A stretch of DNA of 64,000 bases from an uncultured Nitrospiraceae bacterium (GCA_963730935.1 CAVSTP010000003.1:384001-448000); one strand, 5' to 3'; counted from the first letter of the stretch, positions 1 through 64,000 are shown. Notes: generated by a model not told the origin, from the sequence alone. Numbers and translations are program-made.

Positions 1-885
1 GCGACGTTTCCGCGCTTTGTGGAGTTGGAGCAGGCTCACGGTAGCATCCTGCGCGGCATGCTCGCGGCGAAATCGGCCAACAACGGAGCGGCTCGACAGG
101 CGGCCCGGCGGACAATGTTCGTCAGCCTCAAGCCCGGTCTTGAAGCGCTCGTGACTGCGCTTATCGGCCGGTTGTCTAGCCACGGAGTGACGTTGAGAAG
201 CGGCGTGCTCGTGGAATCTTTGCGCGTGCGCTCGCATCAGCTTGGACGATGGACGTATGACGTGATACTGCAAGACGGATCTGCGCTTTCCGCCGACAGC
301 CTGGTGCTCGCGACGCCGGCATTTGTCACGGCGGAGCTGTTGCGACCCTTGACCCCGATTGCGGGGGGACTGCTCGAGATGATTCCCTATGCCTCCACCG
401 CAACGATTGCCCTTGCCTATCCGGCCTCCGTCGTCGGCGGCTCGATCGAGGGTTTCGGATTTGTCGTGCCTCGAGTCGAACGACGCGATCTCATCGCCGC
501 GACATGGACCTCGTTGAAGTGGCCTCACCGCGCACCGTCTGGCCAATTGTTGGCTCGCTGCTACGTGGGAGGATCGGGGCGCGAAGCCATTCTCGAGCTC
601 GATGATGAGGCGCTGGTCGAGCGGGTAAAATCCGAGTTGAAGGAGATCTGCGGCCTTGCCGCGAAGCCCATGTATGTGGAGGTCAATCGCTGGATGAAAG
701 CTATGCCGCAATATCGCCTAGGACACCTGGAACGTCTCGAGCAAGCTGAGGCAGCATTGGGCCGGTACGGCGGCGTGGTGCTGACCGGTGCAGCCTATCG
801 AGGCGTGGGAATACCAGATTGTATTCGTGAGGGTGCCGTGGCAGCGGAGAAGGTGATTCGGTACTTCTCAGGGGAGCGGCATTAA
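1..885 (+). CDS. hemY: HemY-type protoporphyrinogen/coproporphyrinogen oxidase (5' end outside window)
   Basis: Motifs GFGFVVP, AMPQYRLGH and GAAYRGVGIPDCI typical of the HemY C-terminal half; frame open from base 1. Confidence 0.9.
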   Translation, partial: ATFPRFVELEQAHGSILRGMLAAKSANNGAARQAARRTMFVSLKPGLEALVTALIGRLSSHGVTLRSGVLVESLRVRSHQLGRWTYDVILQDGSALSADSLVLATPAFVTAELLRPLTPIAGGLLEMIPYASTATIALAYPASVVGGSIEGFGFVVPRVERRDLIAATWTSLKWPHRAPSGQLLARCYVGGSGREAILELDDEALVERVKSELKEICGLAAKPMYVEVNRWMKAMPQYRLGHLERLEQAEAALGRYGGVVLTGAAYRGVGIPDCIREGAVAAEKVIRYFSGERH

Positions 886-899
886 AGGAAACAGGCGCT

Positions 900-1313
900 A
901 TGACGATGACGAACGCCATGAAAATCCTTGGGGTGGCTGGGCCCTTTCGTGAGCCGCGGGAACCCGTATTCTCCTATGACTATTCCATTCAGCGCCCGCA
1001 TTGGCCGATGCCCCATGCCGTCCGTGTCAAGGTGGCCATCGCGGAAGAACTCGACGTGCTGCGAGGAAGGGTCCTTGGTCCGGTGAGCGGATCACCCGGT
1101 CAACAACTCCTGGTGTCCCAACTGCTCACGAGACGAATCGCCGACGAAAAATTGCGGATCGCCGATCACGATGGACTGCTCTCTGGTCGCGCCGACGTGG
1201 TGGTTGCACCGTTCACAGGTGCAATGGCGCATTTGTTTGCGAGGCTCGAGTCCTGGTTGGAGCAGCAGCAGGAGGCGCTACGGACGGAGATCAAAGACCG
1301 CGCGAAGATTTAA
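900..1313 (+). CDS. Hypothetical protein
   Basis: 137-aa ORF after an AAAGGA RBS, directly downstream of hemY. Confidence 0.7.
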   Translation: MTMTNAMKILGVAGPFREPREPVFSYDYSIQRPHWPMPHAVRVKVAIAEELDVLRGRVLGPVSGSPGQQLLVSQLLTRRIADEKLRIADHDGLLSGRADVVVAPFTGAMAHLFARLESWLEQQQEALRTEIKDRAKI

Positions 1314-1335
1314 TTTCTGATCGCGTCACGCCCGT

Positions 1336-1956
1336 TCAAAAAACCTTCCGATAGTGCTTCGAATGAACGCCTGATTCATCGGCAAATCCGATGGATGCCG
1401 TGTCAGGCGCCCCCGTGTTGTTCAAGTCGATGCGGTAGTGGCCGCGGATCTCTTCCATCGCTACCTCAAACGGCACCCGGTCGGGATAAAGTCCTCCTGG
1501 CGCATGAGCGCCGCGCGAGAGCGTTCTGATCACGTCCGTCTCCGCATAGGTCGGGTTGGAAAACACATAAATGTCCGCCACTGCATGGTCGGCGAGTTTG
1601 TGGCCCGGCGTTGTTGCTGGAATGAGATCGGTGAGCGTGCCCGCGAGGCGTTCCTTCTTCAGCCGCTTCAAGAGACCTACGACCTGACTCTCGGTGGCTT
1701 GTGGAGGTACGACCACACTGACCGCGTTCATGTCGGGGACCGTCGATTGGACTTTGAAAATCACCGGCGCCGCTTCGGGATCTTCGATCATAGGGCCGGC
1801 GGGGCCCTCCGTGCTGGCCGCCTGCTTGTTTCGCGAGCTGGGGACGATCAGCGCGACGAACAGCCAGAGACCGAGCAGGACCCCAAACACCACGACCAGC
1901 GGATGCACGCCGGCGCGCTTGCCCTCCTGATACGGACCCTGGTCTTCTCCCATCAT
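1336..1956 (-). CDS. Hypothetical membrane-anchored protein
   Basis: Single N-terminal TM helix; ATG at 1956 overlaps the mazG stop (ATGA coupling). Confidence 0.75.
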   Translation of the reverse strand: MMGEDQGPYQEGKRAGVHPLVVVFGVLLGLWLFVALIVPSSRNKQAASTEGPAGPMIEDPEAAPVIFKVQSTVPDMNAVSVVVPPQATESQVVGLLKRLKKERLAGTLTDLIPATTPGHKLADHAVADIYVFSNPTYAETDVIRTLSRGAHAPGGLYPDRVPFEVAMEEIRGHYRIDLNNTGAPDTASIGFADESGVHSKHYRKVF

Positions 1957-2792
1957 CCCCTCTCGTCGCTCGACGGCATCTGCCGCTTGGCGTCTTCCCA
2001 CATCCGATTCATCTCATCGAACGACAGGTCACGGACCGCGCGTCCTTCATGTGCCGCCTGCCGCTCGATGTATTGAAAACGAGTCACGAAGCGGCTGACG
2101 GCCCGGCGCAATGCGTCTTCCGGATTCACCTTGACGAAGCGGGCTAGATTGACGAGCGAGAACAGGACATCGCCGAATTCGGCCTCAATCTCGCCTTGTT
2201 TCCCTTCGACGGAGGATGGCTGCCTGAGCGCGGTTCTCAATTCGCGAATTTCTTCTTCAATCTTTATCAAGACTTGGTCAAAGCCGGCTTGGTCATGACT
2301 CCAATCGAACCCGACACGCGAGGCGCGAGCTTGGATCTGATAGGCGCGCAACAGGGCAGGCAGTGTCTGGGGGACGCCATCGAGCACCGATTCCGGTCGT
2401 CCTTCCGCTTGACGCTCCGCTCGTTTGATGTCTTCCCATTTGGCCAACACCTGATCGGCGTTGGCCGGGATGGGATCCTTGGAGCCGTTTGGAAAGACGT
2501 GTGGATGGCGCCGTACGAGTTTGTCGGCAAGTTGGTCGAGCACATCGTCGATGGTGAAGGTGCCGGCTTCAGCAGCGATCTGACTGTGGAAGAGAACCTG
2601 AAGCAGCACGTCACCGAGCTCTTCTGCAAGCTTTCGGCGGTCCTGCTGATCAATTGTTTCCAGCACCTCGTACGTTTCTTCGAGCAGATACGCCTTTAAT
2701 GATTCATGCGTCTGCTTGCGGTCCCAGGGGCATCCATTTGGCGCACGCAACGCCGCCATCAGGTGGGTCAATTTTTGAAAGCGCTCGGACAA
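1953..2792 (-). CDS. mazG: Nucleoside triphosphate pyrophosphohydrolase MazG
   Basis: GCPWDRKQT, EETYEV, EELGDVLLQV, RRHPHVF and EFGDVLF tandem MazG domains. Confidence 0.95.
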   Translation of the reverse strand: MSERFQKLTHLMAALRAPNGCPWDRKQTHESLKAYLLEETYEVLETIDQQDRRKLAEELGDVLLQVLFHSQIAAEAGTFTIDDVLDQLADKLVRRHPHVFPNGSKDPIPANADQVLAKWEDIKRAERQAEGRPESVLDGVPQTLPALLRAYQIQARASRVGFDWSHDQAGFDQVLIKIEEEIRELRTALRQPSSVEGKQGEIEAEFGDVLFSLVNLARFVKVNPEDALRRAVSRFVTRFQYIERQAAHEGRAVRDLSFDEMNRMWEDAKRQMPSSDERG

Positions 2793-2937
2793 CCTTGAGG
2801 CTCCAGTGGTGGCTCAAAGAGGCTATTATACCTGGTTCTCATGGCCCTTCAACGAGTTGCGCCGGCAGGGGCCCTATGGTACGCTCCCCACCGCGGTAGG
2901 CGCGCCGGTCCAGTTCGCACCTCTCACGGAGGCAGTC

Positions 2938-3336
2938 GTGCCGGGAGAACAAGAAGAAGGATTTATCATTCGAGATCGGCGGGGCAGCAGCACAGGCGCC
3001 GATCGTCCTGCTCCAGCGACTTCACACTCCCAGGCGGCCTCGAAGGAGGCGCCGTCGAGCCCTACGGCTGGAGCGGAGACGGCGAGCGGGGTGCCGGTGA
3101 CCTTCGCCTCCTTTGTGATTTCACTCGGCAGTTCCAGCCTCATGCTCATGGGTGAGCAATTGGACCCGCAGCAGCCTGCCATGCCGGTCAATTTGCCGCA
3201 AGCTAAAGAAATCATTGATCTGCTTTCTGTCCTGGATGTGAAGACGAAGGGAAATCTCACGACCGAAGAGCAAACGGTATTGCGCGATATGCTCTACGCG
3301 CTGCGCATGAAATACGTCAGTTTGACTTCGAAGTAA
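2938..3336 (+). CDS. DUF1844 family protein
   Basis: GFIIRDRR N-terminus, AKEIIDLL...KTKGNLT...LRMKYV; GTG start after GGAGG (ORF track starts upstream at 2806). Confidence 0.8.
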   Translation: MPGEQEEGFIIRDRRGSSTGADRPAPATSHSQAASKEAPSSPTAGAETASGVPVTFASFVISLGSSSLMLMGEQLDPQQPAMPVNLPQAKEIIDLLSVLDVKTKGNLTTEEQTVLRDMLYALRMKYVSLTSK

Positions 3337-3463
3337 TCCTGCTAGCTGTGTACGGCCTCCTGCTCCTTCTGGGAGCGTAGCAACCTTTGAGCCAGGCTTC
3401 CATTTCCGCTATAGTGAAGACCGTACCTGCCAGAGGTCCGCGTCATGACAAGGAGTTCGGGCT

Positions 3464-5797
3464 GTGAGTGAACCCCGCCCAAACATGGTCTCTCCGGTTT
3501 GGACCGGTCCGGAGCGTCGTGCCGCGCAGGAGGCGTCCGTGGGAGTCTATTCCGAAGGCTTGACCACTCCGCCTCTCCAGGAGCCGGAGCGCCGGAAGCG
3601 GCATCTAAGGCCGGTCTGGATTCTGCTGTTGTTTCTCATTCCATGTCTCGCGCTCACGTTTTACTACGGCCAGGTCGTTGTCCCAGGCAACGATGATCCG
3701 GATGCGTTTTTCCCGTCCACGAGCTATGCGCTTGTACTCCTGCTGATCAATCTCGATCTGATCGGTTTCGTCGTTCTGCTGCTCCTGCTTTCGAGAAATC
3801 TCATCAAAGCCTATTTCGAACGCCGCCACCGGTTGATTGGATCAGGGTTTCGTACGAAGCTTGTGGCCGCCTTCATCGGCTTTTCGCTGATCCCCACCAT
3901 GCTCTTGGCCTTCGTGGCCAGCGGCCTGGTGAACAAGGCCGTAGACGTATGGTTCAGCGATCAAATCGACCGGGTCATGCGTGACTCGTATGAAGTTGCG
4001 AAGATGCAGCATGCGGGACATATCACGTTGGCGGTGAACAGCGCTCGCGCCATTAGCCACGAAATTTTCAGAGAGGACATGCTGCTGCCTGGGCAGCGGG
4101 ATCTGTTGATGGCCGCCATGGCGCGCAAGCGGGTGGAGTTCGGCGTGGCGGGCATTGAAGTGTATTCCGCCAAGATGGAGACGCTGGCGAAATCGCTCGA
4201 TGCGGAAGTACCGGCAGGGGTTCTCGATTTACCGATTGGACAACTCGTTCTCCAGGCGATCAATGGGAAGCAGGAGGCGAACACCGTTCAGGAAGCGCAG
4301 ACGGGGAGGTTGGTTCGCGCGGCGGCGCCGGTGGCGGCAAGTGGACGGGGTAATGAGGTTGGAGGGGTGGTGGTGGTGGATGCCTATGTTCCCGAATCCC
4401 TCCTCGCCAAGATGGACGGTATTGGTCGCCAATACGAAGAATACAAGCAAATCAAGGCGATGAAAAATCCAATTAAGGCCGGCGCCTATTTGTTCGTCGC
4501 AGTCATCACGATGTTGATTCTGTTCGGGGCGACCTGGTTCGGATTCTACGTCGCACGCAGCATCACGGTTCCGATCCAGCGATTGGCCGAAGCGACGGAT
4601 GCGATTGCGCAAGGCGATCTGTCCGTACGCATCGACGCGAAAGCTACCGACGAGATTGGAACGCTCATCGACTCCTTCAACCGGATGACGTCCGATTTAC
4701 AAAGCAGCAAGTCCACCATCGAGGCGGCAAACCTCTCCTTGCGCCGCAACAATCTCGAACTCGACCGCCGCCGTGCTTATATAGAAACAGTGGTTGAAAC
4801 GATTGCCGCCGGGTTGCTGTCTATCGACAAGAACGGGATGGTGACCAATTTCAATCCGTCCGGTGAGCGGATTCTCGGCGTGTCCACCGGGCGCATGCAA
4901 GGGCGGCCGGCCAACGAGGCATTCAAGGAGTTTGGGTTGACGCTGTTTCAAACGATCTACGATCGTATGTTGCAGGATCAGCGCGACGATTTGACGCTCG
5001 ACGGCACGGTGGAGGTCGACGGGAAATTTCTGACGGTTGCTCTGCATGCGTCGCGAATGAAGGACGAGCAGGGTCAGGATCTCGGCGTCGTTCTGGTGTT
5101 CGAGGACCTCACCGAACTGCTCAAGGCGCAAAAAGTGGCGGCCTGGCAGGAAGTGGCGCGCAGGGTGGCGCACGAGATCAAGAATCCACTTACTCCCATC
5201 CAGTTGTCCGCCCAGCGCATGCGCAAGAAATATTTGGAAAAGGCGCCAGACTTTGACCGGGTGTTCGACGAATCCACGAACGTAATTGTGAATGAGGTGG
5301 CCAGCCTCAAGCATATGGTGGACGAATTTTCGAAATTCGCTCGCCTGCCGGCGCCGCAACTCGCATTGCAGTCGCTCCATGACGTGATTAACGAGGTGAT
5401 TGCGCTCTACCGCGGCGCACATAAAGACATCGAATTGATCGTGTCGCTGGATGAAGACTTGCCCCAACTCAAGCTCGACTGGGAGCAGATAAAGCGCGTG
5501 CTCGTCAATCTGCTCGATAACGCGATCCAGGCGATGAACCAGAAGGGGCGGGTGTGGGTGACGACGCAGTACGACACCAAGCGCCGGCGGGCCGTCGTCT
5601 CGATTGCGGACGAGGGCACCGGAATTGCGCCAGAAGACCAAGAGAAACTGTTCGTGCCTTACTTCACGAGGAAGAAAACGGGCACAGGTCTGGGCCTCGC
5701 GATTGTACGGCGGATCATTACGGATCACGAGGGCCAAATCACGGCCGGCAACAACCAGCCGCGTGGCGCGTTGTTTACCTTTGAATTGCCGGTCTAG
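3464..5797 (+). CDS. NtrY-like sensor histidine kinase (TM, HAMP, PAS, HisKA, HATPase)
   Basis: AWQEVARRVAHEIKNPLTPIQLSA H-box, HAMP DEIG..FNRM, GTGLGL. Confidence 0.9.
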   Translation: MSEPRPNMVSPVWTGPERRAAQEASVGVYSEGLTTPPLQEPERRKRHLRPVWILLLFLIPCLALTFYYGQVVVPGNDDPDAFFPSTSYALVLLLINLDLIGFVVLLLLLSRNLIKAYFERRHRLIGSGFRTKLVAAFIGFSLIPTMLLAFVASGLVNKAVDVWFSDQIDRVMRDSYEVAKMQHAGHITLAVNSARAISHEIFREDMLLPGQRDLLMAAMARKRVEFGVAGIEVYSAKMETLAKSLDAEVPAGVLDLPIGQLVLQAINGKQEANTVQEAQTGRLVRAAAPVAASGRGNEVGGVVVVDAYVPESLLAKMDGIGRQYEEYKQIKAMKNPIKAGAYLFVAVITMLILFGATWFGFYVARSITVPIQRLAEATDAIAQGDLSVRIDAKATDEIGTLIDSFNRMTSDLQSSKSTIEAANLSLRRNNLELDRRRAYIETVVETIAAGLLSIDKNGMVTNFNPSGERILGVSTGRMQGRPANEAFKEFGLTLFQTIYDRMLQDQRDDLTLDGTVEVDGKFLTVALHASRMKDEQGQDLGVVLVFEDLTELLKAQKVAAWQEVARRVAHEIKNPLTPIQLSAQRMRKKYLEKAPDFDRVFDESTNVIVNEVASLKHMVDEFSKFARLPAPQLALQSLHDVINEVIALYRGAHKDIELIVSLDEDLPQLKLDWEQIKRVLVNLLDNAIQAMNQKGRVWVTTQYDTKRRRAVVSIADEGTGIAPEDQEKLFVPYFTRKKTGTGLGLAIVRRIITDHEGQITAGNNQPRGALFTFELPV

Positions 5798-5817
5798 CAG
5801 CGGAAGCAGGGAGTCCC

Positions 5818-7224
5818 ATGTCAGCTTCGATCTTGGTCGTCGACGATGAAGAAGCGATTGTCTCGTCTCTCAGCAGCATTCTGCAGGACGAGGGCTATGA
5901 GGTCTCGGTCGCCAAGAGCGGCGCCGAGGCATTGAAAACTTACATGGCCGACCCACCGGATCTGATGCTCCTCGATATCTGGATGCCCGACATGGACGGC
6001 CTGGAAACGTTGCGCCGTATCAGAGAATTTGTGCCGACTGCGCAGGTCATGGTGATGTCCGGCCACGGGTCTATCGAAACCGCCGTCAAAGCCATTAAGT
6101 TGGGCGCATACGACTACATTGAGAAGCCTCTTTCGTTGGAAAATGTCACGTTGCGCGTCAAGCACGCGCTGGAGCAGTATCGGTTGGAAGAGGAGAACCG
6201 GTCGTTACGTACGAAGGTCCAGCGAAAGTTCGAGCTCGTCGGCCAATCCCCCGCCATGCAACAACTCCGTCAATTGATTGATACGGCCGGCCCGACGAAC
6301 AGCCGGGTCCTGGTCGGAGGAGAGAACGGAACGGGGAAGGAACTGGTCGCGCGTGCGATCCATCTGCAGAGCGCCAGGGCGGATCGGCCGTTCGTGGCCG
6401 TCAATTGCGCCGCGATTCCGGAAACCCTGATTGAGAGCGAGTTGTTCGGTCACGAGAAAGGCTCATTCAGCGGCGCCACCTCTATGAAACGGGGACAATT
6501 CGAGCAGGCGGACGGCGGCACGCTGTTTTTGGATGAGATCGGGGACATGAGCTTCAATACGCAGGCCAAGGTGCTGCGTGCCCTTCAAGAACAGCAATTC
6601 ACCAGAGTCGGCGGAACCAAGTTACTGAAGGTCGATGTACGAGTGCTGGCTGCGTCGAATAAGGATCTCTTGAAAGAGATTGAGAAAGGGGCCTTTCGGG
6701 AAGATCTCTATTATCGCCTGAACGTCGTCCCGATCGTGGTGCCTCCGCTTCGGGAGAGGCGTGAAGACATTCCGCTTCTCATCCGCCATTTCATGAAAGT
6801 TCATGCGGAAGAGCAGGGGTTACGCATGAAAGAGGTGACGCCCGAAGCGATGAACGTTTTTCAGCAGTACGAGTGGCCCGGCAATATCAGGGAACTCCGG
6901 AACTTGATCGAGCGGTTGATGATTATGGTCCCGGGTAACGTAATCGACGTGGCGCAAGCCACGACGTCGCTGCAAGTGAAGCCTTCCGGAGCCGTCCCTG
7001 CAGCCACGAACGCGATGATCCAACCTGTCGTAAACCCACTCTTTACGCAGCCCTACGACTCGCTTCGCGATGCACGGAATGCGTTTGAGAAGGAATATAT
7101 CGGACGCAAACTACGCGAGCATCATTGGAACATTTCGCGCACGGCGGAAGAATTGAAAATCGAGCGCAGCCATCTGCACCGAAAGATCAAATTACTGGAT
7201 GTGGAAATGCGTCCGGAATCCTGA
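5818..7224 (+). CDS. NtrX-like sigma-54-dependent response regulator
   Basis: REC + GENGTGKE + ELFGHEKGSFSGA + WPGNIREL + Fis-type HTH. Confidence 0.9.
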   Translation: MSASILVVDDEEAIVSSLSSILQDEGYEVSVAKSGAEALKTYMADPPDLMLLDIWMPDMDGLETLRRIREFVPTAQVMVMSGHGSIETAVKAIKLGAYDYIEKPLSLENVTLRVKHALEQYRLEEENRSLRTKVQRKFELVGQSPAMQQLRQLIDTAGPTNSRVLVGGENGTGKELVARAIHLQSARADRPFVAVNCAAIPETLIESELFGHEKGSFSGATSMKRGQFEQADGGTLFLDEIGDMSFNTQAKVLRALQEQQFTRVGGTKLLKVDVRVLAASNKDLLKEIEKGAFREDLYYRLNVVPIVVPPLRERREDIPLLIRHFMKVHAEEQGLRMKEVTPEAMNVFQQYEWPGNIRELRNLIERLMIMVPGNVIDVAQATTSLQVKPSGAVPAATNAMIQPVVNPLFTQPYDSLRDARNAFEKEYIGRKLREHHWNISRTAEELKIERSHLHRKIKLLDVEMRPES

Positions 7225-7276
7225 GTTCGGATCAGGGTCGTGCCTTCTAACTAAAAGCAGATAACACAGTTGTGTT

Positions 7277-7353
7277 TGGTCGGGGCGAAAGGATTTGAAC
7301 CTTCGACCCCTGCGTCCCGAACGCAGTGCGCTACCGGGCTGCGCTACGCCCCG
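7277..7353 (-). tRNA. tRNA-Pro (anticodon CGG)
   Basis: Reverse complement CGGGGCGTAGCGCAGCCCGGTAGCGCACTGCGTTCGGGACGCAGGGGTCGAAGGTTCAAATCCTTTCGCCCCGACCA folds as a cloverleaf with encoded CCA. Confidence 0.97.
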
Positions 7354-7389
7354 ACCGGGTGAGTGTCTCGGAAAGGAGTCGCGATTGTC

Positions 7390-8493
7390 TTACATCAGAG
7401 GGTCGAAACGCAAGCCGTGCGCCTCTGCCACGCCGCGGCAGGTCACTTTCCCTTGAGAGAGGTTCACACCCTTCGCCAATCCCGCATTGGTACGCACAGC
7501 GACATCAACGCCGGAAGCCGCCAAGGTCAAAAGATACGGCAAGGTTGCGTTGGTTAATGCCTGAGTGGACGTGCGCGGCACAATGCCGGGCATGTTGGCG
7601 ACGCAATAGTGCAGCACGCCTTCCATTATATAAGTCGGATCCGAATGGGTGGTCGGCCGGCTGGTTTCAATACAGCCGCCTTGATCCACCGCCACATCCA
7701 CGATGACCGATTTGGGTTTCATTTTGCCGACGAGCGTGCGCGAGACGAGCTTCGGCGCCCGGGCGCCCGGCACCAGCACGGCGCCGATCAGCAGATCCGC
7801 CGTGATCACATGTTCCTCGATCGCGGCTTGCGTCGATGCCCGCGTGACGATTCGGCCTTGATAGAGATCATCGAGGTACCGCAGCCGCTCGATGTCGAGA
7901 TTGATGACCGTCACTTGCGCGCCCATGCCGACGGCGATTCTAGTCGCCGCGCTGCCGACCGTTCCCGCGCCCAACACCACCACCTTGGCCGGCTCGACGC
8001 CGGCGACGCCGCCTAACAGTAATCCCCGCCCGCCCTGCGTGGCTTCCAGGTAGCGGGCGCCGACCTGCACCGACATCTTCCCGGCAATCTCGCTCATCGG
8101 CTTCAACATCGGCAGCGTGCCGTCCTTCGCCTCAATCGTTTCGTAGGCGATGGCCGTGATGCCGACTTCCAACAGCGCTTTGGTCAGTTCTGCTGACGAG
8201 GCCAAGTGGAGGTAGGTGAACAGCACCTGGCCGGGACGAAAGAGGCGGGTTTCCGAGAGCTGCGGCTCCTTGACCTTGACGATCAACGCGGCGTCCTTGA
8301 ACAGGACCTCTTTGGAAGGCGCAATCTTGGCGCCGGCCTGTCGATACTGCTCGTCGGCATACCCGCTGCCGACGCCGGCTGAAGGCTCGACGAGGACCTC
8401 GTGACCGGCGTGGCGGAGCGCCTGCACCCCGTCAGGCGTCACGCTCACCCGATATTCGTGGTCTTTGATTTCCTTCGGCACTCCGATGATCAT
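7390..8493 (-). CDS. ald: Alanine dehydrogenase
   Basis: [41 protein letters not shown]. Confidence 0.96.
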
Positions 8494-8660
8494 GACGTCC
8501 CTCTCTTCCGCCCAACGCGCGATCTTTACCTATTGTATCGAGAGATGTGCAGAAAGAGAACTGATGCCGCAGAAGCTGCCGCGCGCGGTGGACAGTGCGC
8601 GGAGGGGTGTTGTAAGATTTGCCCCTCGCATCGCGGGTCAACGAGCCAGAGGAGGCCAGG

Positions 8661-9044
8661 ATGGTTGCAGGAGCCGGATCGTGTAATGCGTGCGGGACCG
8701 CAGGAACTGCGCTAATGAAATTGTCCCTCGGAAAAGACTTTTTCGGCCGCGCCTACGATCGTCTCTCGCCCTCCAGCGACCAGAGTCCCAAGTGGTATTG
8801 CGAGGCCTGTTCCATGCAGAAAAACCTGCAGCGCGATTTTCGGGACATCCGGACCGAATTCGACAAACTGACTGCCGGCCAAGCCTCTGAGCTCTCGATA
8901 ACCGAAACGTTTCAGCGCGCCGCGCTCCGGCTGAGGGAAATTGCCGCCATCCTTGACGCGACGAGCAGCCAGTCGCCGTTTCTTGCGGCGCAGGATGTGG
9001 CTCAGTTGATCGGACGCTTCCAAACCACGACCATGCAAGCCTGA
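8661..9044 (+). CDS. Hypothetical protein with two CxxC motifs
   Basis: ATG after GGAGG; CNAC...CEAC putative metal site. Confidence 0.75.
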   Translation: MVAGAGSCNACGTAGTALMKLSLGKDFFGRAYDRLSPSSDQSPKWYCEACSMQKNLQRDFRDIRTEFDKLTAGQASELSITETFQRAALRLREIAAILDATSSQSPFLAAQDVAQLIGRFQTTTMQA

Positions 9045-9061
9045 CAACACCGGACTCACCC

Positions 9062-9418
9062 TTGCCGCCGTTCAAACGTCATATTTTCATTTGCATCAAC
9101 CAGCGCCCGAAAGACGACCCGCGCGGCTGCTGCGCCGACCGGGGGTCAGAAAAGCTCCACGCCCATTTCAAGAGCGAAACGAAACGCCTGAATCTCAAGG
9201 GGTTGGTGCGCGCGAACAAGGCCGGGTGCCTCGACCATTGCGACCTGGGTCCCAGCGTCGTGATCTATCCTGAAGGAGTCTGGTACTGGGTAGGCAATGA
9301 AGCCGATGTCACAGAAATCATGGAACGGCATATTCTGAAGGGCGAAATCGTGACCCGTTTGCTCATGCCGGATCATCCCGCGCCGACCGCGCTACTTCCC
9401 CTGCACTCCCTGCGCTAA
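9062..9418 (+). CDS. Thioredoxin-like [2Fe-2S] ferredoxin
   Basis: HIFICINQR...GCC...KAGCLDHCDLGPSVVIYPEGVWY. Confidence 0.9.
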   Translation: MPPFKRHIFICINQRPKDDPRGCCADRGSEKLHAHFKSETKRLNLKGLVRANKAGCLDHCDLGPSVVIYPEGVWYWVGNEADVTEIMERHILKGEIVTRLLMPDHPAPTALLPLHSLR

Positions 9419-9425
9419 GGACCAG

Positions 9426-9839
9426 ATGGCGACGGAAGACAAATGGAAGGCCAACCTCGCGAAGGTGGCCTTTATGAAGCAGTTTCCAGGATTGCTCGGT
9501 TCATGGGAAGCCTTGAAAGGCAAAACCATTGAAGCGGTGATTCCGCTCAAGGGCAAGCAAGGTGCTGCCGCGATCATTTGCAGTGACGGGACGTTCACCG
9601 TGGCTCCGCCGATGGCCGCTGAGCCTTACGAACTCGGCGAGACGTTGACCGCCGGGCGTTCGCTGTTGGAAATCAAGCACGCTCACGCGTATCAGGAGTA
9701 CGACCGGCTGGCGAAGAACGACAAGGATGCGCTGAGGCAGGCGCGTCTCGAAAAAATCATCGGCGCCATCGAAAACAATCTGGAGCAGATACCGGAATTA
9801 AAAGAACGGCTGAAAGCGCTCGTGAAGGAGTGGCCGTGA
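9426..9839 (+). CDS. Hypothetical protein
   Basis: 137-aa ORF with AAGGA RBS in a tight operon. Confidence 0.75.
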   Translation: MATEDKWKANLAKVAFMKQFPGLLGSWEALKGKTIEAVIPLKGKQGAAAIICSDGTFTVAPPMAAEPYELGETLTAGRSLLEIKHAHAYQEYDRLAKNDKDALRQARLEKIIGAIENNLEQIPELKERLKALVKEWP

Positions 9840-10135
9840 GCAGCATCCCCAAGAAGAACATGTTTGAGATCTTCTCGCAAGGTCTCTTTGAAGGAGTCAA
9901 ACCCATGATGATCATTCGCGACCACCTGGTCCGTCACCCCGACCGCTGCACGCATCAAGCGGTCTGCGTTCCGATTTGCCCGACCGGGGCCTGGTTGTCC
10001 ACTCCGCCTTATAAGTTCGACGCCGCCCGCTGCCTCGAAAGTTGCCGCCTGTGCCTCGATGCCTGCCCCTCACACGCGATCTTCGGCGTGTTCAGAAAAG
10101 GCGACAAGCTGCTTGAGCCGCAAAAGAAGTCATAG
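9836..10135 (+). CDS. 4Fe-4S dicluster-type ferredoxin-like protein
   Basis: CTHQAVCVPICP and CLESCRLCLDACP motifs; GTGA overlap with upstream stop. Confidence 0.75.
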   Translation: MSSIPKKNMFEIFSQGLFEGVKPMMIIRDHLVRHPDRCTHQAVCVPICPTGAWLSTPPYKFDAARCLESCRLCLDACPSHAIFGVFRKGDKLLEPQKKS

Positions 10136-10210
10136 CAGCGATCTCACGATTCCGATTGCGCCACCCGTACGATTCTTCCCCGGCGCGCCTACTTCCCTAG
10201 CGTGCGATAG

Positions 10211-11248
10211 CTAGGTCAAGTATTTCCGCAGTCGGCCCCAGTAGGCTGTCCCTGTATACGCGCAGGCGCCAGTGAGAATGGTCAACGCCATCATGCCGTA
10301 GACTCTCGCGCGGGAAATCTTAATCTTGACGGAGGGATTCAGGACATCGGGCGACGTGCGTACCAGTCTCAATGATTCTCCGGCCGAGAGGATCGGCCAC
10401 ATGCAGGAGAGTCGCAGTCTGGTTTCGTAACGCGGAATGGCCATGGTGTAGAGCCAACCCTGGTCGAGATGGTCGACGGCCATCCGGATGAGCTGGTTGA
10501 GTACAGGCCGAAAGCGAGGCAGATTTCCGGCGTCGAGCAAATCACGAGGTTTTAATCCGTGTTCAGCCAGCATCGGCTCCGGGACATAGCAGCGGCCTCG
10601 CTGCAGATCGTGCGCGATGTCTTTCACCACGTTGGTCAATTGTAGCCCCTTTCCAAATCGGACGCCGACCTCGGCCATGGTCCTGACGTTCCAGGATTTC
10701 AGCCCCCGTCGGTAGGCACACATGAGATCGGTCCAGAACTCTCCGACGCAGCCGGCCACGTAGTAGGTGTATCCGTCGAGAGCATCGAGCGTCTTCAGCG
10801 CGGTCAGATCAGCGGGAGAGTTTCCCGGGAACACCGTGAGATCCATTTCCATTCCCCGCACGAGCGTCGTCATGAGCCGCTGGACGCGGCCTCGGTCTTC
10901 GGGGGGAAACTCTTGCAGCACGGCGAAGCACTCTTCCAATCGCTCGAGCAACTGCCGTTCAGACGAATCCTGTTGGACCGTGCCAACGGCCTGTTGGATC
11001 TCGCGGATCTGAGCGGAAGACACCTGATCGCTGACGAACTGGGCTTTCAACTGGCCGAGGTAATCGAGCCGGCGGGGACGGTCGATCAGCTCCGTATCGG
11101 CGATGGTATCGGCCGCTCTGGCAAACAGATAGGCCAGACTCACCTGGTCCCGCACGTCCGCCGGCACCACGGCCAACGTCGTGTAGAACAGGCGGGAGAC
11201 GCGCTTGAGGAGATCGCGCAGAAGGGCCCGTTTCGAACCATGAGAAAT
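10211..11248 (-). CDS. Squalene/phytoene synthase family protein (start codon uncertain)
   Basis: LLKRVSRLFYTTL, YLFARAADTIAD, YTYYVAGCVG, GLQLTNVVKDIAHD, GRCYVP. Confidence 0.85.
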   Translation of the reverse strand: MSHGSKRALLRDLLKRVSRLFYTTLAVVPADVRDQVSLAYLFARAADTIADTELIDRPRRLDYLGQLKAQFVSDQVSSAQIREIQQAVGTVQQDSSERQLLERLEECFAVLQEFPPEDRGRVQRLMTTLVRGMEMDLTVFPGNSPADLTALKTLDALDGYTYYVAGCVGEFWTDLMCAYRRGLKSWNVRTMAEVGVRFGKGLQLTNVVKDIAHDLQRGRCYVPEPMLAEHGLKPRDLLDAGNLPRFRPVLNQLIRMAVDHLDQGWLYTMAIPRYETRLRLSCMWPILSAGESLRLVRTSPDVLNPSVKIKISRARVYGMMALTILTGACAYTGTAYWGRLRKYLT

Positions 11249-11305
11249 CGTGACGCCACCTATCTTGTCAGGAGAGACTGACGACGGCCCTGGCAGTCGC
11301 CCGCA

Positions 11306-11737
11306 TCAGCGGACTTCCAGCTTGCCTTCCATGCCTTTATCCCGATGACTCGGCAATGGCCAGAGCCGCTTATCGCAATAGATGGGGAAGGTTCCGGCTT
11401 GCATCGGGGTAAATTTCAGCAGCGCCGTCTTCCCGGCGCCCGTGTCCTGCTCAACCGAGAGACTGCCGGCCGGGTCTTTGATGATGAAATTGTGAGGAAC
11501 CAGTGTTGTGACGCTCTTCAGCGTCAGCTCAACCGGCTTGCCCTTTTCGACGATCAGATGGGCTGGTTGATAGGAGTAGCTGTCGAGGATGACGGTCGTG
11601 CGCTGCACGCCATCCGAGTCGGTCGGGACCGTAAACGGCGGGCCCATCGAAGGTTCCGCGGCAAAGGTTACGGCGGCCAGTGCAAACGACAGTCCAAGAC
11701 CCCCCGACAGGTATAGTGGTCGCATACGGACCTCCAT
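11306..11737 (-). CDS. Secreted cupredoxin-domain protein
   Basis: Signal peptide; PHNF...YCDK...HRDKGMEG His/Cys/His/Met type-1 copper pattern. Confidence 0.8.
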   Translation of the reverse strand: MEVRMRPLYLSGGLGLSFALAAVTFAAEPSMGPPFTVPTDSDGVQRTTVILDSYSYQPAHLIVEKGKPVELTLKSVTTLVPHNFIIKDPAGSLSVEQDTGAGKTALLKFTPMQAGTFPIYCDKRLWPLPSHRDKGMEGKLEVR

Positions 11738-11927
11738 GGATGAGAGGTTTCTAACAGGAAGAGCCGGAATCGGTCAAATTTCGCTTAGGGTTACGCGACA
11801 GGGGCGTCATCTTGACCTAATCGGAGGAAGACTTATTGTAGAGTCCTGCGTGTGTCGATGTGTATTATAATGACAGCGAGTTCACGGGCCCAAGCGGTGG
11901 AAAAGACCGCTTTGCAAGGAGGAATCG

Positions 11928-12803
11928 ATGAAGTGGATTAAAGGTATTGTACTCCTTCTGATTTCCAACCTGTTGTTCATGGTTGCGATAAACGTGATCG
12001 TGAGCTTTGTGTTGCCTTTGTTTGGCATCACATTGGGAGGCGATACGGCCTCGCTCCTCACGATGGCTTCCATCTATGGATTTACAGGCGCCTTCCTCAG
12101 CTTGGCGTTTTCCAAGCAGATGGCGCGTGCGATGCTGAGCAGCTGCCAGCAAATCACTCAGCCGCGCTCTCATGTGGAACAGATGATTTACGGATCGGTC
12201 CAGGAAATCGCACGCCGGCTGAACATCAGCATGCCGGAGGTGTGGGTGTACGAGTCTCCCGACCCCAACGCGTTTGCCACCGGTCCCACAAAGAACAACT
12301 CGATGGTGGCCGTGTCAACCGGTCTGCTCCAAAATCTGAAAGAGGACGAAGTACGCGCGGTGCTGGCTCACGAAATGGGGCACGTCTACAACGGTGACAT
12401 GTTCACGACGACTGTGCTCGCGGGCCTGATGAACACGTTCGTGTACTTTATTGCCCTGGTGGTCCGCCGCTTCTTTGCCGAGCGGGACCAGGAGGGCATG
12501 GGATTTGCGCTATCGTTTGTCGTCCAGATCGTTCTGGGCTTTCTGGCCATGATTCCCGTCATGTGGCATTCGCGGCGGCGCGAATTCGGGGCTGATGCCT
12601 TTTCCGCGAAGGTGTACGGCAAGGGAGCGATGATCTCGGCGTTGCAAGGGATCGAACGCTGGGTGTCTCGCGCGCAGATGGAGCCAAGCAGCACGGCCGA
12701 CCCGCTGGTGACATTCAAGATCGCCGGCACCAGCCATGTGATGCGTCTATTTGCATCGCATCCGACGATGGAAGAACGCATTGCCGCATTGGAACGGGGC
12801 TAA
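11928..12803 (+). CDS. htpX: Zinc metalloprotease HtpX (M48)
   Basis: PNAFATG, AVLAHEMGHV, SRRREFGAD, FASHPT. Confidence 0.92.
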   Translation: MKWIKGIVLLLISNLLFMVAINVIVSFVLPLFGITLGGDTASLLTMASIYGFTGAFLSLAFSKQMARAMLSSCQQITQPRSHVEQMIYGSVQEIARRLNISMPEVWVYESPDPNAFATGPTKNNSMVAVSTGLLQNLKEDEVRAVLAHEMGHVYNGDMFTTTVLAGLMNTFVYFIALVVRRFFAERDQEGMGFALSFVVQIVLGFLAMIPVMWHSRRREFGADAFSAKVYGKGAMISALQGIERWVSRAQMEPSSTADPLVTFKIAGTSHVMRLFASHPTMEERIAALERG

Positions 12804-12821
12804 GGTAATCGGGAGGCTGTC

Positions 12822-13412
12822 ATGAGAACATTCATCTTCGTGCTGTCAATGATCGCAGCAGGTAGTGGACTCATGGGCGGCCTCCCCGCACAAGCGGGAC
12901 AGGAAGGACTTCTCATGGCAGCGAAGACGACCAGTCTGTATGACTTCACGATGGATGACATCGACGGCCAACCGGTCAATCTCGGCGCCTATAAAGGCAA
13001 GGTGCTGTTGGTGGTGAACACCGCGAGTCTCTGTGGGAACACGCCTCAATATTCGGATCTTGAACGGGTCTACGAGCAGTTTCACGATCAGGGCTTTGAA
13101 GTGCTGGCATTTCCCGCCAATAATTTTGGCCAGCAGGAGCCGGGCAGCAACGCCGAGATCAAAGGCTTCTGTCTGACGAAGTATAGCGTGAGCTTTCCGC
13201 TGTTCAGCAAGATCAGCGTGAAGGGATCGGACAAGCACCCGCTCTATCAATATCTGACGGAACAGAGTCCGTTCCCCGGTGAAGTGGAGTGGAATTTCCA
13301 GAAATACCTAGTCGACCGGTCCGGTCGGGTGGTGGGACGCTTTCACCATCGCACCAAGCCCCTCGCCCCTGAAGTCGTCAACGAGATCGAGCGGGTGCTG
13401 GCGGCAAAATAA
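12822..13412 (+). CDS. Glutathione peroxidase family protein with signal peptide
   Basis: VNTASLCG, FPANNFGQQEPG, WNFQKYLV. Confidence 0.92.
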   Translation: MRTFIFVLSMIAAGSGLMGGLPAQAGQEGLLMAAKTTSLYDFTMDDIDGQPVNLGAYKGKVLLVVNTASLCGNTPQYSDLERVYEQFHDQGFEVLAFPANNFGQQEPGSNAEIKGFCLTKYSVSFPLFSKISVKGSDKHPLYQYLTEQSPFPGEVEWNFQKYLVDRSGRVVGRFHHRTKPLAPEVVNEIERVLAAK

Positions 13413-13418
13413 TGACGC

Positions 13419-13703
13419 CTAGGTTCTTCTGTAAAACGCGATGTGCTCGCGGTATTCTTGAATCGCCGCGCCAAGCGCCGCGGCGCCTCTGGGGATGTTC
13501 GCTTCCAGCGTGTCCTCGATGCCTTCATCGGCGATCTCGACGTCATACCGGTCCTGAACGTTCGTCCGTACCGGTCCGGCAGTGACGTCGCGCGGCATGA
13601 AGATCTCTTTCCACACTTCCTTTTCTACCAGACAGACGTCCCTAAACCGTTCATAGAGCAATGTGAGCTTGTCCGGGTCAGTCACTCGGATTCGTGCGCC
13701 CAT
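13419..13703 (-). CDS. Hypothetical protein
   Basis: 94-aa ORF with AAAGGA RBS. Confidence 0.7.
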   Translation of the reverse strand: MGARIRVTDPDKLTLLYERFRDVCLVEKEVWKEIFMPRDVTAGPVRTNVQDRYDVEIADEGIEDTLEANIPRGAAALGAAIQEYREHIAFYRRT

Positions 13704-13727
13704 GTGTATCCTTTGTGCGGAAAGGAA

Positions 13728-14408
13728 CTACTTTTGCACGGAAGATGGCGCAGGAGGAACAGAGTCGACGATGGAAAACCGCATGGTCCCCACTTGATTC
13801 GCCGCATGGAACGGTTGCTGTCCCAGCGGTGTGATGAAGATTTTGACCTGGTATTTTCCGACCGGCCACTTCTCTTCTTTCCGTCTCAGTTCGAGGAAAC
13901 CATACCGTTCATGACCGGGAACTTCAAGGCTGTCCTTTCCCATCGGTGCGTCGGGGAGTTTGCCTTCGACGGCTTCATGGAACCACTGGGCGCTGAACTG
14001 GGCCGGATCTTCGAGTGGCGCCACTTCGAACACGATGTAAATGGCAGGCGTGTCGGGCGTAAATACTGAAGTAGGCTCGATGGGCTTGAGTCTCGGATCT
14101 TGCGTGTACCAGCCTTTGCGTCCAAAGCTGTCCCACTCAACGTCATAGCCCTTCGCCATCTTGATCCAGGTGAAGAGCGATTGCGGGATGCCTTTTTTCT
14201 GCTCGTCGAAGGAAGGACTCTGGGTTGGATCAATTTCAGTGGTTGATTGTTCCTTGGGGGCAACCAGGTCTCTCGCGTCGGCCTCCCCGACTGCGCCGCC
14301 CAGCAGGCTGACGATTCCGACCAGACAGCCAAGCGGCCAGTGGTACCGGAATCGCGTGGGTCTTCCCGCGATGTTCATTTGAACCCCACAACCTCCTTCA
14401 TTCAACAC
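13728..14408 (-). CDS. Hypothetical secreted protein
   Basis: Signal peptide ending ADA, beta-rich C-terminus; true start may be the downstream ATG (MNIAG). Confidence 0.7.
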   Translation of the reverse strand: MLNEGGCGVQMNIAGRPTRFRYHWPLGCLVGIVSLLGGAVGEADARDLVAPKEQSTTEIDPTQSPSFDEQKKGIPQSLFTWIKMAKGYDVEWDSFGRKGWYTQDPRLKPIEPTSVFTPDTPAIYIVFEVAPLEDPAQFSAQWFHEAVEGKLPDAPMGKDSLEVPGHERYGFLELRRKEEKWPVGKYQVKIFITPLGQQPFHAANQVGTMRFSIVDSVPPAPSSVQK

Positions 14409-14480
14409 CTATTTCATACCAGACGCAAGCCGTCTGTGATAGGTTGAGCCACCCAAGCTTTTTGCCATAAGTCGGGAAGA

Positions 14481-15845
14481 ATGAGCCTTCCGAAGTCCGT
14501 CGAACAAGACCTGAGAGAACCCAGCCGCCGTTACGGCCTTCGGGATGGCGCCTGCCAGGCCATTACCCAAGGCAGCGGCGAGCAATACCTTTCCGCCTTT
14601 GCCCTCCTGCTTGAGGCGAGTCCGTTCCAGTTGAGCGTCCTGTCTGCCCTTCCCCAACTGATCGGAACCGGTGCTCAATTGGCATCGGTCAAGCTGCTCC
14701 GATGGTTTCCGGACCGCAAGGCACTCATCCGCGCCGGCACCGCCGGCCAGGCCCTGTCCTGGCTGCCGATTCTTTTGCTGCCGCTGCTGTTCCCTGATTC
14801 CGGGCCCTTGCTGCTCATCCTGGGCACCACCTTGTACTTCGCCTGTAATCAGTTCACGACGCCCACATGGAATAGTTTCATCGCAGACCACCTGGATGAG
14901 CACGCGCGAGGCGCCTACTTCGCCCGGAGGGCGATGGTCATGGCCAGCGTCAGCTTCGCCGCGCTCTGCGTGGCGGGGTGGCTGCTCAGTCTCTGGCAAG
15001 ACCATGCATTCTCCTGGATGGGATTCGCCTTGATCTTCGCCGTGGCCGGTGCAGCGCGATGGATCTCTGCCATCGCCCTTGCCAAAGTCGAGGACCTTCA
15101 TGCGACACCGTATCTTGATACCTCACCCAGTTTCCGACGGTTCCTGGCCGGCACGAGCATCGGTTTCCGGCGGTTCCTGTTGTTCTCAGGAGCGATGCAT
15201 GCCGCCGTGCTGATTGCCGGACCGTTTTTTGTGCTCTACATGCTGCGGGATCTTCACCTGGCCTATTGGGGCTACGGCACCTGGTTGGCTGCCGGAATTC
15301 TTGGGCAACTCGTCACGTTAGCAGCGTGGGGGCGATTCGCAGATCGATTCGGGAACAAAGCACTCCTCACCGTCACCGGCTTCATGGTCCCTTTTCTCCC
15401 CATGCTGTATCTCGCCGGAACCAGTCTTCTGTTCTTGCTATTCGTCAATTTCCTCGGCGGTGTGACCTGGGGCGGGCTGGCTTTGGGACTTCAGAACTAT
15501 GTGTTTGATGCGGTGCGGCCGGAGGATCGCGCAAAAGCGGTCGCCACCTATAGCACTGTCAATGCCTTGGGATGGTGTCTCGGCGCCCTTATGGGCAGCT
15601 GGTTGGTACATATCCTGCCATCAGGGATTGCCATCGGACGGTACTCCCTCGAACTGGCTTCGAACCTTCCCCTCGTATTTTTTGTATCCGGCCTGTTGCG
15701 ACTGGCGGTTTCGGGGAGTTTTCTGAGGGGCTTTCATGAAGCCAGGACCGTTGAACAGGTGCCATTCACGCAGCTCGTGTGGGAACTGCCTCTCCTGAAG
15801 CCCCTCGCCCAATTACTGGTGGGTCCGCTCCGAGCGAGTAAATAG
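14481..15845 (+). CDS. MFS transporter
   Basis: About 12 hydrophobic segments; WGRFADRFGNK MFS motif. Confidence 0.88.
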   Translation: MSLPKSVEQDLREPSRRYGLRDGACQAITQGSGEQYLSAFALLLEASPFQLSVLSALPQLIGTGAQLASVKLLRWFPDRKALIRAGTAGQALSWLPILLLPLLFPDSGPLLLILGTTLYFACNQFTTPTWNSFIADHLDEHARGAYFARRAMVMASVSFAALCVAGWLLSLWQDHAFSWMGFALIFAVAGAARWISAIALAKVEDLHATPYLDTSPSFRRFLAGTSIGFRRFLLFSGAMHAAVLIAGPFFVLYMLRDLHLAYWGYGTWLAAGILGQLVTLAAWGRFADRFGNKALLTVTGFMVPFLPMLYLAGTSLLFLLFVNFLGGVTWGGLALGLQNYVFDAVRPEDRAKAVATYSTVNALGWCLGALMGSWLVHILPSGIAIGRYSLELASNLPLVFFVSGLLRLAVSGSFLRGFHEARTVEQVPFTQLVWELPLLKPLAQLLVGPLRASK

Positions 15846-15857
15846 CAGATTCCGACT

Positions 15858-16064
15858 CTACGGCGAGGCGGGCTGAGCGCCCCGTTCCCGCTCTTCCTGC
15901 TTGAGTTTGTCGAAGCCATGGTCTGAATGGCCCCGGACCTGGTCGGGCGTCGGTTGCGCCATGGGCTTGGGCTCATGGCTGGAACATGCTGCGAGGATGA
16001 GAAATGCTGTCGCCCCCAGCACGATGCCGGTGGCTCTCTCCATGTGTTTCCGCTGAACAGTCAT
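15858..16064 (-). CDS. Small lipoprotein
   Basis: Lipobox LAAC; GGAGGGAG RBS. Confidence 0.7.
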   Translation of the reverse strand: MTVQRKHMERATGIVLGATAFLILAACSSHEPKPMAQPTPDQVRGHSDHGFDKLKQEERERGAQPASP

Positions 16065-16204
16065 ACACGCTCCTCCCTCCAGAACCGCTGCCGCTTACGC
16101 ATCATACTCCCACTTCGGGAGCAAAACCACCAGCATGGCTTGATTGACTGAGGCGGAATGACGCGGTATCCTCGCGGCAACCTCCGGAAGTCCAGAGATT
16201 TTCC

Positions 16205-16651
16205 ATGTCTTTGCACGATCGCCTCACCGAAGATCTGAAGCTGGCCATGAAGGCTCGCGATCAGTTGCGGATGGACGTCATCCGCATGATCAAGGCCGCC
16301 GTGCTCAACAAAGAAGTCGAGATGAAAAAAGATCTCGACGATGCGGAAATGAGCCGCATCATGACCACCATGATCAAACAGCGCAAGGAGTCCGTCGAGC
16401 AGTATGAAAAAGGCCAGCGCGCCGAACTTGCCGCAAAAGAGCGGCAGGAAATTTCCATCATCGAAGCCTACCTTCCGAAGGCCCTCTCACCAGAGGAACT
16501 CGACCGGACCGTGGATGCCGTGATCCACGAGTCGGGCGCTACCTCCGCCAAAGACATGGGTGCTGTCATGAAAGCCGTGATGGCTCGGCTTGCCGGCCAA
16601 CCGGTCGACGGCAAACAGGTCAGCGACCTCGTTCGCTCCAAGCTGAAATAG
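16205..16651 (+). CDS. GatB/YqeY domain protein
   Basis: DLKLAMKARD, KQRKES, YLPK, KDMGAVM. Confidence 0.92.
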   Translation: MSLHDRLTEDLKLAMKARDQLRMDVIRMIKAAVLNKEVEMKKDLDDAEMSRIMTTMIKQRKESVEQYEKGQRAELAAKERQEISIIEAYLPKALSPEELDRTVDAVIHESGATSAKDMGAVMKAVMARLAGQPVDGKQVSDLVRSKLK

Positions 16652-16724
16652 CCGGTCACCCTCGTCTGCTATACTTGAATCCGAACTGAGGCGGCACAGG
16701 CTTAGGAGCGTACGTAGGACTTTC

Positions 16725-17363
16725 GTGAGCATTCTCATCGTTGACGATTCACCGGATCAGCAGACGCTTCTCCGCTCGATCCTGGGCAAAGCAGGCCATG
16801 CCGATGTGCTCAGCGCCGATTCCGCCAGAGCGGCCGCGCGCGTCCTGAACCTGGACGGCGATTCGGCCACGCAGAACATCGACCTCATCCTGATGGATGT
16901 GCTGATGCCGGACCAGGATGGGGTCGAAACCTGCCGCCAAATCAAACGCTGCGCCCACCTCGAGGACATTCCGGTGATCATGGTCACGGCGAAGGCCGAC
17001 TTGAGCAATCTTCAGGAGGCGTTTGCTGCCGGAGCCATGGATTTCATCAGCAAGCCGGTCAATAGCATCGAACTCTTGGCGCGGGTCGCCTCGGCGTTGC
17101 TCTTGAAGCAAGAAATGGATCGTCGCAAGAATCGTGAATTCGAGCTCCGCCGGAGCAATGAGGAATTGCAAAAAGCCCTGAAAGAAGTGAAGTCTCTGCG
17201 TGGGCTGATTCCCATTTGCGCCTCCTGCAAAAAGATTCGAAATGACGGCGGTTTCTGGCAGCAATTGGAAGAGTATCTGGCCGAGCATTTGGATGCCGAA
17301 TTCAGCCACGGCCTCTGTCAGCCCTGCATCAAAAAGCTTTATCCTGGTGTTTACCAGGATTAG
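16725..17363 (+). CDS. Response regulator with C-terminal CxxC...HxxCxxC domain
   Basis: ILIVDD, LMDVLMP, KP; LIPICASCKKIR...FSHGLCQPC. Confidence 0.88.
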   Translation: MSILIVDDSPDQQTLLRSILGKAGHADVLSADSARAAARVLNLDGDSATQNIDLILMDVLMPDQDGVETCRQIKRCAHLEDIPVIMVTAKADLSNLQEAFAAGAMDFISKPVNSIELLARVASALLLKQEMDRRKNREFELRRSNEELQKALKEVKSLRGLIPICASCKKIRNDGGFWQQLEEYLAEHLDAEFSHGLCQPCIKKLYPGVYQD

Positions 17364-17420
17364 CTGCTACGATTTCTTCATTACTGCTTCATTTCAGCCA
17401 GGCCGAGGCGATGCGCCCCC

Positions 17421-18425
17421 ATGAGTATACTGATCGTTGACGACTCTCCAGACGACCGGACCCTCCTTCAGTCTATTCTCACCGCGGCCGGATATGAACA
17501 CATTTTGGTTGCAGATTCAGCTGTGACGGCCTTTCGGCTGCTGGGTCTCGACGGTGGGAAACAGGGCGCGTCGCGCGTCGATCTGATCCTCATGGACATC
17601 ATCATGCCCGAGATGAACGGCATCGAGGCATGCCGGCAAATTAAAGCCGTCGAGCGCTTCCGTGAAACGCCTATCATGATGGTGACGGTCAAAACGGATC
17701 CGGTCGACCTTCAACTGGCCTTTGCTGCCGGAGCTTTGGACTACATTGGAAAACCCGTCAATAAAATCGAACTGTTAACGCGTGTGCGGTCCGTCTTGCG
17801 GCTGGTGCACGAGATCGAACGGCGCCGCGCCCGTGAACAGGAACTGTTGGAGGTCATGCGCCAACTGCAGGAAGCCAATCAAATGCTGTTACGGCTGTCC
17901 TCTTTGGACGGATTGACCGGCATTACCAACCGTCGCCAATTCGACGATTTTTTGGAGCAGGAATGGCGGAGAGCCGTCCGTGAGTCGACGCCACTCTCGC
18001 TCATCATGCTGGATATCGACCGGTTCAAAGTCTACAACGACAGCAACGGGCATACGGCCGGAGATGAATGCTTGCGGCAAGTCGCCAATGCGATTTCCGG
18101 TGCCGTCAACCGTCCGGGAGACCTCGTGGCCCGGTATGGCGGGGACGAGTTTGTCGTTGTGCTTCCAGGTACGGCGACGGACGGTGCAGCGCAGGTTGCG
18201 GAATTGTTGCGGAAGCGCATCGAATCCCTCGACATCACCCATTCCGATGGCGACCACATCACGATCAGCGTCGGCTACGCCAGCACGATCCCAAGCCGGA
18301 GTGCCTCGCCGACTGACCTGATCAAAGCGGCGGACCAGGCGCTGTATCAAGCCAAGCAAGAGGGCCGCAATCGGGCGAAGCAAGCCGGGATTCTCACCCT
18401 GGTTCCCCACTCAGACGACGAATAG
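17421..18425 (+). CDS. REC-GGDEF diguanylate cyclase
   Basis: REC domain, DGLTG, RPGD I-site, intact GGDEF. Confidence 0.93.
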
Positions 18426-18456
18426 CCGGGGCCCGCGCCCTTCTTGCGCACCATCC

Positions 18457-20196
18457 ATGTCGCAACGTCACGCGCTATCCCGTACCAAGCTTGCCCGAAA
18501 GTCTCCCCCACGCACACTGGCTCAAACCAAGAGCGCGTTGCGTCGGGAACGAGCCGCACGCCGGCGGGAAGCGGTGCAACATGCCGCCACCGAGCAGGCC
18601 CTAGTCGTCGCCAAGGAAGCGGCCGAAGTGGCCAGTAAAGCCAAAACTGAGTTCCTGGCCACGATCAGCCATGAGATCCGCACGCCGATGAACGCAATTG
18701 TCGGAATGGCCGATCTGCTGTGGGACACACAGCTGACCCCTGATCAGCGCAAGTATCTCCGCATTTTTCGACGGGCCGGCAGCAGTCTACTCCAATTGAT
18801 CAACGACATTCTTGACCTTTCCAAGGTGGAGGCCGGCCATATCGAACTCGAGTCGATCGAATTCGACCTGAGCGATCTCATTGAAAAAGCAATCGAAATT
18901 CTCGCGATGCGAGCGAATGAGAAAGGCTTGGAACTGGCGTGTCATCTCGCTCCCGATGTCCCCTGCGCGCTGACCGGCGATCCAAATCGCCTTCACCAGA
19001 TTCTGGTCAATCTCATCAGCAATGCGATCAAGTTCACGGAGAAGGGGTCCGTCATCCTCGAAGTGACGAATGGTGCGGCACAGGGAGGACCGGGCGCCAT
19101 TCATTTTATGGTCAGGGACACCGGTATGGGTATCGCGCAGGACAAGCTGTCGGCGATTTTTGAGCGATTTACGCAAGTCGATGCGTCGATTGCCAGACGC
19201 TACGGCGGTACGGGGCTTGGCCTGACGATCAGCAAACAGTTGGCGGAGTTGATGCGGGGTAGAATCTGGGCCGAAAGTACGGTGGGTGAAGGCAGCACAT
19301 TTCATTGCGCGGTACGACTTGGCATCAAATGCGGCGCGAAGTTGCCGTGTCTGCCGCGTTTGATCGATCTCCACGGTCTCCGGTCCTTGGCGGTCGACGA
19401 TCATCCCATTAACCGCAAGATCCTGCTCGAAACACTGTCGTCTTGGAATGCCCAGGTCACAGCAGTCGGCGACGGACAACAGGCGGTAGCCGCATTGAGG
19501 CAGGCGGCCGAGTCGTCATATCCCTACGGCCTCCTACTCATCGATTGTCGTATGCCGGGCATGGATGGATTTCAAGTCGTGGAAGCGATTCGGCACTCCG
19601 GCTTGGCTGCAGGATTGACCATCGTCATGATGGCATCGGACCACTGGGCTGACGATATTGCCCGCACCTACGATTTGGGGCTGAGCGGGTATTTGACCAA
19701 GCCTATCCGCCGCTCTGATCTCCTGCAAACCCTGAGTATCGCCATGGATCGCGCCCGCGGTGTGCCCGTGACTTCGCCGGTGTGCCGGCCGCCCGTGCCT
19801 GTGGCCACAAGACCACTCCATATTCTGCTTGTGGAGGATTCTCCCGACAACCAGATTTTGGTTCGATCCTATCTGAAGTCCACGCCACATCAGGTGGATG
19901 TGGCCGAACATGGCGGCGTTGCCGTCGAACAATTCAAACAGGGACACTATGACGTGATCCTGATGGATATGAACATGCCGGTAATGGACGGCTACGAGGC
20001 GACGAGAGCCATCCGCGCATGGGAGCAAGAACAGGATTTGGCCAAGACCCAAATCATTGCCTTGACCGCACTCGCGCTAAAGGAAGAAGGCGAGAAAATT
20101 CTCGAAGCCGGCTGCAATGCACACATGACCAAGCCGATCAAACGGCAGACATTGCTCGAAGTACTTCAAGCCTGCGAAGGATACCGACGAACGTGA
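18457..20196 (+). CDS. Hybrid histidine kinase (HisKA-HATPase-REC-REC)
   Basis: [31 protein letters not shown], two receiver domains. Confidence 0.92.
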
Positions 20197-20516
20197 TGCC
20201 AAACGGTAACAAGTCTCGACGAGTCACCGTCTCGATCGATCCCGACCTACAAGAACTTATCCCCGGCTTCCTGGAGAACCGGCGGAAGGACGCAGCGACG
20301 TTGGCGCGCGCCGCGAAGGCCGGCGACGAGAAGACCGTACGTCTGCTGGGCCATCGGATGAAAGGCGACGGCGGGGGTTACGGCTTTCAGGAAATCAGCC
20401 AGATCGGTGAGGCGCTTGAACAAGCCGCCACCAGACAAGATTGGAAAGTGATCGTCGAAAAGACCGAGGCGCTGACGGCATTTCTGGCACAGGTCGATGT
20501 CGTATACCGGAGGTAG
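20196..20516 (+). CDS. Hpt domain protein
   Basis: LGHRMKGDGGGYGF; TGATG overlap with the kinase stop. Confidence 0.88.
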   Translation: MPNGNKSRRVTVSIDPDLQELIPGFLENRRKDAATLARAAKAGDEKTVRLLGHRMKGDGGGYGFQEISQIGEALEQAATRQDWKVIVEKTEALTAFLAQVDVVYRR

Positions 20517-20628
20517 GGCCACGGGTTGGTTCATCCGGAGCCGCCTCTCAGTGACTGCTTCTTCTCTTCCTTTCTGCCAAGAACCTTCCAAAAGAAGGCA
20601 CAGAGCTCTCAACGACGAGCGAAGGTTA

Positions 20629-21040
20629 TCACTGGCCTTCCCGCACCGTTATACTAGACCGCCCGATTTCGGTTGTAGTGTTTTGCGAATAGAAGACGAA
20701 CTAACCGTATGCGAGCCCGAGCCAAAACGTCCGATCGTCGCGGTGATCCCGAGCTTTCCCGTTGTTGTGAAGCCAGAACTGGGAGGGAAGCTGTAGGGCG
20801 GCGTGCGATCGGTCAAATACATCTGCCCCCATCCAGGTACACCGTTGCCATGACATCACGCAAATCGGTCGTGGAGCCCTCCACACCCCAGGTCGCAAGG
20901 ATAGGATTGCCGATAACCATCGTCAGGTTCGCGAGCGCCGGGACCGGGGCAGCCGTCTGAGGAGTAAACGTCAGAAGGTTGCTGCTTTCCGATTCACAGT
21001 TCATCCGATCCTCCGTTTTCATGTGTGTAGGAGAAGACAT
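20629..21040 (-). pseudogene. Frameshifted remnant of an Ig-like secreted protein
   Basis: Joining frames at ~20828 and ~20701 gives ...ATVYLDG/QMYLTDRTPPYSFP...FGSGSHTV/FVFYSQNTTTEIGRSSITVREGQ*. Confidence 0.5.
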
Positions 21041-21283
21041 GCTTCTTCAGCAACCGTCATAAACTGAGGTCGTATGAGGAGACGCTCCAAAATTGAGGAT
21101 GCAGGGAAAAGAAACGTGATTGCGCCGCGAAGATAGCTGTAACGACAAATAACTAAAATTCTATTCTCTACAATAATATGCTGATGGAGACGACGAGACA
21201 GTTACCGTTAAAAATAAGTTATGAAATAACGAGGATCGGCTAAATGTTGAGGCAGGCCTTAGTTATTGCCGAAAGGAAAAAGA

Positions 21284-22003
21284 CTAGCGGGCAGGAAGTG
21301 CATTCTTACTGTGAGCGGGGGCCGATGTCGGTCCCTTGCCGCACGCCAGCTTCGACAGGGTCTCACCTAGACCCATGCGAGTTGGCATCCACGTTGCGGG
21401 TGAGAAGAGAGGAGAGCTCATATAGACGACGTTGCCGCTTCCCATGTGGCCTGAAAACTCAGTCACGCTGAGCATGCGCTTCATGGCTTCCTTACAATTG
21501 TATTCATTCTGAACTTTTTTGGACAAGTAGGCATGACCCACCGCCGACTGTGCGGTCTTATTGTCGTACAACACCGACATCTCCGCAATGTCTCCCTTGC
21601 GACGAATTGTGTCTGGATCAACATAAACTGTCTCTCCGGCCTCGACATTCACGCTCACCTGTACCCACTCTCCATACGCCGGCGCACTACTCAGTGTCAG
21701 CAGGGTAAGCAAGGCGAGGCGTTTCAGGTTGCGTTTCGGCTGGTGGGATTTCCGTTGGTCTCTTTGCGGCAGGCATTGTTCAGGTACGTCATGTCGAACA
21801 ATTGCTTCAGAGCAGACACGGGCTTCTTCATTCAAGTAATCCGGTCGCACATCCTCTCGCAGCACATGCTCTCGTTGACGCGCCAGATGATTCTCCACGC
21901 TGACCGAATCCTGAACCCGGCCGCATTTCAAACATCGCCACCTGGCCGTCCAGTCCATGAAACGATCTTCTACAAGGAGAGTTCCACAATGCGCACAGAT
22001 CAT
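21284..22003 (-). CDS. CxxC...CxxC Zn-ribbon peptide in frame with a surface-adhesin-E-like secreted domain
   Basis: CAHC...CLKC at N-terminus; internal signal peptide LKRLALLTLLTLSSAPAYG then EWV..VYVDPDTIRR..EYNC..LAC. Confidence 0.6.
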   Translation of the reverse strand: MICAHCGTLLVEDRFMDWTARWRCLKCGRVQDSVSVENHLARQREHVLREDVRPDYLNEEARVCSEAIVRHDVPEQCLPQRDQRKSHQPKRNLKRLALLTLLTLSSAPAYGEWVQVSVNVEAGETVYVDPDTIRRKGDIAEMSVLYDNKTAQSAVGHAYLSKKVQNEYNCKEAMKRMLSVTEFSGHMGSGNVVYMSSPLFSPATWMPTRMGLGETLSKLACGKGPTSAPAHSKNALPAR

Positions 22004-22546
22004 GTCGCCTCCAAATGAACAAGCTGGATGATCATGCAGACGACTCAGACCATCCTCTCCATCTGAGTTAACATACCTAGAGAATGAGGGGAAAGCTATC
22101 CCACGTTGGAATCAATACGCCTTCGAAAGTGGCATTACACTCTCCAATCTGAGGTTAGCACGCTTCCCCTCAACCTTCCTCCCGCCTCTTGCGACTCACT
22201 CTGACGCATTCCAACAATCGGTGACCAAAATCTCGGGCTTTGGCTGGAGCGGACTGGGATCAAGACCCAAAGCCTGACATTCGCCTTGGTAGTCGTAAAG
22301 ACCTCTGGGAACGAAAAGGTGATGCTTGATGCCAACTCCTGGCAACGAATGCCATCAAAATTTGTCATTCCGCAACATTTTTGTTCATGCGGAACAGCAC
22401 GTGATTCTCTCAAATGACCTGAATGTAGCGGGATTTGCTGCATATGGTGATCAATGGAGTTCAGGTCCGAAGCTTGCTGAGCATGCAATAGGTTAGAGGA
22501 ACAACAGTCCCTTGTTATGTAGGCCCATCCACAAAGAAGGACGAGA

Positions 22547-22888
22547 ATGAAACAGCTGAAGAGCATCATGGCGATAACCGTGTGTGCCGCTGTTATGTCT
22601 ACAGGGGTCGCATTCGCCTCCATGGACGGGCTGGATACCGCCAAGATGGAGACCGCGCCCGGACCAGCCTTTACTACCGTCGATGGAAAGATCACAAAAA
22701 TCGAAGGATCGGTGTACACGATTCAAAGCGAATCGACAGGGTATCAGAACCTCGGCAACACGACGAACGTCAGCGAGATGAAGATCTACGTCGGCCAGCA
22801 AACCAAGAAACTCCACGGGGACAAGAAGGTAGGAGATAAGGTGCGGGCTGAGATCACGCGGGGCGGTTTTGCTAATTCCATTCAGTGA
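22547..22888 (+). CDS. Small secreted beta-rich protein
   Basis: Signal peptide ending AFA; G.ITKIEG..Y.I and KVGDKVRAE pattern; AAGGA RBS. Confidence 0.8.
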   Translation: MKQLKSIMAITVCAAVMSTGVAFASMDGLDTAKMETAPGPAFTTVDGKITKIEGSVYTIQSESTGYQNLGNTTNVSEMKIYVGQQTKKLHGDKKVGDKVRAEITRGGFANSIQ

Positions 22889-22964
22889 GGGGCACCCCCC
22901 TCGCATGAACCTGGCGAAGTAAGTGATGACGTCCATTCCAAGAGGTAGATCATAGGTCACTACG

Positions 22965-24629
22965 GTGGTACGCGTGAGGAATCAACCCATCCGACACACC
23001 GATAGAGAACTGCGAGCCTTCACCCCATACATCCCCTTCGCCGTAGGTCTCAGGGCACAAGCTACCTGTCTTCCAGGCTCAACAAGTCACTGTCGGGTCA
23101 TTCGTCAAACGGTGTGCGCCATCGGTATCACTGTCGGATTCTGTCTGCTCCTATTTGCTCTGTGGGTTCCCCCACGGACTGCCTGCGCGGCAGAGCCGGC
23201 GATGATCGACCCCCGAACACTGACTTTTAATGCAATTGAATTTGTCCCGCCGGAACCAGACCGTGTGGTTCTGGAAAACGGCATGGTGATTTATTTATTG
23301 GAAGACCATGAACTCCCGCTGATCACGATTGGCGTGTTGATGCGAACCGGCAGTTGGCTTGATCCGCCTGACAAAGTTGGCCTCGCTGCCTTGACCGGAA
23401 ACGTCATGCAGAGCGGAGGAGGAGGCGGCTTGTCGGCGGCAGAGGTCGATGACGAACTGACACAGTTCGCCGGACGAATGACTATTGCGATAGGCCGGCA
23501 GTCGGGATCCGCATCCCTAGACGTGATGCCGAAGGACGTTCAGCAAGCGTTGCGTCTTTTCGCTGGCGTACTGCGGACACCCGCATTCGATCCTGCGCGT
23601 GTGGATCTTGCTAAGCTACAGGCCATTGAGCGGATCCGCAGACGAGAGGACGAGCCCGAGTCCATCGCCAGTCGTGAATTCACCAAGCTGCTTTACGGTC
23701 CCGGTCACCCCACCGCACGGGAAAGTTCCATTGAATCAGTGGCACGCATTCGCAGAGAAGATCTCATCGCCTTTCATCAGAATACAATCCATCCCAACGG
23801 AATCATTCTCGGTGTCACCGGCGATTTCATAAAGGACGAGATGGTGGCATCGCTCCGGGAGGCATTTGGAGATTGGCGGAGGGGACCTGTGCCGGAAGTC
23901 AAAATTGACGATGTTCCGGAGAGTGAGGCCGCAAGAGCGGTGGTTCACTTCATCAGTAAAGACACCTCACAGACTCATCTTCGAGCGGGGCGTCTGTCGG
24001 TCAAGGAAACCGATGCGGATTACGTCCCTCTGCTGGTAGCCAACGATATTTTGGGCGGCAATTCGCTTATCGGACGGCTGTTCAATGAAGTGCGGACGAA
24101 GCGGGGGCTGGCGTACTCGGTTGGCAGCGAGCTGAGTACGGGGATATACAATCAAGGCATGTGGCTCGTGTGGGCCGAAACTAAGATGCCCTCTACGAAG
24201 GAAGTCCTTGGACAGTTGGTCTCAAACATCGAGCGAATGCGAGCGGAACCCGTGAGCGACGCGGAACTGACTCAAGCCAAAGACTCCTATGTGAATTCGT
24301 CGGTCTTTGACGTGTCCAGCTCATCGAAGATCGTGAGCCGGCTCATGAAATTGGAGTACGATCGTTTGCCGAAAGATTTTTATCAGCAGCTCCGCGAAAA
24401 GATTCTCATGGTATCGAAGGAAGATATTTTGGCTGTCGGGAGGAAATATCTTCGGGGGGATCACTTGAAAATCGTCGCCGTGGGATCGGGCGAGACACTG
24501 TCCGAAGCGCTTTCGACATTTGGCAATGTGAAGGAAATTAGCCTGAATTCTGAGGGTGAAATGCACGGGGTGATGACGAGCCAGCTCTGCTTTGATAACT
24601 CCCAAAGTGACCCTTCCTGTTCCCGTTGA
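22965..24629 (+). CDS. M16 (pitrilysin) family protein, non-catalytic type
   Basis: LENGM.IYLLEDHELP, RLFNEVRTKRGLAYSV; GLAALTGNVM replaces HxxEH; true start probably downstream. Confidence 0.85.
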   Translation: MVRVRNQPIRHTDRELRAFTPYIPFAVGLRAQATCLPGSTSHCRVIRQTVCAIGITVGFCLLLFALWVPPRTACAAEPAMIDPRTLTFNAIEFVPPEPDRVVLENGMVIYLLEDHELPLITIGVLMRTGSWLDPPDKVGLAALTGNVMQSGGGGGLSAAEVDDELTQFAGRMTIAIGRQSGSASLDVMPKDVQQALRLFAGVLRTPAFDPARVDLAKLQAIERIRRREDEPESIASREFTKLLYGPGHPTARESSIESVARIRREDLIAFHQNTIHPNGIILGVTGDFIKDEMVASLREAFGDWRRGPVPEVKIDDVPESEAARAVVHFISKDTSQTHLRAGRLSVKETDADYVPLLVANDILGGNSLIGRLFNEVRTKRGLAYSVGSELSTGIYNQGMWLVWAETKMPSTKEVLGQLVSNIERMRAEPVSDAELTQAKDSYVNSSVFDVSSSSKIVSRLMKLEYDRLPKDFYQQLREKILMVSKEDILAVGRKYLRGDHLKIVAVGSGETLSEALSTFGNVKEISLNSEGEMHGVMTSQLCFDNSQSDPSCSR

Positions 24630-25112
24630 CCGTGAGTGTCCAGTCGTTTCTATTGGCCCGCCCTTCCGCTCATAGAATAATCGAGACGCCCGTCGTGTGG
24701 TCGTAGAGTCTAAGCGGCGTGAGCGTACTGAGCGCTAGTACCGTTAAAGCGGCGACGTAATAGGAAATGGTGGAGGGCAGCCGATCCAACCGTCGTTGGT
24801 ATCTCTCCTTCTCTTTGACATTCCACGAGTTGCCTGGCGGCCTAGATGCCCGACCAGCGGTCAAGCAGACTAGAACAGAATGGCTCCGCTGCCGAATCCT
24901 CGCCCCGATCCTTGGCGGAATCTTCGAACAGTAACCTCAAATATTACACAGCCCTTACAAAACTTTTACACACAACAGCCTTCACGCATCCGCCTTTCGC
25001 AAGATGATAGGCTGAAAAGACCTGCGCTATCACATGCTATCAATTGCGACAACCGTGAATAATTCGTCATTTTTGGCAATGGGTATGCGCACCGCTCTTA
25101 GTCTCCCACTTT

Positions 25113-25168
25113 TTCAGTAACACAATCGTCCTACCCTCAAAAGATGGGGCTTCCCCCCTTAATGATTT
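25113..25168 (+). promoter_or_regulatory. Conserved upstream motif, copy 1 (FG-GAP genes)
   Basis: TCAGTAAC..CCTACCCTCAAAAGATGGGGCTTCCCCCCTTAATGAT, repeated before all three paralogs. Confidence 0.65.
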
Positions 25169-25248
25169 TATAAAAATTTTGTAACACGGGTATAAGATGC
25201 AAGTCTGGAATTTGGTAATGAATCAACAATTCTTGTAGGAGATAGGAA

Positions 25249-26757
25249 ATGACGGAATTGTCACGACGGACCGCCTTCACGATGCTCCCGATGTTTCTGG
25301 TAGCAGGCTTCTTCCTTAGCGCGTGTGGTAGTGGTGGTGATGGCGCAAACGGCAGTACTTCGTCGTCTGGCTCCCCAGCACCGATCGTGGCGCAGCTCGT
25401 TCAACAAGGCTATCTCAAAGCGTCGAATACTAATGCTGACGATCTCTTTGGATTTAATGTCGCGCTTTCCGGTGACACGCTGGTCGTCGGAGCCCCGCAG
25501 GAAGACAGTAACGCGACCGGAGTGAATGGCAATCAAGCCGACAATAGCGCGCCAAACAGCGGCGCCGTCTATGTGTTCACGCGCACCGGTGGAGTCTGGA
25601 CTCAGCAGGCCTATCTCAAGGCCTCCAATACCGATGCTGGGGACCAGTTCGGAGTCTTCATTGCCCTCTCAGGCGACACACTCGCGGTGGGCGCTCAGTT
25701 TGAGGCCAGCAATGCAACGGGGGTCAATGGCGATCAGACCGACAATAGCGCGCCACAGGCCGGAGCGGTCTATGTGTTCACGCGTGCCAATGGGGTCTGG
25801 ACACAGCAGGCCTATCTCAAAGCCTCAAATACCGGTGCAGGAGACCAGTTTGGAGTCAACGTGGCCATCGCAGGCGACACCTTAGCCGTCGGAGCGTACG
25901 GCGAGGCCAGCAATGCCACTGGCATCAATGGCAATGAGGCGGACGATAGTGTGCCCGGCAGCGGAGCGGTCTATGTGTTCACGCGTATCGCGGGCGTCTG
26001 GACGCAGCAGGCCTATCTCAAAGCCTCAAACGCCGGCGGCTTATTCGGATACGGTCTTGCACTCGCGGGCGACACACTTGCGGTGGGCGCTCCGTTTGAA
26101 GCCAGTAACGCGACGGGCATCAATGGTGATCAGACCGACAATAGTGCACCCAACGCCGGAGCGGCTTATGTCTTCACGCGTACAGCGGGAGTCTGGTCTC
26201 AGCAAGCCTATCTCAAAGCTTCGAACACCGATGCCGGGGACAGATTTGGTGAAGACGTCGTTCTTGACGGTGATACCCTTGCGGTCGGAGCGCGGTTTGA
26301 AGCCAGTAACGCGACGGGCATCAATGGTGATCAGACGGACAATAGTGCGCCCAACGCGGGAGCGGCTTATGTCTTCACACGGGCGGCCGGAGTCTGGTCT
26401 CAGCAAGCCTATGTCAAGGCCTCAAACGCTGGAGCCAATCACAATTTCGGCGGGATACTCACCATCGCCGGAGATCTCCTGGCCGTTGGTGCACGGCTCG
26501 AAGATAGCGATGCGACCGGGATCAATGGCAATCAGGGGAACAGCAACGCGCCTGACAGCGGCGCCGCCTATGTCTTCGCGAGAAGCGGCGGAGCGTGGAC
26601 ACAGAAAGCCTATCTGAAAGCCTCCAACACGAATGCAGGAGCTCAATTTGGGGATGCTGTCGCGCTTTCTGGCAGTTCTCTGGCCGTTGGCGCATGGTTT
26701 GAAGCGAACAACAGCGCTCCAAAGAGCGGGGCCGTCTATGTATTCGACGGGCTGTAA
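25249..26757 (+). CDS. FG-GAP/integrin-like 7-blade beta-propeller lipoprotein 1
   Basis: Lipobox LSAC; seven QQAYLKASN..FG..VA..GA..GAVYVF repeats. Confidence 0.88.
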   Translation: MTELSRRTAFTMLPMFLVAGFFLSACGSGGDGANGSTSSSGSPAPIVAQLVQQGYLKASNTNADDLFGFNVALSGDTLVVGAPQEDSNATGVNGNQADNSAPNSGAVYVFTRTGGVWTQQAYLKASNTDAGDQFGVFIALSGDTLAVGAQFEASNATGVNGDQTDNSAPQAGAVYVFTRANGVWTQQAYLKASNTGAGDQFGVNVAIAGDTLAVGAYGEASNATGINGNEADDSVPGSGAVYVFTRIAGVWTQQAYLKASNAGGLFGYGLALAGDTLAVGAPFEASNATGINGDQTDNSAPNAGAAYVFTRTAGVWSQQAYLKASNTDAGDRFGEDVVLDGDTLAVGARFEASNATGINGDQTDNSAPNAGAAYVFTRAAGVWSQQAYVKASNAGANHNFGGILTIAGDLLAVGARLEDSDATGINGNQGNSNAPDSGAAYVFARSGGAWTQKAYLKASNTNAGAQFGDAVALSGSSLAVGAWFEANNSAPKSGAVYVFDGL

Positions 26758-26829
26758 GGTTATCAACGAATGACTTCATTCTTAGGATAGGGGGCCGCTG
26801 CACATGGGTTGGATGCTCGCGACAGTTGT

Positions 26830-26886
26830 TTCAGTAACATGTTTTCCCTACATCCAAAAGATGGGGGTCCCCCCCTTAATGATTTT
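26830..26886 (+). promoter_or_regulatory. Conserved upstream motif, copy 2
   Basis: TCAGTAAC..CCTACATCCAAAAGATGGGGGTCCCCCCCTTAATGAT. Confidence 0.65.
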
Positions 26887-26966
26887 GGAAGAATCTGACA
26901 TTGAGAATATATGATGTACGCACGGTAGTTAGTGATATGAGGCAATTCTAACCGTAGGAGCTAGAA

Positions 26967-28535
26967 ATGACGCGATTGTCCAGAAGGCCACTGTCCTCAA
27001 CACTCTCACTATTGCTCTTGGCAGGCCTGTTCCTTAGCGCGTGTAGTGGTGGTGGGGATGGAAGCGCAAGCACTCCGCCGGAAAGCACTCCGCCGGGAAG
27101 CACTCCGCCGTCTACACCCCCACCCCCACCGCCACCCCCACCGCCCGTGGCACAGCTCATTCAACAAGGCTATCTCAAAGCGTCCAATACCGGCATTAAC
27201 GATAACCTTGGGTTTAATGTCGCACTTTCCGGCGATACGCTGGTTGTCGGCTCCCCGCAGGAGGGAAGTAGTGCGACCGGGGTGAATGGCGATCAAGCGA
27301 ACAATAACGCGCAAAACAGCGGAGCCGTCTATGTGTTCACGCGGACCGCGGGAGTCTGGAGCCAGCAGGCCTATCTCAAGGCCTCGAATACCGACGCTAA
27401 CGACCAGTTCGGGGTGAGCGTGGCGATCTCAGGCGACACGATCGCGGTGGGCGCTCAGTTTGAGGACAGTAATGGCATTCAGAGCGACAATAGCGCGCAA
27501 GACAGCGGAGCCGTCTATGTGTTCACACGGACCGGAGGGGCGTGGACGCAGCAGGCCTACCTCAAAGGTCATAATACCGAAGCGGGCGACCAGTTCGGCG
27601 TCAGCGTGGCCGTGCAAGGCGACACGTTAGCCGTCGGAGCGATCGGCGAGGCCAGCGAAGCGACGGGCATCAATCATGATGGGAGTAACAATAACGCGCC
27701 AGGCAGCGGCGCCGTCTACGTGTTCACGCGGACCGCAGGGGTCTGGTCTCAGCAAGCCTATGTCAAAGCCTCAAACCACGGAGGCCTATTCGGGAATAGT
27801 GTTGCTCTTGCCGGCGACACGCTCGCGGTGGGCGCTCAGTTTGAGGCCAGTAATGCGACGGGTGTGAATGGCAACGAGGCGGACAATAGTGCGCCGCTCG
27901 CCGGAGCGGTGTATGTGTTCACGCGGACCGGAGGGAACTGGACTCAGCAGGCCTATGTCAAAGCCTCGAATACCGATGCCGGGGACAGATTCGGGGAAGA
28001 TGTCGCTCTCGACGGTGACACCCTTGTGGTCGGAGCGCGGTTTGAAGCCAGTGCTTCGAGCGGGGTCAACGGCAATCAAGCCGACAATAGTGTGAACAAC
28101 TCGGGAGCCGCCTATGTGTTCACGCGGACTGCGGGCGTCTGGTCTCAGCAAGCCTATCTCAAAGCCTCCCACGCTGAAAATAGTAACAATTTCGCCGGAA
28201 CCGTTACCATTGCTGGAGACATCGTGGCTGTTGGCGCACGGCTCGAGGACAGCGGGTCGACCGGGATCAATGGTAATCAGGTGAGCAATAGCGCACCGGA
28301 CAGCGGCGCGGTCTATGTGTTCAAGCGTACCGCCGGGGTTTGGGAGCAGACAGATTATCTAAAAGCCTCCAACACGAACGCGGGAGACCAGTTTGGGGAT
28401 GCTGTCGCTCTCTCTGGCAATACGCTGGCCGTTGGAGCATGGTTTGAAGCCAGCAGTGCGACCGGCGTGAATGGCAATCAGGCCGACAACAACGCTCCCA
28501 ATAGCGGGGCCGCCTACGTGTTCGACGGGCTGTAA
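26967..28535 (+). CDS. FG-GAP beta-propeller lipoprotein 2
   Basis: Lipobox LSAC, poly-Pro linker, seven blades. Confidence 0.88.
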   Translation: MTRLSRRPLSSTLSLLLLAGLFLSACSGGGDGSASTPPESTPPGSTPPSTPPPPPPPPPPVAQLIQQGYLKASNTGINDNLGFNVALSGDTLVVGSPQEGSSATGVNGDQANNNAQNSGAVYVFTRTAGVWSQQAYLKASNTDANDQFGVSVAISGDTIAVGAQFEDSNGIQSDNSAQDSGAVYVFTRTGGAWTQQAYLKGHNTEAGDQFGVSVAVQGDTLAVGAIGEASEATGINHDGSNNNAPGSGAVYVFTRTAGVWSQQAYVKASNHGGLFGNSVALAGDTLAVGAQFEASNATGVNGNEADNSAPLAGAVYVFTRTGGNWTQQAYVKASNTDAGDRFGEDVALDGDTLVVGARFEASASSGVNGNQADNSVNNSGAAYVFTRTAGVWSQQAYLKASHAENSNNFAGTVTIAGDIVAVGARLEDSGSTGINGNQVSNSAPDSGAVYVFKRTAGVWEQTDYLKASNTNAGDQFGDAVALSGNTLAVGAWFEASSATGVNGNQADNNAPNSGAAYVFDGL

Positions 28536-28564
28536 GGTCATCGACGAACGACTTCATTTTGGTC

Positions 28565-28589
28565 GGCGCACCGAACTCATCGGTGCGCC
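28565..28589. terminator. Hairpin after FG-GAP gene 2
   Basis: GGCGCACCGA-ACTCA-TCGGTGCGCC perfect 10-bp stem; no clear U tract. Confidence 0.4.
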
Positions 28590-28599
28590 ACCTGCCTAC

Positions 28600-28652
28600 T
28601 CAGTAGCAGGCTTTTCCTACACCCAAAAGATGGAGTCCTCCCCCTTAATGAT
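28600..28652 (+). promoter_or_regulatory. Conserved upstream motif, copy 3
   Basis: TCAGTAGC..CCTACACCCAAAAGATGGAGTCCTCCCCCTTAATGAT. Confidence 0.65.
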
Positions 28653-28736
28653 ATGGTAACAATCTGAGATTGTGGGTATACGATGCATCCGTTGTAGTTA
28701 GTGATATCAGAGCAATTTAATCCGTAGGAGCTATAA

Positions 28737-30296
28737 ATGACGCGATTGTCCAGAAGGCCACTGTCCTCAACATTCTCACTATTGCTGTTGGCAGGCCTGT
28801 TCCTTGGCGCCTGTAGTGGTGGTGGTGATGGTGGAACCGCAAGTACTCCGCCGGGAAGCAGTCCGCCGTCTGGACCTCCACCCCCACCGCCTGTGCTGCA
28901 GCTCGTTCAACAAGGCTACCTCAAGGCGTCAAATACCAATACTAACGATCAATTTGGATACTTTATTGCGTTTTCCGGTGACACGCTGGTTGTGGGTGCC
29001 CCGCAGGAGGGGAGTAATGCCACCGGGGTGAATGGCGACCAAGCGAACAATAGCGCGCCAAACAGCGGAGCCGTCTATGTCTTCACGCGGACCGGTGGAG
29101 TCTGGGCGCAGCAGGCCTATCTCAAGGCCTCGAATACGAATGCTGGAGACCAATTCGGCGTCAGCGTGGCTATCTCAGGCGACACGCTCGCGGTGGGCGC
29201 TATGTTTGAAGACAGTAATGCGACGGGGGTGAATGGCAACCAAGCGGACAATAGTGCGTCAAGCAGCGGAGCCGTGTATGTGTTCACGCGGATCGCGGGC
29301 GTCTGGACTCAACAAGCCTATCTCAAAGCCTCGAATACCGATGCGGGCGATAACTTCGGCGTCACCGTTGCTCTCAAAGATGACACCTTAGCTGTCGCGG
29401 CGTATTCCGAGGCCAGCAATGCCACGGGGGTCAATGGCAATGAGGCGGACAATAGTGAGCCAGGCAGTGGCGCCGTCTATGTGTTCACGCGTACCGCTGG
29501 CGTCTGGTCTCAGCAAGCCTACGTCAAGCCCTCAAACTCTGGGGGGCTGTTCGGGTATGGTGTTGCTCTGGTCGGCGACACGCTCGCGGTGGGCGCTCCG
29601 TTTGAAGCGAGTGCTGCAACGGGCGTGAATGGCAATCAGACCGACACGAGCGCGCCGCTCGCCGGAGCGGTGTATGTGTTCACACGGACCGCAGGGAACT
29701 GGTCTCAGCAAGCCTATCTCAAAGCCTCCAATACCGATGCCGGAGACAGATTTGGTCACGACCTCCAGATTGATGGTGAGACTCTTGCGGTAGGAGCTCG
29801 ATTTGAAGCCAGTGCTGTGGGCGGGGTCAATGCCAATCAAAGCGACAATAGTGCGCCGAACGCCGGTGCGGTCTATATCTTTACGCGGACCGGTGGCGCC
29901 TGGTCTCAGCAAGCCTATCTCAAAGCCTCGAACGCTGGAGCGAATAAGAATTTCAGCGGTAGTATCACAATCGAGGGAGATATGCTGGCCGTGGGTTCAC
30001 GGCTCGAGGATAGCGATGCGACCGGGATCGATGGCAATCAGGCGAACAGCAATGCGCCTGACAGCGGCGCGGTCTATCTATTCAAGCGCAGCGCCGGGGT
30101 TTGGACGCAGACACACTATCTGAAAGCGTCCAACGCGAACGCGGGAGACGAGTTTGGGGATAGTATCGCTCTTTCTGGTGGTGGTTTGGTCGTGGCCGGC
30201 TGGTTTGAAGCCAGTAATGCGACCGGAGTGAATGGCAATCAGACCGACAACAACGCTCCGATGAGCGGGGCCGTGTACATATTTGGGGAGGAATGA
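28737..30296 (+). CDS. FG-GAP beta-propeller lipoprotein 3
   Basis: Lipobox LGAC, poly-Pro linker, seven blades. Confidence 0.88.
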   Translation: MTRLSRRPLSSTFSLLLLAGLFLGACSGGGDGGTASTPPGSSPPSGPPPPPPVLQLVQQGYLKASNTNTNDQFGYFIAFSGDTLVVGAPQEGSNATGVNGDQANNSAPNSGAVYVFTRTGGVWAQQAYLKASNTNAGDQFGVSVAISGDTLAVGAMFEDSNATGVNGNQADNSASSSGAVYVFTRIAGVWTQQAYLKASNTDAGDNFGVTVALKDDTLAVAAYSEASNATGVNGNEADNSEPGSGAVYVFTRTAGVWSQQAYVKPSNSGGLFGYGVALVGDTLAVGAPFEASAATGVNGNQTDTSAPLAGAVYVFTRTAGNWSQQAYLKASNTDAGDRFGHDLQIDGETLAVGARFEASAVGGVNANQSDNSAPNAGAVYIFTRTGGAWSQQAYLKASNAGANKNFSGSITIEGDMLAVGSRLEDSDATGIDGNQANSNAPDSGAVYLFKRSAGVWTQTHYLKASNANAGDEFGDSIALSGGGLVVAGWFEASNATGVNGNQTDNNAPMSGAVYIFGEE

Positions 30297-30606
30297 CGAC
30301 GACCACCACCTATTGTCTCTGCTCTCGTGCGGAGTGAGCTTCGTGTTTCTGCCCACAATTCGCGTCCCGCTGCGAGCCGAACGGACGGCGAAATTCTAGC
30401 GCGTATTCCTGCAGCACGGACTTCTTACACTCCCGCCCGTGACCCTGACCAAGCGCCACCGGCGCGACTATCCGTACTGTCCATAGGAAAATAGGTAATT
30501 CCGAAATGTACGCTGACTAGGGCTATCCCTCACTAGACTTTTGCCCAGTGACAAGCCGAAACTGCCCGCCTTGGTGCGGTATCGTGCGACTCTGAGAACG
30601 ACATCG

Positions 30607-31461
30607 ATGACACGCGCAGTCATGATATTGATGCTTCTCCTGCTGGCCGGGTGTAGCGGCGGCACTTCCGGTGATGCGATGGCGCCCTCGCCGCAAGTGG
30701 AGCAACCTGCGAACCCGCCGCCAGTCACTCCTCCACCGACAGTTGTCACGCCCACCGTCAACGCAGGGCAGGATCAAACCGTTAAGATGGGCACCGTGGT
30801 CGCGTTGTCCGGCAGCAGCACGAGCACGGAGCCAAACCCCAGCTACCTCTGGCAATTCCTCAGCCTCCCCCAAGGCAGCACTGCGACTCTCACGGACGCG
30901 ACCACGCTCACGCCGACCTTCAAGCCGGATGTTACAGGCCTGTACGTTGTATCCCTCTCGCTCGAGGGCGGCCCGAGCGATTCGGTTACCATTGAGGTGC
31001 AGGCGAACCTCCTCACACTGCACTTCACCGGCACCTTTGGTCCCGATGGCACGGTGGACGGCACCTTCACGTATGAGATCACGCAAGGCCCCAACGACAT
31101 CAACGTGCGCAGTTTGCAACCCAATGTCATGTACCGGCTGACGAGTTGGAATATTGTCGTCAACAGCGGCCAGGTGGCGGATCTGTTGCCCTCCACGGTT
31201 TTTGATAGTTCTCAGCCGGACAATACGGCGGAGTTCTGTGAAGGCATTTGTATTTTCTCCAGCACGCCCCTCGCGGAGTTGCGCTTCCACAATACCGGTC
31301 CAGACATGCTGCAGTTGACGTTTCAACACGCGGACCCGACGCCGTTCATTAACCCGCCAGGAAGCCTTGCCGAGTGGGGAACTCATTTCCAGTCCCAGTA
31401 CCGCGTGCCCAACAATGTGCCGCTGGCGATTTTGGGCACCGGCAGTCTGACGGAGGGGTGA
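30607..31461 (+). CDS. Lipoprotein with PKD-like domain
   Basis: Lipobox LAGC; VNAGQDQTV..V.LSGS.S..Y.W..P.GS.A.L..PTFKPDVTGLY. Confidence 0.8.
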   Translation: MTRAVMILMLLLLAGCSGGTSGDAMAPSPQVEQPANPPPVTPPPTVVTPTVNAGQDQTVKMGTVVALSGSSTSTEPNPSYLWQFLSLPQGSTATLTDATTLTPTFKPDVTGLYVVSLSLEGGPSDSVTIEVQANLLTLHFTGTFGPDGTVDGTFTYEITQGPNDINVRSLQPNVMYRLTSWNIVVNSGQVADLLPSTVFDSSQPDNTAEFCEGICIFSSTPLAELRFHNTGPDMLQLTFQHADPTPFINPPGSLAEWGTHFQSQYRVPNNVPLAILGTGSLTEG

Positions 31462-31942
31462 GCCACGCGCGCACTCAACAGGGGAGAATTTGCCGGCTAG
31501 CAACGGTTAAGAATAAAATATGGTGAAAGGCACCCGCTTCTACCATCCTTAATCGACCCGCTCAAAGCCGTCATTGAAAACTTTGCACTGATCGTCTAGG
31601 TCATTAAATCTAGCGGGGACGAAAGATAACCCTCCGTCCCCTCTATGCGGACTAAGATTGGGTGTGATCCCCTCAGCTGGTTCGTCAGGCAGGTGCCAAG
31701 CCAAAGTAAGCTTTGTATGAAGCACCTTCTGTTGACACTACCGGACATCGTTTCCGACCTTCCGCTACTCGACGCTCTTGAGAAGTTCGCGACAGAGTTC
31801 ATGTTGGCCTAAAGCAGCACTGCATGGGAGGTCGCGAACAATCCGCCGCCGCATATAAAGACGAAGTTGATGAAATGAGGGCACATTGGAGTCGCGCAGG
31901 GAAGCGGAATGGTCGGGGATGGTGAGCAGCGGCTAACAGCTG

Positions 31943-32263
31943 CTAGTGCGGCTTCTTCAGTTGATTGATCAGGAGATCTAGGCGGTCTCGATAGTGATCG
32001 GCGACGGTGTGAAATTCGATCCCGATGCCTTCAGCCCCAGACCACCGAACCTTGGCGTCATGAATGACGATGGGAATGTCCTCTCCAGGAGGGAACAGAA
32101 AGAGAGCGATATTCATGCCTGGAACGACCTGAACCGTGTTTTCAATCCGACAACCATTTCGGGAAAGATCCACCGATCGGATGGCATCCGGCCCCCATTG
32201 GTCATAGGCAAAGAGGGCTCCTGACAGGGAGACAGGAAATCGCTGATGGCTGCGCTCGACCAT
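31943..32263 (-). CDS. PilZ domain protein
   Basis: RSHQR and DLSRNG c-di-GMP motifs; VRW..GIEF. Confidence 0.85.
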   Translation of the reverse strand: MVERSHQRFPVSLSGALFAYDQWGPDAIRSVDLSRNGCRIENTVQVVPGMNIALFLFPPGEDIPIVIHDAKVRWSGAEGIGIEFHTVADHYRDRLDLLINQLKKPH

Positions 32264-32481
32264 GACCTCGGGAACATTGCAGATGCAATGCCGCCAGGAG
32301 CAGCGCGGTTTCCCAATATTTTGAAGTGTTCGGTCGAGGAAAGGAGTTAAGCCAAACTCTTTTGCACATCAGTGAAGGGGATGTAGTACACGGGCTTCCA
32401 TCAGGAAGACAGGTGTCGACACAAATAGACGCTGAGGTGTGGAACGTGCAGCGGAGAACGGTTCTGACAGGAGGGTGAACG

Positions 32482-32550
32482 ATGATAGCCGGCATCTATG
32501 CTAGAAAGTCTACCGAGCAAAACCGGCCTGGGCGTTGAAGGTGAAGTCCT
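32482..32550 (+). pseudogene. N-terminal remnant of a serine recombinase
   Basis: ATG ATA GCC GGC ATC TAT GCT AGA AAG TCT ACC GAG CAA = MIAGIYARKSTEQ (YARxS catalytic motif) after AGGAGG; stop at 32536-32538. Confidence 0.65.
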
Positions 32551-33516
32551 CCGGCTGCTTCGCGATCACACAATCGCTCCCGACCACCACAAATTGCAGG
32601 GCAGTTACAAGAAATTGCGCTTACCGCCTAAACATAATCCCAATAGTCTGAATAGCCCTTTTATGGCGAAGGCCGTTTGATGCACTAAACATTCGGGAGG
32701 AAGGAAGAACTGCTCAAAGTATATGCTGTTGCGGTGCCGGTAGAAAGCGACCCACATGGTTGGTGCGTCTAGGTGTGGGCGTCGGTGCGGCTGTTGATGC
32801 GGTAAGTCGCTAGTGCTGAGGAGGAACTTCGGTCGAGATGTCCTGCTCGTCAGATACGCACCTGTATTCTGTGCGTCCACAAGAAATACAATGCCACAAT
32901 GTCATCAGCCTAATTGTTAACTCTTCCTCGGACATCGGACCACCACAGCGTTCACACTTCATTTTGAGGAATGTACGCTAGTGCCGAATCGGTCGAGTAG
33001 TATACGAAGGGGGGGTAAGCGATGCGATTTGGGTTGTGGCGTTGGACCGGCTGTTGATTAAATAGCCGCATTCGTCGGCGGCAGGATTGAATCCGCGAAA
33101 CCGATAGGCATCTGCGCGTGTAATTCCGGACATCGGAGCGAGGAGTAAACACACTATTCGTAGATCCGACGTGCGTACTAACAAGAACTGAGAAGGATTA
33201 TTTTAGAAATAGTGAGATAGGAGGGCAACATCAAACCGTACGGAATGCGCCACGTAGCTAATTACCCTCATGCTGTATCCTGTTGTGCAGAAGAAGCAGT
33301 TAGAGACGTTTTGCTACAAAATTATTAGGGCCATTCATCCCTATTGCAACCGATTCCATCGAATCCTACTATATGCCCCCTAATTGACTTCTTTGCTAAC
33401 CACGATGCCAGGTAAAAGCCACCACCGTTACCTGTCGAGTCCCTCCCAGAGTGATCCTCCCGCTACTTCCCTCTAATCGTACGAGCCCTCTCTTAGCTCT
33501 TGTCGTGTAAAGAGTT

Positions 33517-33726
33517 TTGTTTTTGAAAGGAGGATTGATTATGGCATTGCTAGGTGCTGTCTCTATCACGGCGGCAGTAGGATTCGCTGATCTCGCGGCC
33601 GGTGGCGCGGGGATTGCGAGAGCTCTTTTCTATTTCTTTGCAATTGTGTGCATTGGCTTGTTGCTCTACCAATTCTTGACTTTCACGCCAAGGTTACGTG
33701 CATCTCTTGATGCAGGTGATGACTGA
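33517..33726 (+). CDS. DUF1328-like small membrane protein
   Basis: AAVGFADLAAGGAGIARALFYFF resembles the DUF1328/YtjA pattern. Confidence 0.6.
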   Translation: MFLKGGLIMALLGAVSITAAVGFADLAAGGAGIARALFYFFAIVCIGLLLYQFLTFTPRLRASLDAGDD

Positions 33727-33910
33727 CCTCGGCGAAGACTTAGTATCACCAGTTCATCTTCGTCCTTTAACTTTACCGCCGCGCGTACCAGAGTGGCGAA
33801 TGGCTCAGCTTGCAAAACCATATTCTAGGCTGGGCGTTCATCTATTAAGCATTTAGAATCCCATTACAGAGAAATTGTAATGGTCTGGCATGGCGTCGGA
33901 ATCGATCTCG

Positions 33911-34050
33911 TCATGGATCTCCCTCCGTTTTCGTGAATCCTTTGCGAGCCATCTGTTCGTCAATGGCTACCACAATCTCGCGATCCAGGTTTGGGTTCTT
34001 TGCCGGCATACCCTGTCCCCATCCATAGGTGCGGTAGCGGTAGGAGTCCG
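33911..34050 (-). pseudogene. DUF4136-like fragment
   Basis: YRTYGWGQGMPAKNPNLDREIVVAIDEQMARKGFTKTEGDP* with no signal peptide or C-terminal half. Confidence 0.45.
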
Positions 34051-34304
34051 GGCTCTTGCGCGCATTGGGAGACAGCCTACGCATTGTAAAGCGAGGCGCG
34101 TCGCGCGATTGCAAGAACTCTTTCCTCTGGCATCAGCAGAATAATGGTTCTGGCAACTTTCTGTCCTCTGTCCTCAGTACCGATTGCCAGGAGGATGAAG
34201 CTCTGGTGGTCGGAAGGAGCAGATGAGTCTCAGCGGGTTAGCAGAAGGAAACTTCTTTCGCCATCATGCCGACAAGGAGTCTAACCAGGCCACAGGGCAG
34301 GATC

Positions 34305-36053
34305 TCAGCGCTTGATCTTCAACTCGATCAACTTGCTAGCTGTTTGCGGCGTCGGTGTCGACGAATCCCGCACCGTGAAGGTCAGGTTATAGTTTCCGTC
34401 CGTGTCTTTCGCTGGTTTGCCGGTGATCTGACCCGTCGACGCATTCAGGCTGAGACCGCTCGGCAGCGGCGGTGTGACCGACCACGTAAAGGGCGCGACA
34501 CCTCCCGAGCGTTGCAACGTTCTATTGTAGTTCTTATCGACTTCGGCATCTGGTAAGTTGTTTGTCGTGATCGCCAGGGCCGCACTGACGGCGATCGAGA
34601 GCGCCTGCGTGTCGGACTGATTCAAGCTGTCTGTGACTCGTACTGTGAAATTCGCGGTGCCTGCATTGGTCGGAGTGCCTGAAATCACACCAGCCGAGCT
34701 CAGGTCAACCATCGCCGGGAGCGATCCACCGGAGAGACTCCAGACGAGTGTCCCGGTACCTCCCGTCGCTTGCAGCGTCTGACTATAGGCTCGGCCGACT
34801 GTTCCTCCTGGGAGCGTGGTGGTCGTGATGTTCGGCGGAGCGGGGAGGTTGCTCGTGATCGATAGAGGTTGCGTGTCCGATTGCCCGCCTGCGTCTTGCA
34901 CTCGGATGGTAAATGACGACGTGCCTGCCGGCACAGTCGGCGTTCCTGAAATCACGCCGGCCGTTTGATTCAAACTCAGGCCCGCTGGCAGTGCCCCTGC
35001 GCTAATGCTCCACGTCAGCGCTCCCGTCCCTCCCGTAGCGTGTAACGTCTGGTTATAGGTTTGACTGATCGTTCCTGCTGGGAGTGTGGTGGTCGTGATA
35101 TTCGGCGGTGTCGGTGGTGGGGCTGGTTGGTTGATGGTAATCGACAGCGCTTGGGTATCCGCGAGTCCGCTTGCGTCCTGAACCCGGACGGTAAATGACG
35201 ATGAGCCTGCCGCAGTCGGCATTCCTGAAATCGCGCCGTTGATCGGATTGATAACCAGCCCCTGAGGCAGTGCCCCTGCGGAGATGCTCCAGGTCAGCGC
35301 TCCCGTCCCCCCGGTCGCCTGCACGGCTTGGCTATAGGCTTGACCGACGGTTCCTCCTGAGAGGCTGGTCGTCGTGATATTCGGCGGGTTCGGTGGGGGC
35401 GCGGGTTGGTTGATCGTAATCGACAGCGCTTGCGTGTCCGATTGTCCGCGCGCGTCTGCCACTCGGATGGTAAACGACGAGCTGCCTGCCGCAGTGGGTG
35501 TTCCTGAAATCGCACCCGTCGCCGGATCCAAATTGAGCCCTGACGGGAGCGTCCCGGTCCCTGCGACGATGTTCCAGGTCAGGGGTGGGGTCCCGCCGCT
35601 CGCTTGTACAGGGCGGTTATAGGCTTGATTGACCGTCCCGTCAGGGAACGAAGTGGTGGTAATCGTCAGCACGGCCGGGGGCGGAACGACGGTTAAGCTG
35701 AGTGTTTGTTGGACGGTTTGCGAAGGGGCCGAGCTGTCGCGCAGTGTAAACGTGTGGGTCGTTGTTGCTACCGTCGTGGGGGTGCCGGTGATCGCACCGG
35801 TTGCTGTATCCAACGAGAGATTGCCAGGAAGCGCCGGCGAGACGGACCATGTGTAAGGGACCGCGCCTCCTGTACCGCTGACTGAAGGCGAATAGGCCTG
35901 GTTGACTTGTCCCTCGGGAAGTGCAGTGGTGGTGATCGCTAAGCTTCCAGGGGTCGGGCCGCTGTCGCCACCGCAGCCGGTCAACCCTAGGACGTAAACA
36001 CAAGAAAAGATGACCGCACAAAGAATATTGCCGAGTAAGTGTCCTCGCCTCAT
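34305..36053 (-). CDS. Putative Ig-repeat (He_PIG-like) lipoprotein, 6 domains
   Basis: Lipobox LTGC; repeats ITTT.LP.G.V...Y...A.GG...TWS...LP.GL.L....G.ISGTPT..G...FT. Confidence 0.88.
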   Translation of the reverse strand: MRRGHLLGNILCAVIFSCVYVLGLTGCGGDSGPTPGSLAITTTALPEGQVNQAYSPSVSGTGGAVPYTWSVSPALPGNLSLDTATGAITGTPTTVATTTHTFTLRDSSAPSQTVQQTLSLTVVPPPAVLTITTTSFPDGTVNQAYNRPVQASGGTPPLTWNIVAGTGTLPSGLNLDPATGAISGTPTAAGSSSFTIRVADARGQSDTQALSITINQPAPPPNPPNITTTSLSGGTVGQAYSQAVQATGGTGALTWSISAGALPQGLVINPINGAISGMPTAAGSSSFTVRVQDASGLADTQALSITINQPAPPPTPPNITTTTLPAGTISQTYNQTLHATGGTGALTWSISAGALPAGLSLNQTAGVISGTPTVPAGTSSFTIRVQDAGGQSDTQPLSITSNLPAPPNITTTTLPGGTVGRAYSQTLQATGGTGTLVWSLSGGSLPAMVDLSSAGVISGTPTNAGTANFTVRVTDSLNQSDTQALSIAVSAALAITTNNLPDAEVDKNYNRTLQRSGGVAPFTWSVTPPLPSGLSLNASTGQITGKPAKDTDGNYNLTFTVRDSSTPTPQTASKLIELKIKR

Positions 36054-36107
36054 CGAGATCTTTTCCTATTACGTCCGCAAAGGCTCCACATCAGATTGTT
36101 ACAAGCG

Positions 36108-36158
36108 ATTGTAATGAAACAACTGTTGGAAGGTCTCTACCACTTACGTATGGGGGGA
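36108..36158 (-). promoter_or_regulatory. Conserved upstream element and TACAAT -10-like box of Ig gene 34305-36053
   Basis: Plus strand ATTGTAA...AGGTCTCTACCACTTACGTATGGGGGG; counterpart at ~41395-41445. Confidence 0.5.
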
Positions 36159-36303
36159 AACGTCATATCCATGCCCCACCCCTAGATTGAACCCGCAAGC
36201 CGGAGAGAAGCATCAGTGTCACCTAACCGCGAGGCTTATATTTGAGGGAATCGTGGCAGATCAAGGAAGAAGTCGGAGTTGTTCAAGCGCGCAGGCTAGT
36301 CGC

Positions 36304-36867
36304 TCATTCAGATTTTATTGTGGGCTGCTCACAGCTAACACCCTGAGATGCTTTCAGCCCCTCGGGTAGAGCTATCGGCGTCCCACACGCGGCATCAATT
36401 TGATCTTCAGTGAGAAAGCTGGTGTTTTTGAAATTGGCGCCATCAATGTGTGCGTTCTCCAGATGGGTACCCAATAACATGGCCCCTTCAAAGTTCGCAT
36501 TCACCAACTTTGCGCGACTCAGATTTGCGCCAAATAGCATCGCATCTGTGAAATCTGCACCCTCCAGATCAGCGTCGCGTAGGTCAGTTCCAGCTAACAT
36601 CGCCCCGCGAAGATTTTCGCCTTTGAGATGCGCTTTTCTAAGCCGCTTGCCAGCGAGCATTTGCCCGGGAGGGACCGGAGGGTGTCTCGATTCCTCCTTC
36701 ACCTCAACTTCTACAATGTAAGGCTCGAGAGACTCATGCAAGCAACCGAGAGGCGCGGAGAGCACCATTATCAGCCCGCATGGACCCAAAAATCTCCTCG
36801 ACCTCTTCAACTGAAGCATGTCCAAGATCCCGGATATTTGCCTATTGGTGGCTGACGGCATGATCAT
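36304..36867 (-). CDS. Pentapeptide repeat protein, probably a lipoprotein
   Basis: A(D/N)Lxx repeats (AHLKG ENLRG AMLAG TDLRD ADLEG); start uncertain. Confidence 0.8.
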   Translation of the reverse strand: MIMPSATNRQISGILDMLQLKRSRRFLGPCGLIMVLSAPLGCLHESLEPYIVEVEVKEESRHPPVPPGQMLAGKRLRKAHLKGENLRGAMLAGTDLRDADLEGADFTDAMLFGANLSRAKLVNANFEGAMLLGTHLENAHIDGANFKNTSFLTEDQIDAACGTPIALPEGLKASQGVSCEQPTIKSE

Positions 36868-36939
36868 GAACCGTTGCCGTGCTTGGACGGTAGGGCGGCA
36901 ATCAAAAACACATCTTTCGGCCAGCTCATTGACAGGATC

Positions 36940-38655
36940 TCAGGGGGGGTTAATCAACAAACCAAGCTGCTTGTGGACTATCTGCGGCGTCGGTGCCGAA
37001 TCCTGCGCGGTGAAGGTAAGGGCAAAGGTGCCTTGCGACGTAGTGCCGGTAATCTCACCGGTCGCCTGGTTCAGGCTGAGACCGTTCGGCAGGGGCGGGT
37101 TGACCGACCAGCTCACAGGTGGGGTCCCTCCCGAGCTTTGCAAGGTTGTCGTGTAGAACTGGCCGTCGTTTGCATTTGGTAACGAATCTGTCGTGATCTC
37201 CAGGGCCGCGATGACGGTAATCGAGAGATCCTGCGTGTCGGACTGATTAAATGTGTCTGCGACTCGTACGGTGAAATTCGCGGGTCCTGCATTGGTCGGA
37301 GTGCCTGAAATCACACCACCCGGACTCAGGGAGAGCATCGCTGGGAGCGATCCACTAGCGAGAGTCCAGGTGCGTGCCCCTATGCCTCCCGTCGCTTGCA
37401 GCGTCTGACTATACGCTTGGCCGACTATTCCTGACTGGAGCGTGGTGGTCGTGATATTTGGCGCGTTGAACAGGCTGATGGTGATCGACAGCGCTTGTGT
37501 GTCACTTTGTCCGCCTGCGTCTTGAACCCGGATGGTGAACGACGCTTGGCCGGCCGGTAAAATCGGCGTTCCCGAAATCACGCCCGTCGATTGACTCAAA
37601 GTCAGACCTGCCGGGAGGGAGCCCTGGGAGATGCTAAAGTTCAGCGGTGCGATACCTCCATTGGTTTGGATAGTCTGGTTATACACCTGTCCGATACTTC
37701 CTGACGGAAGGGAGGTAGTGGTAATCGAGAGCGGGGTCACGTTGATCGAGAGGTCCTGCGTGTCATTTTGACCCACTGAGTCTGTGATCTTTACCGTGAA
37801 ATTGAAGGGTCCTCCACTGGTCGGAGTGCCTGAAATGGTTCCGCCTGTTGGCCCAGACGGATTGAGGTTGAGACCCGGTGGGAGCGATCCGGCAGAGATA
37901 CTCCAGGCAAGTGCTCCAATCCCTCCAGTTGACCGCACTCTTGCATTGTAGGGCTGACCTGCGGTGCCATCTGGCAGCGAGGTGGTCGTGATCTGAGGCG
38001 GAGTGGTCGGGATGACACGAACCGAGAGCGCTTTTGTATCTTGTTGCCCGCTTGTGTCTTGAACCCGGACCGTGAACGGGAAGGTGCCGGCTGGGGCAAT
38101 CGGTATTCCTGAGATGATGCCGGTGGTCGGATTCAGGCTGAGATTCTGGGGGAGAGTGCCTGTGCCTGGGAGGACAATGCTAAAGTTCAGGGCTCCGATA
38201 CCTCCAACGGTTTCGACAGGCTCGTTATAGGACGAGCTGATACTTGCGTCCGGAAGGGAGGTTGTAGTGATCGCGAGCGGTGGCTCGATGGTCAAGTTGA
38301 GCGGTTGTTCGACGGTTTGTGAAGGGGCCGAGCTGTCGCGCAGCGTAAACGTGTGTGTCGTCGTTGCCGCCGCCGTCGGTGTGCCGGTGATCGCACCGGT
38401 TGCCGCATCCAACGAGAGATTGCCAGGAAGTGCCGGCGAGACGGACCATGTGTAAGGGGGCGCGCCTCCCGAGCCGCTCATTGAAGCCGAATAGGGACGG
38501 TTGACTGTCTGCTCGGGAAGCGAGGTGGTGGTGATCGATAAACTGCCAGGGGTAGGGCCGCTGTCGCCACCGCAGCTGGTCAAGCCTAAGACGCTTAAAA
38601 CGGAAAGGATGACTGCACAAAAAATAGTACCGCTTGGGTTTCCGCGCACCATCAA
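36940..38655 (-). CDS. Putative Ig-repeat lipoprotein, 6 domains
   Basis: Lipobox LTSC + GGDSGPTPG; same repeat family. Confidence 0.88.
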   Translation of the reverse strand: MMVRGNPSGTIFCAVILSVLSVLGLTSCGGDSGPTPGSLSITTTSLPEQTVNRPYSASMSGSGGAPPYTWSVSPALPGNLSLDAATGAITGTPTAAATTTHTFTLRDSSAPSQTVEQPLNLTIEPPLAITTTSLPDASISSSYNEPVETVGGIGALNFSIVLPGTGTLPQNLSLNPTTGIISGIPIAPAGTFPFTVRVQDTSGQQDTKALSVRVIPTTPPQITTTSLPDGTAGQPYNARVRSTGGIGALAWSISAGSLPPGLNLNPSGPTGGTISGTPTSGGPFNFTVKITDSVGQNDTQDLSINVTPLSITTTSLPSGSIGQVYNQTIQTNGGIAPLNFSISQGSLPAGLTLSQSTGVISGTPILPAGQASFTIRVQDAGGQSDTQALSITISLFNAPNITTTTLQSGIVGQAYSQTLQATGGIGARTWTLASGSLPAMLSLSPGGVISGTPTNAGPANFTVRVADTFNQSDTQDLSITVIAALEITTDSLPNANDGQFYTTTLQSSGGTPPVSWSVNPPLPNGLSLNQATGEITGTTSQGTFALTFTAQDSAPTPQIVHKQLGLLINPP

Positions 38656-38966
38656 GAGCCTTTCGTTCTATGTGTCATTACTGATGAACGAATCTAGGGT
38701 CGCTCCCATTAAATCGGTCAAGCGAACGAGGCGCTACTAGGGTTTCCACCAGTCCCATTTGGCTCCCATACTTATATTGATGGCGGCGCACTTAGCGAGA
38801 CTCTAGGTGAAAAACGGCGAGGCGAGGCCAGCGTAAGCAGCGTATTAGCCATGGAACTTGAAACTGGAGGTTTCCGTCGATAAAGGAAATGGGACCTCTG
38901 TCTGTCAGGATGGGTGCTTAGTGCAAGGTGCTTCGAGGAACGTACGGCTGTCAGGGCGTCGCGCCC

Positions 38967-39036
38967 TCAGGGCGGGTCAATCGTCAAATTAAGCTGCTTG
39001 TTGGCTGTTTGCGGCGTCGGTGCTGGCCGAATCCTA
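38967..39036 (-). pseudogene. Orphan C-terminal fragment of an Ig-repeat gene
   Basis: Translates APTPQTANKQLNLTIDPP*, matching paralog ends SAPTPQIVHKQLGLLINPP* and STPTPQTASKL. Confidence 0.7.
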
Positions 39037-39072
39037 GTGCGGGGATGTAAGCAAGTCTTTCTATAGATTAGT

Positions 39073-41343
39073 TTATGGGTTGATCATGATCGATAGATCT
39101 TGCGTGTCTGATAGTCCTCCTGCGTCCTGAACCTGGACGGTAAATGACGCTAGGCCTGCCGCAGTGGGCGTTCCTGAAATCACGCCGGTCGGCGCATCTA
39201 AATTCAGGCCCGCTGGCAGCGTCCCCGTGGAGATACTCCAGGTCAGCGGTGCCGTCCCTCCGGTTGCCTGTAACGTCGTTGGACCGTAGGCCACATTGAG
39301 GGTTCCATCTGGGAGCGACGTGGTCGTGATATCAGGCGGGTTAGGTGGGGGCGCGGCAGCGTTGATCACGATCGACAGATCCTGCGTGTCAGTTTGACCC
39401 AACGTGTCAGTGACTCGTACGGTGAAATTCGAGGTTCCTGCGGTGGTCGGATTGCCTGAAATCACACCAGCCGGGCTTAGAGAGAACATCGCTGGGAGCG
39501 ATCCACCAGCGAGCGTCCAGGTGCGTGTCCCTACGCCTCCCGTTGCTTGTAGCGTCTGATCGTAGGCCTGGCCGACAGTTCCTGCCGGAAGCGATGTGGT
39601 CGTGATATCCGGTGGGTTAAGGAGGTTGATCGTGATCGACAGATCTTGTGTGTCACTTTGTCCGAATGCGTCTTGAACTCGGACAGTAAAATTCGATGTG
39701 CCTGCTGGCAGGATCGGCGTCCCTGCAATCGTGCCGGTCGTCCCACTCAAAGTTAGGCCCGGTGGCAGTGTCCCTCCGGAGATGCTCCAGGTCCGTGCCC
39801 CCGTCCCTCCGGTCGCTGCCACAGTCTGGCTATAGGCCTGACCGATGCTTCCACCGGGCAGCGAGGTCGTCGTGATATTTAGCGGAGGGGGTAGGTTGAT
39901 CGTGATCGACAGCGCCCGCGTGTCAGACTGACCCAACGAATCTGTGACCCTCACCGTGAAGGGGAAGGTTCCTTGAGTGGTTGGAGTGCCTGAAATGATT
40001 ACACTGGGTCCAGTTAGGGGAGCGATCGTGAGACCGGGTGGGAGCGATCCCACAGTGATACTCCAGGTAAGTGTGCCCATCCCTCCGGTTGCTTGCAATG
40101 GCTGATTGTAAAGCTGACTGACCGTGCCTGCCGGCAGCGAGGCCTGTACTATCTGTGGGGGGTTGTCTGTCCCAACGAGAATAGAAAGCGCTTGCGTATC
40201 ATTCTGTCCGAAAGTGTCTGCAACGCGGACGGTGAACGGGAAGCTGCCGGTTGCAGTCGGCGCTCCTGTGATCGTGCCGGTCGTCCCACTCAAAGTTAGG
40301 CCCGGTGGCAGTGTCCCTACGGAAATGCTCCAGGTCAGCGGTGCCGTCCCGGTCGCCAGCACAGCCTGGTTATAGGTCTGGCCGATGGTTCCAGCGGGCA
40401 GCGAGGTGGTCGTAATATTCGGCGGGCTGGGCAAGTTAACGGTAATCGAGAGAGCACGGGTGGCAAACTGCCCCAGGGTGTCTGTGACCCTCACCGTGAA
40501 GTTGAAGGTTCCTTGAGTGGTTGGAGTGCCTGAAATGATTACACTGGGTCCAGTTAGGGGAGCGATCGTGAGACCCGGTGGGAGCGATCCCACAGTGATA
40601 CTCCAGGTAAGTGTGCCAATGCCAGCGGTTGCCTGTACCGTCGTCGGACCGTAGGCCACATTGACTGTTCCACCAGGCAGCGAGGTGGTCGCAATTCCTG
40701 GCGGGCTCTGCGGGTCAATGCGAATCGAGAGAGCTCGCGTATCCTGTTGTCCACTTGTGTCTGCAACGCGGACAGTGAATGAGGAGTTGCCGGTTGCAGT
40801 CGCCGTTCCTGCGATCACACCGGTATTAGGATCCAGACTGAGACCCGCGGGAAGTGTGCCTGAGGTGATGCTAAAGGTCAGCGGTCCGAAACCACCAACG
40901 GTTTGAACAGGCTGGCCATAGACCGCGCCGATATTTCCGGCCGGCAGCGAGGTCGTCGTAATTGAGAGCGGGGGTTTGATTGTTAAGCTAAGAGATTGCT
41001 CTATTGTTTGGGGAGGGATTGAGGAATCTGCCAGGGTAAATGTATGCAAAGTGGTTCCCACCGTGCCTGATGTCCCGGTGATCGCGCCGCTTTGCGTGTT
41101 GAACGAAAGACCGGAAGGAAGCGCCGGTGTGACCGACCACAAGTACGGCAGCGTGCCTCCCGAACCACCCACTGAAGCCGAATAGGGTTGGTTGACTTGC
41201 CCCTCGGGAAGTGAGGTGGTGACGATCGCCAAACCTCCAGGGGTCGGGCCACTGTCACCACCGCAGCCGGTCAACCCTAAGATCGAAATACTAGAAAAAA
41301 TCACTGCACAAACAATATGACCGATGATGTTTCTACGCGTCAT
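39073..41343 (-). CDS. Putative Ig-repeat lipoprotein, 8 domains
   Basis: Lipobox LTGC + GGDSGPTPG; eight repeats. Confidence 0.88.
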   Translation of the reverse strand: MTRRNIIGHIVCAVIFSSISILGLTGCGGDSGPTPGGLAIVTTSLPEGQVNQPYSASVGGSGGTLPYLWSVTPALPSGLSFNTQSGAITGTSGTVGTTLHTFTLADSSIPPQTIEQSLSLTIKPPLSITTTSLPAGNIGAVYGQPVQTVGGFGPLTFSITSGTLPAGLSLDPNTGVIAGTATATGNSSFTVRVADTSGQQDTRALSIRIDPQSPPGIATTSLPGGTVNVAYGPTTVQATAGIGTLTWSITVGSLPPGLTIAPLTGPSVIISGTPTTQGTFNFTVRVTDTLGQFATRALSITVNLPSPPNITTTSLPAGTIGQTYNQAVLATGTAPLTWSISVGTLPPGLTLSGTTGTITGAPTATGSFPFTVRVADTFGQNDTQALSILVGTDNPPQIVQASLPAGTVSQLYNQPLQATGGMGTLTWSITVGSLPPGLTIAPLTGPSVIISGTPTTQGTFPFTVRVTDSLGQSDTRALSITINLPPPLNITTTSLPGGSIGQAYSQTVAATGGTGARTWSISGGTLPPGLTLSGTTGTIAGTPILPAGTSNFTVRVQDAFGQSDTQDLSITINLLNPPDITTTSLPAGTVGQAYDQTLQATGGVGTRTWTLAGGSLPAMFSLSPAGVISGNPTTAGTSNFTVRVTDTLGQTDTQDLSIVINAAAPPPNPPDITTTSLPDGTLNVAYGPTTLQATGGTAPLTWSISTGTLPAGLNLDAPTGVISGTPTAAGLASFTVQVQDAGGLSDTQDLSIMINP
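39941..40617. repeat. Near-identical intragenic direct repeat (39941-40077 and 40481-40617)
   Basis: TCTGTGACCCTCACCGTGAA...CTCCAGGTAAGTGTGCC recurs at 540-bp offset with few mismatches. Confidence 0.85.
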
Positions 41344-41394
41344 GAAGATCGTTTCCTGTTACATCCGGACAGAAGCATCCGGATCAGAAGAATC

Positions 41395-41445
41395 ATTGTA
41401 AGGCAGGAATTCCCGGAGGTCTCTACCCCTAAGGTATGGAGGGGA
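41395..41445 (-). promoter_or_regulatory. Conserved upstream element of Ig gene 39073-41343
   Basis: Plus strand ATTGTAA...AGGTCTCTACCCCTAAGGTATGGAGGGG. Confidence 0.5.
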
Positions 41446-41465
41446 GCGTATGTTTTTGACTCCAC

Positions 41466-42813
41466 CTAAAAGTGGAAACGTAGGCCGAAGAGAAACATCA
41501 GGGAGGAGGCGTCATAATCGCCGGTCAGTCCGCCGCCGGTCGGCGCGCTTCTTTCGAAACTCCCACTATCTTTCTTCCACGCCATCTCGGTATTAACCGC
41601 CAGATTGGATGTGATGGGGAAGTCAAAACCGCCGGCCACACGCAGGGCGAAGGTATTCGGGAATGAAAAGGACTGATTGTTCAGCAGTGCTCCATTGCTG
41701 AATGAATGGGCATTCAGCCCGGCACCCAACGACGCGTAGGGAATCAACCATTCGAACCCTACAGTATTTCGCAGCAGATCTCGTGTGGGACGAAATTCCA
41801 CTACCGGTAAAAATGAGAACGTGTTTAAGGTTCCGACTTCAGTACCGCGCCCGTTGATCTTGTATCGTTGCCATTCGATCATCATTCCCACCCGTACCCA
41901 TTCTTTGAGGACATAGTATCCTTCGAGATTGACGAGAGGCCCTACAGAGGTGCCGCTGCTCAAGCCCTCTAATATCTGTTGGGTTGGGACGATCAATCCT
42001 GCTCGCAGGCCGACCACGAAGTCGCCCCCAACGGATCGGCCCTTCGCTTGTTCAGAACCTGTGGCAGGGGCCTCTTGCGGGGGTGCTCCCTTCGCCTCTG
42101 TTGCAGGAGTGATGGACGCCTCTTGGGCCGCCTTCGCCGCGGCGGCAGCGGCGGCAGCTGCGGCAGCGGCCTCCTGGGTCGCCTTCGGCGCTGTGGGAGC
42201 TGCACCGGGGGCCTCTTGGGCCGCCTTCGGCGGAGGGAGCTGCACCTGGGGCCTCTTGGGCCGCCTTCGGCGCTGACGGAGCTGCACCGGGGGCCGCCTT
42301 GGGCGCTGTGGGAGCTACGCCGGCGGCCTGTTGGGCCCCCTTCGCCGTAGCGGCGGCTGCGGCGGCTGCGGCAGCTGTGGCAGCGGCTTCTTCGGGCGTG
42401 GGCGTCTCGCCTTTTCCCTTCGGCTGGAGCGCTACCTGAATAGGACATCCGATTTCTAACGTTTCTCGTTTTTCGGGAACGACGAGCTCGCAGATGGCAT
42501 TTTTGTACAGTAGTAATTCACAGGAGGTTGGGCCACCGGTGGACTGCTGACATTGAAGATTGCTGATATTGATTTCGCAGATCCCGGGCTGCGGACATTG
42601 GTAGGTGGCCAGTGGTCCACCCTTGCCGGAAGTGACCGTCCAGACGCCGTACCGCAGCCCACGCTTCGCATCCAAGACATTTCCCACTTGGGAGATAATC
42701 CAATTTACTCGTGTAGGGAACTCATCCTCTGTGTGCTGTTGCCATTCAAGGGATTTCGTGGCGCATCCCGATACCAACAGCGCACAAGCCATTGCACAGA
42801 TGTGTTGCCGCAT
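41466..42813 (-). pseudogene. Frameshifted gene: Cys-rich lipoprotein domain + Ala/Pro repeat linker + outer-membrane beta-barrel
   Basis: ORFs 42052-42813 and 41466-42287 join through a repeat copy 2 nt short at ~42233; PYASLGAG and terminal FGLRFHF barrel signatures. Confidence 0.75.
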
Positions 42814-42940
42814 ACCAATCTCCTGAGCAGCCTTGTTTCAGATCACGGTGCGTATCGAAATTCTAGACTCGCTGCCTATAACATCGGTCGGCAACAGACG
42901 AGGGAACACATACTATCCTGTCGATTTTGAACTGGCAATA

Positions 42941-43096
42941 TCAATTTGGAGGTGGGAAAAACGGTGTCTTGAGCCGTTTTCTAGAGCGGGCTGCGGCCAT
43001 GATCACTTTGCGCAGCCGCGCCAGCATTTTGCCTCGCCAGTCCTGCAGTTCCTTGATGTCGTGGGTAATTTGTTCTGATGCGTTCACGTTTCCCAT
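42941..43096 (-). pseudogene. Truncated DUF1801-like protein
   Basis: AAGGAGG RBS; MGNVNASEQITHDIKELQDWRGKMLARLRKVIMAAA then unrelated tail and stop (51 aa). Confidence 0.65.
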
Positions 43097-43147
43097 GTTT
43101 GTCGTCCTCCTTAATGGTGCTCGGTCGCTATGAAACTAGACTGGTCG

Positions 43148-43549
43148 CTAAAGCGCCCGAAGGGGCAGCATCTCTCGCAGTTGGCCATCCCGCAGCCAAA
43201 GGCCGCCCCAAAGCAGTGTGCCCACGATCACAGCGAATATGATGTTGAAAATGGGGCCACCCATACGGACATGCGTTGCAACTGCGCCGCCCAGATACCC
43301 CGTTAACAGAATCGCGCCGAGAACTGAGGTGCGTGATATGAGATAGAGCAGTGTGCTGGTGAGCAACGTCACCCCAAGCCCAACGATTACGGATTCAGGA
43401 TAGCCCAACTCAACTGTTGCCTGCACAACGACAGCTGGCTTGAACAGCTTCATTATTCCATCCACCAGCAGAAATAGGGCGGGCAATCCACTCATGATGC
43501 GTCCTGCCCACAGATGCGTGCTCGAAATCGATCGGTCATTTGACTGCAT
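43148..43549 (-). CDS. DoxX family membrane protein
   Basis: LFLLVDGIMKL, LGYP, LGAILLTGYLGGAVATHVR, WGGLWLRD. Confidence 0.9.
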   Translation of the reverse strand: MQSNDRSISSTHLWAGRIMSGLPALFLLVDGIMKLFKPAVVVQATVELGYPESVIVGLGVTLLTSTLLYLISRTSVLGAILLTGYLGGAVATHVRMGGPIFNIIFAVIVGTLLWGGLWLRDGQLREMLPLRAL

Positions 43550-43586
43550 GCTTGGTCTCCTTTCGGTCAGTGTTCGACACTTGATA

Positions 43587-43612
43587 GTCGTTTGGCGCGT
43601 GCGAAATCGACA
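43587..43612 (-). promoter_or_regulatory. ECF42-type sigma promoter
   Basis: TGTCGA-N16-CGAC upstream of the DoxX gene. Confidence 0.6.
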
Positions 43613-43842
43613 TCTGTAAACCGTGAGCGTATGGATATCGCACGAAAGTGAGCTCGCCCAGACAAAGGTCTAGCCAACCATCCCGCCACATCGGTGGCTT
43701 AGCATGTGATGGCTGGGGAATCCCACGTTTGATTAATTAGGTATAAGAAACATGTTGACATGGAACCGAAGCTTGTGTAAATTCGCGTCCCTTCTACAGT
43801 TTATAGCCTAAGTTGAATGACTAGGTGGGCTAAGATGACGCC

Positions 43843-46026
43843 ATGCCAGCCGAAGTAGGGAGGGTTCCTCCTGGTCCCCATTTTTCCGCGTCGCCATCGC
43901 CCGGTGTGACTGACACCGGGTTGATCTGCCTCCTGATTTTGGCCCGCTTCTATGATCTGCCGGCCGACGGATCGCAACTGCGCCACTTGTACGCGCCGCC
44001 TGGGCAATTGCTCTCAGATACCGAACTGCTTCGTGCCGCCAAGCACTTGGGGCTCAAGGCCGGAGTGGTGAAGACGCAGTGGCAAAAATTAGCCAGCACG
44101 CCGTTTCCTGCGATCGCAAAGCTACAGGATGGCCGATATGTTGTACTCGCCAGGATCGACGGCGACAAGGCCCTGATTCAGGACCCCGTCGAGGGTCGTC
44201 CGCTCGTGTTGTCTCGTGAACAGTTTGAGTCGAAGTGGACGGGCGAACTATTGTTGTTCGCGAAGCGGGCGAATCTGCGTCAGGAGGATCTCAAATTTGA
44301 CTTCAACTGGTTCATTCCTGCCATCGTCAAATACCGCACGTTCCTTGGCGAAGTGTTCGTCGCCTCGTTCGTGTTGCAGTTATTCGCATTATTGACGCCC
44401 CTCTTCACGCAAGTCGTGATTGACAAGGTGCTAGTGCACAAGGGCTTTACGACCCTGCATGTGCTGGCGATCGGGATGGTCGCACTGGCCATCTTTGATG
44501 CCATGCTCGGCGGTCTACGCACCTATCTGTTTTCGCATACCACCAATCGGATCGACGTCGGGCTGGGCGCTCAATTGTTTCGCCACATTTTAGCCTTGCC
44601 GCTGGCCTATTTCGAAGCCAGGCGTGTCGGCGACACGGTGGCTCGGGTGCGTGAACTCGAACACATCCGGCAGTTCCTGACAAGCCATTCCGTGACAGTC
44701 GTGCTCGATCTCGTGTTTACGGTCGTGTTCCTGGTCGTCATGTGGTTCTACAGCTCTACGCTCACGATGGTTGTGACGGCGTCGCTACCATTGTATGCAC
44801 TGCTGTCGATCGCGATCACACCGACGATACGCGCTCGCCTGCACGAGAAGTTCAATAGGGGAGCGGAGAATCAATCGTTCTTGGTGGAGGCGATCAGCGG
44901 GATTCAGACCGTCAAGGCTCTGGCGGTCGAGCCGTCGCTGCTGCGCAAATGGGAAGAGCAGCTGGCGGGGTATGTGCGGGCAAGTTTCCGTGCAACGAGT
45001 CTCATTACCGTGGCCGGGCAAGTTGCAGGCTGCATCCAAAAACTCACAACCGTCGCCGTGCTATGGGTGGGGGCCTATCGAGTGATCGAAGGAGACCTCA
45101 GCATCGGGCAGTTGATCGCCTTTAACATGCTGTCGGCGCAAGTGACGGGACCGTTGCTGCGATTGGTTAGTCTTTGGCAGGAGTTTCAGCAGGTGGGGAT
45201 TTCTGTGCAACGATTAGGCGATGTGCTCAACGCCCAACCGGAGCCATCGTACAAGCCGAATCGGACGACATTGCCCCAAGTCGCAGGACAGGTGACCCTC
45301 GAAGACGTGACGTTTCGCTATCGCCCTGGCAGTTCGGAGGTGCTCCGGAAGATTTCGTTCTCTGTCACTCCAGGCAGGGTCGTCGGCATTGTGGGGCGCT
45401 CAGGATCCGGCAAAAGTACGATTGCCAAACTGATTCAGCGACTGTATGTGCCGGAGCGTGGACGCATCCTCGTGGATAATGTTGATCTTGCGCAGGTCGA
45501 TCCGGCCTGGTTACGGCGGCAGGTGGGAGTGGTGCTTCAAGAAAACTTTCTCTTCAACAGTTCCGCGCGCGACAACATTGCGTTGACGGACCCCGGCTTA
45601 GCGATGGAGCAGGTCATTCAGGCGGCGAAGCTGGCGGGTGCGCATGAGTTCATTCTCAACCTGGCGGATGGCTATGACACCATGGTCGGCGAACACGGCT
45701 GTTCGCTTTCCGGTGGACAACGGCAACGCATTGCCATTGCAAGAGCTTTGGTCGCCAACCCTCGCATTTTGATTTTCGATGAAGCGACGAGCGCACTGGA
45801 TTACGAGTCCGAAGCCGTCATCCAAAAGAACATGGCGCAAATTTGCCAGGGACGGACCGTCTTCATCATCGCGCATCGGCTCAGCACGGTGCGGCCAGCC
45901 CATCGGATTTATGTGATCGATAAGGGCGAACTTGTCGAAGAAGGGTCGCACCAAGAACTTCTGCGTGCCAACGGTTTTTACGCACGCTTGTGTAAGTTGC
46001 AGGATAGCGGAACGGGCATGGCATAA
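43843..46026 (+). CDS. Type I secretion ABC transporter, HlyB family, with C39-like domain
   Basis: FDFNWFIPAIVKYR, GRSGSGKST, LSGGQRQR, FDEATSALD. Confidence 0.95.
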   Translation: MPAEVGRVPPGPHFSASPSPGVTDTGLICLLILARFYDLPADGSQLRHLYAPPGQLLSDTELLRAAKHLGLKAGVVKTQWQKLASTPFPAIAKLQDGRYVVLARIDGDKALIQDPVEGRPLVLSREQFESKWTGELLLFAKRANLRQEDLKFDFNWFIPAIVKYRTFLGEVFVASFVLQLFALLTPLFTQVVIDKVLVHKGFTTLHVLAIGMVALAIFDAMLGGLRTYLFSHTTNRIDVGLGAQLFRHILALPLAYFEARRVGDTVARVRELEHIRQFLTSHSVTVVLDLVFTVVFLVVMWFYSSTLTMVVTASLPLYALLSIAITPTIRARLHEKFNRGAENQSFLVEAISGIQTVKALAVEPSLLRKWEEQLAGYVRASFRATSLITVAGQVAGCIQKLTTVAVLWVGAYRVIEGDLSIGQLIAFNMLSAQVTGPLLRLVSLWQEFQQVGISVQRLGDVLNAQPEPSYKPNRTTLPQVAGQVTLEDVTFRYRPGSSEVLRKISFSVTPGRVVGIVGRSGSGKSTIAKLIQRLYVPERGRILVDNVDLAQVDPAWLRRQVGVVLQENFLFNSSARDNIALTDPGLAMEQVIQAAKLAGAHEFILNLADGYDTMVGEHGCSLSGGQRQRIAIARALVANPRILIFDEATSALDYESEAVIQKNMAQICQGRTVFIIAHRLSTVRPAHRIYVIDKGELVEEGSHQELLRANGFYARLCKLQDSGTGMA

Positions 46027-46042
46027 GCCGAAGGCGCGAACA

Positions 46043-47434
46043 ATGGCGTTCGGTACGCTCGCGAGACATTGGACCATCTGGAAGACGACGTGGCAAGCCG
46101 TGTCGACTCGCGAACTAGGCACGGCACCAGGTGGGCGGGCCACGGAGTTCCTGCCGGCTGTGCTCGAGATCCAACAGGCGCCGCCATCTCCCATTGGCCG
46201 TGCAATCACATGGACCATTATCGCCGTATGCACTGCTGGAATTTTGTGGGCCACATTCGGGTGGATCGATATTGTCGCGACCGCTCAGGGGAAGGTTATT
46301 GCCAGCGGCTATTCCAAGGTCATTCAGCCCTACGAAACCGGTGTGATTGCGTCGATTCACGTGATAGATGGGCAGGTCGTAGCGCGTGGCGAGGTACTCA
46401 TCGAATTGGATCCGACACAAAACCGCGCAGATCACGATCGGGCGTCCAATGAATATCGCGCCGCGAAAGTCGATGCGGCTCGATTGCGGGCCTTGATCGC
46501 CGGCAAGAGCACCTTCGATGAACCTTCAGATGGGGATCCTCGGTATATCCTGCTCCAACAACAGCTGCTGCGTGACCAATTGACCGAATACCAGGCTCGC
46601 GTCGGTGCTGCTCAGCACCTGATCGGTCAACGCAGAGCGGCGCTCGATCAGACCAAAGAAAACATTCGCCGGCTGGAGGCCACGGTGCCGATGGAAACGG
46701 AGCGGGCGGATGCTTACAAGAAACTGCTCGAACACGATGCCGCCACGAAGCTCGATTTTCTGCAGGCCGAGCAGCAACGAATCGATAAGACCCAAGAACT
46801 AGCCGGACAGCGCAAGAAGCTCGTGCAAGACGCAGCCACACTCTCGGAGGCCGAAAACAATTATCGGGTTACTGTGACGGAGTTCCAGCAGGCCAAACAG
46901 GCGGAGTTGTCCACGATCGAGACGAAAGCTGGTTCGCTGGCTCAAGACGTGACGAAGGCGGGACAGAAGGCGGACTTGCAACGATTGATGAGTCCCATTG
47001 ACGGCGTCGTGCAGCAACTCTCGGTGCACACGGTCGGTGGTGTGGTGACGCCGGCTCAGCAACTGCTGATCGTCGTACCTCAAGATCATCCTGTCGAAGT
47101 GGAAGCCCAAGTGGAGAACAAAGATGTGGGGTTCGTGAGAGAGGGGCAGCCGGTCGAGATCAAGGTGGAAACGTTCTTGTTCACGCTCTACGGCACGATT
47201 CCCGGGAAGGTGTTGTCAGTTTCTGGCGATGCCGCGGCGATCGAAAAAGTCGGTCTCATCTATCCCACGAGAGTGAGCATGGACCGGTCCACAATCGAAG
47301 TCGACAGCAAGCAGGTGAATCTCTCGCCGGGCATGGCCGTCACGGTGGAAATCAAGACGGGGAAGCGCCGCTTGATCGAATACCTTTTGAGTCCTCTCCT
47401 CAAATCCGTCAAAGAAAGCCTGCGGGAGCGGTAG
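46043..47434 (+). CDS. HlyD family type I secretion membrane fusion protein
   Basis: EFLPAVLEIQ, SPIDGVVQQL, GGVVTPA, EIKTGKR..YLLSP; ATG at 46043. Confidence 0.95.
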   Translation: MAFGTLARHWTIWKTTWQAVSTRELGTAPGGRATEFLPAVLEIQQAPPSPIGRAITWTIIAVCTAGILWATFGWIDIVATAQGKVIASGYSKVIQPYETGVIASIHVIDGQVVARGEVLIELDPTQNRADHDRASNEYRAAKVDAARLRALIAGKSTFDEPSDGDPRYILLQQQLLRDQLTEYQARVGAAQHLIGQRRAALDQTKENIRRLEATVPMETERADAYKKLLEHDAATKLDFLQAEQQRIDKTQELAGQRKKLVQDAATLSEAENNYRVTVTEFQQAKQAELSTIETKAGSLAQDVTKAGQKADLQRLMSPIDGVVQQLSVHTVGGVVTPAQQLLIVVPQDHPVEVEAQVENKDVGFVREGQPVEIKVETFLFTLYGTIPGKVLSVSGDAAAIEKVGLIYPTRVSMDRSTIEVDSKQVNLSPGMAVTVEIKTGKRRLIEYLLSPLLKSVKESLRER

Positions 47435-47438
47435 CAAC

Positions 47439-48812
47439 ATGTCGAGCCCGCTCGTTTTGTCACTCACCGAACGCTTGCGGGCCTTTGGGTCCTTGATCGG
47501 CATCGTCATTGCTTTGTCTGTACCTAATGGTGTGAGCTGGGCAATCAGTGACCAGACAGCACCAGAGAAGGCTGCGCCGCTACCGCCTCTGTCGCTCACG
47601 TTGCGCGGTGCGTTGGCAGCCGCAGTGGACAATAACCCGGATGTGCAGCTGTACAAAGAGCGTATCGAAGCGGCACACGGCCAAGTTCGAACACAACTCG
47701 GTGCGTTGCTGCCGAATCTCTCTTCGAATGTGCGACAGTCCAGGCAAACAGTGTTCCTCGGCACCTTTGGTCTTGCGCCGGTGCGGAGCGATCCCTTCAG
47801 TATTTTCGACCTCCGAGTCAACGGGTCGCAAAATGTGGTCAGCGTCAGCTTGATCCAGCGCTGGCGAGCGTCGCGAGAGAACCTCTATATCGCCGAGTTC
47901 GAATCGGATGCGAAGAAGTACGACACCATGGCGAGCGTGGCCCTCGCCTATATGGAAGGGCTGAAAGCCATGGGGATGGTCAAGATGCGCGAATCCAATC
48001 AGCAGATCATGAGTGAGCTGCTGAGCTTGGTCAAACAACGGCAGAAGACCGGCGTTGCAACGGGCATGGACATTGCGCGTCTGGATGCGCAACTCGCCAA
48101 TGAGAAGCAATTGGCCGCAGCATCGCGCTACGACGTGCAACACGCCAAACTGAACCTGATGAATCTGCTCAACTTGCCGTACGAAACACCATTGGCCTTG
48201 CAGGATGAATTCAAGACGGAGATGTACGAACAGCTGGAGTCTCAGGCTGCCGTCGAAGAGGCGCTCGTCAATCGGCCAGAAGTGCAGGCGCAGTTCACTC
48301 GAATCAAAGCCACCGAGCTGACGTATTCATCCATTACCGGAGAGCGGTTGCCGTCGCTGGTCGCACAGGGGGATTATGGGCTGATCGGGAATCGATGGAG
48401 TAACACGCTTGAGACGTACAATATGGCCTTGTTGCTGCAGATTCCGATTTTCGATGGCGCTCAGCGCGAAGGCCGAATTGCTGAGGCTCGAAGCAATCTA
48501 CGCCAGGAGGCGCTTCGAATGCGTTCCGTCCTCAATCAGGTCAAAATGGAAGTACACGATGCGCTTGCCGGAATCGTGGCGGCTAAGGAACAAGTCGCGG
48601 TCGCACAGGCTGGGCTGCAAATGGCCATTAAAGAACTTGAACTGGCGCGTGAACGCTACTCCGTCATCACGGCGGCCAGCTATTTCGAGTTAACCAATGG
48701 ACTGTATTCCGTGTCGAGAGCCCGAGAAAATCTCGTAAATGCGCTTTTTCAGTTGAACGCCTCGCGCGTCAATCTCGCCCGATCGACCGGCGCGCTGCAA
48801 TCGCTCAACTAG
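47439..48812 (+). CDS. TolC family outer membrane protein
   Basis: LTLRGALAAAVDNNP, LLPNL, RLPSL, IPIFDG, ARERY. Confidence 0.88.
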   Translation: MSSPLVLSLTERLRAFGSLIGIVIALSVPNGVSWAISDQTAPEKAAPLPPLSLTLRGALAAAVDNNPDVQLYKERIEAAHGQVRTQLGALLPNLSSNVRQSRQTVFLGTFGLAPVRSDPFSIFDLRVNGSQNVVSVSLIQRWRASRENLYIAEFESDAKKYDTMASVALAYMEGLKAMGMVKMRESNQQIMSELLSLVKQRQKTGVATGMDIARLDAQLANEKQLAAASRYDVQHAKLNLMNLLNLPYETPLALQDEFKTEMYEQLESQAAVEEALVNRPEVQAQFTRIKATELTYSSITGERLPSLVAQGDYGLIGNRWSNTLETYNMALLLQIPIFDGAQREGRIAEARSNLRQEALRMRSVLNQVKMEVHDALAGIVAAKEQVAVAQAGLQMAIKELELARERYSVITAASYFELTNGLYSVSRARENLVNALFQLNASRVNLARSTGALQSLN

Positions 48813-48962
48813 AACCTACCTTGATTGGCCCCCTCCTCTTCATTCCTCTTGACCTCAAGAACCCATTCGGCGTACAAGCGCGCACTGTGCTGTGGCCTCC
48901 CTAATAGCGTAGGAGTCTCGGCAGACTTGGATGACGAAACATCTTATGGGAGGAATTCGGCT

Positions 48963-49409
48963 ATGCATCTCGGGCGCATCGGAATGGTTTTGGCGCTGAT
49001 TGAAATACTTTCCGTCATCGGGTGCGCGAGTCACAAACACTTCCCCGAATCATCCCTTACCGGAGGAGTGTTCGAGGTAAGAATTGACAACTTGCTGACG
49101 CCACAGTCGGTGACCGCAAAACGTGGTGACGAAGTGAAGTGGATCAATACGAGCCATGCCCCGGTGGATGTTTCAGTAGTCCAAACGCGGGAGGAGCTCA
49201 TCTCCTGTCAGAGGGGGTTTGCGTCAACAAATTTGGGGTATTTCTTCGGCACATCGGAATATGAGAACATTGTGATGGCGACAGTGCGCCCCAACGAATC
49301 CGCCAGCCTGTGCTTCGCCATCTCTGGAAAGTATGTCTATACCCTGCGCAAAGATCCTTCCAGAACCGGCTCACTCGATAGGATGAGTGGATCTATCACG
49401 ATCGAATAA
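48963..49409 (+). CDS. Cupredoxin-like lipoprotein
   Basis: GGAGG RBS, lipobox VIGC; LTP..V.AKRGDEVKWIN..ASLCF..G.Y.Y..GSITIE. Confidence 0.7.
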   Translation: MHLGRIGMVLALIEILSVIGCASHKHFPESSLTGGVFEVRIDNLLTPQSVTAKRGDEVKWINTSHAPVDVSVVQTREELISCQRGFASTNLGYFFGTSEYENIVMATVRPNESASLCFAISGKYVYTLRKDPSRTGSLDRMSGSITIE

Positions 49410-49412
49410 GAG

Positions 49413-51626
49413 TTAACGGTCGCTCCGGGGAAGTATTGGGAAACGGCGAGCTGTAATGAGCCTGCCCTCAAGCTCCGACGACGACGCTGACGTGGACTCT
49501 TGGGTCCTTCCCTCAGGAAGCGTGATGAGAAAGCTTGTCCCGCTTCCCACGGTACTGCGAGCTTCGACCGTGCCGCCGTGTTCTTGAATGATCTGATGGA
49601 CGATGGAAAGGCCGAGGCCTGTCCCCACACGATCGGTGCTTTCATGTTTCGTGGTAAAGAACGGGTCAAAGATATGCGGGAGATCTTCAGGCGCAATTCC
49701 ACAGCCAGTATCCGCCACTTCGATTTGCACCCATCCACTCTTGTCGAGACGGACCACGCGGCGAGTCGTGACGGCTAGGTGCCCTCCCGTCTTCGCCATG
49801 GCGTCAATGGCATTCATGGCAAGATTCATGATCACCTGCTTAATCTGTTGGCGATCGACCAGCATGGCTGGGAGATCTTCGGCGAGGTGTTTCTCAATGG
49901 TGATCCCCAGCTTGTCCGCTTTGACCTCGATAAATTGCAGGCACGAGGAGACGATGTTGTTGAGCGATTCTGCGGAAAACTTCGGTTTCATATAACGTGC
50001 GTAGTCAAGAATTTCTTCGATGAGACGTTCAATACGGGCAAGATCGTCGACCACCTGGGCGCTGAACGAATCCATAAAATAGGGATCGTCTCGTCGCGAC
50101 GGTACCAATTGGATGAACGTACTAATCGATGTCAGAGGGTTGCGCACTTCGTGAGCAAATCCGCCTGCAATGGCTTCCAATGAACGGAGCCGATCGGCGC
50201 GCCGCAGCAGGAGTTGGGTGTGCTTCCACTCTTCATGCAAGACGGCATTTTCGAGGGCGATCGCGGCATTGTCTGCAAGCGAGCGGAGCAGGCTGAGCTC
50301 GTCGTGCGAATACAATCCCAGGCATGGCTTATGTCCGAGATTGACGAAGCCGATCAAGCTCTTCTTATTGACAAGCGGCAAGCATACTTCAGAGCCCAGT
50401 TGTGTCATGGTCTCAACCAGTGCGGCGGCCAATCGCTCGTCGAATCCTGGCGAACGTTGCTGGAGTTCTTCTTTGACGATCGGCTGATTGCACGCCAACA
50501 GGTAATTTGTAAAAGGTTCGTTGTTCATGACCCGCATGGGGCTCCGCTGCTCGTTGAGCCCGCGCGATGCCTTCGGCACATAGCACCCTTTTTCCTTGTC
50601 AAAGAGAAACAGCGAGATCTTCTCGATGCCCATGACTGTCTGGAGCGTATCTACGATTTCGGCTTGCAGATTGGCAAGATCGAGCTTCATCACCATGGCA
50701 TGCGCGAATCGGGTTAACGTCTCGTAGGCGTCATGCCGGCTGGGGAAAAACGCTCTATTGACGGCAGATTGAAGGCGTGGCTGGAAAATGAGGAGCAAGA
50801 CGGTGAAGGCGACAGTCGTGAGAGCCAGGAGCAACGAGACTGTAACGGGAGGGAGGTCATCCAGCGCATAGCCGAGGAAGACGACAAGGAGCGTGAAGGG
50901 GATGAGCGGCAGATAGACGGCGCTCCGAGACACGAGGAGGGCTGCATCCAGGAGCCGGTACCGGAGAATCGAAATTGTGATGACGGCTGTCAGCAGAAAG
51001 ATGGGAATGTATCCAAAGGGATAGATTTCATAGCCGAACGCCGGGAAGAAATCGATCGAGCCTGTATAGGCAATGACAAAGGCAGGCAGAAGGAATTTGA
51101 TCTGCTGACGCTTAATGGGAGTCGTGACGGTGCGATACGTGTGGATGTAGTCGGTGAAGGCCACGGCCATATACGAGAAGAAGATGATGAAAAATGGCGC
51201 ACTTGCCGCTCCCCATTGCGGGAAATAGCCCCACCAAAATCGATGGACGCCTGCGACAAAGTCTTCACGGAAGAGGACGGCCCCAGCCATAAGCGTTGCG
51301 AGTGCATAGCCTATCCATATCGAACGGCGACGTTGGAGTTGGAGAAACTCGGCTGAGAATCCGTAGAATGCGAGAGAGATGTACATGACACCGACATTGT
51401 CGAGTTTAAACCAGTGCAACGCTGTTTTGGCATCCGTTGAGCAAAGACCGATGCTGGTCGCGTCGAGCCAGATGGCGATGCTGGCACAGAGAACGAGGAA
51501 ATGGCGATGTGCGGGGGATTGTCTATTGGATCGGTAAACGAGGAATCCCAACGCAAGGGTGACGATCCCCACGAGAAAGATGGGAATGGCATGGACGTTG
51601 ATGAAATAGGTTGAAGCCGCGACCAT
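49413..51626 (-). CDS. Sensor histidine kinase with multi-TM (HisKA_7TM-like) input and GAF domain
   Basis: Many N-terminal TM helices; GAF LPL..LIGFVNLG..Y..ELSLL..AAIALENA; FAHEVRNPL, FDPFFTTK, GTGLGL. Confidence 0.88.
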   Translation of the reverse strand: MVAASTYFINVHAIPIFLVGIVTLALGFLVYRSNRQSPAHRHFLVLCASIAIWLDATSIGLCSTDAKTALHWFKLDNVGVMYISLAFYGFSAEFLQLQRRRSIWIGYALATLMAGAVLFREDFVAGVHRFWWGYFPQWGAASAPFFIIFFSYMAVAFTDYIHTYRTVTTPIKRQQIKFLLPAFVIAYTGSIDFFPAFGYEIYPFGYIPIFLLTAVITISILRYRLLDAALLVSRSAVYLPLIPFTLLVVFLGYALDDLPPVTVSLLLALTTVAFTVLLLIFQPRLQSAVNRAFFPSRHDAYETLTRFAHAMVMKLDLANLQAEIVDTLQTVMGIEKISLFLFDKEKGCYVPKASRGLNEQRSPMRVMNNEPFTNYLLACNQPIVKEELQQRSPGFDERLAAALVETMTQLGSEVCLPLVNKKSLIGFVNLGHKPCLGLYSHDELSLLRSLADNAAIALENAVLHEEWKHTQLLLRRADRLRSLEAIAGGFAHEVRNPLTSISTFIQLVPSRRDDPYFMDSFSAQVVDDLARIERLIEEILDYARYMKPKFSAESLNNIVSSCLQFIEVKADKLGITIEKHLAEDLPAMLVDRQQIKQVIMNLAMNAIDAMAKTGGHLAVTTRRVVRLDKSGWVQIEVADTGCGIAPEDLPHIFDPFFTTKHESTDRVGTGLGLSIVHQIIQEHGGTVEARSTVGSGTSFLITLPEGRTQESTSASSSELEGRLITARRFPILPRSDR

Positions 51627-51632
51627 GATGCG

Positions 51633-53351
51633 TTACACCGTGCGCGCCCGAGCGACCCGGTGTAAATCCTCCTCGGTGACGTAACCGACAGAATTGCGAA
51701 ACGGCGCCAGGCGAAACCCCAGCAAACGGCCCATGGCGGTGATGTGCTCAGCCTGGGTGGGATCGGCCTTTCCAAGGGAGTAGTGTCCGGTCCATCCAAT
51801 CGCGGTCAAAATCATGGTTTCCGACAGACAGCCGAGGGCTTCTTCTGCTCCCACGTCCAGATCGAAGTGCACATCAATATCATTAGGCGTTCTGACGATG
51901 GCGGATTCGATGACGAGGACATCGGGCCGCTGGAGTGGAACGTCCTCGGACACGTTCTTCGGCTGTGCGGCATCGATGACAATGGCACCAGCTTTCAGGT
52001 GAGCCGCGGTCAATAGAATATAGGGGTTATTCGTCATGGCGATAACAACATCCGCCTTCGACACTTGGTCGAGACTCGTCATGCCTTTGATGATTGAAGG
52101 CTGGTCGCCCAACTCTGAGATGAGACTTTGAAGTGCATCCTTCTTGATATCGATGATGAACAGTGTGCCGACAAGCCGGGCAAGAATCTTCGAGCAAGCG
52201 GAACCTACCGATCCGGCACCTCCGACAATCGCCACGGTGGCATGCGGCAGACTGAGATTGGTCAGGGCGGCTGCATGAAGGACATTCTGGACGGCAACAG
52301 CGGCCGATTGGGCGTTTCCTGTGGTCAATCCGAGCCGGACCTTGCCCTCCAGCTCTTGTCCATCCCGGGTGAGGATCGAGGTGAATGCGCCCAATCCTGC
52401 GATGGTCGCTCCCATTTTTTCCGCCAGGCGAACGGTCTGCCACACACGTAGGCGAGCGAGTCGGGGGTTGCGAATCATCTGTTCTGTCGTCAGCGGTGAA
52501 ATCAGAATGGCACCCATCGTCGGGGTTCCATTCGCCAGGGTCAGGCCAGTGATGTAGGAGGCCACCAACGGCCATTGATACCGAATCCAGCGTTCGACGA
52601 CATAGGAAGGCAGCCGGCTCGCAAACGGGAACTTACGCGCAACATCGCTCAGTGTGCGGGGATGACCAATGAAGGCAAAAGTAATGGGCGTGACGAGGAG
52701 ACGGGCGAAGGGAGCAGGCAGGAATCGGACGATCAGGTCGCGAAAGACTTGAAGGAGGTGCCAAGCTCCTAGCCATACGGCAGGCCAGGATACGCGTAAT
52801 GGAGCTTGATCCGTCTTCTTGGGTGCCTCTCGGACGGACGGTGACGCCAGGGGGTGGGCCAGACGAGCCGACTCAGCCTTACGATCCACTGTGGGCCTGT
52901 GAGCGGGATGATAAGGATTGTCTGTAATGAATAAGGATAGAATTGACCGGGGATTCGTCGTTACGAGACCCGCTCGGGCTGATGCTCGTGCAGGTCCCTC
53001 CGGCATTTCCAGGCTCTGGAGATAGGTTTCCAGCTCCTGCAAGGCAGACTCAAGGACCAGCCGTATGGTCTGCCCCAAAGCGTCGAGAGCGATGTCGACC
53101 CTAAATCGAGTGGGCGAATCGCCCTCATCCTCGGTCACTGCGGTCACGCGTCCCGACAACGGCATGTAGGCGACATTCTGGCTGTAGCACAGAACGACAG
53201 TCACTACAGCGCCTGGTGAGGAGACGCAATCAGTCAAAAATGAGATCCGATCGAGGCCGAGTTCTTGAGTGACCCCTCGCGCCTGGCTTCCTCCAAGATC
53301 GACCACGACGGGCAGGCTTACGGCGAGCTGACTCGAAACGGTACTTCCCAC
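51633..53351 (-). CDS. Acyl-ACP reductase-like (COG5322-type) oxidoreductase with N-terminal PilZ-like domain
   Basis: FAFIGHP, LGAFTSI, TTGN, VAIVGGAGSVGSA, IDAAQPKN, GCLSETMIL. Confidence 0.75.
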   Translation of the reverse strand: MGSTVSSQLAVSLPVVVDLGGSQARGVTQELGLDRISFLTDCVSSPGAVVTVVLCYSQNVAYMPLSGRVTAVTEDEGDSPTRFRVDIALDALGQTIRLVLESALQELETYLQSLEMPEGPARASARAGLVTTNPRSILSLFITDNPYHPAHRPTVDRKAESARLAHPLASPSVREAPKKTDQAPLRVSWPAVWLGAWHLLQVFRDLIVRFLPAPFARLLVTPITFAFIGHPRTLSDVARKFPFASRLPSYVVERWIRYQWPLVASYITGLTLANGTPTMGAILISPLTTEQMIRNPRLARLRVWQTVRLAEKMGATIAGLGAFTSILTRDGQELEGKVRLGLTTGNAQSAAVAVQNVLHAAALTNLSLPHATVAIVGGAGSVGSACSKILARLVGTLFIIDIKKDALQSLISELGDQPSIIKGMTSLDQVSKADVVIAMTNNPYILLTAAHLKAGAIVIDAAQPKNVSEDVPLQRPDVLVIESAIVRTPNDIDVHFDLDVGAEEALGCLSETMILTAIGWTGHYSLGKADPTQAEHITAMGRLLGFRLAPFRNSVGYVTEEDLHRVARARTV

Positions 53352-53772
53352 CAGTGCGTTATTCCTCCCGGCTCAATGCTGTGTTCCTTGACAGAAGCCA
53401 CCTCTCCTGAACCCTGCATTCTTTAGTACAGAGCACTCACGTGCTGTGGGCAATCAATATTGCGTGATAGTGGCTTTTTGTCAATGCGACGGAGAGGAAA
53501 AGGGGTGCCTGTAGGACAAGAACGGATCTTACGTCTAATCGCCGATAGACATATGATCTGCACGACTCGGAACGAAAAAACTGTATGAACCGGGGCGCGT
53601 TGTTGGTATACGGGAACAGGCAGGTGTTTTCACCTACACCCCCCATGACAGCTTCAAAGGGGATTTGTCTTGGCACGCAACGTAAAGTGCGGGAGTCTTT
53701 AGGACGTAAATGCTGAACCGGTGACATGATACGTAGAACAACCTGTATGACGCAGTCGACAGCGAAAGAACA

Positions 53773-55167
53773 ATGCTACAGATGTGGTTGAGACGAGTCA
53801 TCGTGGCGGCAAGTCTCGCTCTCGCTTGTCTGTCTCCGACGGTTGGTTCGGCGGGGGCCATACGGATCTTCGATCAGAGCGCCTCGGGAACGGCTCAAAG
53901 CGGCGCCTTTGCCGCACAGGCGGACGATCCCTCAGCCGTCTATTTCAATCCAGCTGGCTTGACGCAATTGAGAGGGGTGCAAACCTCCTTCGGCGTCATG
54001 TTGCTCGGTGGACATACCACATACACAAGTCCATCGGGTGGGACTGCCAGGGGGGATTTTGGCGGAAGCGTGGCCGTTCCTCCGCCAATCAATTTGTATT
54101 TCACTGCGAACTTGAAAGATCTCGGGGTCACGGCGCTCGGTGATCTCAGTGCTGGCCTTGGCGTGGTCTCTCCGTTCGGGGTTCTCTACCGTTACCCTGA
54201 CGACGGCCCTTTTTCGACGGCCGTGACGCGACAATCGCTACCCCTCATCGATATCAAACCCACGCTCGCCTATAAGCTGAACGACCAACTCTCGGTTGGC
54301 GTTGGTGCGGACATTTATACCTTTGCGAGCTTTTGGGGAAGCGGACAGGCTGTGACGAAATTCAACTCATCCGGCGGCCCCGGCCTACCGCCTCCCGGCA
54401 CGCGGATGGAGGTCAACGGCGGGGATACGGCTGCCGGGTTCAATCTGAGTCTCTTGTACACGCCGTTCCGGAATGAAGATGGAAAACCACTGGCAAATGT
54501 CGCCGTGATTTATCGCAGTCAGGCTACGATGCATCTGAATGGCAATTTCCTCGCAAATGGCGGCCTGGTCGCTGATGCCTCGACGACGCTCGTGTTGCCG
54601 CAGATCTTTACCGGCGGGATGTCGATCTGGCCGATCAGAGATCGCAACCATGAATGGAAGTTGGAGTTAGACGTGGATATGACTGGATGGAAATCTGTCC
54701 GGAACACGGACGTGCATCTGTCCAATGGCACGACCATTCCATTCGCTCAGAACTGGCGGAATGCTTATACGACGATGGTTGGCACGGAGTACAAGTGGCT
54801 CAATCTGGAGAAACTGCCGGCATGGGAGGTAGCGCTCCGTGGAGGCTATTGGCACTCGCAGACACCGATTCCTGACAGCTCGTTTCTGCCCACCATTCCC
54901 GATGCGGATCAGCATGCTATTTCAATTGGGACGGGTTTCCTCTGCAAAGGCAACGGCCACTTTCTGGGGCTGATTGAATGCGGCAAGGCCGAGGGAGGAA
55001 TACTGAGACCCAAAGCAATCGGTCTGGATTTGGCGTACCAAGCGATCTTCTATGAAACGCGAACTGTCAGTGGCAATCTCAATCCTGTGGCCATTCCCGG
55101 CGTCGTCAACGGGACGTATCAGACGACCTTACACGTTGGGATGATTAACCTTCGGGTAAACTTTTAA
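53773..55167 (+). CDS. FadL/OmpP1/TodX family outer membrane channel
   Basis: Signal peptide; DQSASG..GAFAAQADDPSAVYFNPAGL hatch motif; PTLAYKLNDQLSVG; terminal F. Confidence 0.92.
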   Translation: MLQMWLRRVIVAASLALACLSPTVGSAGAIRIFDQSASGTAQSGAFAAQADDPSAVYFNPAGLTQLRGVQTSFGVMLLGGHTTYTSPSGGTARGDFGGSVAVPPPINLYFTANLKDLGVTALGDLSAGLGVVSPFGVLYRYPDDGPFSTAVTRQSLPLIDIKPTLAYKLNDQLSVGVGADIYTFASFWGSGQAVTKFNSSGGPGLPPPGTRMEVNGGDTAAGFNLSLLYTPFRNEDGKPLANVAVIYRSQATMHLNGNFLANGGLVADASTTLVLPQIFTGGMSIWPIRDRNHEWKLELDVDMTGWKSVRNTDVHLSNGTTIPFAQNWRNAYTTMVGTEYKWLNLEKLPAWEVALRGGYWHSQTPIPDSSFLPTIPDADQHAISIGTGFLCKGNGHFLGLIECGKAEGGILRPKAIGLDLAYQAIFYETRTVSGNLNPVAIPGVVNGTYQTTLHVGMINLRVNF

Positions 55168-55658
55168 GGTTTAAAATGTCTCGTCCGATCGACCGGCAGG
55201 CTGCAATTCCTTACTTAGCATGGTGAGACATAATACGATCTTGCTCAGACTGGCGAGCGGTGTTGGATGGCCGTCGGCGTTTAGGTCCCCACCTGATAGC
55301 GAAGTGGTAGGAAAAGACGGAGAGGATTGGCGGAAGGAATTTCAGGAAGTTCGATAAAACCTGTACGTTTGCCACACAGATCAGAAGACATAAGTCATTG
55401 AAAAAGCTCACACTTGTTTGCCGGATCTTCAACCTGCTTGCTCGTGTCGTCAATCTTTTTTATAGGTCTTACAGACCAATAGCTAGACAAGGTCGCGATT
55501 TCAAATACTTAGAATTATCGTGTTTGTCAGTTTTTTTACATTCGTAAAGGGAAGGGCAGAACGATCCCCCTAACAGGGCGAATGGTACACGACGGTCGGC
55601 ATGGAGGCGGGCAACTCAGCATCTCGATTAGTCCGTCGGAAGTATGCTAGCGTAGTGA

Positions 55659-55988
55659 ATGCGCCGCTTACATCTGACCTACCTCGCCGGGGTTGCTGTT
55701 GGGCTTGCCTTCGCGTGCTCCGGCCTTGCCGTTCATGCGCAGATGTACCCTCAAGACATCCACTCCCAGCACCGGCCGACGGGACCCAACGCTCCCGGTC
55801 AACAGTGGTCTGGCGGGATGGGTGTCGATAGCGCGTCCGCGTTTCTCCAGCGCAGGGAGGAGGAGGACCGAGAACGGCGGGAGTCGCTGGAGCGTCAACG
55901 CCGGATGATGGAGAACTTTACGAATATTCCCGACCAGCTTCGCCAGTCCTATTTCAGGCGTCCTGAGCTCCCCTTCAATTCGCGATAA
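55659..55988 (+). CDS. Small secreted hypothetical protein
   Basis: Signal peptide ending VHA. Confidence 0.55.
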   Translation: MRRLHLTYLAGVAVGLAFACSGLAVHAQMYPQDIHSQHRPTGPNAPGQQWSGGMGVDSASAFLQRREEEDRERRESLERQRRMMENFTNIPDQLRQSYFRRPELPFNSR

Positions 55989-56378
55989 CCCAACCTACAC
56001 GTGGTCGTACTATCGACACGGCCATTCTCACGAGCTGAAGCTGGGGCGAGCGGCTCGATGAATTGTCGACGCCATCCTAGACTTCCAGCCACATATGGGC
56101 TTCTAGGCCTCACCGGTGGGCCCGCCTTCGACACATAAATTAGGAATACTTGGTAAACAAAGCACTACGCATTAAACCCTTTTACTTAGATACCGATAGG
56201 GGGCTACCATTTTCTCGTATAGAGAGACATACTTTCGCCTTCTTCGGCTTTTCTCTGTAGGGATTTGAGAACTCATGAACGGCCACTTTCTCGATGTCGC
56301 AGCAATGAGCTCTACTTACACCGTCAGACGTCTTCCCGATCAATGTCTCCCATTTCGTTCGATTCGTTGAGGTGAACC

Positions 56379-58247
56379 ATGTACCTTCAGTTTTATGGTC
56401 TTACCAAGGAGCCATTTAAGACCACCCCCGACATCGATTTTCTCTTCCTCAGTCCTAGCCACAAAGAAGCGTTAGCCTGCATTGAGTATGGCATTCGGCA
56501 GCGTAAAGGCTTCGTTGCGATCACCGGCGAGGTGGGAGTCGGTAAAACAATGATCCTTCGGTCCTATCTCGACAAGGTGGGTCCAGAAAAACAGAAAACC
56601 ATTTATATCCTGAATCCCAAGGTCAGCTTCGACAATCTTCTCAGCACCATTCTCAGGGAATTGGGGGCGGAAGCCATTGCAGGGCAAGCAACGGACAAGC
56701 TCAACCAATTGCATGAGGTGTTGATCGCTGAATACCGCAACGACTATACGGTCGTTCTCCTGATCGATGAAGCCCAGAACATACCGATCGAGACGCTGGA
56801 AAGTATCCGCATGCTGTCCAACCTGGAAACGGCTACGGAGAAACTAATTCAGATCGTCCTGGTGGGTCAGCCCGAACTGGACGAATTACTCAACCGTCAT
56901 GAGTTGCGCCAGGTTCGTGAGCGGATTGGGCTTCAGGCAAGGATTGCACCGCTCACCAACGCTGAGAGTGTCGCCTACATTGATCATCGCCTCAGTCTTG
57001 TGAGCAGCGATCCACGGAAGGTCTTTTCAAAGCAAGCGCTCAATCGAATCGTTGGGTCGGCCAAGGGTATTCCGCGAAGATTGAACATTCTTTGTGATAG
57101 CGCCCTCATCACAGGATACGGCTATCAGCAACCGAGGATTTCGGGGAAGATTGCGAAAGAGGTGATTGCTGATCTCAATACACATCAAAAATACCAATCT
57201 GAACCTGCACGGAGACTCCAGCCGCGGTACGCATTGGGCCTGCTGAGTGTCGCCGTCGTCGTCGTCTTCTATTTCATGAATGTATCGGCCATACCAGAGA
57301 TCCCGATCAGTAAACCATCAACGGTTCAAAATGGCATCACGGTCAGTGAACCATCAACGGTTCAAAATGGCGGCACGGTCAGTAAGCCGTCAGCGGTTCA
57401 AAATGGCGAGCACCCAAAGACTAGTGTCAGTAGTCTGGAGACGGGTCAACACATGGCTCCAGTCGCTGGCCACGCAGAACCCATGCCACCGGCACGCGTG
57501 GTTAGGGTGCTCGATGCTACAGCGGAGACTGATTTATCCCCGGCTGAGAGGATGGAATTAAGTGAGACGGCCAGGCTTTTGGCCGTTCTTTTGGATTCCG
57601 GAAGGGTCGTGATCGGACGAGCGCAGGCGACGATCAATAACCCGAGACTGGAGGACAAAGGGTTTTCTTCGAGCGTCTTTGAAGGCCAACTGAGAAAAGA
57701 GTTTCAGGCAAGAACTCGACATGATCTGCACAATCTTGCCGCCGCCCCCATGCCGGAGTCTGCTAAGCCCTTGCTCCTGCGGCTGTCGTTTTTCATGCAG
57801 AAGGCCGTCCATGATGTGCAGCCCGACATCAATAAGAAGGGAATTGGCTTCAAAGGGTTCATTCCCGCGACGTTTGCAACGCAAGTAGCTGAGCGCTTCT
57901 CGAAGGACACAGGGTTAACATTGCGACAGATTGGTCCGCCCGGCGCAGAACCGCGAAACCCGAACAACAAACCGGATGACCAGGAGGAGCTACTACTCTC
58001 CGCCGTTCAGAAAAATCATCCTCGGGTTGGAGATCATATTGTCGAGCAACAGTTGTCTGACAGAAGTGGTGTTCGTGTCTTGCTTCCGCTTTTTTACAAC
58101 AAACAATGTCTTGCCTGTCATGGAAGTCCCAAGGGAGCGGTCGATATCTCCGGATATGAAAAGGAAGGCTTCAAAGAGGGAGATCTGGGAGGCGCCATTT
58201 CGATTGTGCTTTCTGCTCAGAACAAACTGGCGAGGAGCGGCGAATGA
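56379..58247 (+). CDS. ExeA/GspA-family AAA ATPase fused to a DUF3365 (Tll0287-like) heme c domain
   Basis: MYLQFYGL..EPF..TPD, GEVGVGKT, LIDEAQN, LVGQPEL, GIPRRLN; TM; FIPATF, PRNPNNKPD, CLACH, GDLGGAIS. Confidence 0.85.
   Translation: MYLQFYGLTKEPFKTTPDIDFLFLSPSHKEALACIEYGIRQRKGFVAITGEVGVGKTMILRSYLDKVGPEKQKTIYILNPKVSFDNLLSTILRELGAEAIAGQATDKLNQLHEVLIAEYRNDYTVVLLIDEAQNIPIETLESIRMLSNLETATEKLIQIVLVGQPELDELLNRHELRQVRERIGLQARIAPLTNAESVAYIDHRLSLVSSDPRKVFSKQALNRIVGSAKGIPRRLNILCDSALITGYGYQQPRISGKIAKEVIADLNTHQKYQSEPARRLQPRYALGLLSVAVVVVFYFMNVSAIPEIPISKPSTVQNGITVSEPSTVQNGGTVSKPSAVQNGEHPKTSVSSLETGQHMAPVAGHAEPMPPARVVRVLDATAETDLSPAERMELSETARLLAVLLDSGRVVIGRAQATINNPRLEDKGFSSSVFEGQLRKEFQARTRHDLHNLAAAPMPESAKPLLLRLSFFMQKAVHDVQPDINKKGIGFKGFIPATFATQVAERFSKDTGLTLRQIGPPGAEPRNPNNKPDDQEELLLSAVQKNHPRVGDHIVEQQLSDRSGVRVLLPLFYNKQCLACHGSPKGAVDISGYEKEGFKEGDLGGAISIVLSAQNKLARSGE
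57307..57407 (+). repeat. 36-bp in-frame tandem repeat x3
   Basis: TCAGTAAACCATCAACGGTTCAAAATGGC-type unit at 57307, 57343, 57379 (S[KE]PS[TA]VQNG). Confidence 0.9.
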
Positions 58248-58504
58248 GTCGAATCTTCGAGGCTCTTCAACACGCCGAGAAGGAACGCCTTCGACATAGG
58301 AAGGCTGCTGAGGAGCAGAAGAACTTTCCAAGAGGAAGTGTTGACCGGACTCGCACGGTCGGTACGGCCGATCCACACCACTGTGTGGAGTTTGCCGCCC
58401 GTGTCCGTCGAGAAGGACTCGTGGATTTTCTCTATGGCTTGGTTGGGATGTATCCCTGGCAATGCAGCCGCTGTCGTCGCGGCTTTCATCGCTTTGAGCG
58501 ATAA
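58244..58504 (+). CDS. Small protein with MSRIFEAL N-terminus and CxxC C-terminus
   Basis: ATGA overlap with upstream stop, GAGGAG RBS; YPWQCSRC. Confidence 0.65.
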   Translation: MSRIFEALQHAEKERLRHRKAAEEQKNFPRGSVDRTRTVGTADPHHCVEFAARVRREGLVDFLYGLVGMYPWQCSRCRRGFHRFER

Positions 58505-58554
58505 TAACCATCCATTCGAAACCCGGTTCCGCTGCAGGGGTGCGCTGCGCGGCG

Positions 58555-59280
58555 TTATTTCACCAGCCACACCCGGTAGGTCTTGGCGGAGGCAGGTTTA
58601 GGAACTTGAATAAGGCCGACGGCGCCAGGGCTCATCACGTCGTCACCAGTGGGTGTTCGCCAGGCTTCAAAGCGCTGGCTGTACAAGAGCAGACCCTCAG
58701 CATCGTAAAAGTCCACCATAATATGCGCAATGTCGCGGAGTCCCCCTTGATAATGGGTCGTGACCCAATCCAAGCGTTTCAGTGCCTGATACTGGATCGA
58801 GAGCGTACCGGGACTCTCTTCCTTCACGCTGAGCAGCTTGAGCACGCGGTTCTGATCTAGCCCTTCGGCGGGGGCAGGGCCACCGGCGAGCTGCGTCCTG
58901 ATCGCGCGCGCACTCTCCTCCGCAGGCAAATACGCCTTCACCCGGCAGAACACGGTGCGTCCCTCTTCGTTTTGCTCGAGGATTTGTTGGTCTTGAACGC
59001 GGGTGGCCAAGGTGTTCGCGATCTCGCGCAGCAGCACCGAGTCCACAACCGAGGCCGTCTGTTCCCGATAGACCGCTGAGTTGACGACGGCTTGGCGCAG
59101 TGCTTCGCGGCAGGCCAGATCTTTCGCATCGGCAGGCTGGTCGGAGGCGTGAGTGTGATATCGGTAGTCCCCGGTGATCTCGAGACGGCTGTTCGGCTCC
59201 GCGGCGTGAACGCTCACCGCGAACCATGCGACGAAGGCTGCACCCAAGACATGAAGGCCGGTGATCCAATGCGCTGACAT
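58555..59280 (-). CDS. Hypothetical secreted protein
   Basis: Signal peptide ending VHA; 241 aa. Confidence 0.75.
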   Translation of the reverse strand: MSAHWITGLHVLGAAFVAWFAVSVHAAEPNSRLEITGDYRYHTHASDQPADAKDLACREALRQAVVNSAVYREQTASVVDSVLLREIANTLATRVQDQQILEQNEEGRTVFCRVKAYLPAEESARAIRTQLAGGPAPAEGLDQNRVLKLLSVKEESPGTLSIQYQALKRLDWVTTHYQGGLRDIAHIMVDFYDAEGLLLYSQRFEAWRTPTGDDVMSPGAVGLIQVPKPASAKTYRVWLVK

Positions 59281-59498
59281 ACCGCATCCCCACAGATTGG
59301 GAGGAAAACTTCTACGATGGCTCGCGGGTTATGCTACCACGCGATCTCCCGTGCTTCCACTTCAGGGGAAACGGGAAAACGGACGGAGACGTCGGTTCAG
59401 ATTGTGATGCCGCGTCCTATACGTATTTTGAAGAAATTTCCCACAACAACAATGGGATAGCTTGACTTGCGTGCCTACTTCACGCAGACTCTCGATTT

Positions 59499-61745
59499 AT
59501 GGATGACACCGAGCAAACGCTGCTCGCCGGCCTCGCAGAACGGGTCGGCATTGCGGCGGAGTACCACGACATCAGCGGTGTCCGTCATGTCACCGCTGAT
59601 CATACCAAGCGCGACATTCTCCGTGCGATGGGGTTCCAGGTGGACTCGACCGCGGCACTGGCCGTGGCGATCCGCGAGTGGGACGAAGCCCCGTGGCGCA
59701 GGCCTTGCGACTCCGTCCGCATCGTGCACGAAGAGGAAGTGGGCGCTCCGGTGTCCTGCTGCTTCGCTTTGGAAGACGGCAGAGAGCGGTCGGTCGTCGT
59801 CAGATGGCAGTTAAACGATGAATCTGGAAACCTCATTCAAGAGGGACAGGTCGGTCCAGGGCTGGTCGCAACGGAAGTCAAGTTCATCGACGGCGGCCGG
59901 CGCGTCCGCGTGGAGTTGCCTGCGCCCAAAGGCCTTCCTCTTGGATATTACGACTTCATCATCCGCGCGGAAGGGCTGGTCGGCGGGTCGACCGGCACAC
60001 TGCGACTGATCGTTGCCCCCCAGCGGTGTTACGTGCCGACGCCCCTGGAAGTCGGACAGCGGTATTGGGGGCTGGCCCTGCAATTGTATTCGCTGTCTTC
60101 TGGACGGAACTGGGGCTGCGGCGATTTTACCGATCTTAATCAGATCGTTGAATGGGCGGGCAGGCGGATGGGCGCGGGCCTCGTGGGATTGAACCCGCTT
60201 CACGCCATCCGCAATACCGCCCCGCATCACACCAGCCCGTACACGCCCTATAGCCGTCTGGCGATCAACGAGCTATATATCGATCTCGAACGCTTGCCGG
60301 AGTTCTTCGCCTCGGAAGATGCGCAAACGCAATACCGGTCGCCGGAGTTTCAAGCCAAACTCCAGGCCTTGCGGGAGAACCGCCGAGTGGATTACGAGGT
60401 GATTGCCTCGGCGAAGCGTACGATGCTCGATCTCGCCTATCGACAATTTCTCAAGGAGGCCTATAGCGGCACCGAACCGAATCTCGAGCCGAAGACCGCA
60501 CGGGCAAAGCTGCTGGAACGATTCATCCAATCCGAAGGCGAAGCGCTCGAACTCTACGCCACCTTCCAAACATTGGAGGAGGAACGGCGCCTCATCCAAT
60601 CGAAAACGGTGACCTGGCAAGAATGGCCGAAGCAGTTTATCTCACCGGGTTCTGCCGCGCGCGAATACGGCAGACGTCATCGAAAGCGGATTCGCTTCTT
60701 CCAATACATTCAGTGGATCGCGTCAGAGCAGCTCACCGAAGTCCTGCGCACGGCCGAAGCCGCCGGGATGCCGATCGGTATTTACAACGATCTCGCGTTG
60801 GGCGCAGAACGTACAGGAGCCGAGGCCTGGATGTATCAATCGGTGATGGCGCTGGACGCGGATTGCGGAGCGCCGCCTGACGATTTTGCCCCAGAAGGGC
60901 AGAACTGGGGGCTGCCGCCAATCAACCCAGTGGCGCTGCGTCCCAGCCGATATGAACTGTTGATTCAACTCTTGCGTAAGAATATGCGCTTTGGCGGCGC
61001 TATCCGCCTGGATCATGTCATGGCCCTCAGCCGGCTCTTCTGGATCCCCAAGGGGAAGTCGGCGACAGAAGGCGCATACGTCCATTATCCGTTCGAGGAG
61101 TTGTTGTCGATCATTGCACTGGAAAGTATCCGATCTAAAACGCTCGTGATCGGAGAAGATCTCGGCACGGTAACGGATTTTGTGCGAGAGCAGCTGGCGA
61201 AGGCATGCGTGTTATCGTATCGCGTCTTCTATTTCGAACGTCGGGGAGATGGAACCTGGAAATCGCCCGGTGAATACCCGCAACAGGCGCTGGCTGTGAC
61301 CGGCACACACGATCTGCCGACGTTGACCGGGTTTTGGTCCGGAGAAGATATCCAGGTTCGCGCCGGGATGGGGGCCTTCAAGGATGAGGCCGGACGTCGC
61401 CAGGCTTGGGAGGAGCGTCAACGAGATAAGGGACGCATGCTCGCCGCGCTCAAGCAAGAAGCCTTGTTGCCGAGCGGCATGAGCGACGATCCTGCTGCTG
61501 TGCCCGCCATGACGCCCGCTCTCTGCCGGGCCATCCATGCCTATTTGGCGAGGACGCCCGCATGGCTGGTCCTGGCGAATCTTGAGGACGGCCTGGAAGA
61601 AATTTCTCAAACGAACCTGCCCGGGACCGTCGAAAGCTATCCCAACTGGAGACGGAAGTACGCGAGCCGCATCGACAACCTCGTCGATGACGAGCGGCTG
61701 CGAGAACTCGGGGCGACCTTGCGTTCGATCCGTCCAATCAGCTAA
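59499..61745 (+). CDS. malQ: 4-alpha-glucanotransferase (amylomaltase)
   Basis: LQLYSL, GAPPD, GQNWG, RLDH, GEDLG, THDLPT, NLPGT. Confidence 0.95.
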   Translation: MDDTEQTLLAGLAERVGIAAEYHDISGVRHVTADHTKRDILRAMGFQVDSTAALAVAIREWDEAPWRRPCDSVRIVHEEEVGAPVSCCFALEDGRERSVVVRWQLNDESGNLIQEGQVGPGLVATEVKFIDGGRRVRVELPAPKGLPLGYYDFIIRAEGLVGGSTGTLRLIVAPQRCYVPTPLEVGQRYWGLALQLYSLSSGRNWGCGDFTDLNQIVEWAGRRMGAGLVGLNPLHAIRNTAPHHTSPYTPYSRLAINELYIDLERLPEFFASEDAQTQYRSPEFQAKLQALRENRRVDYEVIASAKRTMLDLAYRQFLKEAYSGTEPNLEPKTARAKLLERFIQSEGEALELYATFQTLEEERRLIQSKTVTWQEWPKQFISPGSAAREYGRRHRKRIRFFQYIQWIASEQLTEVLRTAEAAGMPIGIYNDLALGAERTGAEAWMYQSVMALDADCGAPPDDFAPEGQNWGLPPINPVALRPSRYELLIQLLRKNMRFGGAIRLDHVMALSRLFWIPKGKSATEGAYVHYPFEELLSIIALESIRSKTLVIGEDLGTVTDFVREQLAKACVLSYRVFYFERRGDGTWKSPGEYPQQALAVTGTHDLPTLTGFWSGEDIQVRAGMGAFKDEAGRRQAWEERQRDKGRMLAALKQEALLPSGMSDDPAAVPAMTPALCRAIHAYLARTPAWLVLANLEDGLEEISQTNLPGTVESYPNWRRKYASRIDNLVDDERLRELGATLRSIRPIS

Positions 61746-61817
61746 GACCCGCCGTTCAGATGTTGCAATGTCCTGCGACTGCGTTCTCGCTCACATGTTG
61801 AGCATCTGCGCAACCTT

Positions 61818-62987
61818 GTGACCAGGTCGCTCATGCCCAAGCAGAACCGCATCATTCTTGCTATCGCGGCGACGCTTTTTCTCGTGATTGTCGTATTGGA
61901 GACCGTCGCGCCGGCGAATATCGTCGGCGCCTATGCGTTCGTCTTGCCGATCCTGCTGGTCGCGACGGTGCGCAGCCGCCCAGTGATGCTGGTGACCGTG
62001 ATCGCCTGTATCGCGGCAACCTATCTGGGGCTTATGCAGCCAACGAAGCCCGGCCGTTTTCAAGCGGCTGTGATCAACCGCACGGTGGTGGCGGGCGTAT
62101 TGATCATGGTCGCCTACATTGGAATGACCCGGGAAGAACGAAAGGCGCGAGAGGAGACCGCCCGTCAGGCCTTGGCGCAGCAGACCGAGAGCCTCTTACG
62201 AGCGAACGCCCTTCTGGTCGATGCCAAGGATCAGTTGAATCGCTCGGAGCGGCTGGCGGCCGTCGGCCAGCTTGTGGCGTCGGTAGCGCATGAAGTCGGA
62301 ACCCCGTTGCATTCCATCGCCTGGCATGTCCAGGCGCTCAGTGAGGAGCCTGGCGTCACACCAGAAATGAAGAAGCGCATTACGGTCATCGACGAGCAGC
62401 TCAACCGTGTCGTCAGGATTATCCAGGACCTGCTGTCGTCCACCCGCCAGCGCAAGCCGGATCCGATTTGGATGTCGGTCGAGCAGGTTATCGGACCGGC
62501 CACCGCGTTGATGGAGCCGGCCTTCCATGCCAAGGGTGTTGCACTGACGAGCGAGCTTGCGATCGGCGTTCCGCAGGTCTGGGCCGATGCAGAGAAACTG
62601 CATCAAGTGCTGGTGAATCTGCTCACAAACGCGCTTGCTGCCACGCCGCACCAGGGAACTGTGGACGTACACGTCGGAGCCCGCGCCGCCACTGCCAAAG
62701 AATTGGACACGGGGCAGCGTGTCGCGCAGGACATGTCTCCGATGGTGGTCACGGTCGCCGTCCGCGATACCGGCATCGGGATGCCGCCGTCGGATGTTCA
62801 AAACGCCTTCCAGCCGTTTTTCACGACCAAGGAGGTTGGCAAGGGAACCGGCTTGGGTCTATTCTTGAGCCGTGAAACCGTGCATGCCCACGGCGGGACA
62901 CTCTCGCTGGTGAGCGAGCAGGGGCGAGGAACGACCGTGACGATTGCGTTACCTGGGAAGCTCGTGTTGCCGGAAGGGATGGTGTAG
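61818..62987 (+). CDS. Membrane sensor histidine kinase
   Basis: N-terminal TMs; [26 protein letters not shown]. Confidence 0.9.
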
Positions 62988-62994
62988 AGACGTC

Positions 62995-64000
62995 ATGCAG
63001 GCTGCAAAGATTCTGGTGGTAGATGACGATACGGTTGCGCGGGATCTGTTGGCGGAGGCCCTGAAGAAAGAGGGCTACAGCGTCGAAGCCTACGGCAGCG
63101 GGGAAGAAGCCATTGCGCGGGGCCGCGAGGGCCGGGTGGATCTGGTGCTCACGGATATCCGTATGGGGGCGGTCGATGGACTGACAGTGCTCCGCGAGTT
63201 CAAGCGCATGAGCCAGGACACCGCGATCGTCGTGTTGACCGCCTTCGGATCGCTTGAAGGCGCGATTGAAGCGATCAAACAAGGTGCGTACGACTATCTG
63301 GCCAAGCCGTTTAAAAAAGAAGAGATCAAGCTGGTCGTTCAGCGCAGTCTCGACCATTGCCGCCTGTTACGAGAAAACACGAAGTTTCGGGAGGAGCTCA
63401 AGAGCAAGGACGAATGGTCGCCGTTGGTCGGCAGCAGCCCGGCGATGCTGGAAGTGTACAAACTGGTGGCCCGGGTGTCCGAAAGCCGAAGTACCGTGCT
63501 CTTACAAGGAGAAAGTGGAACGGGGAAGGAACTGATCGCTCGTGCAATCCATGGCAACAGCCCCCGCCGCGACAAGCCGTTCGTCCCGGTCAATTGCGGC
63601 GCCTTGCCGGACACGCTGCTCGAATCCGAAATGTTCGGCTATGAGAAGGGGGCGTTCACCGGTGCTGTCGGCACGAAGACCGGTCTATTCGAATCGGCAA
63701 ACGGGGGGACCTTGTTTCTCGATGAGGTCGGCGAGTTGGGGCAGGCCCTTCAAGTGAAACTGCTGCGGGTAATGCAGGACCATGAAGTCCGCCGGGTGGG
63801 CAGCACCAATTCCATCAAGGTGGATGTCCGTATCATTGCGGCAACAAACCGGGATCTCGAGCAGTTCGTGAAGGAGGGAAAATTTCGGGACGACCTGTTT
63901 TATCGCTTGAACGTCGTGCGGATCACGCTGCCCTCGCTCAAGGAGCGGCAGGAAGACATCCCGATGCTCGCCCATCATTTTTTACAGAAATGTGCCGCCG
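62995..64000 (+). CDS. Sigma-54-dependent response regulator (3' end outside window)
   Basis: ATG 62995 [31 protein letters not shown]; frame open to window end, so absent from the ORF track. Confidence 0.9.

Follow-up and report, generated by a model that had tools for sequence, protein, structure and literature searches.

A Putative Fatty-Aldehyde Signal and Receptor Module in an Uncultured Nitrospiraceae Bacterium as One Allele of a Swappable Enzyme-Sensor Cassette

Introduction

Nitrospira are key nitrifiers, and their cell-cell signaling is known mainly through acyl-homoserine lactones (AHLs). Elsewhere, the Rpf/DSF (RpfF-RpfC-RpfG) and Cqs/Lqs systems combine an acyl-ACP-derived signal with a multi-helix sensor kinase, Rpf having an HD-GYP output, and in staphylococcal agr the signal and the sensor co-vary while the cytoplasmic core is conserved. 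According to the available part of one report, the N-terminus of ComP is variable in Bacillus comQXPA (PMC4008528), and the accessible portion of another describes Ralstonia PhcB and PhcS as sorting by signal type (PMC7694676). Two further sources, likewise available in part, indicate that the thioester-reductase domain of PigE and TamH reduces a thioester through the Cys equivalent to that highlighted below (PMC8341465) and that FadL takes up long-chain AHLs (PMC9938287).

Results and Discussion

Genomic Organization of the Locus

The locus lies in a window of 64,000 nucleotides, the whole stretch of DNA analyzed, and comprises the following features.

49413..51626, minus strand: sensor histidine kinase, 737 aa, with HisKA_7TM, two further helices, GAF, HisKA, and HATPase_c
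50253..50678, minus strand: GAF domain of the kinase, residues 317-458 (PF01590, E 5e-11)
50946..51581, minus strand: seven-helix membrane sensor domain of the kinase, residues 16-227, the part co-varying with enzyme type (PF16927, tree, identities, model)
51633..53351, minus strand: PilZ-like::AAR/PigE-N-type thioester reductase, predicted signal synthase, 572 aa, GTG start
51828..51830, minus strand: codon of Cys508, equivalent to the catalytic Cys294 of acyl-ACP reductase (AAR) (alignment; column invariant in three homologue alignments)
53007..53351, minus strand: degenerate PilZ-like N-domain of the enzyme, residues 1-115 (Pfam and HHalign)
53456..53484, minus strand: putative sigma70-like promoter of the enzyme-kinase pair, TTGACA-N17-AATATT (sequence match; conserved in relatives)
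53773..55167, plus strand: FadL/OMPP1-family outer-membrane channel, optional partner of the AAR-type allele, 464 aa (PF03349)

The reductase-like frame is preceded by GGGAGG about 11 nt 5' of its GTG start. As described in the first-pass annotation, this gene ends 6 nt before the kinase (gap 51627-51632, from the reductase stop to the kinase ATG), and the FadL gene is divergent from the pair, with 421 nt between the opposed starts. The promoter-like element TTGACA-N17-AATA(G/T)T is present in four of five relatives inspected, the fifth having TTGACA alone. Given its conservation across three phyla, the arrangement exceeds chance. Type I secretion genes and a cupredoxin-like gene are also found nearby; they accompany the cassette in close relatives only and are not parts of it. 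In ten RNA runs, 5-9% of the words were present. Contigs from four metatranscriptomes cover all three genes, in a patchy manner that cannot show expression or co-transcription, and in the one contig that spans the junction of reductase and kinase, one arm is shorter than 31 letters.

The Reductase-like Enzyme

All five motifs quoted for the enzyme in the first-pass annotation were found (FAFIGH at 225, LGAFTSI at 320, TTGN at 343, VAIVGGAGSVG at 373, and GCLSE at 507), and the parallel drawn there with the position of the AAR catalytic Cys holds in the alignment of Cys508; GC[LM]xE is retained in 120/120 close homologues among the matches listed. The comparison with AAR proposed in that annotation bore out the fold and the Cys position and did not extend to the family cut-off, as TIGR04058 gave E 7e-25 and 88 bits, far below 449.7. 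PigE was the best match of the enzyme in both NCBIfam and the PDB sequences: NF053554 aligned over model positions 51-355 with E 2e-38 and 132 bits, below its cut-off of 850, and the PDB sequence matches were 4PPM (E 6e-19) and 6JZU/6JZQ. Identity to AAR is 26-27%, and the AlphaFold model (pLDDT 94) has a TM of 0.82 to AAR structure 6JZY. The same fold is found in a putative amidation domain (9E4S; TM 0.77-0.79 to the enzyme model). Asp402, invariant in the homologue alignment, sits at the end of the second Rossmann strand; presumably, by the acidic-residue rule, it hints at NADH rather than NADPH.

In line with the earlier statement that aldehyde-deformylating oxygenase (ADO) is absent, a search of the 99.9%-complete genome for PF11266, positive in a Synechococcus control, gave no match. 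Nor was a class III aminotransferase fusion found in the 572-aa enzyme by Pfam/NCBIfam, so that neither ADO in the genome nor a fused aminotransferase provides an aldehyde-consuming partner. Viral contigs yielded five matches of 36-52 residues, covering the Rossmann motif only, and a metagenome scan with a single protein gave no match.

The PilZ-like N-domain, omitted from the first-pass annotation, has a Pfam PilZ match (E 0.01) below the cut-off, which one of four relatives exceeds. HHalign related it at 99.3% (E 7e-21) to the corresponding domains of the alleles of UndA, FabH, and HMGR type described below, a comparison set that includes Pfam-positive PilZ domains. PilZ domains that bind c-di-GMP carry the motifs RxxxR and D/NxSxxG. 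The window enzyme has neither RxxxR nor DxSxxG, and these occur in 14/120 and 3/120 close homologues, respectively. Complex prediction of the domain with the GAF-DHp dimer of the kinase scored 0.00, which counts neither way.

The Sensor Kinase and Its Seven-Helix Domain

The kinase matches HisKA_7TM (PF16927) at 52 bits against a cut-off of 28.6, and GAF, HisKA, and HATPase_c were also matched in Pfam; the 7TM match above cut-off together with HisKA and HATPase_c identifies it as a HisKA_7TM sensor kinase. HisKA contains His492, the H-box, N, G1, F, and G2 motifs are present, and in the model seven helices form a bundle in which a hairpin separates helix 4 from helix 5. The PrsK model (TIGR02916) matches residues 24-704 at 139.5 bits, below its cut-off of 300. 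At L063 and L065, the 7TM-GAF part is kept while the output switches between kinase and HD-GYP. A search of the ESM Atlas returned HisKA_7TM and unnamed clusters only, and no ligand of HisKA_7TM was found in the portions of the literature available to the search. A possible resemblance to LuxN/AinR-type receptors gained no support, as no LuxN entry appeared among the 7TM domain matches in libraries that may lack one. The 7TM model also aligned with GPCR-like folds (Z 13-16, Foldseek E about 1e-3, identity 7-12%); as the score lies near the level that helical bundles attain by arrangement, this is taken as a likeness of shape only.

Linkage of Enzyme, Kinase, and FadL across Genomes

The enzyme-7TM pairing is kept in 30/30 Nitrospiraceae loci, in all five loci of an Elusimicrobiota draw, and, in Omnitrophota, in 22/30 top and 11/20 lower-ranked loci. 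Among 159 loci, it was found in 77 of the 80 higher-scoring and in 0/79 lower-scoring ones, the latter mostly Bacillota/Armatimonadota; the 390-bit split between these sets was drawn post hoc and does not delimit a family, because many linked Omnitrophota genes score 180-306 bits. A quick tree served solely for the long branch leading to the unlinked clade. AAR-like genes without 7TM make up the other 8/30 top Omnitrophota loci, some lying by FabF/FabG or aminotransferases, and at L064 an AAR-like gene accompanies a non-7TM kinase. When loci were drawn by receptor instead, a lipid-type enzyme occupied the slot before the kinase at 24/28 HisKA_7TM loci with upstream DNA, and HisKA_7TM genes lacking an enzyme made up the other 4/28 and were likewise seen on two Manganitrophus plasmids. 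An apparent enzyme-receptor fusion (L160/L126) was rejected as Rosetta-stone evidence, its junction reading like a frameshifted enzyme C-terminus.

The channel protein matches FadL PF03349 at 131.9 bits (cut-off 29.7) and scores 48.3 against the 585 of the FadL equivalog NF007988. FadL genes are common in the family (56/60 genomes). Of the 23 AAR loci in Nitrospiraceae for which 2.6 kb or more of upstream DNA was available, 19 have an adjacent fadL and 4 do not; the gene is absent from most Omnitrophota loci and was seen beside 0/21 loci of the other enzyme types. FadL is thus optional and seen with the AAR type only. The FadLs linked to AAR in different lineages share only 24-34% identity and occupy differing positions; apparently, the AAR type gained a neighboring FadL on more than one occasion. 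The co-occurrence in other genomes anticipated by the first-pass annotation is therefore clear for enzyme and kinase and weaker than proposed for FadL.

A Swappable Slot That Co-varies with the Sensor

At 24/28 Nitrospiraceae loci, the gene preceding the kinase encodes a PilZ-fused enzyme of one of five mutually unrelated types, which are AAR-, UndA-, FabH-, HMG-CoA-reductase-, or LuxD-methyltransferase-like. The first 7TM domain clusters by enzyme type (FastTree support 0.94-1.0), whereas the second does not. In comparisons of 13 hand-chosen receptors, among which kin are not independent, the nearest neighbor had the same enzyme in 12/12 cases for the first 7TM, 3/12 for the second 7TM, 2/12 for GAF, and 1/12 for the kinase core, and in four same-genus pairs with different enzymes and syntenic flanks, identity was 30-33% over the first 7TM and 87-97% over the core. 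In each of these four pairs, the point of exchange lies within the receptor gene, near residue 200-240. Within the AAR type, a Mantel test of enzyme against sensor gave rho 0.45 (6/2000 permutations), which was set aside as extra support for co-variation because it only reflects co-inheritance. The window genome also has a LuxD-methyltransferase gene (L030) whose kinase has no 7TM domain, and hence a slot enzyme can persist without the sensor.

As far as sequence comparison can tell, the co-swapping of the first 7TM with the enzyme is the pattern known from pherotypes, in which synthase and receptor form cognate pairs, and the window module represents a single allele within a broader swappable cassette. 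The cassette likely points to a hitherto undescribed family of paired lipid signals and receptors; no description of it was found in the open-access literature, and supplementary tables of Nitrospira/Omnitrophota genome papers could mention these genes.

Candidate Downstream Regulators

At 6/22 loci, genes for a sigma54 REC activator and a REC-HD-GYP protein come after that of the kinase. Orthologues of these two proteins (76% and 54%, respectively) are encoded in the window genome behind a paralogous kinase with a phospho-acceptor helix of 75% identity:

G000:C3:782011-783375: sigma54 activator, unlinked to the locus, with the REC-HD-GYP protein beside it

Beside the AAR-type Nitrospiraceae loci, a search for the two regulators found them at 0/30.

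Proposed Function and Alternative Explanations

The reading we favor, with a probability of roughly 0.57, is that the enzyme makes a fatty aldehyde or alcohol as a diffusible lipid signal, that the kinase 7TM senses it, and that FadL aids its passage through the outer membrane. The enzyme would produce a fatty aldehyde from a fatty acyl thioester, or an alcohol after further reduction, by acyl transfer to Cys508 and subsequent hydride reduction in the manner of AAR and PigE, NADH being the probable cofactor. The ligand would be bound within the seven-helix bundle of the kinase encoded immediately downstream, the divergent FadL would help the lipid product to cross the outer membrane, and phosphotransfer to the unlinked sigma54 activator and REC-HD-GYP protein could then affect transcription and c-di-GMP. 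Such a signal may act from cell to cell in a density-dependent manner, the enzyme-plus-sensor allele of each lineage representing a chemical dialect (pherotype). Of the quorum-sensing-like layout put forward in the first-pass annotation, the synthase-receptor pair is supported by linkage and, independently, by the co-swapping of enzyme and sensor domain; the FadL channel, being optional, is its weaker part. A broader proposal, to which we would give somewhat less than even odds, is that Nitrospira and other little-studied bacteria use a family of lipid signaling cassettes in which wholly unrelated synthases, with products of the aldehyde, alkene, ester, ketosynthase, and HMGR types, replace one another at a single locus, each accompanied by its own GPCR-like seven-helix sensor. 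The resulting dialects would be chemically orthogonal and feed into a common output of kinase, sigma54, and c-di-GMP.

The co-swapping would be explained equally well if the kinase read the product in the producer's own inner membrane with no cell-to-cell signal, either as a gauge of acyl-ACP/redox flux or through direct hand-over via the PilZ-like domain. Long-chain aldehydes partition into membranes, most alleles lack FadL, and the PilZ-like domain is conserved yet motif-less, which suggests a protein-docking role. However, that the AAR type has repeatedly gained an outer-membrane channel as its neighbor implies exchange with the exterior, and five chemistries at one site would be expected of social signals rather than of a housekeeping gauge; we consider this internal sensing unlikely. 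Traffic in the opposite direction, in which a fatty aldehyde or alcohol from the surroundings enters through FadL and is sensed by the kinase while the enzyme oxidizes it into acyl-thioester pools or quenches a neighbor's signal, would fit the usual layout of hydrocarbon-uptake loci (FadL, sensor, and oxidoreductase), the restriction of FadL to the AAR type, and the predicted NAD preference, which may suit oxidation. It appears quite improbable given that the other slot alleles are biosynthetic (UndA-like decarboxylase, FabH-like condensing enzyme with ACP, methyltransferase), that an extra FabF lies upstream of several AAR loci (7/7 in one cluster, plus L068 and L254), and that no beta-oxidation genes were seen in the annotated stretch around the locus.

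Two further explanations concern what the sensor reads. A cognate pair might sense a product that enzymes encoded elsewhere complete, namely an amide, an amine, or a tailored lipid, as the available parts of two sources place the fold in the carmabin terminal amidation domain, TAD (bioRxiv 2024.10.28.620694), and in the PigE reductase feeding an aminotransferase (PMC8341465), and some relatives adjoin aminotransferase or radical-SAM genes (L257, L279, L269, L063). This is very improbable, since AAR outranks TAD in fold and identity (27% vs. 16%), the 7TM gene is missing from the retrieved DNA of two aminotransferase-linked loci inspected, and the Nitrospiraceae loci lack any conserved tailoring gene. 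Physical linkage alone can carry a neighboring domain along, which counts against the cognate-pair reading: enzyme and sensor could move jointly through adjacency in a recombining island while the sensor reads something unrelated. The cassette is indeed patchy (8/32 genomes of the genus), the kinase core supplies the conserved anchors that recombination needs, and the close relative L021 is frameshifted in both genes. Yet the boundary within the receptor gene, the persistence of the pairing over three phyla and a change of output domain, and the action of all slot enzymes on acyl-type substrates leave such hitchhiking hardly credible.

If the broader proposal of exchanged synthases with matched sensors is true, the window allele would be the first fatty-aldehyde autoinducer and would supply HisKA_7TM domains with their first ligand. 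HisKA_7TM is a widespread sensor domain, for which the cassette names candidate ligands. Five alleles on one kinase core would offer natural specificity controls, and the cultured Nitrospira moscoviensis NSP M-1 carries the full three-gene AAR allele (L044, NZ_CP011801.1, about 1300663-1306385), making the proposal directly testable. As a second signaling system, lipid-based and specific to each allele, it could influence how microcolonies form and how strains coexist in soils and treatment plants.

Comparison with Known Systems

Cyanobacterial AAR (TIGR04058; 6JZQ/6JZU/6JZY) shares with the window enzyme the two-domain fold, TTGN, the Rossmann motif, and the position of the catalytic Cys beside the nicotinamide site; the window enzyme differs in its extra PilZ-like domain, its sensor-kinase partner, and an acidic residue suggestive of NADH, and no ADO partner for alkane synthesis was found in the genome. 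With PigE/TamH of prodigiosin and tambjamine synthesis it has the thioester-reductase domain in common, but not an aminotransferase domain, a biosynthetic cluster, or a visible downstream consumer of the product. On the sensor side, PrsK, the kinase of the PEP-CTERM system, has a similar overall TM-GAF-kinase layout, although neither PrsR nor an exosortase gene was seen beside the window kinase. The synthase folds and sensor domains of Rpf/DSF and Cqs/Lqs differ from those found here, and none of these families was among the matches listed for enzyme and sensor. The Phc system of Ralstonia (phcB-phcS-phcR-phcQ) likewise has a synthase of a fatty-acyl-derived signal directly before a membrane sensor kinase, and a LuxD-like plus methyltransferase allele exists among the relatives of the cassette. 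However, PhcB is a methyltransferase with homologous variants, whereas here a reductase occupies a slot that is shared out among five enzyme families of unrelated origin, and the AAR-type Nitrospiraceae loci have no linked regulator; a plasmid search found no phc locus. In Bacillus comQXPA, as the available part of its description indicates (PMC4008528), the N-terminal sensing part of the kinase co-varies with the signal genes over a conserved cytoplasmic core, a pattern shared by this cassette. In comQXPA and agr, the signals are peptides from homologous genes, while the cassette has non-homologous lipid enzymes in Gram-negative lineages. The exchange of non-homologous synthases with a matched sensor would thus exceed the polymorphisms of comQXP, agr, and Phc, in which the synthase is homologous.

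Organization of the Locus and Its Enzyme

The three open reading frames of the first-pass annotation, the 6-nt gap between enzyme and kinase, the divergent fadL gene and all of the quoted enzyme motifs were confirmed in the window sequence, which also holds several neighboring features:

49413-51626 (-), kinase gene
51633-53351 (-), enzyme gene
53484-53456, sigma70-like site TTGACA-N17-AATATT (sequence match), directed toward the enzyme-kinase pair
53773-55167 (+), fadL gene
25249-30296 (+) and 34305-41343 (-), adhesin-rich region near the secretion genes, made up of three FG-GAP-repeat genes in tandem and three genes with putative-Ig (He_PIG) repeats
41466-42813 (-), Ala/Pro-rich repeat common to two ORFs, with overlapping frames at about 42050-42290, possibly mis-assembled or frameshifted
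43843-48812 (+), type I secretion trio (C39-peptidase ABC transporter, HlyD-like adaptor, TolC-like channel), adjoining the cassette in close relatives only
48966-49409 (+), small cupredoxin-like gene convergent with the kinase, with seven more matches in the genome
56379-58247 (+), AAA ATPase (AAA_22) with a fused C-terminal Tll0287-like domain, an uncommon combination; presumably ExeA-like

The names borne by its closest homologues place the genome in the Nitrospiraceae. The gap suggests that enzyme and kinase are co-transcribed, and the sigma70-like site is discernible in four of the five relatives displayed.

Residues 222-572 of the enzyme match the PigE N-terminal domain (E 2e-38) and cyanobacterial acyl-ACP reductase (AAR; E 7e-25), in both cases far under the family cut-off, and align with PDB 4PPM and 6JZU, Cys508 falling on AAR Cys294. 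The AlphaFold model (pLDDT 94) superposes on AAR with a TM of 0.82 at 27% identity, a better fit than that to the carmabin terminal amidation domain (TM 0.77-0.79, 16% identity). Residues 1-115 form a PilZ-like domain without c-di-GMP motifs, the enzyme has no fused aminotransferase, and aldehyde-deformylating oxygenase (ADO) was not found in the window genome, as had been anticipated. The parallel drawn with AAR holds for fold, motifs and Cys position, but not for membership of TIGR04058, the score lying far under its cut-off. Given the fold and Cys match, this score, the lack of ADO and aminotransferase, and the extra PilZ-like domain, the enzyme is predicted to act in an AAR-like manner, yet falls outside that family. 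Excerpts of PMC8341465 and bioRxiv 2024.10.28.620694 describe the mechanism of PigE/AAR-type folds as acyl transfer onto the Cys followed by hydride reduction to a free aldehyde.

Linkage of the Enzyme to a Membrane Sensor

Ten of 150 relatives gave a strong full-length match to the enzyme (8 of 32 within the genus), so the cassette is accessory; the kinase comes after the enzyme in all ten. The neighborhood survey, covering 79 loci from named genomes and 80 from metagenomes, bore out the proposed co-occurrence with a 7TM kinase, which lies immediately downstream in 30 of 30 Nitrospiraceae loci among the named genomes and recurs in Omnitrophota and Elusimicrobiota. At a split set after the data were seen, which is not a family boundary, a 7TM gene on the same strand lies no more than 2 kb away in 77 of 80 loci scoring at least 390 bits; the other three are L064 (non-7TM kinase), L069, and L173 (contig ends). 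Such a gene is missing from all 79 loci below that score, whose titled records are mostly from Bacillota and Armatimonadota, and a broader profile gave the same outcome. At 70% identity the surveyed AAR-like loci form 37 clusters, 18 of them linked.

Enzyme homologues occur in 112 of 301 Omnitrophota genomes (the phylum of L063). Linkage was seen in 22 of the best 30 loci, three of which are re-finds; among 20 loci of lower rank, hand-picked down the list, a 7TM gene lies within about 2 kb in 11, 8 are unlinked and 1 stops at the gene. Five of 201 Elusimicrobiota genomes (the phylum of L062) matched, all five linked. The receptors of L063 and L065 are 7TM-GAF-HD-GYP proteins in place of kinases, which argues that the sensor, rather than the output, remains with the enzyme.

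Next to the unlinked Omnitrophota copies are FabF plus a gene apparently of FabG type, or else genes for aminotransferases or radical-SAM proteins. Seven AAR-like loci with no 7TM gene within the fetched DNA (L257, L258, L261, L264, L269, L279, L285), neighbored by class III aminotransferases, FabF together with apparent FabG-type genes, or B12 radical-SAM genes, probably represent gene clusters that make fatty amines or tailored lipids. AAR-like genes lacking a 7TM neighbor, mostly of one clade, occur in Negativicutes, heliobacteria and Armatimonadota (L070-L072, L074-L110, L206-L245 except L209). An additional FabF-type ketosynthase upstream of some AAR-7TM loci (L066, where it is PilZ-fused, L067, L068, L166, L167, L170-L172, L254) suggests a dedicated acyl chain. 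Several HisKA_7TM genes or domains are arrayed around one reductase gene at L169:1592-7583 (five domains), L062:1196-4134 and L205. The apparent single-frame fusion of enzyme and receptor at L160:6383-11305 was set aside, its junction being frameshift-like and perhaps an assembly error. The close relative L021 (7329-11278) has one frameshift in the reductase gene, another in the kinase gene and likewise one in a nearby ABC transporter gene, reflecting assembly error or decay.

Exchange of Enzyme Types and the First Sensor Domain

PF16927 is present in 37 of 60 Nitrospiraceae genomes. Among its best 30 loci, which include the window's own and two that stop before the upstream gene, a lipid-type enzyme gene occupies the slot directly before the receptor in 24 of the 28 with upstream DNA: LuxD-like acyltransferase with methyltransferase (9; one contig holds the methyltransferase alone), HMG-CoA-reductase-like (7), FabH-like (3, one including ACP), AAR-like (3) and UndA-like (2, assigned by a PDB 4WWJ/6P5Q match, E 3e-28). 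The four loci without an enzyme differ in output (two PAS-GGDEF-EAL, one PAS-HisKA_3-REC, one fragment). Slot enzymes bear PilZ-type N-domains, and HHalign (99.3%) shows the window PilZ-like domain to be a homologue of its UndA-, FabH- and HMGR-type counterparts.

Many slot-linked Nitrospiraceae receptors carry two 7TM domains. A tree of 88 domains clusters the first by enzyme type (support: FabH 1.0, LuxD-MT 1.0, UndA 0.94, HMGR 0.96, Nitrospiraceae AAR 0.99) and intermixes the types in the second. For 13 double-7TM receptors, which we selected to contain same-genus pairs, the nearest neighbor had the same enzyme in 12/12 cases for the first 7TM, 3/12 for the second, 2/12 for GAF and 1/12 for the kinase core. 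In four same-genus pairs whose enzymes differ, identity is 30-33% in the first 7TM versus 87-97% in the core, with the climb at about residue 200-240; synteny extends to both flanks in the two pairs for which both aligned (81-82%, 71-74%) and to a single flank in a third. Since the first 7TM tracks the enzyme, the core is conserved within the genus and the flanks are syntenic, the enzyme gene and first sensor domain swap as a unit at orthologous sites.

Receptor-only copies, possibly eavesdropping, were observed on Manganitrophus plasmids (L248:5444-9925, L249:5119-9601), where a double-7TM kinase and sigma54 regulator lie by the replication gene and no enzyme gene is present. Culturable Betaproteobacteria may have a sixth enzyme type, a hotdog thioesterase: its gene is flanked on either side by related 7TM kinases in Ralstonia (L246:5959-9600), and adjoins one, with a response regulator nearby, in Burkholderia (L247:5977-9163).

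Receptor Output and Regulators

The window kinase has the order HisKA_7TM, GAF, HisKA and HATPase_c; in its model, two additional helices come after a bundle of seven, the fourth and fifth of which have a hairpin between them. The bundle is GPCR-like in shape (Z 13-16, 7-12% identity), close to the level helical bundles attain by arrangement alone. Searches with two regulators found neither beside the AAR-type kinase in 30 Nitrospiraceae loci, while a sigma54 REC activator and a REC-HD-GYP gene come after the kinase in 6 of 22 other loci. Counterparts of the two (76% and 54% identical) are present in the window genome at C3:780.6-783.4 kb, where they follow a LuxD-methyltransferase gene and a 7TM-less kinase paralogue, within a second cassette:

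G000:C3:780600-789000 (L030:4601-12956), another cassette of this family within the window genome
enzyme, PAS-PilZ-PilZ-LuxD-like acyltransferase-methyltransferase, 1394 aa
kinase, 419 aa, without 7TM sensor, plus sigma54 REC activator and REC-HD-GYP gene

The phospho-acceptor helices of the paralogue and the window kinase are 75% identical, and the window kinase may use the same regulator pair. The sensor-less kinase behind the LuxD-methyltransferase gene shows that a slot enzyme can be retained in the absence of a 7TM partner, an argument against strict pairing.

FadL and the Candidate Signal

The window FadL is a PF03349 member, one of four family matches across the genome. The proposed channel is next to the cassette at 22 of the 30 loci from Nitrospiraceae genomes (19 of the 23 having at least 2.6 kb of upstream DNA), but is not a constant component: it is absent next to the AAR allele of L019 and beside other enzyme types (0/21 loci). 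FadL is therefore an optional partner, observed only with the AAR type. A co-oriented copy lies upstream in L063, L065, L287 and L288, and a copy is found downstream in L195 and L205; the four compared from these six loci are 24-27% identical to the window FadL, suggesting separate recruitment beside AAR-type loci. A paralogue 57% identical to the window FadL directly follows a GAF-kinase-REC hybrid gene elsewhere in the genome (G000:C4:776080-780452; L031:6078-10452).

Summed over the readings, a cognate enzyme-sensor pair of some kind is likely. Our preferred reading, at a probability of roughly 0.57, is that the enzyme would produce an aldehyde or alcohol acting as a diffusible signal, which would be sensed in the membrane, with FadL assisting its entry; excerpts of PMC9938287 report that a rhizobial FadL takes up long-chain AHL signals. 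Private sensing of the product within the membrane is an unlikely but serious competitor. Considerably less probable are a role in uptake and disposal and, slightly behind it, further processing of the product, while mere hitchhiking of the genes is the least credible explanation. 

Comparison with Known Systems

The nearest working analogues are Phc, Rpf and Cqs signalling and the pherotype loci, and membership tests place the cassette outside AAR, PigE, PrsK and Phc. Listings and abstract openings of the open-access literature contained no description of it; excerpts of PMC5847659 merely list HisKA_7TM among sensor domains, and those of bioRxiv 2020.11.15.381053 do not mention it. The pattern of exchange itself has precedents: excerpts of PMC4008528 and PMC7694676 describe a variable N-terminus in ComP and sorting by signal type in PhcB/PhcS, respectively, and those of PMC6580516 place phcB and phcS under balancing selection. 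This study adds a five-allele within-genus exchange among Nitrospiraceae, along with the finding that a cultured strain bears the AAR allele; unlike ComP and PhcB/PhcS, the Nitrospiraceae cassette has slot enzymes that are mutually unrelated.
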